Assembly (NCBI GenBank): GCA_965655095.1
Contig: OZ296658.1
Location: forward strand, 4,526,001-4,590,000
Reading direction: 5' to 3'
Source: Haplodiscus bocki
Lineage: Eukaryota
DNA: 64,000 nt
This document shows positions 1 to 64,000 of the stretch, piece after piece. The notes beneath the pieces are model-generated. The model saw nothing but the letters and a program-made list of their open reading frames with translations. It was not told where the DNA came from and did no database searches. How positions within the stretch are numbered: position 1 is the stretch's first letter; each line of letters begins with the position of its first letter. Made by a program: the position numbers and the translations under genes.

Positions 1-77
1 TACTAAACGCATCTTCTATTTCATTAACTTCTTTTCTTTGATTAGAAATCGAACTTTTATTGGTTCAGTACTAACAC

Positions 78-785
78 ATGGAGGAGCTTTCCAGGACAAT
101 GAATGAGTATTTGATAGTTGCAGCCTCGTCTGTGTACTGGGCAATGGATGACAAACCGCATCTGTTCGAAGGTTTACAAAATAAAGTTTTTAGCGTTCCC
201 GGTTTGGCTTTAAATCATGCAAATAAAGAGAAAAACATTGAAGTGCTTTTGAGGACACATAAAATTCCAACGACATCAAACAAAATAATTTTGTGGCATG
301 ATGCTGTAAATAACAGTCTTTCTTCAAAGAAGAATCCAGCGCTGACCCCGTATCAATTTTTTCAAAAGTTACGACTTCTTACTCAATACAATGTCATTGG
401 CTTTACCTATTTACCTCGTCGTGGTGCGCACGACCTTTCTGATGATCTTTCATTTTGCCCAGCTGGTATCACGTTTATCAAAATCAATGCAATTCTCACA
501 CAACGGTACAAGAAACTGCTGCAACCTGGCAATGATTTGCATTTAAATCCAATTTTAGAAGCTCACATGGTGTCACGAGTAGTTTTCTGTGAGAGTCTTT
601 TTGTTCTGTCCCAAAAACGAGCAGTTAACAGGAAAAGAAATTTGGAAAATAGGGTTAGTGGTTTTGATAGTTATCATTTTTTTTGTCTTCAACAATTGTT
701 TTTCTTGACATTGGTCGCAAGATATTCAATTGCTCGGAATGACCTAACAAGAGAATGGAGAAATCATTTCAACGTGTCTCTTTAA
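78..785 (+). CDS. SGNH/GDSL hydrolase-like protein (TE-associated family, homolog of 7892..8527)
   Basis: Blocks LIVAASS, SVPGLALN, IILWHDAVNNS, YLPRRGAHD and NDLHL align by eye with the 7892..8527 protein and follow the S-G-N-H block order. The C-terminal ~45 aa may be run-on. Confidence 0.55.
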   Translation: MEELSRTMNEYLIVAASSVYWAMDDKPHLFEGLQNKVFSVPGLALNHANKEKNIEVLLRTHKIPTTSNKIILWHDAVNNSLSSKKNPALTPYQFFQKLRLLTQYNVIGFTYLPRRGAHDLSDDLSFCPAGITFIKINAILTQRYKKLLQPGNDLHLNPILEAHMVSRVVFCESLFVLSQKRAVNRKRNLENRVSGFDSYHFFCLQQLFFLTLVARYSIARNDLTREWRNHFNVSL

Positions 786-1739
786 GACGTATGTTAAGAG
801 CTGTTAAAAACGTTTCCAGTTCCGCATCAAAGAAAAATACTTTTAACTGTAGAAGCATAGGTTTTTTTGTTGGGTGCGGATATTGGTTGCTTGTTTCCGC
901 GCGGAGCGTGGAAACAAGCTTTCTACCTTTTGATTTTATTCATTTGTTTCTTTTTTTATCAGGTAGCTAGGTTATCTCATTAGCCGTTACTGAACAACAG
1001 CTCTTGTGGAGCCTCAAATTCCAATTTATTTCTACTGTGGTGTGCTGACCTCCATCAACGCATAAAATTATGTCGTTCCCAACTGAAACTTTGATTCGTC
1101 GGTGTTCTTCACCGCTTGTGTTACTTGAAAAGAACGTGTTTCTTTCATTCATTGGAGACTTTCATCGACTTTTTTATTGCTTAATGTATTGTTGTTGAGG
1201 TGTCGGTGTTTCAACACCGCACCTTTTGTTTTCGGAAACAAACTTTTGTGTTTTCGATATCTTTAATTGTTCTAAGAATGTTGAATGTTTTCATCTGAAA
1301 TTGTAGAATTTATGAATGAGTGCGTTTGGAATTTTTACTTTTCTCCACTAATTACTGTTACATTTTTAAAATGGAAATCAAATTGAATTATACTTATCCG
1401 AGCACTTTTTAATCTTGGATGACAATAATCGACGAGCAGTTGAGCGTATAGTTGTCTGTTGAATTGGATAGCAGGAGTAAGAAAAACACTTTGAAGTCAT
1501 TAGATTTCGTTGTTGTCTCGCAGGTAGTTCGAGTGTTTTGAAAAAAAGCCTTTGAATTGAATGAATAAAAAGCACAATCTTAGGTATGTTTACGTTGTAA
1601 AGTTAGTCTGGTTACCGAAACTTTTTGTCTAGTTTAAAGTAGTTAACGGTCAGACTGTCGCTGAAACTTGAAAAGTAAAATATTAAACATCACAAGTTAA
1701 TTTATGAATAATTATTTGAGTACGTCGCGTTTTTAAGAT

Positions 1740-2738
1740 ATGAACCGTCAAGTGTCTCTGGCACAGGTGACCTCGAAAGGTTTTTTAAGTATCAGTGGGA
1801 ATACAACCTTGCGAGGAATTGTACTTGTCCTCAAAAGAAGTGATCGTCCACTGCAGCTCTATCGGCCCCAAACCCTTAAACTTAAAAGGCCTTCCCCTGA
1901 AGGAAATTACGACCGAATGGCAATAATAGGTCAATGGAACTGTAAGGATTGTTTTGTAGTAATTTCACAGTCGGCTCAAAAGTCAGCGAATCTTTTCTCT
2001 GATCGTTACCTGACGGTGGGGTCCATCGTCGATGTCGCCGAGCCGCTGTACACTAACACTTGTCTGGGAAATGACATGCATAACCCCATCGTGGAGACTC
2101 ACCATCCACTGACAGTTGTGAATAACTTAAATGACAATGATTTCCCTCCCATACCCATTTCCACGTCGCCAACAACTCCAGCAATGTTCCATTATACGTT
2201 GACAAACAGGCCACTGACATTCTTGCACTCAATTGTGGTGGCACCAACCTGTTCGGGAACTCTTTGTGACAGAAGATCGACGAAGAATGAAAGCGTTTGT
2301 GCTTGCATTCAAAAAAGTTCTGTTTCGTCGTGGACCCTGTCGACACGAATAATCTCACGAGATGTTGATGATGAAGACGATGACCCGCTGAGTGGTGATA
2401 TGACTCAAAGTCATCATGTCGCGTCCTTCTTCTGTACCAACGATGTATTGCGTCTCCCATCAAGTTCTGTCGATGTAGGCGAATTGCGCGAGGCTATTGA
2501 TCGTGTTTCTCAACACGTCAATGCTAACGGCGGATGGCGAGTCTCTGGTTTTGTTAAAAGTAGTGTGAGCGACGAATCAATCACACAGGAAGTTCAACGC
2601 GTCAGAGTTTGTCGTTTGATCTCAGCAGTTCAGGTGCCTGACAACATGAAATACGGCATTGGCGAAGCGGAACAACCACGCGGTGGACCACCACCTCTAC
2701 AGCATGCAAATCCTAATGTGTTGAACGTACAACATTAA
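1740..2738 (+). CDS. Uncharacterised intronless 332-aa protein with Cys cluster (possible OB-fold/Zn-ribbon)
   Basis: Long ATG-started ORF, GC-richer than its flanks; CSGTLCDRR...CAC cluster; beta-rich N-terminal half. The fold assignment is inference only. Confidence 0.6.
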   Translation: MNRQVSLAQVTSKGFLSISGNTTLRGIVLVLKRSDRPLQLYRPQTLKLKRPSPEGNYDRMAIIGQWNCKDCFVVISQSAQKSANLFSDRYLTVGSIVDVAEPLYTNTCLGNDMHNPIVETHHPLTVVNNLNDNDFPPIPISTSPTTPAMFHYTLTNRPLTFLHSIVVAPTCSGTLCDRRSTKNESVCACIQKSSVSSWTLSTRIISRDVDDEDDDPLSGDMTQSHHVASFFCTNDVLRLPSSSVDVGELREAIDRVSQHVNANGGWRVSGFVKSSVSDESITQEVQRVRVCRLISAVQVPDNMKYGIGEAEQPRGGPPPLQHANPNVLNVQH

Positions 2739-3770
2739 TTTCCCGTGAAATTTTGGAAAATCCTGTTGTAGAGTTTCTTGTAGTTGTAACTGGAGGACAT
2801 TATTGGTTGAAAAGAGCTTTCAACTAGTTGGTTGTTAGAACTCTTCTCATATTTTTCTTTACTTTAATCTGAGCGGCATCTTTGTGAATACGTAGTTGTG
2901 TTCTCAATACAAATCGGTTATTTAGTGTAATAATTGATTGCCATATTCTCTTTCGGTTATAAAGTAATGCAAAATTGGTACTTCGAATTATTATATTATT
3001 GAAGTTTTTCACTTCTCAATCTGACAAGATTATCATTTCGAACAACTTTCTGTTTCATTAGAAGTTTTACGAGTTTGGAGTAAAAATTTACATTAGTTTA
3101 CCACTCACAATCAACTGCTTCTGATGACAACGAAGTTTTCTCATATGGTTTACTATTTTCTTTCACCAAAGTTTTTTTCAAATACTGCAACAAAAAATAC
3201 AATTGTAATCGCTGGAGCACAATCAAAACTGGTAGCAGTAGCTTCGGGCAGTTTTTTTTACATGCAAGTAAAACATAAACAACACAGCGAAATGGGCGAT
3301 ACATTTTGTACGATTTTCCCATATATTCCCTAAAAATGTTTCAAACTATGGGAAATTTAAATCCAACGAGACGGTTTTTGCTGTCGCTATCATAATAATT
3401 ATACTTATGTGAAGACTTCAAGAAATTAAAATACTTTCTTCTAATTTACATACGCTAAAGCCTCTACTGGTAATTGGTACCCTAGCCTCCGCTGGGTTTG
3501 GCGCAGAGGCTGAGTTGGTGCACGTGGGCGCCATCAGTTGTATTACAGTTAATCTGAAAAAACTTATCAAATAGCTGAGGCTGTTTACTAAATTCATCAC
3601 AACAATTAGGCGTTTTTGGCAGTTTGCAAGACGTCTTGTCCAACCTCGAAACCTCAATGTTTATACTGATGTCATTTCAATTCACCGTTTAAGGTCGTCG
3701 CGATTATTATTATTATTATTATTATTATTATAACTTCGTGGATATGCCACTGGGGAATTTTACCCCTCTG

Positions 3771-6683
3771 TTAGAATCTAGGATTGGCACGACAGTTTAC
3801 ACATAAACAAATGAAAATCCAAGTACAGGGATTGTTTTCAGTCCAATGTCTATTAAAATACGTCCACATATATTCAATCAGTTTCTTCTTCAGATTTTCC
3901 GGGTTGAAGAAATCAAGTGATCTTTGCACGACGTTTATTCTGAATCCAGTCCTGTACCAAAAGTTTTGCCTCTGTATTTCATATCTAGTGTCTGGAAGCA
4001 CAACACGTCTTCTTCTACCGCTGTTAGTGATTTTGAATTCTTTCGAAAAATCTACATCGTGTCTTCCTTCCAAAATGTTACTGAAGAGTAAAAGGTCTTT
4101 AAGCACTTTAAAGTAGAGTGGTGGTAATAAATTCGATTGGACCAAAGCATCCTTATAATCCAAATTTCCGCAAATCCACTTCAGAACCTTTTTATTGAAT
4201 TTTTCAATGATTTTGAAACTCGTATTTCTTAGTTCCCAGCATTCGGATGCAAAAAGTAACGACGTTGTTATTATTGATCGGTAAAGATGGGCTTTAGTCT
4301 GGGTGCAAATGATCGGCATGGTACTTCTTCTTAACAGAAAGAACGATTTTGCTGCCTTTCCAACTCTTACTTTCACATGCTCGTTCCAGTTTAGTGATTC
4401 ATCTATGAACAAGCCGACGTCACGAACCAGGCTTTTGTGGTTTAAATTTCGACCCTCCATATTAAAACAAACTCCTTCGAGAGTGTTCTTATTTCTACCG
4501 TACTGAAATTCGCTGATTGAACACTTTTTCAAATTGAATAGTAGTTGATTTTGCATACTCCAGTTCTGAAGGGCTTGTAAATCGATTTGAAGTTTTCCTA
4601 AGGATTCTTGTTCAGCTCTCCCATTGAAAATCAATTTTAAATCATCGGCAAACAGTAAAGCCATCGATGAGAAAACAACAGTGGGGAGATCGTTTATGTA
4701 TATCAAGAAGAGTAATGGTCCCAATACCGATCCCTGTGGTACTCCAGATGTTACAGTCCGCTCATTCGACAACTGGTCACCTATTCGCACTTTCTGTGTT
4801 CTTCCTAATAAATAGTCTTGAATCAGTTCGAATAAAGCCCTGGAGATGGGAAGTTGTAGTAACTTTTTCATCAGGATACTATGCTTTATTTTGTCAAACG
4901 CTTTAGAGAAATCAAATAAAACAAATAAATTAACAGAGTCTCTCGAGTTCAAGTGTGAGTAGATATGAGATAAACTGTATAGTAATTGCAGTACAACTGA
5001 ACGTCTCGGCCTAAAACCAAATTGGAAATTGCTTATACAATCTGCAAACGCAGTGTAAATTGGTGCAAAGATGAATTTTTCAAATGATTTTGAGATTATG
5101 TTTAAGAGAGTAACTGGCCTATAGTTCGAAACTTCTCTTTTGTCACCGTCTTTGTATATCGGACTGACAATTCCGGTCTTCCATGCAGATGGAAATTTGC
5201 GCAATCGCTTGATATTACTGAACAAGTTTCGAAGGGACGTAGCGATTGATCCCCCGCATTTTTTAAACAATATGGGTGGTATCGAATCGTGACCTCTGCT
5301 CTTCGAGATGTTAAGTGACTTTAGCTCTGCTTTTATTGAATCTTCCGTTATTATGATGTCATTTTCCCCAAAACTATGCTGCTCGCTTGGTTCGAAGTAT
5401 TCATAATCGTCATCAGTCACTACCGTAGCAAAGTAATTATTAAAAAGGTTTGCTTTCTCGAGATCTGTGCTAGCTTCCCTTTTCAAGCTTTCTGATTTTA
5501 TGACTGGCGGTAGACTGTCTTTTTTCAGGCTTTTCAAATATTTGAAAATTCGTCCTTTATGTCTGCTGGCAAAAAGCCTTTGTTCGTAATCGACTCTATC
5601 ATTTGTTTGCAATTGATCACATTCTTCGGTTAGCTTTTTCAGTTTTTCAGACGTACCGAGTCCCTTTTTCTGTAATTTTCTTCGCTCAGTTTTTATCTTG
5701 TTCATGTGATGTGATGTCTCAGCAGATGTCCATGGAGGCAGTAGTTGTCTGTTTTTAGTTCGGATAGGAACATGTTTTTCGATCAATTTAAATATCCATT
5801 CATACCAAAGATTCGTGTTGAGATCCACATTGCTATAGCAGTACGGTTCGAATGGATTGGCAATAATATCCTCATTCAATGCATCGAAATCACAATTGCA
5901 GTAACTAAAGTACCTCGTTGATAATTTCTCTGCAACTTTACTATTTATGGACATATTGATCGTGATGGGAAAATGGTCTGAGAACCGAGACAGATTTCCG
6001 CACAGCTTTGTATCATTGATGATTGAATCTTCATTACAAAACACAAGATCAAGACAGCTTTTCTTTGTTGTAATGAAATCGATATATTGTTTTAAATTCA
6101 AATCGAACAGAAGCGAAGCGATCTGATTTTCATATTCGTTTACAGAATCATAGGTACTCCAATTTGTGTGAGGCATGTTGAAGTCACCGGTAAAGAGGAG
6201 ACGTTTGGGGCACGTTTCCTCAAGGAAGCGGAATAACTTTTGTAAATCCTCAATAGATATCTGGTATTTGCTTCCCGCCGGAGGATTGTAGAGAACTGCT
6301 ATGTACAAGGGTTCTAAGCCAATTAGCTTAGTAACGCGAAGTGAAGATTGAACTGATAAGGGTAATTCAGCCACACTAACTTCCTCGGTTTTGATTGTTT
6401 TCTTTACTGCTATCAATACACCGCCATGGCGAGACGCATCTGATTCAGTTGGTTTATCGCTTTGTATCTGATTCAGTTCGTCTGATTCAGTTGGTCTTTC
6501 ACCTCGTATAATATCATAATCGGGAAGAAACAGTTCTGCACTTTTTGTGTCAGTAGTGAGCCATGTCTCAGTTAAAAGTAAAACGTCAAAGTCAAGTCTG
6601 TAGACATAGTCAGCAAATTTAATTCTTTTGTTCAAGTCGATCAAGCTTCTTACATTATATAGCAAGAGATTGATTGATTTTAG
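3771..6683 (-). CDS. LINE ORF2: AP-endonuclease + reverse transcriptase
   Basis: APE motifs YNVRSL, LTETWL, HGGV, YNPP, GDFN, LDLV, SDH; RT motifs NYRPVTLL, QFGFR, DFSKAFD, GVPQGSVLGPLLF, FADD; C-terminal CTW..C.C..C. Open frame starts right after the ORF1 TGA and has no AUG before residue ~164. Confidence 0.96.
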   Translation of the reverse strand, partial: LKSINLLLYNVRSLIDLNKRIKFADYVYRLDFDVLLLTETWLTTDTKSAELFLPDYDIIRGERPTESDELNQIQSDKPTESDASRHGGVLIAVKKTIKTEEVSVAELPLSVQSSLRVTKLIGLEPLYIAVLYNPPAGSKYQISIEDLQKLFRFLEETCPKRLLFTGDFNMPHTNWSTYDSVNEYENQIASLLFDLNLKQYIDFITTKKSCLDLVFCNEDSIINDTKLCGNLSRFSDHFPITINMSINSKVAEKLSTRYFSYCNCDFDALNEDIIANPFEPYCYSNVDLNTNLWYEWIFKLIEKHVPIRTKNRQLLPPWTSAETSHHMNKIKTERRKLQKKGLGTSEKLKKLTEECDQLQTNDRVDYEQRLFASRHKGRIFKYLKSLKKDSLPPVIKSESLKREASTDLEKANLFNNYFATVVTDDDYEYFEPSEQHSFGENDIIITEDSIKAELKSLNISKSRGHDSIPPILFKKCGGSIATSLRNLFSNIKRLRKFPSAWKTGIVSPIYKDGDKREVSNYRPVTLLNIISKSFEKFIFAPIYTAFADCISNFQFGFRPRRSVVLQLLYSLSHIYSHLNSRDSVNLFVLFDFSKAFDKIKHSILMKKLLQLPISRALFELIQDYLLGRTQKVRIGDQLSNERTVTSGVPQGSVLGPLLFLIYINDLPTVVFSSMALLFADDLKLIFNGRAEQESLGKLQIDLQALQNWSMQNQLLFNLKKCSISEFQYGRNKNTLEGVCFNMEGRNLNHKSLVRDVGLFIDESLNWNEHVKVRVGKAAKSFFLLRRSTMPIICTQTKAHLYRSIITTSLLFASECWELRNTSFKIIEKFNKKVLKWICGNLDYKDALVQSNLLPPLYFKVLKDLLLFSNILEGRHDVDFSKEFKITNSGRRRRVVLPDTRYEIQRQNFWYRTGFRINVVQRSLDFFNPENLKKKLIEYMWTYFNRHWTENNPCTWIFICLCVNCRANPRF

Positions 6684-7694
6684 TCAGAATTCGTTCGCAG
6701 CAGCATTTGCAGCGTTTGAATCTGTTTTTCTGCGGCGCTTTTGAACCTGTAGCTGAGTTGCAGTTCCCCTAATTGTGTTTCTATAGTTTATTGAGTCATC
6801 TCCTTCCTTCTTTTTAGCTTCATCAATCATTGAACTTATTTTTTCACGGGTCTGTCTTGAATAGTCATGAGAAACACTGATCAGTTGGAATTTCAATTCT
6901 GCTTCTTTCAAATTTCTCAAGGTTCGAAAGATGTCCACTTTATCCTTTTTCTCTTTAAGGACAATTTTTAGCGGTCTCGGTCTTGGTGTGTCTTCATTGC
7001 TAATTTTCCCAATTCGTATAACTTTGTCTATTTGGTTTTCATCCAGTTCGATCCTTAAGCCTTTTGCGCAAAATTCATTAAAGATTTGTAGGTCTTCACT
7101 TTCTCTTCCCTTTGGGGTTTCGAGTTTGCTCTCTGGAACATTAAAGAGAACCAGATTGTTCTCCCGTTTCTCATTGCTCCTTTTCTTGTTCCTGCTGTTG
7201 CAGAGTTTCTTTCATTATTTTCTTCATGTTTGGTATAGGAGGCGGTACATTGCTTTTTTGCCATGATGTCTTGATTTGCTCCGGTATCTGCTGCTGTTTT
7301 TCAATGACTAAATTGATTTTTTGTTCTCAAGCTTTTGTTCAATATGCAATATTCGTTCTTCAATGAATTTCTGCACTGTGTTTTCAAGCTTATTCTCATT
7401 CAGTTGTCGTTCAGTTAACTGCCTTTGTATGCAGTCTAACTTACTGCCGATTTCATTAATATCATCTGGCCCATTTCTGAGAAGTTTTTTACCACTCTCT
7501 TCGCAGTCTTTACACAACCAAATGAGTCCTGAAGTTTTATGCAGACATCTAAGGACATTTAGAGCAATGCCGGAACATTCACCGGCGTGGTACCAGCAAC
7601 CACATTTAAAACAAGAAACTGATCCATCTTTGCATTCAAGATTACAGGTACCGCATGGGTACTTCGTTGATTGAGTTCTAGCTTTATCTCCCAT
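6684..7694 (-). pseudogene. LINE ORF1 (PHD finger, coiled coil, L1-type RRM/CTD) with two frameshifts
   Basis: PHD C4HC3: CGTC..CFKCGCWYH..C..WLCKDC. In a shifted frame: KRENNLVLFNVPE...VIRIGK...PRPRPLKIVL...ISVSHDYS. Frameshifts lie in homopolymer runs near 7320 and 7180. Confidence 0.8.
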
Positions 7695-7718
7695 TTTCAA
7701 AGAGTGCAAGGAGTACAG

Positions 7719-7861
7719 GCCCCTTCCTACCAGTTAAGGTTGCGAAGGCACTTGTACTTATAACAAAAGATAAACAGATCGAATAACTGTATTATTTAGA
7801 AATCGTTTGATTTCGTTTGTTGTTTGAGCCCCTTCCTACCAGTTAAGGTTGCGAAGGCACT
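7719..7861. repeat. Exact 34-bp direct repeat pair (7719-7752, 7828-7861)
   Basis: gccccttcctaccagttaaggttgcgaaggcact occurs twice, between the SGNH-like ORF and LINE ORF1. Confidence 0.9.
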
Positions 7862-7891
7862 CTTAACAAAATCAAACAACACAATCTAACT

Positions 7892-8527
7892 TTACCTAAT
7901 CAGCTGATTCTTCCGTTTAGCTTTTTCTCTTTCTTTCTTTGATGGCTTGTTTTTCTTCTTTGGCTTGCACGGTTTCGACTTCTTCTTGTTTCTCTTATAA
8001 AGATTTTTTAAGTTCTTTCTGTGCCGCCAAACAGTTGAGAGCAATCTGGCTTCGAGTTCAGTGGACGGGTGGGTTTGTTTCAGATCGTGCAGAACTATGA
8101 AATCTTTACTCTTGCGATGGGATAGAAGGTTTGATTTAACGTCTAGTATGGTAATTTTGCTCTCCAACAATTTGCGAAAAATGTCAGGGGCTCCTTCACG
8201 TCTACAATATACTACGGCTTCGATTCTATGACTGAAGTCACGCAATATTTGGAGTAACTTTTCAACACTTATGGCCCTGTAGTTGTTGCTTCGATGTTTG
8301 CTAATCGAATTGTTTATAATGTCGTGCCAAATTATCACTTTATACTTTCTGGCGAGTATACCCCTTCCTGTCAGTAGATTTTGTAACACCTTCAATGGGT
8401 TTTTAGCGTTCCAGTTGAAGCTGAGCCCTCCAAGGCTGTAACTTCTGCCAAATAATTCTCTCCTGAATTTGTAGGGTACCCTTCCGATTGTAGCGTTCAG
8501 CGAACTTGCTCCAATTATATAAACCAT
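7892..8527 (-). CDS. SGNH/GDSL hydrolase-like protein with Lys-rich tail
   Basis: Intact 211-aa ORF: IIGASSL (block I), LGGLSFN (II), IIWHDIINNS (III), QTHP (V); two homologs in this window. Confidence 0.65.
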   Translation of the reverse strand: MVYIIGASSLNATIGRVPYKFRRELFGRSYSLGGLSFNWNAKNPLKVLQNLLTGRGILARKYKVIIWHDIINNSISKHRSNNYRAISVEKLLQILRDFSHRIEAVVYCRREGAPDIFRKLLESKITILDVKSNLLSHRKSKDFIVLHDLKQTHPSTELEARLLSTVWRHRKNLKNLYKRNKKKSKPCKPKKKNKPSKKEREKAKRKNQLIR

Positions 8528-9399
8528 AAATGCCGGCCTCTAAAATCCCTTTCACGTAAGGGCTCTCCAGTATCCGGTCTTTTCAATCAAGCACTGAAAC
8601 TATTTAATAAGTATTTAATAAGTATTAAATTCTACTATCTACATGTCAAAAATTCTATCTACATGTCAAAAATTTGTGTCCGCTCCCTGGGCCCGTCCTA
8701 CAGCTCTGGCAAATTTTTCGGGCTTCTTCTTGCGTGTGGCTGCTTTTTGTTCGCGACGGGTTTTTGGTTGCCATTGGGCGTTCGTTGTGTCAATCGAAAA
8801 ATGAGCTTACAAGCAATCCAATCCTGTGCAGTCCTGGGGCCAATATTTGAATTTCATGTAGACCACTTGAAGCGTGAAAAATGTGTGCACCAAAGAGAGA
8901 TTTAACAATGTGTACAAACCAATGGTGAATTTCAGATTTTCCTCCAGAGAATTAAAAAACGTGGAGGGTTCTACTTAGCTTGGTTTCGTCGGATTCCCAT
9001 TGTATAGCTTTCCAAACGTTTGAATAAATTCGAAGAATGTATTAAATTCTTTTTCGCTTCTGTGATCGTTTTTCAATAGTTTGTTTTATCCACATTGATG
9101 GCCTCCCTTCGGCTCCTGTTACTTCATGTGTGTTCAACTTTTTTCTAGAGTGGCCGCTGAAACCAATGCAACAATTTGGTTTTGATGTTTAAGTTGAATT
9201 TAGATGTTTGCAGTCTCGATTGGAATAACAAATGAAGAACAAATCAAAGGACCATCGTTCCTCGGAACCAGAAAAAATTCTGAATGGCAATAAAATTGAC
9301 AAAAAGGTACTAACTTTTTCGTTTTTTGGTTTCTTTGTTTTTTTTTTACCTCTTCAAATAAGTGACCAGTGGCTGTCTTTGCGCCTGATGATTGTCGAG

Positions 9400-9876
9400 A
9401 CCAATGGAGCGTCTACGACAGTTGCTGGAATGACTGCTCTAAATTCTGTCAAGATATCCGAGGTCTTCTTCGATTGGATGGATAAAAGGTTTCTTTTGAC
9501 GTCGATCAAAAAAATTCCAGTACTTTGCAACTCCTTCCCGGTATCGAAGGTGCCAAATCTTTGGCAGTACACAATTGCACTGAAGTATGACTCAGATGGT
9601 TCCGATGACTAATGAATTCTGTGACAGAACAGGGACAATAGTTTTCACTCGAATGGGGAGTTTTCGTATTGTTGAGTAGGTCTTGCCATAACACTCTGTC
9701 CCTCTTAAGTGGGAGATGACCTCTAACCATTTGATTCCGTAGAAACTTCAGTTCACTCGTCGCTCTGTGGTTCAGGGTTAATCCGGGAATAGTTGTGGAT
9801 GTTTAGTAGAGTTTTCCTTCGTTTGAAATGTAGGGGCTTTTGGGTACCGTGTAGGGAGCTGGCTGTACTTGGATAC
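9400..9876 (-). pseudogene. Decayed third SGNH-like homolog, interrupted at its 5' end by the second LINE
   Basis: Fragments in shifting frames: TASSLHGT, TIPGLTLN, VLWQDLLNN, IVYCQRFG, LIDVKRNLLS. All are collinear with 7892..8527. Confidence 0.7.
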
Positions 9877-9881
9877 ACACT

Positions 9882-12335
9882 TTGGAGTACCTATGATTCT
9901 GTAAACGAATATGAAAATCAGATCGCTTCGCTTCTGTTCGATTTGAATTTAAAACAATATATCGATTTCATTACAACAAAGAAAAGCTGTCTTGATCTTG
10001 TGTTTTGTAATGAAGATTCAATCATCAATGATACAAAGCTGTGCGGAAATCTGTCTCGTTTCTCAGACCATTTTCCCATCACGATCAATATGTCCATAAA
10101 TAGTAAAGTTGCAGAGAAATTATCAACGAGGTACTTTAGTTACTGCAATTGTGATTTCGATGCATTGAATGAGGATATTATTGCCAATCCATTCGAACCG
10201 TACTGCTATAGCAATGTGGATCTCAACACGAATCTTTGGTATGAATGGATATTTAAATTGATCGAAAAACATGTTCCTATCCGAACTAAAAACAGACAAC
10301 TACTGCCTCCATGGACATCTGCTGAGACATCACATCACATGAACAAGATAAAAACTGAGCGAAGAAAATTACAGAAAAAGGGACTCGGTACGTCTGAAAA
10401 ACTGAAAAAGCTAACCGAAGAATGTGATCAATTGCAAACAAATGATAGAGTCGATTACGAACAAAGGCTTTTTGCCAGCAGACATAAAGGACGAATTTTC
10501 AAATATTTGAAAAGCCTGAAAAAAGACAGTCTACCGCCAGTCATAAAATCAGAAAGCTTGAAAAGGGAAGCTAGCACAGATCTCGAGAAAGCAAACCTTT
10601 TTAATAATTACTTTGCTACGGTAGTGACTGATGACGATTATGAATACTTCGAACCAAGCGAGCAGCATAGTTTTGGGGAAAATGACATCATAATAACGGA
10701 AGATTCAATAAAAGCAGAGCTAAAGTCACTTAACATCTCGAAGAGCAGAGGTCACGATTCGATACCACCCATATTGTTTAAAAAATGCGGGGGATCAATC
10801 GCTACGTCCCTTCGAAACTTGTTCAGTAATATCAAGCGATTGCGCAAATTTCCATCTGCATGGAAGACCGGAATTGTCAGTCCGATATACAAAGACGGTG
10901 ACAAAAGAGAAGTTTCGAACTATAGGCCAGTTACTCTCTTAAACATAATCTCAAAATCATTTGAAAAATTCATCTTTGCACCAATTTACACTGCGTTTGC
11001 AGATTGTATAAGCAATTTCCAATTTGGTTTTAGGCCGAGACGTTCAGTTGTACTGCAATTACTATACAGTTTATCTCATATCTACTCACACTTGAACTCG
11101 AGAGACTCTGTTAATTTATTTGTTTTATTTGATTTCTCTAAAGCGTTTGACAAAATAAAGCATAGTATCCTGATGAAAAAGTTACTACAACTTCCCATCT
11201 CCAGGGCTTTATTCGAACTGATTCAAGACTATTTATTAGGAAGAACACAGAAAGTGCGAATAGGTGACCAGTTGTCGAATGAGCGGACTGTAACATCTGG
11301 AGTACCACAGGGATCGGTATTGGGACCATTACTCTTCTTGATATACATAAACGATCTCCCCACTGTTGTTTTCTCATCGATGGCTTTACTGTTTGCCGAT
11401 GATTTAAAATTGATTTTCAATGGGAGAGCTGAACAAGAATCCTTAGGAAAACTTCAAATCGATTTACAAGCCCTTCAGAACTGGAGTATGCAAAATCAAC
11501 TACTATGCAATTTGAAAAAGTGTTCAATCAGCGAATTTCAGTACGGTAGAAATAAGAACACTCTCGAAGGAGTTTGTTTTAATATGGAGGGTCGAAATTT
11601 AAACCACAAAAGCCTGGTTCGTGACGTCGGCTTGTTCATAGATGAATCACTAAACTGGAACGAGCATGTGAAAGTAAGAGTTGGAAAGGCAGCAAAATCG
11701 TTCTTTCTGTTAAGAAGAAGTACCATGCCGATCATTTGCACCCAGACTAAAGCCCATCTTTACCGATCAATAATAACAACGTCGTTACTTTTTGCATCCG
11801 AATGCTGGGAACTAAGAAATACGAGTTTCAAAATCATTGAAAAATTCAATAAAAAGGTTCTGAAGTGGATTTGCGGAAATTTGGATTATAAGGATGCTTT
11901 GGTCCAATCGAATTTATTACCACCACTCTACTTTAAAGTGCTTAAAGACCTTTTACTCTTCAGTAACATTTTGGAAGGAAGACACGATGTAGATTTTTCG
12001 AAAGAATTCAAAATCACTAACAGCGGTAGAAGAAGACGTGTTGTGCTTCCAGACACTAGATATGAAATACAGAGGCAAAACTTTTGGTACAGGACTGGAT
12101 TCAGAATAAACGTCGTGCAAAGATCACTTGATTTCTTCAACCCGGAAAATCTGAAGAAGAAACTGATTGAATATATGTGGACGTATTTTAATAGACATTG
12201 GACTGAAAACAATCCCTGTACTTGGATTTTCATTTGTTTATGTGTAAACTGTCGTGCCAATCCTAGATTCTAACAGAGGGGTAAAATTCCCCAGTGGCAT
12301 ATCCACGAAGTTATAATAATAATAATAATAATAAT
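9882..12335 (+). mobile_element. 5'-truncated copy of the same LINE (partial APE + RT), candidate 5-bp TSD ACACT
   Basis: Near-identical reverse complement of ~3703-6162; (TAA)n tail at 12313-12335; acact at 9877-9881 and 12336-12340. Confidence 0.95.
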
Positions 12336-13757
12336 ACACTATAGGTCGTGTTTGGTTCAACTGGATCAGTATTTTTCAAAGATTACAAATACGGAAGTTT
12401 TTATTAGTATTTGTAGTGGTGATACCGATAGTTTCTTTCATCCCACAGAACTGAAGATGCTCCAGATTTTGGTTCACTCCTCAGTAACTCACCTTTCGCA
12501 AAAGACAGCCCGTTTTATGCAAGAAGAAGTAACAGACAAAATTCAAGGCGAGAAAATGGAATTCTGACGAAGATAAGCAGCAGAACACTAAAGATGGAAA
12601 AACGTTCTGCATGCTGCAAAAGCTGAACGTAACGGACGTAAAAATCGAAAAATTTATCACAAGAAATGAGAATTTGCATTTGAGCATAGCGGCTACGAGT
12701 CTAGTATTATTTGATCGTGAAATAAAATGTTCAAAATTAGATATCTCACCCAGATGTTGGCCCCATTAACTTCTAGGGCCCAGAAACTAAGATGGATTTT
12801 CACCATTTCTCAATTATGTAAATTTTTCTTGCGTAGCATGACAGTTTGATTTTTTAGACTCATGTTTTCTTGTATCATATAACAATGGTTGTCGTTATCC
12901 TGAATGAGTTGTTGGAGAAAGTGGTTAGTTTTTTGGACTAATTTTTACAGTCGTTAGTGCCATTTGCGACAAATTCTGCAGTTTTGAAATATAATTGGCC
13001 AGTTTGTTTGGATTCTAAATCCTGTGAAATTTCAAATGCAACATAACTGAATCGAACCAATAAGCTCCTGTAAATAGCGAATTGGTTTCGAATTTTCTTG
13101 ATAAGTTATGAAATAACTTCATTAGTTCGAGCCTTGTATTCCATAAAGAAGGTTCTTCTCTATCAAAAACTAGATTTCGATGAAAATTGGACAAGGCCAC
13201 TGACACTCAATGTCCTACAAACCCTTAACGAAACCATTGCGAAAAAAAGACATCCTTGTTTTCTTTTTCTAATTGCCGAGAAAATCGAATTATTACACTT
13301 GCGCAAGCAAGTCTTATAAAGCAGGCTCCCGATTTTTTTCCGACTGTTCACAACTCGCATTTGTGTCTACTTCCTAATGTTGCCCAGGTTTTGTTCATGC
13401 GCTCTCGCTTTCTTGCAAAGGTTTGTTCTCGTGACCTATCTTCTAGTGTGCGCGCTTGTTTTAATTGAATTTTAAGCGGATAAACTACAGCCGTTCGCAC
13501 TTATAAAATTTACATATACATCTGAGTTAATAAAGTTCTGTATAATTGTTTAATCAGTAGTTTTCGTTATACCGTGGTGCCTTCAAAAATCAGTTATACT
13601 TGTTCAATTGGTGCACTAGTAATCCGTTGGCGCAAGTGTTGGTTGCGAAGCCCTGCTTCGCCTCTCTGTGAAAAGTAGATCATTAATTATCATTTCGAAT
13701 TAATCGACACGGCAAACGCTGAATTCATATTATTCGCATGAGATAATTTTTTTGCAG

Positions 13758-14887
13758 ATACAGCAGTGCGGAGAGAAGAAAGAGGATGCACTGGAAACAT
13801 GTAAATGTTTCTGTAAGAAGTGGTAAGTTAACCGAACAGGTGCTCGACAGTAGGGTGTGTTAATTTGAAAGTCCCAAAATTTCGCTTAAACCCTTTTTTT
13901 ATATACTTTTTAATGCATTTTGGGGCAAATTTGGCATTTTTCCCCATTAACGAAAAGCACCCATGAAACATGCTCATCAAAAAATTTCGTCAAAAACTGT
14001 TCTATTTTCGCCCCATTATTGGCTAAATACTCTGATGAACCTAAAAAACGGGATTGTCCCGCTTAGTGTCTATGAGTTGAAATCGGCAACCCCCTTCTAA
14101 TTAGAACCCCTCCTCCCCAATTAAAAAATCGGCATCTTCAAAAACGTATCGGTGTACGAAAGACGATCGGTAAATGCAAATTTTGTTATGCAGAAGCTCT
14201 ATTGAAATTAAACGTCTATTTAAAACGTGTAGTCATAGTTCGAGGTGTTATTACGCGCTTCCATTATGTTTATTTTTAGCCCCCCCCCCCCTCTTATTTA
14301 GACCCCACCTGTTGTCCGAGAATTTTCTATTGGACCCCCCCCCCCTCTCTCTCTGTTATTTTATACCCCCCTCCCTGTAATTCGGTAGACCAGAGTATGG
14401 CTAAATAAAATTTTGTTTGCAGTTTTTTGTTAATTGTGCAATTAGCATATTTTATGTAAAAAAACGGTGACGGTCAATTATGAGGCGTACATTTCACTTT
14501 TTGGTCTAGTATATGATCCACATTTTAGCAATGCTTTCTGCTTTTGACGAAACGTTGTTGGACAATAAGTTTGACAAATTGAAACTTTGACGCATCGGAA
14601 CGAAAACATTGTTCACTGTTTCGTTTGTGGATTGCAAATTTTTGCATATTGGACCACCAAAAGACCCTTTATTTTCGTTGAATGATTGGCCTATGAATGA
14701 TATTCATTTCCTTATATGAAACAGGGGCGGAAAGTGATGAGCTCTGATTAAAGTTCTGTCCAAATTCGCAAACACTGATAACCTAGTGTACACTTTTCTG
14801 CTCACAGGTTGCCCGACCCGCAGAATTTTCTCAACAACGATGGTGTAATCAGCAGCTTCTATGACCTAAATCAGTTTCTACTTTCCG
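13758..14887 (+). other. Two candidate small host exons (13758-13822, 14808-14887)
   Basis: tttgcag|...|gtaagt and ctcacag|...|gtcagt splice in phase to give IQQCGEKKEDALETCKCFCKKW-LPDPQNFLNNDGVISSFYDLNQFLLS. Confidence 0.3.
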
Positions 14888-17019
14888 GTCAGTTTCAATT
14901 TGCTAATTTTGGAAAAGAACTAGTAGTTAGAGTTCTTGAAGTTGCGATCAAAATGCTTCATTATTTCTGATTAATTTCCGCATCCAAACAATGCGAATAG
15001 ACAAGCCCCTGAAAAGTTGAAAGAAAATGACGAAGAAGGAAATCAGTTTCAAAAGGACCTGTATATTTTGTCAAAATCCAAAATCATTTGATCCTGTTAC
15101 ATTGATAGCAATAAACCACGTTTTCTTAGATCGAACTCTTTCTCCCGCAGCAGAAATTTGCAGCTCAGCTTTTGGTGAAAGTTATTTGAACCAGAAAAAC
15201 AAAGCATAAAAATTTCATTTTGTCTAACGTAAATGTAGTTACCCGACGTGGTATTACTTCCAGCATAATTGAATTGGTACTATAGCTTCTATTTGTGACT
15301 GTTGTTTTTCAGGCCACTTTGACACCGGGTAAATAAATAGCGCTCAATAATTAGTTCATTCAATTTCACATCGCATGGGTGTTGGCTTAAGTAAGCGAAA
15401 GTAGTTTGTTGGGTAGTTGACAATGGAACAAAACACCTGGCTACCTCCGGGATATTTTGCGTGCTCCAACATTGTTAAAGATGCCTTTTAGAAGGATGAA
15501 GCTTTTTTTTTTCAAAATAATCTGTTTTTTCATCAGATTTTCTAACTTTTTGAACTTCAATTTTTTTTCTGATTTTCGCCAAAAAAACCTCAAAAATAAG
15601 ATGGAAGACATTTTCAAGCAAAAATACCATTTGAGACGCATTCTAGAAAAAATTTGCCATATGTAGCGATTGTGAAAAATTTCAACAGTTTTTGTCGAGA
15701 AAACCCATCTATTTTTCCTTAAAAAAAACCCACATTTTGAACATTTTAAGAATTCTTTCTATTCCAGTCGCATTCTACGGCAAATTTGCTACACTTTGGT
15801 GAAAAAATAATTTGACGTTCAGACTTGAACAAAATGCCGATGTTCGCGTGAACGCAATTGGGAAACATCGGGTAAAAAAAAACGTCGGAAATAGCGCATT
15901 TGAGAGGAAAATTTTGCGTCCATATTCTTAATAATATTGCGCAAAATAATAATAGTAACATTTGCGCAAGCAAGTGTTATAACACAGTCTAAATGTGGCC
16001 TAAATGTACAAAAATTAACTGAGTTTCAGCACATTTGTTATCAGTGGTATGAGTAGTATCGTGGCCCCTTCAGAAATCAGTTTTATGTAGTCGATTTGTT
16101 CACTGGTATTCCGTTGGCGCAAGTGTTGCGTAGCACAGTTTCGTCTCTCTGTTGATCGCTCATTACGGTTTTAAATGGCGACGAACTGATTTTGGCAGCA
16201 ATTTCAATTTTATACAGGGCTATAATCGTCCCAACTTTGCTCTTAATGGTAGCACCTGAGGCAACCTGACTTCGAGTTAATTGAGAAGAGAGTATTGAGC
16301 AAAACGGGAATAAAAATGAAGTTAGTGCAGCAACAAATAAACCTTTACTACTTGCAGAGCTTGAAGGAAATACTTTTGAAATTGATGTGTGGTTATCTAC
16401 ATTAACACTGGGCTGAAAACAACACGTATACATGGGTTGTTCATCTGCCTGTGTGAAAACGTCGTGCCAACCCGTTGTTATAGACTGGGAATTCTCGTCC
16501 TTGTGACCAAGCCACGAGTCCAAAATAATAATAAAGTAATTAAATTTGTACTATTTTGTGCTAGAACTTTCCAAAAGTTCGAAAACACATGAATAATATA
16601 CAGTCGTCTTTGGACAACGTGTGTATTTTACTGTATGAAAACGCTTTGTATCAGAAAATCTAGTTGTTCGTTCAATTTGTAACGTTGTCATTTTTTTGGA
16701 AACAATAGAAAAACAGAAAGTCGAATCTAATGTTTTACTTGGTATTCGATGTTCGTTCCATACTCAGAAAAATAGCCGCATTCTCTTGTCTTTCACTTTA
16801 ATTGTTTTCAACTAGCATGCGTTCACAATTTGATGTTGGGGCACCTTTACTGTAGTTTAATTGGACTTGTATGTTAAATCAAAAGACATACGGGATTGTT
16901 GCCTACCTAGGTTGAATATGAGCCCTGCCAAGAGATGCATCCTTTCCGACCAGCAATATTTACTCACGTGAGGCGACCCTAGTAGATATGCGCTGAAAAA
17001 ATTGACGTAGACATCGGAT

Positions 17020-17785
17020 AGTAGTAAGAGAGTGAGCAGATCTGTTGGGAGTGGTGGAGGCCCCTCCATGTATTGATATAGGCTAGAGGCTCCGAGAGCC
17101 CAATGGTGGGGAAAATCGGTTGTAACATTCCATGTTACGATAGGAATGCTAAAAGCAAAGTTCGTATGAGAAGAACGCCCATTTAAACTCAGAACTCTTT
17201 ATCCCCTAATCACTTAACCAGTGTTTAAGTGATTCGGGGATAAAGAGGTCTGAGTTTAAATGGGCGTTCTTCTCATATGAACTTTGCTTTAGCATTCGTA
17301 TCGTAACATGGAATGTTACATCGGTGTTCATTGGGTGGAGATCCCTTCTCGGCTGTTATGTGATTACGTGAGATCAATGAATTAAGATAGGTTTAGGGTA
17401 AGTGTTCGGTGGTGTCGAGAGAATGAATGTTTTGAGATAGGGGTCGGGAGCCGAGTGTTTTCAGCATGTATTAAGATATGGAGTTTAGTAGTATAAGAGA
17501 GAGCAGGACAGCCAGGGGAGAGTGGTCAAAACCCAATGTTTTAAGATAAGTAATAGGAGCCGAGAAGGGTCTTCACCCCCTGTGTGATAAGTGTTTTTTA
17601 GGTGGCGATGGTTAGTGTGATTTTCAGCATAGTGACATTTTGGCAAAAACTGTTTTTGTACTTTTTCTGAGCCGCGCGGATAACTAATATTATGCGGAAC
17701 TAATCATTACGCCGGATAGTTAATACGGCTGCGGCTTTTTTAACGCTTGAGGTAGTTTAACAGACTGCTGCTGTGACTTATTGCT
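17020..17785 (+). repeat. Left terminal inverted repeat of Polinton 1
   Basis: Reverse-complement match to 45610-46155 (e.g. gtgagcagatctg, gagccgagaagggtcttcacccc, gtgacttattgc) once the 200-bp insert is removed. Confidence 0.9.
17121..17320. mobile_element. 200-bp near-perfect palindromic (foldback/MITE) insertion, TGT...ACA ends, 5-bp TSD TCGGT
   Basis: tgtaacattccatgttacgata...tatcgtaacatggaatgttaca; tcggt at 17116-17120 and 17321-17325. The right TIR shows the empty site. Confidence 0.93.
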
Positions 17786-17883
17786 ACGCAAAAAGATTAA
17801 AAATTGGAAAAGTTAATTGGAGTGTATAAATGTTAACAAACACATTGTATAAGCTGCACATTTAGTTTGAAGAAGTTGAAATT

Positions 17884-18267
17884 TTACATTGAATTCCTTA
17901 TAAATGAAAGTACACTGACATTGTGAACTCCAGTATTTTCTTGTCAGCGCTTGAAGAGATGGAAAGCTGCATATATCGTGTAGAAACCGCAAACGCTGTA
18001 ATGGGGCTGTAGTGCTTCTGGCATCATCTGCTTGTACTGCTTGAGGAAACTACTATTCACTTCCGAGAGAATCTGCAAAATACAACCTGTAGCGAAAGTT
18101 TGCGATCATTATCCAATGTTCACCCTGCATATTGCTGGGTTCCGTATTTATTAGAGCAAAAGTTCCATTGGTTCGAGTTGGAACCTAATCTGAAGAAAAT
18201 GGGCCAAGGTACCGATACTTGAGTAAAAGGATACGAATTTTTATTTGCTGGAGAGCAACGTTATTAA
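17884..18267 (-). pseudogene. Polinton adenain-like cysteine protease remnant
   Basis: Manual translation gives INTEPSNMQGEHW, YFADSLG and LQPHYSVCGFY (catalytic H, D, Q, C) with stops. Confidence 0.8.
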
Positions 18268-18268
18268 T

Positions 18269-19580
18269 TTAGATATTCTTTCCAACAAAGCCAAACGTGT
18301 CAATTACAACCGAAGGACGTTTGTTCTCCGAGTACACTGAGTTCACTAACCTGTTCTAGAGGAAAAGCAAAATTTTAGCTCCAGTCTCATTGGTTCTCCA
18401 GATGGTTCTGGGTAATAACAGTTTTCAGTAGCGTCTTGCATTTAAGTCATCATTTACTACTACATAGTCGTCTTTGAAATTGTCAATTTGAATTGAGGGG
18501 ATTTCATCTTGAAACTTTATTGCTTTCATGTCGTAACATATAGACTACAATTATCAACAGCATCAAAGTCTACAATTGGCTGACCTCCTCTAAGTATTCT
18601 GATTTGTCTGCGATCGAATTGCTGATACGAGAATGGATTTTCAGTTAACGATCCAATGAATGCAGAGTTTGTATTCATTGCAGGAGCAATTCGACGAACT
18701 GTAGCATTGTCAGAATTATTTTCTTGAGTGAATTGGTTTTGTCTAGCGGGAATGATAAAATTTTTTACCAGAGTCTCCAAATAGTTGAACTCCAGGGATG
18801 TATGCAAGCGTGACTATTCTTTTCCTGTGATAGTCGTCCTTGAGAGCAATACGACGAGTATAAAGTGTGCAATCAACAATTCCAAGACTAACGTTGGGGT
18901 TGTCGCTAATCATGTAAAAGTTAGGTCTGGTTCTGATTAGTCGTAGCCTAATTTTCATAATTGGATATGAAAAAGTCAACCCCCAATTTACCATTCAATA
19001 TGAAACCATCGGGTCTACTAAGCATTTTCATTCTTGTAAAAAAGAGTTCAGACAAGGGGCGTCCATGATCTCATCAGGACATTCTTCAGAGTCATGCCCT
19101 TGGCATTGCAAAACTCCCTTGTGTTCGGAGATGGCTCCCTTGAACTCGTTGGAAATGTAAGTCTTGTGCGCATACGATCCATTAAAGTTGTAAATTTGCT
19201 GATTGTTGAGGTACACCCAACATTGGAAAAGTTTGAATGCAAACTGTTGTTCACATGAATAACCAGGGAACTGGAACGTTTTCCTCTTTGGTTTCCTCAT
19301 CTCCTGCAACCTTTGATTCTTCCTTGCGCTCTTTTTTGGTATTTTAAGTCTCGTAACCAAGACCCTTGAGCAATTTCGGTTTCACAGATAAGTTAATCTG
19401 TCTGGAATCAACGTAGTAGTTCCGATGCGTTTGAACGTCACATTCTCTGCAATTTTCATCAAATGAGGTAGTTGGATACTTTTCTTGTTCATGAGACAAG
19501 ACACCGTCAACTGCTGGGACTTTCCCTCCAAGATTTCCAGAAACTCCGGCAAAAGGTTGGTACCGAAAATTTCGACATGA
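18269..19580 (-). pseudogene. Polinton major capsid protein (double jelly-roll) remnant
   Basis: Fragments LHSNFSNV..., KIRLRLIRTRPNFYMI, IPARQNQF..EN....VRRIA.AM.TNSAF.GS..ENPFSYQQFD; many stops and frameshifts. Confidence 0.8.
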
Positions 19581-19923
19581 TCAATGTCTGTTTGTTAAAA
19601 TGTCTCTTCGGGACCGACTGGTTTGTTTTGCAGCCTTTGTTGGAATGCAGTCTTTTTCCTGCTACCATTACTCATTTTTTTTCGCAGAGTTTGTCTTCCC
19701 ACACTCTTTGCAGCTGTTTCAAAATTTTTTCTACCTTTGAGAACATATGCAATCTCTGGCACAGCAAGTCAGCACCAGCGCATTTTGCAGATGGGACGAT
19801 ATAATTACGCAGGAATGCAATTGTAGTTCTCTCAATAACTTGTGCAAGTGCACCGAAACTTCGCCCATGTTGTTGACCAATACCTCCGTAAAATGGAATC
19901 TCCAATTGTCTCGAAGGAACCAT
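19580..19923 (-). pseudogene. Small Polinton core/pX-like protein remnant
   Basis: FYGGIGQQHGRSFGAL...IVPSAKCAGADLL resembles the QxGxGxG core-protein gene usually found between mCP and MCP. Confidence 0.5.
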
Positions 19924-19941
19924 CTTGTAACGTCTCTTAGG

Positions 19942-20704
19942 TTAGAAATGAAGGGAGGCTTTCCTAAACATCAGAGGAAGACGAGTGATATCGATAGAAA
20001 CAACGTATTTTCTCACCGCCCGTGTCAAGTCAATGTGAAAAAATTTTGGAACAGTGGTTCGAATTGTAGGTTACTAAAGGTCTGATAGTTCATGTACTGT
20101 GCAGTAGTTATAATGTCCCTAGCTTTTGGCTTTGAAGTTAAAGGAAAGCAACAGCATTGGAGCCTTGGTGTCACCAACAATACTGCGCTCAATCAGGTCT
20201 GTGTATATCATGAGAGAGTGTATGCGAACAATGTCGTATGCAATTTCTGGTTTATGAGGTCCTTTTTCTCAACATCACTCCAATTTCATTGCCAACATTC
20301 CAAAACTTTGCCCTAAGTCCATACTAAAGAATGCAAAACCAGGTTCGTCATTTGCAAGGTAAATCTCAACTCTTTGCATTTTTTGAGTCAATAACTGTGA
20401 TACAGCTTTCGTTGTGATTGTGTCGCTCTTGAATGAGGGTGATCATGGCTACAACAGTGTATGTTATCGACGGGTAAATACCGGGTTCCACAGTGTAAAA
20501 CTCTGACGACTTTGAAAGTTTCTCATCAAAAAACATGAACTTCCCTTCTGTGACTTTGGTACATGGAAGTTTAGGATTTTTCCGAACTTGCAACCTACCA
20601 TTGGCCCTGGCCCTGCAGATTCAGCTGCTCCAGCAAAAAGTCTGTAAAAGAGCTGAGTGTGTTGTCTGGAAATGCTTGGAAGATGCATTTGACATCAACT
20701 CCAT
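19942..20704 (-). pseudogene. Polinton minor capsid (penton) remnant
   Basis: Collinear with 63222-64000 (VTEGKFMFFDEKLSK, EPGIYPSIT, IVGDTKAPMLL). Confidence 0.85.
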
Positions 20705-20724
20705 TGTAAACGATTCTTTGTGAG

Positions 20725-21625
20725 ATTACTTTGATCAACTCTTTTTGATAAATTTACCACGGGTAATCTCAAACTGTTCATCTTTTTTTGTATATGTAGG
20801 AGGTTTTCTGGAAGGAATTGCAACAATTTGAAAAACTTTCTGTGTAAATTGTGGCTTTTAACCTTTCCTGAAGGATAAATACTTCGAGTTACAAACTGTC
20901 TCCAATTTCACTCTTCGTTTTTCTATCTTCTCGTAGTGGCTTGCTGTACAGAATGGACGAGAAATCGGAAGTGTTGACATTCGTTGGAATTAATTCTATC
21001 GAGCAACTGTTTCTGAAATTCAGGGTTGTGATGAATTGAGACAATTTGTGAATGTACTTGTGTCCATAGTCTTCCATGTAACGGTAGACTATTTTCAAGG
21101 ATCGTATTGTACTTTCTGCAAATGCGGGCGCAGTTTAACTCATTGTAGATTGACTTAGTAATCCTTCGGCTTTGCAAAGTTTTTTGAACGTTTCTGCAAA
21201 TTCTGTTCTTTTGTCGACTCAATTTTTTCTGGGACGATTCTTGTAATCATAGTTAAAAATGCACGAATCGTTTCTTTGGAATCTTTTGTTCTCATTCCTT
21301 TTGCATCTCAGGTTCAATCAAATAAGTCTTGATGAATTAGTAGACACTTTACACCGTTAATGTCTCTGGCTAGTTTATCACCATATGCAAAGGCCACACA
21401 CCAACTTTTAAGAATCTAGCAGATGCCTTCTTTCTCTCGAATTTACATATGGGCAGAGTAAATATTGTATAGGAAGGTTCTGAATTCAGAAATTGTTTTA
21501 CCTATGATACTGGTAGGTTTCACTAATTTGCGCACAGACCCATAAGCAGCACCCCCTGTGTGTACAATCTTTGCAGCTTTTGGCGTTCATATTTTGAAAG
21601 GGACCCAGCTTCCTCTCTTTGGCTG
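20725..21625 (-). pseudogene. Polinton retroviral-like integrase remnant
   Basis: YRYMEDYGHKYIHKLSQFI and neighbouring fragments are collinear with 62285-63219. Confidence 0.85.
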
Positions 21626-21910
21626 TGGCATTTCGGGTCTGAACCAGAAATGGAGATTTACCAGTGGCGTCGAGTAACGGAAAGTAACTATTTGAAAGGT
21701 GTGACTTTTTACAACACAGTTGTTCAGCAAAGTCTGATAGTAAGGTTCCAGTTTTCCAAACCATCTAAAATTAATGTTTGTGAATTTGAAAGCTTATTAC
21801 GTCGACAGGACAAAATTTCTTTCGATTGAAGATCCTGCTCCGTAACTTGCTGAGTATTCGAACTCTTGATGTTGTACACAGGAGCAGGGACGAGAACAAA
21901 CTGTTCCATT

Positions 21911-22861
21911 TCAAGACAGATGGTTAATGGCGGGAGGTGGAATGACTTTTATGAGCTGTGAGCCTTTTTCGGATGCCAGAACGGCTCTTCTTTCCTTCCA
22001 GGTGATTCTTTTTAGAGTGTGCAATCGAACTTCGTTTTGAAATTTTGTCACGTGAGGTTTTTTCATGCTTCGCAGTTTTCCTATGAACAATTTTACTATG
22101 CGTCCGCAGAGAAACCTGATAAACTCTTCTGGACAAGATTCAAAAGACTTTTGGATTTGCGGGTAAATGATTGGAACACTTTGACAGTAGAGAAATTTTG
22201 TGCAGTCGTGGAGCATAGACTTCAAATGTGTCAGCCGGTCAGGGTTGAAGATTTTTTGAGGGATTGGATCCAGTGGTTGCACAGTAACGTAATCGATTTT
22301 CCGTTCGTGGCGGCAAGTCAAATAAAAGACCGTAGGGAACAGTTTTGCGTCTCGATACCAGTCAACTAACTCTGATCAGAGCCCTAAATGTGCACTAAGC
22401 ATGCTGACTGGCATCACATCAAATTGAAATTTGATGAGAACTATGTGCGTGTTTTGGAGCTCAACGTCTTGCCCAAGTTTGCTTTGCAATTTGAGAAACC
22501 AGTTGTGCTTAAGGTAAATGGTGCTCAATCCACGTTGTCTTCCAGCAGAAGCAATATCAACAAATGCTTTTGAATTGCAAATCTCTTCACATGAACTGTC
22601 GAAGATTAACAAGTACTTTGTACCGTTGTTTTCTAACGAATCAGTAAATACAAAGTTTACACCTTGAAAAAGCTCAGGATTTTCAATCTTTTTGCATAAC
22701 ATCGTAATATGGCTGGGAGTGTTGATAAAGTATTTTTTCTCAAATTTTGGTTGAAACGTTCCAATTTTGAGCCAATTGTAAATAAGTTGTGACTTTCTCT
22801 TCTCGAACGAACCGACCAATGATATAAAGACGCGATTTTTTGTAGAAATCAACTTGTTCAT
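21911..22861 (-). pseudogene. Polinton packaging ATPase remnant plus overlapping small gene
   Basis: Homologous to 60962-61919; Walker A degraded to GSFEKRKS; LLIFDS and AGRQRG remain. Confidence 0.88.
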
Positions 22862-24092
22862 AGTATTGTTCGGGGTAAAATGTATCCTGCTGCACTAAAT
22901 AAAATACCCACCCTAACATTTGATTCGTCACAAGTTTTTGAAAGATGTTTTCTCCAACAGCAACCAAAGATAATCAGCACAATGACAAAAAAATGTGACA
23001 AAAAGACAATCAGAGATCTGGAACAGGATTGTCCCAAACAAGACCACGATTCTCTCTCTTGATTATTGTCGTCAAAGACAATTTTGTCTAAGTTAACAAT
23101 ATCTTCTTTATCAGTCATCTAGCTTACACGCTCAGGCACTCACGATTGAATCTCGGAAAAGAGATTGAATCATTTTAAAAGATTCAATTACGTAGATACA
23201 GACAATACGTTTCAGTATACAAAATTTACAACTTCAAATAATGCATTGCCCAGTTACCAAGCATTTTTGCTCCGCGCTCTGCACAGTGAAGTGTGCTATT
23301 GTGTCTGATTGGGCAACTCGAGCGATTCCACATTTCTTCATCTTCTTTAAATCAACAAGATCTCGAATTTTGGGGCATCCGTGATCATCCCAAGTTTGCC
23401 ACCTTTTTATCCATTAATTTGCCAAGAATATTGCATTTTTTGTCGTTTTTTGCAAACAACTCACCCTTACATCTTTTGGAAGAATGGTGGGAAGCTGACT
23501 GGAGTCCGAAAATTCAATGTTCCACACAATTCCGTGCAAATTTCTTGTACACCAAAATGTTTGTTTTGTGGGTCTGTACTTTTTTGGAGGACGAAATGAG
23601 TATCCCTGAACTTTCCCATTTTACAAACTCCCAACTCGTTATCAATGTTTATCTGCCAGCTCACTATCTTGTACAATGCAGGACATGCTGCTTCAAAAGT
23701 CGACAAAATTGAAAATGGAATGCTGAAATAGTTTACGTAAAGCCAAAAGAGTAGTCCAGTCACGTGACCTAGCACACATGAATTTGGTCCTCGTTCAATC
23801 ATTTAACAGTAGCCAGGACCTTAACGACTTTGTGATCGCACTGCTCTACCAGCATCATGTTGTATTGCATGTGTTCTGAAAACTTTGGAGTGAAAAAATT
23901 TGAACTCTAATACGAGTCCCCGTAACCAATAGTTCCGTTTTGAAATTTTTGGTCCATCTCACTTTTGAAAAAAAAGTCCTTCATCCCAACAACGACATGC
24001 ACTTGGAAAGAACTTTTGCTGACACTATTGTGATCAATTGATGTTTCTCGCGAGAAGGATCGGTAACTGCTCATTAGAAAGAGAACATCCAT
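22858..24092 (-). pseudogene. Remnants of the small membrane protein, DEDD-like and PLA2-like genes
   Basis: Collinear homologs of 59715-60965. The 86-aa membrane ORF 22858..23118 is still open. Confidence 0.8.
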
Positions 24093-24751
24093 TCTTGTCG
24101 AAGTTTGTTTCGTTTATGAAGTTGCTTCATCCAGTACAGTGCTCCGCTTGAAAAATTGAAGGCTTCGAATCTCGTTGTATTTTCTGGTGAGTACTGCCGT
24201 GCATGTTGTCGTTCCAATGCTTTCAAACTCCACACCACAATAACTGTGCCAGATTTAGTTTTCTGTTCCTTTTGTGGATGTCTTTTTGATTGACAAATTT
24301 AAAATTAAAAGATGAAATTAAAAGTGATAAACAAATCAAATTTCTCTGACTCGTTGTCTCCTTACCAGGGGAACACGTTCCACTTCAGTATTTTCTCCGG
24401 ATAATCTGTCGCTTACCAGATAAAAATAAGCCACTTAATTCATTATATCTCAGACTGTCTTCTCATCAAAATAGGGAACTTGTTCCACTTGAAACGTTTC
24501 CACGGACTAGCTGTTTCATGCATTCAATTAGTAGTTTGAATACACACTTTCGGTTTTTAAGATATAAAGAAAGTGATTGACGGCCCCCTATATGGTGGGG
24601 GTTTCTCTTTATGGTTTTTCCTTTTATGATGTAATGAGTAACACTTGCTACAAGTTTTCCGTCATTGTTTCTCTTGCGTCGCCACAGACAAGTTGCTACA
24701 ACCTTTACCGTTATTACTGACTAGTCTGTTGAAATGATGTTACTGAAAAAC

Positions 24752-27700
24752 ATGGCCTCAATCGCAACGAAAAAGTGTTTTGTGAACTTTGTGAAACACA
24801 AACTACAAAGAGGATCACTGGACGACACAAGAAAAGATGTTCAGTTGGAACACTGTACTGCTTTGAATGTCCAAATTTCTGAACGAACTCCCAAACTGAC
24901 TTGAGTTTTCATATTGTTAAGAAGCATAGCCCAACCGAATCAGAGAATGTTCACAAGTGTCACCCATGCGGTAAAAATATTCCCATTTTTGATTCCTTGC
25001 GATTACAAAGACAAAAATTCATGGAGCAAAAATTGAATCCGAAGCAAAAAGCATCGATAATAATCATATGCTCGCAGATGTGGACGACGATAGCTTCCAA
25101 GAAGCGTTAAAAACGTGCAAACACATCTTCGTCGATTCTGGTATGGAGAATGGGAGAAACAGAGTTTTTAACTTTCCAATGGATTCTCTGAACACGAACT
25201 TGTTGAATAAAAAGTTGAATTTGGTGTTTGGGAGTTTCAAATGTGGAGCCAAGTTGAATGTAGCTTTTGGCTTTGTTCTCAAAAAAATGAGGGATGGCAG
25301 TTGTCGTTACTATTATCCACACGAAAATATTACACTGATGGAAGGCTCCAAACTCGTGGATACAAAAGAAATTTTGAAAAAAATCGAGACGTCGTTCAAC
25401 AACGTTGATGCGATTGAATCCTACAAAACAGAACGAACGAACACAAAGTAGAAGTTTCACAAGGTACTCATTGTAACGTTTTCTGCTCTACTCAAAGCAG
25501 TTCCTATGGCGTGTATAAACGCTGTTTTGCCTGAACCACTCATCAAAAATAGTTCAGTCAATTGTTAGACTTTTGAAAAGAGCTTCAGAAAACCATACAA
25601 CGATAATTTATGTCTCTAGATCGCTAGTTCTTCATTTCCAGGAGAATGATAAACTGGAAGAATCGTCTAGTTTGTCGCCTATCTACAGAACATAGAGGAC
25701 CTTGATGCAGCCAATTTCCGAAGCGTTTGTATGAACCACCTTCCAACTGTTGAAGACTTGACCAAAACACACAATTTTATGAACGACATTGTTTTGTGGA
25801 TGGAGCTCTTGTTGGAGAGCTTGCGAGGAGAAGCATACATAAGTATTCCAACACTCTGATGTTGGTACGTTACTCTCACCACATTTGTTATGTCTGCAAT
25901 ATCAGCGCTCTCTTCAAAGCCTATCGTTGCCCATCGTGTGATCAGTTCATTAGTAGAGCTGGAAATCTAGAGAGACATTTGACAACTTGCAAAGAACGAT
26001 TTAAGCATTTTTCTGAAAGAACGTGAATCAGCTCCGTGAAGCACTTTTTGACAAACTAGACGCTTTTGATATACCGTACCGGATGAACAAAAGCTTTTCA
26101 AGATTACGGCTATTTCTGATTTCGAGTCAAATTGTGTGAAGGATGAAGAATTCGAAGATAAAGAAACGAAAACATGGATCGGAATACATATCACGGATGC
26201 CGTTTCAATATCGTCTATTCTTGGAGAAGATTCTGTTTTGCTCTGCAAAGTTAACCCTCGTGATTTGGTGTGATCCTTGATTGATGCTCTAGAAAACCGT
26301 GCCACACAGAGGAAAGCGCAAATGAAAATGAAATTCTTGCAAGTTGAAACTACAATACCAAGCAAATTTGCACAGATTCTCGAAATTCTTAAACAACGTC
26401 GCACCCATAGAGTCGACATCGAGGAGAACTGTCTCGAAGATGATTCTGATAAGGTCTCTACATAGTTTCCACAAATTGCAAAAAGTGGACTAAGTGATAT
26501 GCAGGATCACTTTGAGAGATATTGCAATACATTAGCAGTCTTTGGATTCAACTGTGCAAAGTACGATATCAACTTGACCAAGGCCTATTTAATACACATT
26601 CTAAATAATTAGCGAGAGATTGAACCAATTGTTATAAGGAAGGCTTGTGAATTGGTGTAGTTCAAGTTCGGTAACGTTCAGTTGCTCGACATTTTGAACT
26701 TTCTCGGCGGAGCCACGAACCTTGCATCTTTCCTCCAAGCTTACAAGACAATGGAAACAAAAGGGTTCTTTCCCTATGAATGATTCAACCCCTCCGCCCC
26801 CCGCCAAAGTGAATCCCACAGAACTTCGCCCCTATGAGACCTTTTACGATGAATTAGGAAATTGCAACCCTCTTGAGAAGGGGTGTCGAGACTATGAAAA
26901 ATTGATCTACAGCGGATTGGCGAAGGAATCTACCTTGATTACATCGAAACTCTGAGGTACCACCTCTGAATTTGAAAACTATTCTTGCTTGGAGAAATTT
27001 GGGGTGAAAATCCAGACTTTCTTAGACTTCTTGAGGTGGTAAAACAACAAAAACGTTGTCCCGACTTTGATGGTTTTAAAGAAAATAGTTACATTTTATC
27101 CCAATAAGGGTATTGACTGCTGGCTGGACGTACGATACCTAATCTCGCCATATTTTTCAAAAGTTTTCTCGCCGAGAGCGACAGACTTGCTCGAAAAAAT
27201 CCGCCTGCATATGGTCGCTGGACCTTCAACAGCGTTTACACGTAAAGCTCTAGTTGGTGAAACTCTGATTCGCAAGTCCTCAAACAATTGCAAATCAATT
27301 GTTAGGATTGAGCCCAGCAAACTTTACCCGTATTCTGTGTGTCAACCCATGCCGACAAGAGTTTCTACGAGATATGAATTTGACGAAGATTTGCAAAAAT
27401 AGAATTTCCAAGAAGACAAGAAGTTGAGAAATTATGTTCATGTCTTTTTTTCAACGAATCAGACCCTAGTGTAACTTAAAGAGGTTCTACACCACAGGAA
27501 CGGAGAAAAAGATTCATTGTTTCAGTGCAGACGGCTTTTGCGCGTATGCTTGAAGCCCTGGTTTGTTTCTATCATCACTGTTCTTACCAGGAAGCTCGGC
27601 CTTCGCTAACAGAAGACACTGAACGCGGAAATAAAAAGAGACTAATGGATGAAATGCGAAAACAATATATCAAAGAAAAAGGTTATGATATTGTGGGAAT

Positions 27701-28530
27701 GTGAGTGCTGGTCAATATAAAAGACAGGTGCATCAGTAAAGCAATAGTTGAGAGAATCGTTTCATTTCAATAGACCAATGTGAGAACAGTTATTGGAAAA
27801 AATAAAATTGAGTTCCTTGTTTGGTTATGTACAGTGTGATATTCATATTCCAGCGCATCTCAGAGAACAATTTAATTGTCCTCTAATTTTCAGAAAAACT
27901 AACGTATGCAGACAAAATATTGGTTATTTGGTGCAAGAGTATGCTGAGAGGGAAGGATTTATGTCCCAACCGCGACGAATGTTAATCTCTTGCTTTGAAC
28001 TAAAGAAGGGAAACATCAGCACCCCGTTACTCTTGTTTTATTTAGAATTGGGTCTCGTATGCAGAAAAATGTACCCATTTTTGAGTACACTCCTGTGAAA
28101 TACTTCGACGATTTTGTACTATCTGCTGATGACGCTCGACGACAAGGAGACGAAAATCCCAATTCCAGTGTTGTTGCTGAAACAATGAAATTGCTTGCCA
28201 ACAGTTCCTACGGTTATCAAATAATGGATCGTAGTCGTCCTTCTGTTACCAAATACCTGAATGGTGAGAAGACGCACGCAGGAATCAACAATAAAGTGTT
28301 CAAGAGTTTAGTTAATAATAATGATCAACTCTATGGAGTGGAACTGGTGAAGTGCGAGATTGAACATAAAGAGCCCATCATTGTAGGTTTTTTTATCTTG
28401 CAGTATGCTAAATTGAGATGTTGGAGGCCTAATACAACTTTTTTCAAAGTATTTCGATACACAGAAATACGAAGAGATGGAAATGGATACAGACTCTCTT
28501 TTTTTGCTTTTGCAGAGAGAAAGTTTCTAA
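24752..28530 (+). pseudogene. Protein-primed DNA polymerase B of Polinton 1, heavily decayed and C-terminally deleted
   Basis: Fragments match 50020-54366 (AKLNVAFGFVLK, FGYVQCDI, RRQGDENPNSSVVAETMKLLANSSYG, EMDTDSL); the sequence jumps into TIR just after DTDS. Confidence 0.92.
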
Positions 28531-31500
28531 TCTAGATGGCAATAAGTCACCACAGCAACCGCAGTCTATCAAACAATCCCAGGTGTAAAAATTAGTTGCA
28601 GCCGTAATAACTAGCCACCGGGGTATTAATAAGTTCCGCACCTTAATATTTATCCGCCGGTCGTGCCCGGCCCAGAAAAAGTATAAAAACAGTTTTTGCC
28701 GAAATCTCACTGTGCCGAAAATGACCTCAACCATCGGCACCCAATAAACACTCGTCACACAGGGGTGAAGACCCTTCTCGGCTTCTTTTACCTATCTTAA
28801 AACAGACAACGGAATCTAGAGAGACATTTGACAACTTGCAAAGAACGAGTTAAGCATTTTTCTCAAAGAACGTGAATCAGCTCCGTGAAGCACTTTTTGA
28901 CAAACTAGACGCTTTTGATATGCCGTACCGGATGAACAAAAGCTTTTCAAGATTACGGCTATTTCTGATTTCGAGTCAAATTGTGTGAAGGATGAAGAAT
29001 TCGAAGATAAAGAAACTAAAACATGGATCGGAATACATATCACGGATGCCGTTTCAATATCGTCTATTCTTGGAGAAGATTCTGTTTTGCTCTGCAAAGT
29101 TAACCCTCGTGATTTGGTGTGATCCTTGATTGATGCTCTAGAAAACCGTGCCACACAGAGGAAAGCGCAAATGAAAATGAAATTCTTGCAAGTTGAAACT
29201 ACAATACCAAGCAAATTTGCACAGATTCTCGAAATTCTGAAACAACGTCGCACCCATAGAGTCGACATCGAAGAGAACTGTCTCGAAGATGATTCTGATA
29301 AGGTCTCTACATAGTTTCCACAAATTGCAAAAAGTGGACTAAGTGATATGCAGGATCACTTTGAGAGATATTGCAATACATTAGCAGTCTTTGGATTCAA
29401 CTGTGCAAAGTACGATATCAACTTGACCAAGGCCTATTTAATACACATTCTAAATAATTAGCGAGAGATTGAACCAATTGTTATAAGGAAGGCTTGTGAA
29501 TTGGTGTAGTTCAAGTTCGGTAACGTTCAGTTGCTCGACATTTTGAACTTTCTCGGCGGAGCCACGAACCTTGCATCTTTCCTCCAAGCTTACAAGACAA
29601 TGGAAACAAAAGGGTTCTTTCCCTATGAATGATTCAACCCCTCCGCCCCCCGCCAAAGTGAATCCCACAGAACTTCGCCCCTATGAGACCTTTTACGATG
29701 AATTAGGAAATTGCAACCCTCTTGAGAAGGGGTGTCGAGACTATGAAAAATTGATCTACAGCGGATTGGCGAAGGAATCTACCTTGATTACATCGAAACT
29801 CTGAGGTACCACCTCTGAATTTGAAAACTATCCTTGCTTGGAGAAATTTGGGGTGAAAATCCAGACATTCTTAGACTTCTTGAGGTGGTAAAACAACAAA
29901 AACGTTGTCCCGACTTTGATGGTTTTAAAGAAAATAGTTACATTTTATCCCAATAAGGGTATTGACTGCTGGCTGGACGTACGATACCTAATCTCGCCAT
30001 ATTTTTCAAAAGTTTTCTCGCCGAGAGCGACAGACTTGCTCGAAAAAATCCGCCTGCATATGGTCGCTGGACCTTCAACAGCGTTTACACGTAAAGCTCT
30101 AGTTGGTGAAACTCTGATTCGCAAGTCCTCAAACAATTGCAAATCAATTGTTAGGATTGAGCCCAGCAAACTTTACCCGTATTCTGTGTGTCAACCCATG
30201 CCGACAAGAGTTTCTACGAGATATGAATTTGACGAAGATTTGCAAAAATAGAATTTCCAAGAAGACAAGAAGTTGAGAAATTATGTTCATGTCTTTTTTT
30301 CAACGAATCAGACCCTAGTGTAACTTAAAGAGGTTCTACACCACAGGAACGGAGAAAAAGATTCATTGTTTCAGTGCAGACGGCTTTTGCGCGCATGCTT
30401 GAAGCCCTGGTTTGTTTCTATCATCACTGTTCTTACCAGGAAGCTCGGCCTTCGCTAACAGAAGACACTGAACGCGGAAATAAAAAGAGACTAATGGATG
30501 AAATGCGAAAACAATATATCAAAGAAAAAGGTTATGATATTGTGGGAATGTGAGTGCTGGTCAATATAAAAGACAGGTGCATCAGTAAAGCAATAGTTGA
30601 GAGAATCGTTTCATTTCAATAGACCAATGTGAGAACAGTTATTGGAAAAAATAAAATTGAGTTCCTTGTTTGGTTATGTACAGTGTGATATTCATATTCC
30701 AGCGCATCTCAGAGAACAATTTAATTGTCCTCTAATTTTCAGAAAAACTAACGTATGCAGACAAAATATTGGTTATTTGGTGCAAGAGTATGCTGAGAGG
30801 GAAGGATTTATGTCCCAACCGCGACGAATGTTAATCTCTTGCTTTGAACTAAAGAATGGAAACATCAGCACCCCGTTACTCTTGTTTTATTTAGAATTGG
30901 GTCTCGTATGCAGAAAAATGTACCCATTTTTGAGTACACTCCTGTGAAATACTTCGACGATTTTGTACTATCTGCTGATGACGCTCGACGACAAGGAGAC
31001 GAAAATCCCAATTCCAGTGTTGTTGCTGAAACAATGAAATTGCTTGCCAACAGTTCCTACGGTTATCAAATAATGGATCGTAGTCGTCCTTCTGTTACCA
31101 AATACCTGAATGGTGAGAAGACGCACGCAGGAATCAACAATAAAGTGTTCAAGAGTTTAGTTAATAATAATGATCAACTCTATGGAGTGGAACTGGTGAA
31201 GTGCGAGATTGAACATAAAGAGCCCATCATTGTAGGTTTTTTTTATCTTGCAGTATGCTAAATTGAGATGTTGGAGGCCTAATACAACTTTTTTCAAAGT
31301 ATTTCGATACACAGAAATACGAAGAGATGGAAATGGATACAGACTCTCTTTTTTGCTTTTGCAGAGAGAAAGTTTCTAATCTAGATGGCAATAAGTCACC
31401 ACAGCAACCGCAGTCTATCAAACAATCCCAGGTGTAAAAATTAGTTGCAGCCGTAATAACTAGCCACCGGGGTATTAATAAGTTCCGCACCTTAATATTT

Positions 31501-34500
31501 ATCCGCCGGTCGTGCCCGGCCCAGAAAAAGTATAAAAACAGTTTTTGCCGAAATCTCACTGTGCCGAAAATGACCTCAACCATCGGCACCCAATAAACAC
31601 TCGTCACACAGGGGTGAAGACCCTTCTCGGCTTCTTTTACCTATCTTAAAACAGACAACGGAATCTAGAGAGACATTTGACAAATTGCAAAGAACGAGTT
31701 AAGCATTTTTCTCAAAGAACGTGAATCAGCTCCGTGAAGCACTTTTTGACAAACTAGACGCTTTTGATATGCCGTACCGGATGAACAAAAGCTTTTCAAG
31801 ATTACGGCTATTTCTGATTTCGAGTCAAATTGTGTGAAGGATGAAGAATTCGAAGATAAAGAAACTAAAACATGGATCGGAATACATATCACGGATGCCG
31901 TTTCAATATCGTCTATTCTTGGAGAAGATTCTGTTTTGCTCTGCAAAGTTAACCCTCGTGATTTGGTGTGATCCTTGATTGATGCTCTAGAAAACCGTGC
32001 CACACAGAGGAAAGCGCAAATGAAAATGAAATTCTTGCAAGTTGAAACTACAATACCAAGCAAATTTGCACAGATTCTCGAAATTCTTAAACAACGTCGC
32101 ACCCATAGAGTCGACATCGAAGAGAACTGTCTCGAAGATGATTCTGATAAGGTCTCTACATAGTTTCCACAAATTGCAAAAAGTGGACTAAGTGATATGC
32201 AGGATCACTTTGAGAGATATTGCAATACATTAGCAGTCTTTGGATTCAACTGTGCAAAGTACGATATCAACTTGACCAAGGCCTATTTAATACACATTCT
32301 AAATAATTAGCGAGAGATTGAACCAATTGTTATAAGGAAGGCTTGTGAATTGGTGTAGTTCAAGTTCGGTAACGTTCAGTTGCTCGACATTTTGAACTTT
32401 CTCGGCGGAGCCACGAACCTTGCATCTTTCCTCCAAGCTTACAAGACAATGGAAACAAAAGGGTTCTTTCCCTATGAATGATTCAACCCCTCCGCCCCCC
32501 GCCAAAGTGAATCCCACAGAACTTCGCCCCTATGAGACCTTTTACGATGAATTAGGAAATTGCAACCCTCTTGAGAAGGGGTGTCGAGACTATGAAAAAT
32601 TGATCTACAGCGGATTGGCGAAGGAATCTACCTTGATTACATCGAAACTCTGAGGTACCACCTCTGAATTTGAAAACTATTCTTGCTTGGAGAAATTTGG
32701 GCTGAAAATCCAGACTTTCTTAGACTTCTTGAGGTGGTAAAACAACAAAAACGTTGTCCCGACTTTGATGGTTTTAAAGAAAATAGTTACATTTTATCCC
32801 AATAAGGGTATTGACTGCTGGCTGGACGTACGATACCTAATCTCGCCATATTTTTCAAAAGTTTTCTCGCCGAGAGCGACAGACTTGCTCGAAAAAATCC
32901 GCCTGCATATGGTCGCTGGACCTTCAACAGCGTTTACACGTAAAGCTCTAGTTGGTGAAACTCTGATTCGCAAGTCCTCAAACAATTGCAAATCAATTGT
33001 TAGGATTGAGCCCAGCAAACTTTACCCGTATTCTGTGTGTCAGCCCATGCCGACAAGAGTTTCTACGAGATATGAATTTGACGAAGATTTGCAAAAATAG
33101 AATTTCCAAGAAGACAAGAAGTTGAGAAATTATGTTCATGTCTTTTTTTCAACGAATCAGACCCTAGTGTAACTTAAAGAGGTTCTACACCACAGGAACG
33201 GAGAAAAAGATTCATTGTTTCAGTGCAGACGGCTTTTGCGCGTATGCTTGAAGCCCTGGTTTGTTTCTATCATCACTGTTCTTACCAGGAAGCTCGGCCT
33301 TCGCTAACAGAAGACACTGAACGCGGAAATAAAAAGAGACTAATGGATGAAATGCGAAAACAATATATCAAAGAAAAAGGTTATGATATTGTGGGAATGT
33401 GAATGCTGGTCAATATAAAAGACAGGTGCATCAGTAAAGCAATAGTTGAGAGAATCGTTTCATTTCAATAGACCAATGTGAGAACAGTTATTGGAAAAAA
33501 TAAAATTGAGTTCCTTGTTTGGTTATGTACAGTGTGATATTCATATTCCAGCGCATCTCAGAGAACAATTTAATTGTCCTCTAATTTTCAAAAAAACTAA
33601 CGTATGCAGACAAAATATTGGTTATTTGGTGCAAGAGTATGCTGAGAGGGAAGGATTTATGTCCCAACCGCGACGAATGTTAATCTCTTGCTTTGCACTA
33701 AAGAATGGAAACATCAGCACCCCGTTACTCTTGTTTTATTTAGAATTGGGTCTCGTATGCAGAAAAATTACCCATTTGTGAGTACACTCCTGTGAAATAC
33801 TTCGACGATTTTGTACTATCTGCTGATGACGCTCGACGACAAGGAGACGAAAATCCCAATTCCAGTGTTGTTGCTGAAACAATGAAATTGCTTGCCAACA
33901 GTTCCTACGGTTATCAAATAATGGATCGTAGTCGTCCTTCTGTTACCAAATACCTGAATGGTGAGAAGACGCACGCAGGAATCAACAATAAAGTGTTCAA
34001 GAGTTTAGTTAATAATAATGATCAACTCTATGGAGTGGAACTGGTGAAGTGCGAGATTGAACATAAAGAGCCCATCATTGTAGGTTTTTTCATCTTGCAG
34101 TATGCTAAATTGAGATGTTGGAGGCCTAATACAACTTTTTTCAAAGTATTTCGATATACAGAAATACGAAGAGATGGAAATGGATACAGACTCTCTTTTT
34201 TTGCTTTTGCAGAGAGAAAGTTTCTAATCTAGATGGCAATAAGTCACCACAGCAACCGCAGTCTATCAAACAATCCCAGGTGTAAAAATTAGTTGCAGCC
34301 GTAATAACTAGCCACCGGGGTATTAATAAGTTCCGCACCTTAATATTTATCCGCCGGTCGTGCCCGGCCCAGAAAAAGTATAAAAACAGTTTTTGCCGAA
34401 ATCTCACTGTGCCGAAAATGACCTCAACCATCGGCACCCAATAAACACTCGTCACACAGGGGTGAAGACCCTTCTCGGCTTCTTTTACCTATCTTAAAAC

Positions 34501-37500
34501 AGACAACGGAATCTAGAGAGACATTTGACAAATTGCAAAGAACGAGTTAAGCATTTTTCTCAAAGAACGTGAATCAGCTCCGTGAAGCACTTTTTGACAA
34601 ACTAGACGCTTTTGATATGCCGTACCGGATGAACAAAAGCTTTTCAAGATTACGGCTATTTCTGATTTCGAGTCAAATTGTGTGAAGGATGAAGAATTCG
34701 AAGATAAAGAAACTAAAACATGGATCGGAATACATATCACGGATGCCGTTTCAATATCGTCTATTCTTGGAGAAGATTCTGTTTTGCTCTGCAAAGTTAA
34801 CCCTCGTGATTTGGTGTGATCCTTGATTGATGCTCTAGAAAACCGTGCCACACAGAGGAAAGCGCAAATGAAAATGAAATTCTTGCAAGTTGAAACTACA
34901 ATACCAAGCAAATTTGCACAGATTCTCGAAATTCTTAAGCAACGTCGCACCCATAGAGTCGACATCGAAGAGAACTGTCTCGAAGATGATTCTGATAAGG
35001 TCTCTACATAGTTTCCACAAATTGCAAAAAGTGGACTAAGTGATATGCAGGATCACTTTGAGAGATATTGCAATACATTAGCAGTCTTTGGATTCAACTG
35101 TGCAAAGTACGATATCAACTTGACCAAGGCCTATTTAATACACATTCTAAATAATTAGCGAGAGATTGAACCAATTGTTATAAGGAAGGCTTGTGAATTG
35201 GTGTAGTTCAAGTTCGGTAACGTTCAGTTGCTCGACATTTTGAACTTTCTCGGCGGAGCCACGAACCTTGCATCTTTCCTCCCAGCTTACAAGACAATGG
35301 AAACAAAAGGGTTCTTTCCCTATGAATGATTCAACCCCTCCGCCCCCCGCCAAAGAGAATCCCACAGAACTTCGCCCCTATGAGACCTTTTACGATGAAT
35401 TAGGAAATTGCAACCCTCTTGAGAAGGGGTGTCGAGACTATGAAAAATTGATCTACAGCGGATTGGCGAAGGAATCTACCTTGATTACATCGAAACTCTG
35501 AGGTACCACCTCTGAATTTGAAAACTATCCTTGCTTGGAGAAATTTGGGGTGAAAATCCAGACATTCTTAGACTTCTTGAGGTGGTAAAACAACAAAAAC
35601 GTTGTCCCGACTTTGATGGTTTTAAAGAAAATAGTTACATTTTATCCCAATAAGGGTATTGACTGCTGGCTGGACGTACGATACCTAATCTCGCCATATT
35701 TTTCAAAAGTTTTCTCGCCGAGAGCGACAGACTTGCTCGAAAAAATCCGCCTGCATATGGTCGCTGGACCTTCAACAGCGTTTACACGTAAAGCTCTAGT
35801 TGGTGGAACTCTGATTCGCAAGTCCTCAAACATTTGCAAATCGATTGTTAGGATTGAGCCCAGCAAACTTTACCCGTATTCTGTGTGTCAACCCATGCCG
35901 ACAAGAGTTTCTACGAGATTTGAATTTGACGAAGATTTGCAAAAATAGAATTTCCAAGAAGACAAGAAGTTGAGAAATTATGTTCATGTCTTTTTTTCAA
36001 CGAATCAGACCCTAGTGTAACTTAAAGAGGTTCTACACCACAGGAACGGAGAAAAAGATTCATTGTTTCAGTGCAGACGGCTTTTGCGCGTATGCTTGAA
36101 GCCCTGGTTTGTTTCTATCATCACTGTTCTTACCAGGAAGCTCGGCTTTCGCTAACAGAAGACACTGAACGCGGAAATAAAAAGAGACTAATGGATGAAA
36201 TGCGAAAACAATATATCAAAGAAAAAGGTTATGATATTGTGGGAATGTGAGTGCTGGTCAATATAAAAGACAGGTGCATCAGTAAAGCAATAGTTGAGAG
36301 AATCGTTTCATTTCAATAGACCAATGTGAGAACAGTTATTGGAAAAAATAAAATTGAGTTCCTTGTTTGGTTATGTACAGTGTGATATTCATATTCCAGC
36401 GCATCTCAGAGAACAATTTAATTGTCCTCTACTTTTCAAAAAAACTAACGTATGCAGACAAAATATTGGTTATTTGGTGCAAGAGTATGCTGAGAGGGAA
36501 GGATTTATGTCCCAACCGCGACGAATGTTAATCTCTTGCTTTGAACTAAAGAATGGAAACATCAGCACCCCGTTACTCTTGTTTTATTTAGAATTGGGTC
36601 TCGTATGCAGAAAAATGTACCCATTTTTGAGTACACTCCTGTGAAATACTTCGACGATTTTGTACTATCTGCTGATGACGCTCGACGACAAGGAGACGAA
36701 AATCCCAATTCCAGTGTTGTTGCTGAAACAATGAAATTGCTTGCCAACAGTTCCTACGGTTATCAAATAATGGATCGTAGTCGTCCTGTTACCAAATACC
36801 TGAATGGTGAGAAGACGCACGCAGGAATCAACAATAAAGTGTTCAAGAGTTTAGTTAATAATAATGATCAACTCTATGGAGTGGAACTGGTGAAGTGCGA
36901 GATTGAACATAAAGAGCCCATCATTGTAGGTTTTTTCATCTTGCAGTATGCTAAATTGAGATGTTGGAGGCCTAATACAACTTTTTTCAAAGTATTTCGA
37001 TACACAGAAATACGAAGAGATGGAAATGGATACAGACTCTCTTTTTTGCTTTTGCAGAGAGAAAGTTTCTAATCTAGATGGCAATAAGTCACCACAGCAA
37101 CCGCAGTCTATCAAACAATTCCAGGTGTAAAAATTAGTTGCAGCCGTAATAACTAGCCACCGGGGTATTAATAAGTTCCGCACCTTAATATTTATCCGCC
37201 GGTCGTGCCCGGCCCAGAAAAAGTATAAAAACAGTTTTTGCCGAAATCTCACTGTGCCGAAAATGACCTCAACCATCGGCACCCAATAAACACTCGTCAC
37301 ACAGGGGTGAAGACCCTTCTCGGCTTCTTTTACCTATCTTAAAACAGACAACGGAATCTAGAGAGACATTTGACAAATTGCAAAGAACGAGTTAAGCATT
37401 TTTCTCAAAGAACGTGAATCAGCTCCGTGAAGCACTTTTTGACAAACTAGACGCTTTTGATATGCCGTACCGGATGAACAAAAGCTTTTCAAGATTACGG

Positions 37501-40500
37501 CTATTTCTGATTTCGAGTCAAATTGTGTGAAGGATGAAGAATTCGAAGATAAAGAAACTAAAACATGGATCGGAATACATATCACGGATGCCGTTTCAAT
37601 ATCGTCTATTCTTGGAGAAGATTCTGTTTTGCTCTGCAAAGTTAACCCTCGTGATTTGGTGTGATCCTTGATTGATGCTCTAGAAAACCGTGCCACACAG
37701 AGGAAAGCGCAAATGAAAATGAAATTCTTGCAAGTTGAAACTACAATACCAAGCAAATTTGCACAGATTCTCGAAATTCTTAAGCAACGTCGCACCCATA
37801 GAGTCGACATCGAAGAGAACTGTCTCGAAGATGATTCTGATAAGGTCTCTACATAGTTTCCACAAATTGCAAAAAGTGGACTAAGTGATATGCAGGATCA
37901 CTTTGAGAGATATTGCAATACATTAGCAGTCTTTGGATTCAACTGTGCAAAGTACGATATCAACTTGACCAAGGCCTATTTAATACACATTCTAAATAAT
38001 TAGCGAGAGATTGAACCAATTGTTATAAGGAAGGCTTGTGAATTGGTGTAGTTCAAGTTCGGTAACGTTCAGTTGCTCGACATTTTGAACTTTCTCGGCG
38101 GAGCCACGAACCTTGCATCTTTCCTCCCAGCTTACAAGACAATGGAAACAAAAGGGTTCTTTCCCTATGAATGATTCAACCCCTCCGCCCCCCGCCAAAG
38201 AGAATCCCACAGAACTTCGCCCCTATGAGACCTTTTACGATGAATTAGGAAATTGCAACCCTCTTGAGAAGGGGTGTCGAGACTATGAAAAATTGATCTA
38301 CAGCGGATTGGCGAAGGAATCTACCTTGATTACATCGAAACTCTGAGGTACCACCTCTGAATTTGAAAACTATCCTTGCTTGGAGAAATTTGGGGTGAAA
38401 ATCCAGACATTCTTAGACTTCTTGAGGTGGTAAAACAACAAAAACGTTGTCCCGACTTTGATGGTTTTAAAGAAAATAGTTACATTTTATCCCAATAAGG
38501 GTATTGACTGCTGGCTGGACGTACGATACCTAATCTCGCCATATTTTTCAAAAGTTTTCTCGCCGAGAGCGACAGACTTGCTCGAAAAAATCCGCCTGCA
38601 TATGGTCGCTGGACCTTCAACAGCGTTTACACGTAAAGCTCTAGTTGGTGGAACTCTGATTCGCAAGTCCTCAAACATTTGCAAATCGATTGTTAGGATT
38701 GAGCCCAGCAAACTTTACCCGTATTCTGTGTGTCAACCCATGCCGACAAGAGTTTCTACGAGATTTGAATTTGACGAAGATTTGCAAAAATAGAATTTCC
38801 AATAAGACAAGAAGTTGAGAAATTATGTTCATGTCTTTTCAACGAATCAGACCCTAGTGTAACTTAAAGAGGTTCTACACCACAGGAACGGAGAAAAAGA
38901 TTCATTGTTTCAGTGCAGACGGCTTTTGCGCGTATGCTTGAAGCCCTGGTTTGTTTCTATCATCACTGTTCTTACCAGGAAGCTCGGCTTTCGCTAACAG
39001 AAGACACTGAACGCGGAAATAAAAAGAGACTAATGGATGAAATGCGAAAACAATATATCAAAGAAAAAGGTTATGATATTGTGGGAATGTGAGTGCTGGT
39101 CAATATAAAAGACAGGTGCATCAGTAAAGCAATAGTTGAGAGAATCGTTTCATTTCAATAGACCAATGTGAGAACAGTTATTGGAAAAAATAAAATTGAG
39201 TTCCTTGTTTGGTTATGTACAGTGTGATATTCATATTCCAGCGCATCTCAGAGAACAATTTAATTGTCCTCTACTTTTCAAAAAAACTAACGTATGCAGA
39301 CAAAATATTGGTTATTTGGTGCAAGAGTATGCTGAGAGGGAAGGATTTATGTCCCAACCGCGACGAATGTTAATCTCTTGCTTTGAACTAAAGAATGGAA
39401 ACATCAGCACCCCGTTACTCTTGTTTTATTTAGAATTGGGTCTCGTATGCAGAAAAATGTACCCATTTTTGAGTACACTCCTGTGAAATACTTCGACGAT
39501 TTTGTACTATCTGCTGATGACGCTCGACGACAAGGAGACGAAAATCCCAATTCCAGTGTTGTTGCTGAAACAATGAAATTGCTTGCCAACAGTTCCTACG
39601 GTTATCAAATAATGGATCGTAGTCGTCCTGTTACCAAATACCTGAATGGTGAGAAGACGCACGCAGGAATCAACAATAAAGTGTTCAAGAGTTTAGTTAA
39701 TAATAATGATCAACTCTATGGAGTGGAACTGGTGAAGTGCGAGATTGAACATAAAGAGCCCATCATTGTAGGTTTTTTCATCTTGCAGTATGCTAAATTG
39801 AGATGTTGGAGGCCTAATACAACTTTTTTCAAAGTATTTCGATACACAGAAATACGAAGAGATGGAAATGGATACAGACTCTCTTTTTTGCTTTTGCAGA
39901 GAGAAAGTTTCTAATCTAGATGGCAATAAGTCACCACAGCAACCGCAGTCTATCAAACAATTCCAGGTGTAAAAATTAGTTGCAGCCGTAATAACTAGCC
40001 ACCGGGGTATTAATAAGTTCCGCACCTTAATATTTATCCGCCGGTCGTGCCCGGCCCAGAAAAAGTATAAAAACAGTTTTTGCCGAAATCTCACTGTGCC
40101 GAAAATGACCTCAACCATCGGCACCCAATAAACACTCGTCACACAGGGGTGAAGACCCTTCTCGGCTTCTTTTACCTATCTTAAAACAGACAACGGAATC
40201 TAGAGAGACATTTGACAACTTGCAAAGAACGAGTTAAGCATTTTTCTCAAAGAACGTGAATCAGCTCCGTGAAGCACTTTTTGACAAACTAGACGCTTTT
40301 GATATGCCGTACCGGATGAACAAAAGCTTTTCAAGATTACGGCTATTTCTGATTTCGAGTCAAATTGTGTGAAGGATGAAGAATTCGAAAATAAAGAAAC
40401 TAAAACATGGATCGGAATACATATCACGGATGCCGTTTCAATATCGTCTATTCTTGGAGAAGATTCTGTTTTGCTCTGCAAAGTTAACCCTCGTGATTTG

Positions 40501-43500
40501 GTGTGATCCTTGATTGATGCTCTAGAAAACCGTGCCACACAGAGGAAAGCGCAAATGAAAATGAAATTCTTGCAAGTTGAAACTACAATACCAAGCAAAT
40601 TTGCACAGATTCTCGAAATTCTTAAACAACGTCGCACCCATAGAGTCGACATCGAAGAGAACTGTCTCGAAGATGATTCTGATAAGGTCTCTACATAGTT
40701 TCCACAAATTGCAAAAAGTGGACTAAGTGATATGCAGGATCACTTTGAGAGATATTGCAATACATTAGCAGTCTTTGGATTCAACTGTGCAAAGTACGAT
40801 ATCAACTTGACCAAGGCCTATTTAATACACATTCTAAATAATTAGCGAGAGATTGAACCAATTGTTATAAGGAAGGCTTGTGAATTGGTGTAGTTCAAGT
40901 TCGGTAACGTTCAGTTGCTCGACATTTTGAACTTTCTCGGCGGAGCCACGAACCTTGCATCTTTCCTCCAAGCTTACAAGACAATGGAAACAAAAGGGTT
41001 CTTTCCCTATGAATGATTCAACCCCTCCGCCCCCCGCCAAAGTGAATCCCACAGAACTTCGCCCCTATGAGACCTTTTACGATGAATTAGGAAATTGCAA
41101 CCCTCTTGAGAAGGGGTGTCGAGACTATGAAAAATTGATCTACAGCGGATTGGCGAAGGAATCTACCTTGATTACATCGAAACTCTGAGGTACCACCTCT
41201 GAATTTGAAAACTATCCTTGCTTGGAGAAATTTGGGGTGAAAATGCAGACTTTCTTAGACTTCTTGAGGTGGTAAAACAACAAAAACGTTGTCCCGACTT
41301 TGATGGTTTTAAAGAAAATAGTTACATTTTATCCCAATAAGGGTATTGACTGCTGGCTGGACGTACGATACCTAATCTCGCCATATTTTTCAAAAGTTTT
41401 CTCGCCGAGAGCGACAGACTTGCTCGAAAAAATCCGCCTGCATATGGTCGCTGGACCTTCAACAGCGTTTACACGTAAAGCTCTAGTTGGTGAAACTCTG
41501 ATTCGCAAGTCCTCAAACATTTGCAAATCAATTGTTAGGATTGAGCCCAGCAAACTTTACCCGTATTCTGTGTGTCAACCCATGCCGACAAGAGTTTCTA
41601 CGAGATATGAATTTGACGAAGATTTGCAAAAATAGAATTTCCAATAAGACAAGAAGTCGAGAAATTATGTTCATGTCTTTTCAACGAATCAGACCCTAGT
41701 GTAACTTAGAGAGGTTCTACACCACAGGAACGGAGAAAAAGATTCATTGTTTCAGTGCAGACGGCTTTTGCGCGTATGCTTGAAGCCCTGGTTTGTTTCT
41801 ATCATCACTGTTCTTACCAGGAAGCTCGGCCTTCGCTAACAGAAGACACTGAACGCGGAAATAAAAAGAGACTAATGGATGAAATGCGAAAACAATATAT
41901 CAAAGAAAAAGGTTATGATATTGTGGGAATGTGAATGCTGGTCAATATAAAAGACAGGTGCATCAGTAAAGCAATAGTTGAGAGAATCGTTTCATTTCAA
42001 TAGACCAATGTGAGAACAGTTATTGGAAAAAATAAAATTGAGTTCCTTGTTTGGTTATGTACAGTGTGATATTCATATTCCAGCGCATCTCAGAGAACAA
42101 TTTAATTGTCCTCTAATTTTCAAAAAAACTAACGTATGCAGACAAAATATTGGTTATTTGGTGCAAGAGTATGCTGAGAGGGAAGGATTTATGTCCCAAC
42201 CGCGACGAATGTTAATCTCTTGCTTTGAACTAAAGAATGGAAACATCAGCACCCCGTTACTCTTGTTTTATTTAGAATTGGGTCTCGTATGCAGAAAAAT
42301 GTACCCATTTTTGAGTACACTCCTGTGAAATATTTCGACGATTTTGTACTATCTGCTGATGACGCTCGACGACAAGGAGACGAAAATCCCAATTCCAGTG
42401 TTGTTGCTGAAACAATGAAATTGCTTGCCAACAGTTCCTACGGTTATCAAATAATGGATCGTAGTCGTCCTGTTACCAAATACCTGAATGGTGAGAAGAC
42501 GCACGCAGGAATCAACAATAAAGTGTTCAAGAGTTTAGTTAATAATAATGATCAACTCTATGGAGTGGAACTGGTGAAGTGCGAGATTGAACATAAAGAG
42601 CCCATCATTGTAGGTTTTTTCATCTTGCAGTATGCTAAATTGAGATGTTGGAGGCCTAATACAACTTTTTTCAAAGTATTTCGATACACAGAAATACGAA
42701 GAGATGGAAATGGATACAGACTCTCTTTTTTGCTTTTGCAGAGAGAAAGTTTCTAATCTAGATGGCAATAAGTCACCACAGCAACCGCAGTCTATCAAAC
42801 AATTCCAGGTGTAAAAATTAGTTGCAGCCGTAATAACTAGCCACCGGGGTATTAATAAGTTCCGCACCTTAATATTTATCCGCCGGTCGTGCCCGGCCCA
42901 GAAAAAGTATAAAAACAGTTTTTGCCGAAATCTCACTGTGCCGAAAATGACCTCAACCATCGGCACCCAATAAACACTCGTCACACAGGGGTGAAGACCC
43001 TTCTCGGCTTCTTTTACCTATCTTAAAACAGACAACGGAATCTAGAGAGACATTTGACAACTTGCAAAGAACGAGTTAAGCATTTTTCTCAAAGAACGTG
43101 AATCAGCTCCGTGAAGCACTTTTTGACAAACTAGACGCTTTTGATATGCCGTACCGGATGAACAAAAGCTTTTCAAGATTACGGCTATTTCTGATTTCGA
43201 GTCAAATTGTGTGAAGGATGAAGAATTCGAAAATAAAGAAACTAAAACATGGATCGGAATACATATCACGGATGCCGTTTCAATATCGTCTATTCTTGGA
43301 GAAGATTCTGTTTTGCTCTGCAAAGTTAACCCTCGTGATTTGGTGTGATCCTTGATTGATGCTCTAGAAAACCGTGCCACACAGAGGAAAGCGCAAATGA
43401 AAATGAAATTCTTGCAAGTTGAAACTACAATACCAAGCAAATTTGCACAGATTCTCGAAATTCTTAAACAACGTCGCACCCATAGAGTCGACATCGAAGA

Positions 43501-45876
43501 GAACTGTCTCGAAGATGATTCTGATAAGGTCTCTACATAGTTTCCACAAATTGCAAAAAGTGGACTAAGTGATATGCAGGATCACTTTGAGAGATATTGC
43601 AATACATTAGCAGTCTTTGGATTCAACTGTGCAAAGTACGATATCAACTTGACCAAGGCCTATTTAATACACATTCTAAATAATTAGCGAGAGATTGAAC
43701 CAATTGTTATAAGGAAGGCTTGTGAATTGGTGTAGTTCAAGTTCGGTAACGTTCAGTTGCTCGACATTTTGAACTTTCTCGGCGGAGCCACGAACCTTGC
43801 ATCTTTCCTCCAAGCTTACAAGACAATGGAAACAAAAGGGTTCTTTCCCTATGAATGATTCAACCCCTCCGCCCCCCGCCAAAGTGAATCCCACAGAACT
43901 TCGCCCCTATGAGACCTTTTACGATGAATTAGGAAATTGCAACCCTCTTGAGAAGGGGTGTCGAGACTATGAAAAATTGATCTACAGCGGATTGGCGAAG
44001 GAATCTACCTTGATTACATCGAAACTCTGAGGTACCACCTCTGAATTTGAAAACTATCCTTGCTTGGAGAAATTTGGGGTGAAAATGCAGACTTTCTTAG
44101 ACTTCTTGAGGTGGTAAAACAACAAAAACGTTGTCCCGACTTTGATGGTTTTAAAGAAAATAGTTACATTTTATCCCAATAAGGGTATTGACTGCTGGCT
44201 GGACGTACGATACCTAATCTCGCCATATTTTTCAAAAGTTTTCTCGCCGAGAGCGACAGACTTGCTCGAAAAAATCCGCCTGCATATGGTCGCTGGACCT
44301 TCAACAGCGTTTACACGTAAAGCTCTAGTTGGTGAAACTCTGATTCGCAAGTCCTCAAACATTTGCAAATCAATTGTTAGGATTGAGCCCAGCAAACTTT
44401 ACCCGTATTCTGTGTGTCAACCCATGCCGACAAGAGTTTCTACGAGATATGAATTTGACGAAGATTTGCAAAAATAGAATTTCCAATAAGACAAGAAGTC
44501 GAGAAATTATGTTCATGTCTTTTCAACGAATCAGACCCTAGTGTAACTTAGAGAGGTTCTACACCACAGGAACGGAGGAAAAGATTCATTGTTTCAGTGC
44601 AGACGGCTTTTGCGCGTATGCTTGAAGCCCTGGTTTGTTTCTATCATCACTGTTCTTACCAGGAAGCTCGGCCTTCGCTAACAGAAGACACTGAACGCGG
44701 AAATAAAAAGAGACTAATGGATGAAATGCGAAAACAATATATCAAAGAAAAAGGTTATGATATTGTGGGAATGTGAATGCTGGTCAATATAAAAGACAGG
44801 TGCATCAGTAAAGCAATAGTTGAGAGAATCGTTTCATTTCAATAGACCAATGTGAGAACAGTTATTGGAAAAAATAAAATTGAGTTCCTTGTTTGGTTAT
44901 GTACAGTGTGATATTCATATTCCAGCGCATCTCAGAGAACAATTTAATTGTCCTCTAATTTTCAAAAAAACTAACGTATGCAGACAAAATATTGGTTATT
45001 TGGTGCAAGAGTATGCTGAGAGGGAAGGATTTATGTCCCAACCGCGACGAATGTTAATCTCTTGCTTTGAACTAAAGAATGGAAACATCAGCACCCCGTT
45101 ACTCTTGTTTTATTTAGAATTGGGTCTCGTATGCAGAAAAATGTACCCATTTTTGAGTACACTCCTGTGAAATACTTCGACGATTTTGTACTATCTGCTG
45201 ATGACGCTCGACGACAAGGAGACGAAAATCCCAATTCCAGTGTTGTTGCTGAAACAATGAAATTGCTTGCCAACAGTTCCTACGGTTATCAAATAATGGA
45301 TCGTAGTCGTCCTTCTGTTACCAAATACCTGAATGGTGAGAAGACGCACGCAAGAATCAACAATAAAGTGTTCAAGAGTTTAGTTAATAATAATGATCAA
45401 CTCTATGGAGTGGAACTGGTGAAGTGCGAGATTGAACATGAAGAGCCCATCATTGTAGGTTTTTTTATCTTGCAGTATGCTAAATTGAGATGTTGGAGGC
45501 CTAATACAACTTTTTTCAAAGTATTTCGATACACAGAAATACGAAGAGATGGAAATGGATACAGACTCTCTTTTTTGCTTTTGCAGAGAGAAAGTTTCTA
45601 ATCTAGATGGCAATAAGTCACCACAGCAACCGCAATCTATCAAACAATCCCAGGTGTAAAAATTAGTTGCAGCCGTAATAACTAGCCACCGGGGTATTAA
45701 TAAGTTCCGCACCTTAATATTTATCCGCCGGTCGTGCCCGGCCCAGAAAAAGTATAAAAACAGTTTTTGCCGAAATCTCACTGTGCCGAAAATGACCTCA
45801 ACCATCGGCACCCAATAAACACTCGTCACACAGGGGTGAAGACCCTTCTCGGCTCCTTTTACCTATCTTAAAACAG
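25961..45876 (+). repeat. Tandem array of 7 units of ~2.85 kb (pPolB pseudogene fragment + inner TIR)
   Basis: An anchor sequence recurs at 25967, 28816, 31665, 34513, 37358, 40200 and 43042 (periods 2849, 2849, 2848, 2845, 2842, 2842); all six junctions read ...ttaaaacag-acaac-ggaatctagag. Confidence 0.98.
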
Positions 45877-46155
45877 GGTCTTCATCCCCCCTGTTTTAAG
45901 GTTCATCCCCTGGTTGTTTTACTCTCCCTTATACTACTTAACTCCATATCTTAATATATGCCGAACACACTCGGCTCTCCCCCTGTCTTAATACATTGAT
46001 CCAACGTAATAACATGCCAACCGAGGGGGGGGGGGGTGCGCCACCCGATGAACACTGATTTTGCCCACCATTCGGCTCTCACAGCCTATAGCTTATATTA
46101 ATACATGGATGGGGCCTCCACCACCCCCACCAGATCTGCTCACTGTCTTACAACT
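45610..46155 (-). repeat. Right terminal inverted repeat of Polinton 1
   Basis: Inverse of 17020-17785; followed by TSD tcggat. Confidence 0.9.
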
Positions 46156-47484
46156 TCGGATAGTATTTCTTTTATCGAAAAACCGAAAATTTTGAAAATT
46201 TTTAATCACCAAAACTTGTTGAACGCCTGCCCCTTTAGAACAAGTGGCAGATTTTGTCAATGCCTTCCAGAACTTCAAAGAGGGAATCACCTGGAACTTT
46301 GAGACTCGATGCTAAAGTCTTTAAAATAAGGCTGAATCAACTGAAATTTGCCTTCAAATTACCCTCAGAACTGACAGAAAAAATCTGAATGTCTTGTTCG
46401 TCTGGAAGACTTTGGTTTAAAAAAAAACTTGAAAAATTCACGAATGTCCAAAAAGTGATATTAACAAGACCTTGCTTTTGAAAAATACGACCCTTAAAAT
46501 TGTCCAAAAATAAAATCCGGAGACGCAAAATAACAATGAACGTGTAGCTATTCAAAAAATTAACCCAGGCTGATTACCCTGGTTGATCTAACTCATGCTT
46601 CTCCATTCTTTCCCTACATTCCTCCTCCCTCCCCGAATTCTCCTAGACACATCCCTCTAGTGTGCTGTGTTTCAGAAGTGTTCTCTTGGTCCCAATGCGA
46701 GTTGTTTGGAGCTCTCAACAGTGACATCACCGATGGAAACTCGCCCATCTTGAGTTGTCTAGTGAGATACAAACTTTTTATTCTTTTACTACAACCTTTT
46801 TCTAGAATTCTGCTTGATTTCCTGTTCGGTATCCGGACTTTTTTTAGAAGAACATGGGTAAGTCCAGACTGAGTTTTGATGTAATATTTGCAGGAACCGC
46901 TTTCAAATCAAACATCTAATTGAAGCGCTACTCTGATTTCAGAAGCTCCTGGAAGCTAACATTTCCTTGAAACAAGGATAGAAACCACGTTTACCAACTC
47001 GGAAAGAAAAACGGTGGTAAAATCCCATGTAGTCTGAAGTTGCGCCAAAAAGTAGAAGTAGAGGTGAATGACGAAAAAGCCAGTTTTTACGCATTCTGAC
47101 TGAGAAGACGGATGCGTATGGAAACTGGTTTATTCTTAGTTTTAAGGCATTGAGCCGAAAGGATTAAGGTCTGCAGATTTTACTTTTTACGCGTCTTCGC
47201 TCCATTTTCCAAATCCATTCTGAGCGATAGTGGAACGTAATGATTTCTTTCTACCTATTCACTGCAAATCATTTCTCTTCTCCAAACTAGAGCTAACGTG
47301 ACTTTACCGTTCCATTTCAAGTACATGTGGTAATGATTTGAATATTCTCAAATTAGCCAATCTAATCGCATCTGATGTTCAAAAACGGCCTCGTTTCGCA
47401 GATACTTGTTCATTTTAGCATTTTTTTTACTGTTGAAGCTTCTCAAAAATTCGGCGGTAAAATGACGTAACCTGAAGAAACAAA

Positions 47485-47834
47485 GGGTCTTTTCCGTTTC
47501 TTCCCCTCCTCCCCCCCCCCCCCCCCCAGCGGATTATTTCCCCCCAGTCGAAGCTGTAGCTGCTGCTACCAGTGTACATGTATTTATTCACTGAATACGT
47601 CTTTCGCGAGTCAGTAGACAATGCACACAATTCACAAATCTCAAGTACCTTCCAAGAAGCTGACTGCTTGCTGAAGCTAGTTAAAGTAAACAAACAGGTA
47701 TTTGCAATAACTTTATTAAGAAGAAACTTGAACCATACTGATCAGCTCAGCATATCAGCTAGGGGGGGGGGGAATAATAATTTTGTCAGTAGGGCTGGGG
47801 TTGGGGGGGGGGGGGGGAGAAACGGAAAAGACCC
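47485..47834. mobile_element. 350-bp MITE with GGGTCTTTTCCGTTTCT TIRs and 8-bp TSD GAAACAAA
   Basis: TIRs extend into poly-C/poly-G tracts; gaaacaaa at 47477-47484 and 47835-47842. Superfamily uncertain (GG ends with 8-bp TSD fit Merlin or MULE). Confidence 0.85.
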
Positions 47835-49365
47835 GAAACAAAATTTTCGAGTAGATCCGTGACAGGTACTTTTCTCAGTTGCCGTTTTCGAAAAAACGTT
47901 TGGTTGAGAGCTGGTTAAGTTTTTCCTAAAAGTGTCAATCACATCTCCGATCATGGTGTCAAATGTCGTTTGGGATCCGTGATCTCAAGTCAGAATGTGC
48001 TGCGAAATTCAGCTCCGCGTCTTTGTTAAAAATTATAGTCAATTTTAGCAAAATGAACATTCTAAATTCTGATCGCGTATTGCGTGGCATCCTTGATGCT
48101 TACGTTTTTTTGGCCCATGTTCAAAAACGGAAGGAAAATCTGCAGCCGCGACGGGGGTTTGCTCAAGTATACTTGCCAGTTGTACGATACTGGCATTCTC
48201 GTAAAATCGGGCTATTTTTTGTCACCAATTTTTGGACAATTTACTGTAAAATCAGGATAAAATATCTATTTTTTGAATTTTTTTTCAAATAGGAAAAATG
48301 ACAAATTTGCTGTAGAAATGCGTTTTTTCGACAAAAATTTAGTGTCCAAAAAAATCTGGAAATTTTAAACCGAAAAAAAGCAGCAGTAATGCTGTAATTG
48401 CACAAAAGTTTTTTTCCTAAAAATGCAGATTTATTACACGTTCTGACTGAAAGGAAGAATGTGCAATGGAAACCGGCTTATGCATAGTTTTTTTCTGTCC
48501 AAAACTTGCCTTTTGTGTCGTCATCACAGAGTCTAGTCATCTAGTGTAAATAGACAAAAAGTCCTTTTTGAAACATCTTAGCAGGTACTTGTTTATTTTC
48601 GCGGTCTGAGAAGTGCAAAATTTTTCAACATTGGTCTGAAAAATGAACAACAGCGATTTAAAAATAATGTGTCACATAACAATATTTTGAATGAGACTGT
48701 GGGCAGTGTATTACGAGTAGTATATGGGCGAGTGAGACAGCCAGGGGGTGATGACCCTCATGTTTTAAGTTAGGTATAGGATCCGAGAGCCGAGAAGGGT
48801 CATCACCCTCTCTGTGACGTGTTTTTATTGGTTATTGAACGACTTTTCCAGGCCCCCCGCGCCGGCGGTGATTTTATTACGCAATACTATTACGGCCGCG
48901 AATATTTATTGCGCCTGAGGACATCTTTGTACGCCTGTGGTTACTTTTATGTGATGATTCCATTAAGGTTTTAGGAAGATCAATTAGAGTACAAGTGGAG
49001 ATGTTTACAAAAAATGGATAGAAATTGGAGAAGGTTCATTTAAGTACAAAAAGTAACGTTGATAGAATTGAAAGCTTATATACAAGTAGTAAGAGTGTGA
49101 GCTGAGGTGGTGGGGGGGGGGGGGGTGGGGGACCCTCCATGTATTAAGATAGGCTATAGCAGCCGACTCGTGCCCAGGGCCGAGAAGGGCCCCCCACCCA
49201 TGTATTAAGATAGGGCATGTTCCGGCAATGTATTAAGATAGGGTATGTTTCGGCACTGTGATACTCGATTCTGATTGGCTGACGAGGTTTTAGGGTTTTT
49301 TCGTGCTCGATTCTGATTGGCTGCCGACAAGAATTTGGTTTTGGGCTAAATTTGGGTTTTTTCTT

Positions 49366-49590
49366 AATGTATTAAGATAGGGTATAGTTCGGCTCAATGT
49401 TTTAAGATAGGGTATAGTTCGGCTCAATGTATTAAGATAGGGTATAGTTCGGCTCAATGTATTAAGATAGGGTATAGTTCGGTTCAATGTATTAAGATAG
49501 GGTATAAGTCAGTTCAATGTATTAAGATAGGGTATAAGTCGGTTCAATGTATAAAGATAGGGTATAGTTCGGTTCAATGTATAAAGATTT
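49366..49590 (+). repeat. 30-bp minisatellite (aatgtattaagatagggtatagttcggytc), about 7.5 copies, in the terminal region
   Basis: Units start at 49366, 49396, 49426, 49456, 49486, 49516, 49546 and 49576. Confidence 0.95.
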
Positions 49591-49780
49591 GGAATAGGGT
49601 ATTTTCGGCACTCTGCGACAATTTTCGGTTTTCTTTCGAATTTTTGGGCACCTGCGCCCGCTCGGGATAATTATTCCGCCGCCGGATAATTTTTACGCCG
49701 CCGCGGGATAATTTTTCCGCCGTCGGATAATTTTCCCATTAGTAGTATAGTGTGAGCAGAAGTGGGGGGGGGGAAGACGA

Positions 49781-49867
49781 GGTCTCCTACGGGGACTCGA
49801 ACCTGCGCGGACGGAGTGGTGGAAAAGTAAATCCGGCCGGCGGTCGTATCCGCGGCGCCACGGGAGC
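49781..49867 (-). ncRNA. tRNA-like Pol III type-2 promoter unit (box A + box B)
   Basis: Minus strand GCTCCCG-TGGCGCCGCGG (box A-like at +8), 46 nt, then GGTTCGAGTCC (box B, 49803-49793). No proper anticodon arm. Confidence 0.4.
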
Positions 49868-50019
49868 TAGTAATCGGCGCGGTGCTGGACGCCACAACTT
49901 TTTTGAGCTATGTAAAAAGATTGTGGTAGAGGTTTAAAAAGTTAATTAGAATATATAAATAATACAAGACCACCAGGCAAAGTTAATGAGAAAACTACAA
50001 GACCACATTCAAAAAAAAT

Positions 50020-60965: not shown

Positions 60966-61906
60966 ACAAGTTAATTCCTACAAAAAACCGCATTTTTATA
61001 TCTCTGGTTGGACCGAGTGATTCTGGCAAAACGTACTTGATACATGAGTGGTTGAAAGTTGGAACGTTTCAACTCAAATTTGACAAAATTTATTTTTTCT
61101 ATCAACACCCTCAACCACTCTATGATGTCATGCAAAAAGAGATTGATAATCTTGAGTTTGTTCAAGGTGTACACTTTGAATTTATCAACTCTTTGAAAAA
61201 TAACGGTACCAAGTATCTGCTCATTTTTGATGACTCATGTGCAGAAATTTGCAACTCTAAGGAGTTTGTGGACATTGCTACCGCTGGCAGACATCGCGGA
61301 TTTAGTACTATATATATTAAACACAACTTATTCCACCAAAGTAAACTAGGAAGGGATGTTGAGCTGCAAAACACACATATTGTTCTTTTCAAGTCACCTC
61401 GAGATGTGCATCAAGTTGCTACATTAAGTGTACAGTTGGGACTTGGATCAGCTCTCGTTTACTGGTATCGGGATGCAACGTCTGTACCTTTTGGTCATTT
61501 GTTGATTGATTTGTCTCCGCGAACAGACGATCGTTTACGCTACTGCACAAATAGCGGAAATATTCCATCAAAGTTTTATGTACCCGACAACTTGAAGCAT
61601 TTGAGATATTTGGACGATGAACACACTAAATCTCTCTACTCTCCAAGCATTCCAGCATTTTTCCCTCCCATGCAAAGTTCAGTTTCTAAAAACTTGTCCA
61701 AAAGAATTTATCCGATTTCTCAGCGAGTGCATCGTCAACCTGCTGCAAGGAAACTTGTTAGAAGTAAAAAGAAGACACGTGCTAAAGTAATGAGACGAAA
61801 TTCACGAACTGTCTTTAAAAAGAACAACTTGGAAGCAACGAAGAAGTCTCCTTTCGTCGCAAAAAGGATTATTGCTCATAAAAACAATTTCCCCCTTCGT
61901 CATTAA
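60962..61906 (+). CDS. FtsK-HerA/A32-like DNA packaging ATPase
   Basis: Walker A GPSDSGKT, Walker B LLIFDD, AGRH; basic C-terminal extension. Confidence 0.93.
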   Translation: MNKLIPTKNRIFISLVGPSDSGKTYLIHEWLKVGTFQLKFDKIYFFYQHPQPLYDVMQKEIDNLEFVQGVHFEFINSLKNNGTKYLLIFDDSCAEICNSKEFVDIATAGRHRGFSTIYIKHNLFHQSKLGRDVELQNTHIVLFKSPRDVHQVATLSVQLGLGSALVYWYRDATSVPFGHLLIDLSPRTDDRLRYCTNSGNIPSKFYVPDNLKHLRYLDDEHTKSLYSPSIPAFFPPMQSSVSKNLSKRIYPISQRVHRQPAARKLVRSKKKTRAKVMRRNSRTVFKKNNLEATKKSPFVAKRIIAHKNNFPLRH

Positions 61907-61919
61907 TCATTTATCTTGA
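61617..61919 (+). pseudogene. Small conserved Polinton gene overlapping the ATPase 3' end; TAA TGA at 61788-61793
   Basis: MNTLNL...TCPKEFIRFLSECIVNLLQGNL...K**DEIHELSLKRTTWKQRRSLLSSQKG; the Polinton 1 homolog (21911-~22150) is open through this site. Confidence 0.7.
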
Positions 61920-61920
61920 G

Positions 61921-62331
61921 ATGGAACAGTTTGTTCTAGTACCTCTTTCTGTCTACAACAGCAGCAACAGCCCAACCATTGGCACAAAACAAGAACTACC
62001 CAAATACAAAGCTGAGCAAACTCCCACGTACCACAAAGATACGTTAAAAAAGGAAATTAACCAACAGCTTTCCACAAGTGCTTCCTCTCTAGTGAACAAA
62101 ATTTTAGAGTCTCCTCGCATCGAGCTACCCAATTCCAACACTTTGATCCTGGATGGAATAGAGACTGGTGTGTTGTTGAAGGATTTTGCACAGCGTTTGA
62201 AGCGCAAAAACGTACCCATACCCGATATTTACTTTACTTTACTTGACGCAGCCAGCATCACTCCCAACCTTGTTGTCAACAGTCATGCCAAGGGTAAAGA
62301 AAGAGGGGCTTGGATCCCTTTCAAAATCTGA
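61921..62331 (+). CDS. Conserved Polinton hypothetical protein
   Basis: MEQFVLVP...ILESPRI...NTLILDG; decayed homolog at ~21590-21909. Confidence 0.75.
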   Translation: MEQFVLVPLSVYNSSNSPTIGTKQELPKYKAEQTPTYHKDTLKKEINQQLSTSASSLVNKILESPRIELPNSNTLILDGIETGVLLKDFAQRLKRKNVPIPDIYFTLLDAASITPNLVVNSHAKGKERGAWIPFKI

Positions 62332-63219
62332 ACGACAAAGGTTGCAGAGACTTTACACGCAAGGATTTGCAGCATATGGTTCTGTGCGCAATTTGGCAAA
62401 AGCAGCGAAACTCCGTCAAAGGTCAGAGAATTTTTACATTCAAAGACTTCATATACTAGGTTCACACAGGCAACCCGTAAATTTAAAAGAATGAGAGCCT
62501 TTGCGAGATTCAGAAATGAAATTTGGTGTATGGATCTAGCATATGTTGATAAATTGGCAAAAGACAATAATGGTGTAAAGTATTTACTGGTTCGTCAAGA
62601 CTTGTTTGACAGAACCGTAGATGCAAAGGGAATGAAGACAAAAGACTCGAAGGAAACAGTCAAGACATTTTCAAAAATGATTACCAAAAAGAATAGACCA
62701 AAAAAAATTTGGGTAGATCAGGGGACAGAATTTGCTGGAGAGTTCAAGAAATTTTGCAGCGCTGAAGGAATGGAAATTTACTCTACAATGAGTGAGACGA
62801 AAGCAGCAATTGCAGAACGTACAATACGCTCACTCAAAAACATTTTGTATCGCTACATGGAGGATTATGGATACAAGTATATTAATAAATTACCTCAATT
62901 TATTGCAACAATGAATTCTAGAAATAATCGTAGCATTGACATGAAACCCAACCACGTCAAGAACTCTGACTTTATGTCAATACTTTACAGTAGACCGCTC
63001 AGAGAATACAAAAAGGCCAAATTTGGAATTGGAGATAGAGTTCGCATTTCCAAGTACGATTTACCTTTCAGGAAAGGTTATAAACCACAATTTACACAAG
63101 AAATTTTTGAAATTGTTGCCATTGCTACTAAAAAACGTCCAACGTATACGATCAAAGATGAACAAGAAGAAGTTATACGTGGGAAATTCTACGAGAAGGA
63201 ACTAATTAGAGTCATTTGA
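62285..63219 (+). CDS. int: Retroviral-like (rve) integrase with a frameshift near 62412
   Basis: DDE motifs WCMDL, WVDQGTEF, IAERTIR. The N-terminal LYTQGFAAYGSV is in a different frame from SKVREFLHSKTSYT. Confidence 0.92.
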
Positions 63220-63221
63220 AT

Positions 63222-64000
63222 ATGGATTCATTTACAATCGAGTTGGTTTCCAACGCATCTTCACAGCTCTTTCCAAATAACACGCTCAGTTCATTTACAA
63301 ATTTCTTGCCGGAGCAAGTGAACTTGGACGGACAATGGGAGGTAGCAATTTCCGAGATTTCTTACCCATCAATGTACCAAAACGTTACAGAGGGGAAATT
63401 TATGTTTTACGATGAGGAACTCTCCAAAACTACAGAGGCTTACTATCTTGAACCCGGTCTCTATTCCTCCATAACTGACATTGTGGAAGCTATGAATACT
63501 CTCATACAAGAAAGAAACAACCACAGAGACACTTGCATCACAATCAAAGTTAGCAGGGTAACGCAAAAAGTAAAGGTGTATCTGGCGAATGAAGAGTCGA
63601 GTTTAGCAATTTTTAGTACTGACTTGGGATATATATTTGGAGGAGACGTGAGAAGTGATTCGGGAATACTCATGCGTGGGAAAGAACCGCATGAACCAAC
63701 ATTTGCTTACGATATTGTTCGCATCCATTCACTCATGATTTACACTGACATTGTAGAGTACAATATTGTTGGAGACACAAAGGCGCCTTTGCTCCGTTGC
63801 TTTCCTTTCATATCCAAGCTCAAATCTGGTGACATAATAACTACTGGACAATACATGAACTATCAGACATTTAGCAATCTTCAGTTTAGACGTTTGTTAA
63901 AAAATTCTTTTCACAGCATACACATTGATTTGCGAGACACGTCTGGTGAGAAGATTCCTTTTGTCTCGGTGGGAATAACTCGACTTGTCGTCATGTTTAG
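63222..64000 (+). CDS. Minor capsid protein (penton), cut by the window end
   Basis: Not in the ORF track. Manual translation MDSFTIELVSNASSQLFPNNTLSSF...WEVAISEISYP...IYTDIVEYNIVGDTKAPLLR is open to 64000. Confidence 0.9.
   Translation, partial: MDSFTIELVSNASSQLFPNNTLSSFTNFLPEQVNLDGQWEVAISEISYPSMYQNVTEGKFMFYDEELSKTTEAYYLEPGLYSSITDIVEAMNTLIQERNNHRDTCITIKVSRVTQKVKVYLANEESSLAIFSTDLGYIFGGDVRSDSGILMRGKEPHEPTFAYDIVRIHSLMIYTDIVEYNIVGDTKAPLLRCFPFISKLKSGDIITTGQYMNYQTFSNLQFRRLLKNSFHSIHIDLRDTSGEKIPFVSVGITRLVVMF

Follow-up and report, generated by a model that had tools for sequence, protein, structure and literature searches.

A dead polymerase segment present as a seven-unit, kilobase-scale tandem array inside a decayed Polinton of Haplodiscus bocki

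Two Polintons in the window

The window, i.e., the whole stretch of 64,000 nucleotides that was analyzed, contains two Polintons (Table 1). Polinton 1, which hosts the array, extends from 17020 to 46155 and has TCGGAT at both flanks, a perfect 6-bp target site duplication (TSD) that had been predicted to be intact. In the available text of PMC8097293, Polintons are defined by an (AGT)2 end motif and a 6-bp TSD. Terminal inverted repeats (TIRs) with this motif were found in Polinton 1 together with the TSD, the right end having one mismatch. Within the left TIR, another end-like motif occurs at 17487, and positions 17121-17320 are a 200-bp palindromic insertion. As anticipated, the two TIRs are strongly diverged, with 85 differences over 517 aligned sites (16.4%; K2P 0.187, ~9% per copy).

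Every recognized gene of Polinton 1 is broken, and Polinton 2, which lies outside the array, served as comparison reference. Matches to PF00665 (integrase) and PF04665 (packaging ATPase) were obtained in Polinton 2, each with a decayed counterpart in Polinton 1. The pPolB assignment is indirect: the Polinton 2 ORF was not directly recognized by Pfam, PHROGs and PDB sequence searches, which yielded just weak matches to zinc fingers and VSR-like endonucleases; it shares 72% identity over 869 aa with P0033, itself a match to PF03175 above the cut-off. Family B polymerase motifs are visible in this ORF, to which the array units align at ~60%. The closest named homologues come from marine invertebrates (33-36% identity), relatives of P0003 were absent from viral_contigs, and the Rfam search gave no match. 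The capsid-like genes received Atlas values of 0.97 (a minor-capsid cluster being among the matches) and 0.94 (major capsid), both with a recognition value below 2300, and the minor-capsid-like ORF had no Pfam match. The five accessory ORFs of Polinton 2 that were examined have no counterpart in Polinton 1. With the Polinton/Maverick elements, as presented in the accessible parts of PMC11161782 and PMC8097293, Polinton 1 has in common pPolB, RVE integrase, ATPase and putative capsid-like genes as well as TIRs, the (AGT)2 end and the 6-bp TSD. Unlike them, its recognized genes are broken and it measures only 12,061 bp once the amplified copies are subtracted. No Ulp1-type cysteine protease match was found among 22 ORFs of at least 150 aa.

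Table 1. Coordinates of the features of Polinton 1, its array and Polinton 2
Feature	Position	Strand	Remarks
TSD, left copy	17014..17019	.	
Left TIR, Polinton 1	17020..17784	+	(AGT)2 end motif
Major-capsid-like gene, decayed; stop-free piece	18526..18813	-	weak lead; Atlas 0.94, recognition 1910, under tool threshold
Minor-capsid (penton)-like gene, decayed	19966..20716	-	161/244 codons identical to Polinton 2; 3 stops, 8 frameshifts
RVE integrase, decayed	20724..21586	-	180/281 identical to Polinton 2; 6 stops, 6 frameshifts
Packaging ATPase, decayed	21927..22861	-	179/306 identical to Polinton 2; 1 stop, 5 frameshifts
pPolB pseudogene, single-copy 5' part	24898..25963	+	reaches ~residue 360 of Polinton 2 ORF
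Unit 1	25964..28812	+	pPolB residues ~360-1243, inner TIR, 7-nt filler
Unit 2	28813..31661	+	
Unit 3	31662..34509	+	
Unit 4	34510..37354	+	vs unit 5: 1 substitution and one 3-bp indel
Unit 5	37355..40196	+	
Unit 6	40197..43038	+	
Unit 7	43039..45876	+	without filler; continues into true TIR
Right TIR, outer unamplified part	45877..46155	-	one mismatch in end motif
TSD, right copy	46156..46161	.	
Polinton 2, outside array, comparison reference	49086..64000	.	pPolB, ATPase, integrase, penton-like gene
Polinton 2 pPolB	50020-54366	-	one in-frame stop at 54223-54225, near N-terminus

Anatomy and age of the array

Self-BLAST gave a ladder of offsets (2849, 5698, 8546, 11391, 14233 and 17075) across 25964-45876 at 99.1-99.5% identity. 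It corresponds to seven head-to-tail units of 2.84-2.85 kb each, 99.2-99.9% alike and totaling 19.9 kb, the 21 unit pairs being 1-23 substitutions and 0-4 small indels apart. This ladder, the unit starts and the likeness of the units bear out the original prediction of seven head-to-tail copies of pPolB pseudogene plus inner TIR; such kilobase units derived from a transposon are a trait of transposon-derived macrosatellites. The amplified pPolB ends just past the polymerase C motif. As had also been proposed, unit 1 is continuous with the upstream pPolB, according to the alignment to the Polinton 2 ORF, and unit 7 runs on into the outer right TIR. An identical 7-nt filler was found at all six junctions, with no microhomology between the breakpoints. 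A templated origin of the filler was rejected: its best candidate, a 6-mer match 17 nt inside the unit, is equaled by random fillers 18% of the time. A promoter scan at the junction, with a bacterial model that is not apt for this host, returned nothing.

Compared with the Polinton 2 pPolB ORF, each unit is disrupted by 11-12 stops as well as 13-14 frameshifts, at positions that nearly always coincide. The claim that all units have the same disablements holds for nearly all of these ~25; the exceptions are one stop present in units 1-5 and missing from units 6-7, a private 1-bp indel in unit 2 and another in unit 3. From the 11-12 stops, the decay of the element was estimated at 10-11% per site (interval 5-19%). 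Divergence between units averages 0.57% (maximum 0.81%), and estimates at the array edges amount to 1.2-1.4% and 0.7-1.1%. By two clocks, TIRs and stops, the element was thus ~10% decayed, while the array began at ~1% divergence. These clocks, together with the common disablements, the intact TSD and the single-copy depth directly upstream, support an amplification in situ, long after inactivation, as first suggested. The CpG observed/expected ratio of the unit (0.91, vs 0.75-1.01 elsewhere in the window) carries no deamination signal.

Variant pattern and growth of the array

Among 45 variant sites, 24 are common to more than one unit, and 20 of these 24 group neighboring units (permutation P 0.019). 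Recombination shows in 63 of 276 site pairs, which do not fit a single tree. Of the 11 private sites of units 1 and 7, 9 fall in the outer quarter (P 1e-4), those of unit 1 clustering at its outer 5' end and those of unit 7 at its outer 3' end. Local homogenization is therefore apparent, neighbors being most alike and edges diverged. In each of two distinct stretches one period long, neighbors differ at no more than two sites, vs a mean of 12.7; this test is coarse, with P 0.03 for one such window when non-independence is left out of the null. The outgroups polarize few array-edge sites, and the edge unit keeps the older base at a single one (unit position 2821).

We consider that the locus is probably a neutral, host-driven tandem array in a fossil Polinton, founded by a single non-homologous duplication and subsequently shaped by unequal exchange and conversion. 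The features of the locus indicate that the element, once inserted, decayed by ~10%, with loss of the pPolB C-terminus and acquisition of the left-TIR insertion. A single non-homologous tandem duplication, whose joint is seen in the array, would then have placed the inner part of the right TIR next to a mid-gene position of the inactivated pPolB; a 7-nt filler without microhomology fits end-joining repair or template switching. Judging from the variant pattern, two copies may have become seven through unequal exchange, whether between sister chromatids or between homologues, that added single units in varying phases and was accompanied by short conversion tracts; the outermost parts of units 1 and 7 would have escaped homogenization. 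One haplotype is compatible with either unequal crossover or conversion or break-induced copying. The array requires no product or function and displays no sign of one.

Alternatively, a 2.85-kb circle could have been excised and its concatemer recombined into the parent, later exchange reshuffling the units. This rolling-circle route, named in the Discussion of PMC3648361 and in section 4 of PMC12628747 among the parts available, would give identical outer anatomy and a single junction type. However, units produced in one burst should show a star pattern, at odds with 24 of 45 variant sites being common, mostly to neighbors, and with the twin units 4 and 5 and the phase-shifted pair 6 and 7. 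It is unlikely, and viable solely as a seeding step, not as a single burst.

Selection is a very unlikely cause for the maintenance or enlargement of the array, as a piRNA or siRNA source against Polintons. The left half of the element does have very many genomic relatives (summed contig depth mostly 10^3-10^5 over 17800-24400), each unit includes an inner TIR piece, and piRNAs are known to silence transposons in animal germlines (PMC9659126, available text). However, close relatives in the read data are scarcest for the amplified part, where most bins (~50-220) reflect the array itself; its nearest homologue is 63% identical (95 tested of 150 long enough), and the units, being direct repeats, form no hairpin. 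Nor is near-perfect complementarity to Polinton 2 found: none of 2829 unit 21-mers matches it perfectly, and allowing up to one or up to two mismatches raises the count to 3 and 24, respectively; of 2824 26-mers, none matches when one mismatch is allowed. The proposal of a small-RNA source against active relatives such as Polinton 2 is not supported, and the pPolB of Polinton 2 itself carries an in-frame stop near its N-terminus.

The array in public sequencing data

Four public runs from two samples (S1 and S2) of one study were used as assembled contigs with contig depth, which is a rough measure; the S2 run was covered to 85%. Copy number was taken from single contigs, excluding summed bin depths. 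The junction 28812->25964 was present in contigs of all four runs. Of the 15 differences that these contigs list within unit 1, 13 occur in other units of the assembly. The depth of the array relative to adjacent single-copy sequence was 4.8-6.2x in S1, vs 6.1-6.4x expected, and ~2.8x on the junction contig of S2. The pooled S1 ratio of 5.4, ~12% under expectation, scales to ~6 units rather than 7. The junction 30-mer had no match in metagenome_contigs, a search that is uninformative for an animal locus.

An assembly artefact, whether through collapse or over-expansion of the repeat or through a mixture of haplotypes, is extremely improbable. The shortfall in S1 depth would be in its favor, as would a patch of 9 differences between S1 contigs and the window at 25423-25487 and the fact that no record in the public contigs spans the whole array, so that unit count and order rest on the assembly. 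However, the junction recurs in every run and the variants are structured, not random. In run X3, a unit-3-private base has a depth of 16 and a base of units 2/4/5 a depth of 48.5, vs 18.5 upstream. The artefact reading is largely refuted, and the unit count is wrong by about one at most. Copy-number variation is moderately supported: depth suggests that S1 and S2 differ (4.8-6.2 vs ~2.8), on contig depth for two samples of one study, and samples may still differ in copy number.

It is barely credible that the array arose while an active relative replicated the dead element in trans, the element inserting here afterwards. The perfect TSD and the abundance of relatives would fit, but an intact 6-bp TSD is nothing unusual at 16% divergence (~0.34 by arithmetic). 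Moreover, the right end carries a mutated motif, the TIRs differ by 16% and one of them holds an insertion, the upstream depth equals single-unit depth with no donor copy seen in S1, and the variant pattern points to stepwise growth.

Comparison with known satellites

Classical satellites form long arrays of very many copies. With seven units over 19.9 kb, the array is not one of them, and depth excludes a large family in these runs. The proposed term "nascent satellite" agrees with the anatomy and with a copy number that probably differs between samples; a single locus with seven copies is, however, only a seed. Polinton-related satellites are on record in the accessible text of PMC4935994 (LmiSat34-299, Locusta migratoria) and PMC8268682 (CgiSat52, Crassostrea gigas). 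Like the array, both are tandem repeats with Polinton homology, LmiSat34-299 matching Polinton coding sequence and CgiSat52 having a 1656-bp monomer. They are genome-wide families known by homology, for which those texts describe neither parent element nor junction, whereas the array still lies within its parent, with TIRs and TSD, in seven copies whose history can be read.

In the portions of PMC3648361 at hand, the maize repeats CRM1TR and CRM4TR resemble the array in having a monomer cut from a transposon with part of the terminal repeat, a start by illegitimate joining, and local growth and homogenization by conversion or unequal exchange. They differ from it by their Ty3/gypsy LTR-UTR origin, centromeric location and LTR-UTR~LTR seed, whereas the array derives from the coding pseudogene of a Polinton and was seeded by a simple tandem duplication with filler. 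Two further cases cited in the same portions, Sobo (4.7-kb monomer) and centromeric repeats of potato (1-5.4 kb), also have kilobase transposon-derived monomers, but in retrotransposon-derived arrays of hundreds of kilobases. Internal tandem repeats of MITEs and Helitrons and hobo tandems follow, in the available part of PMC12628747, a similar two-stage course from few copies to expansion by unequal exchange; their routes are linked to transposition or to pre-existing internal repeats, whereas the array arose after the death of the element.

The literature search found no array inside an intact Polinton. Transposon-derived satellites are mostly recognized by homology, long after their origin; here, one locus displays the parent element with its TSD, the junction that founded the array, two recent gains of one unit each and what is probably a difference between samples. 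The array is a clear and unusually readable example of a known route of satellite DNA birth, and lends itself to testing the two-stage model and to studying unequal-exchange rates. Nothing is overturned, the process being already known and function not being indicated.

An unlikely extension is that Polinton TIR sub-repeats act as hot spots of breakage or template switching, perhaps because proteins of live relatives cut or bind them in trans, with the result that dead Polintons would recurrently seed kilobase arrays at the TIR motif. If true, the locus would illustrate a recurrent, element-specific source of macrosatellites in a Polinton-rich genome, not a one-off accident. The right breakpoint, 45876, is 1 nt from a copy of a TIR motif at 45865-45875, and this motif is also amplified as a 30-bp minisatellite in the terminal region of Polinton 2.

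Anatomy of the array and of its host element

Self-comparison of the window revealed a ladder of direct matches across 25964-45876, with steps of about 2.85 kb and identities of 99.1-99.5%. Together with an identical 7-nt filler at 6/6 unit junctions, this confirmed the predicted sevenfold head-to-tail array inside its own element, the decayed Polinton 1. Each unit corresponds to residues ~360-1243 of the pPolB ORF of the neighbouring Polinton 2, followed by 270 bp of inner TIR, and the C-terminal ~160 pPolB residues are absent from every unit. Over the 21 unit pairs, substitutions numbered 1-23 and small indels 0-4 per pair (mean divergence 0.57%, maximum 0.81%). No microhomology was found between the array's two breakpoints. 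The start of unit 1 shares an 8-mer with the older deletion join of pPolB and TIR; this is probably chance, and part of the 8-mer aligns with TIR sequence.

Features of the window (window positions)
Feature	Position	Description
Polinton 1	17020-46155	TCGGAT flanks both ends
Insertion in left TIR	17121-17320	200 bp, palindromic
Capsid-integrase-ATPase half	17800-24400	high summed contig depth
Most of pPolB	24424-28812	near single-locus depth
Stretch differing in S1	25423-25487	up to 9 places
Unit 1	25964 (start)	
Unit 2	28813 (start)	
Unit 3	31662 (start)	
Unit 4	34510 (start)	
Unit 5	37355 (start)	
Unit 6	40197 (start)	
Unit 7	43039 (start)	
pPolB/TIR deletion join	~28529	
Minisatellite motif copy	45865-45875	1 nt from right breakpoint of array
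Right TSD and flank past it	46156-46165	
End-like motifs, outer and inner	17020, 17487, 45931, 48716, 49086, 49741	terminal regions of both Polintons
Extra TIR-like remnant	from 48716	ahead of Polinton 2's apparent end (49086)
30-bp minisatellite	49137-49627	Polinton 2
AT-rich block	57128-57622	within Polinton 2
LINE, left copy	3708-6169	
LINE, right copy	9875-12336	5'-truncated
Longer LINE ORF	3771-6683	endonuclease domain

Without the six extra units, Polinton 1 measures 12,061 bp. Its end motif is (AGT)2 at the left, with one mismatch in the right copy; the accessible part of one report describes the same motif and TSD length for Mavericks (PMC8097293). Frame-aware comparison with Polinton 2 identified decayed integrase, ATPase and penton-like genes, and a weak lead for the major capsid. 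A Pfam search of the 1400-aa ORF of Polinton 2 gave no pPolB match for the ORF itself, but a homologue that shares 72% identity with it over 869 aa matches PF03175.

Summed contig depth was mostly thousands to >100,000 over the capsid-integrase-ATPase half of Polinton 1, and the two halves have decayed to a similar degree. An abundant family devoid of this type of polymerase could account for the depth contrast with pPolB, as could a module swap. The insertion in the left TIR is 93.5% self-complementary, has TGT...ACA at its ends, shows an apparent duplication of 5 bp and resembles a Ginger-type MITE. Past the right TSD, the first 4 bases are like Polinton 1's own end; the target site thus resembles a Polinton terminus, which may be chance.

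Timing of the amplification

Stops number 11-12 and frameshifts 13-14 in each unit, and almost all of them are common to the units, so that the claim of identical disablements stood for most but not for every one. The TIRs of Polinton 1 differ at 85/517 sites (K2P 0.187, ~9% per copy) and, independently, the number of stops yields an estimate of 10-11% change per site (interval 5-19%). Within the array, divergence goes back furthest at the two outer edges, where it amounts to 1.2-1.4% and 0.7-1.1%. From this ratio of edge divergence to element decay, amplification would have started in roughly the last 5-8% of Polinton 1's residence. Shared disablements, and a decay of ~10% against an edge divergence of ~1%, therefore support amplification in situ, after the element's death.

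Variant pattern and mechanism

Among the 45 variant sites of the array, 24 are common to more than one unit, and for 20 of these the units concerned are neighbours (permutation P 0.019); by distinct patterns, it was 8/11 (P 0.017). The four-gamete test was failed by 63/276 site pairs. Of the 11 private sites in units 1 and 7, the outer quarter holds 9 (P 1e-4). Successive neighbours along the array show 12, 16, 21, 2, 16 and 9 differences. Two separate one-period stretches show <=2 neighbour differences, the null test being rough: the first spans units 4/5 and the second has its start within unit 5, around position 1900-2270. This variant pattern points to two recent gains of one unit each, in different phases, together with short conversion tracts. 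The founding step was probably a non-homologous duplication. A rolling-circle concatemer could have contributed as a seed only. Polarisation with the left TIR is thin at the array edges, unit 7 carrying the older base at one site and the newer at another. A 6-mer match to the filler, 17 nt within the unit, was discarded as evidence for templating (chance match 0.18).

Reality and copy number of the array

The stretch is present, as contigs only, in four public runs of two samples (S1 and S2) from one study, and no contig in these runs spans the whole array. The 28812->25964 joint was found in 4/4 runs, at depths of 93.6, 54.2, 90.3 and 157.7, against 16.4, 9.04, 18.5 and 55.9 for the unique contig directly upstream. 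Read depth, proposed as a check in the original prediction, bore out the array: unit/upstream ratios in S1 were 4.8-6.2 (11 unit contigs) versus 6.1-6.4 expected from the assembly, and the pooled ratio scales to ~6 units. In one S1 run, a base private to unit 3 had a depth of 16 and one common to units 2, 4 and 5 a depth of 48.5, consistent with one and three copies. The 15 differences recorded within unit 1 comprise 13 that other assembly units carry and two seen in S2 only. The S2 ratio was 1.3-2.8 (6 contigs; 2.8 at the junction; 85% of the run read), equivalent to roughly three units for each upstream copy. The contrast with S1 suggests that copy number varies between the samples, contig depth being a rough measure and S1 possibly the sample that was assembled. 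In a stretch just upstream of the array, all three S1 runs have contigs that depart from the window at up to 9 places, with full single-copy depth; S2 shows no differences there.

Satellite nature and the defence proposal

Polinton-related satellites are already known: accessible parts of the reports describe LmiSat34-299 of locust, matching Polinton coding sequence (PMC4935994), and CgiSat52 of oyster, which is classed as Polinton and has a 1656-bp monomer (PMC8268682); their supplements may show similar anatomy. As far as the available text goes, the nearest worked-out mechanism is that of maize CRM1TR/CRM4TR (PMC3648361), and a two-stage model of satellite formation has been reviewed (PMC12628747). 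Our literature search, with most subscription papers outside its reach, found no array still inside an intact Polinton. The proposed nascent satellite holds in part: the array acts like the seed of a transposon-derived macrosatellite but is too small to class as classical satellite DNA. There was no indication of a function.

The suggestion that the array could yield small RNAs against active relatives such as Polinton 2 was not supported. Out of 2829 21-mers of a unit, none matched 48700-64000 perfectly, 3 matched with one mismatch and 24 with two. Moreover, comparison with full-length homologues (1444-1447 aa) places a single in-frame stop close to the N-terminus of Polinton 2's pPolB, so that Polinton 2 is not clearly active. 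The nearest homologue was 63% identical to the unit (95 tested of 150 long enough). In the read data, relatives were very many for the left half of Polinton 1 and few for most of the amplified part.

Other observations

A TIR sub-repeat motif has been amplified as the minisatellite of Polinton 2, and a copy of this motif adjoins the array's right breakpoint. The AT-rich block contains short degenerate tandem repeats. Outside the Polintons, no TSD was found for the LINE pair, whose inverted copies have their 3' tails outward and show 4 differences/2462 bp. The LINE encodes an RT.
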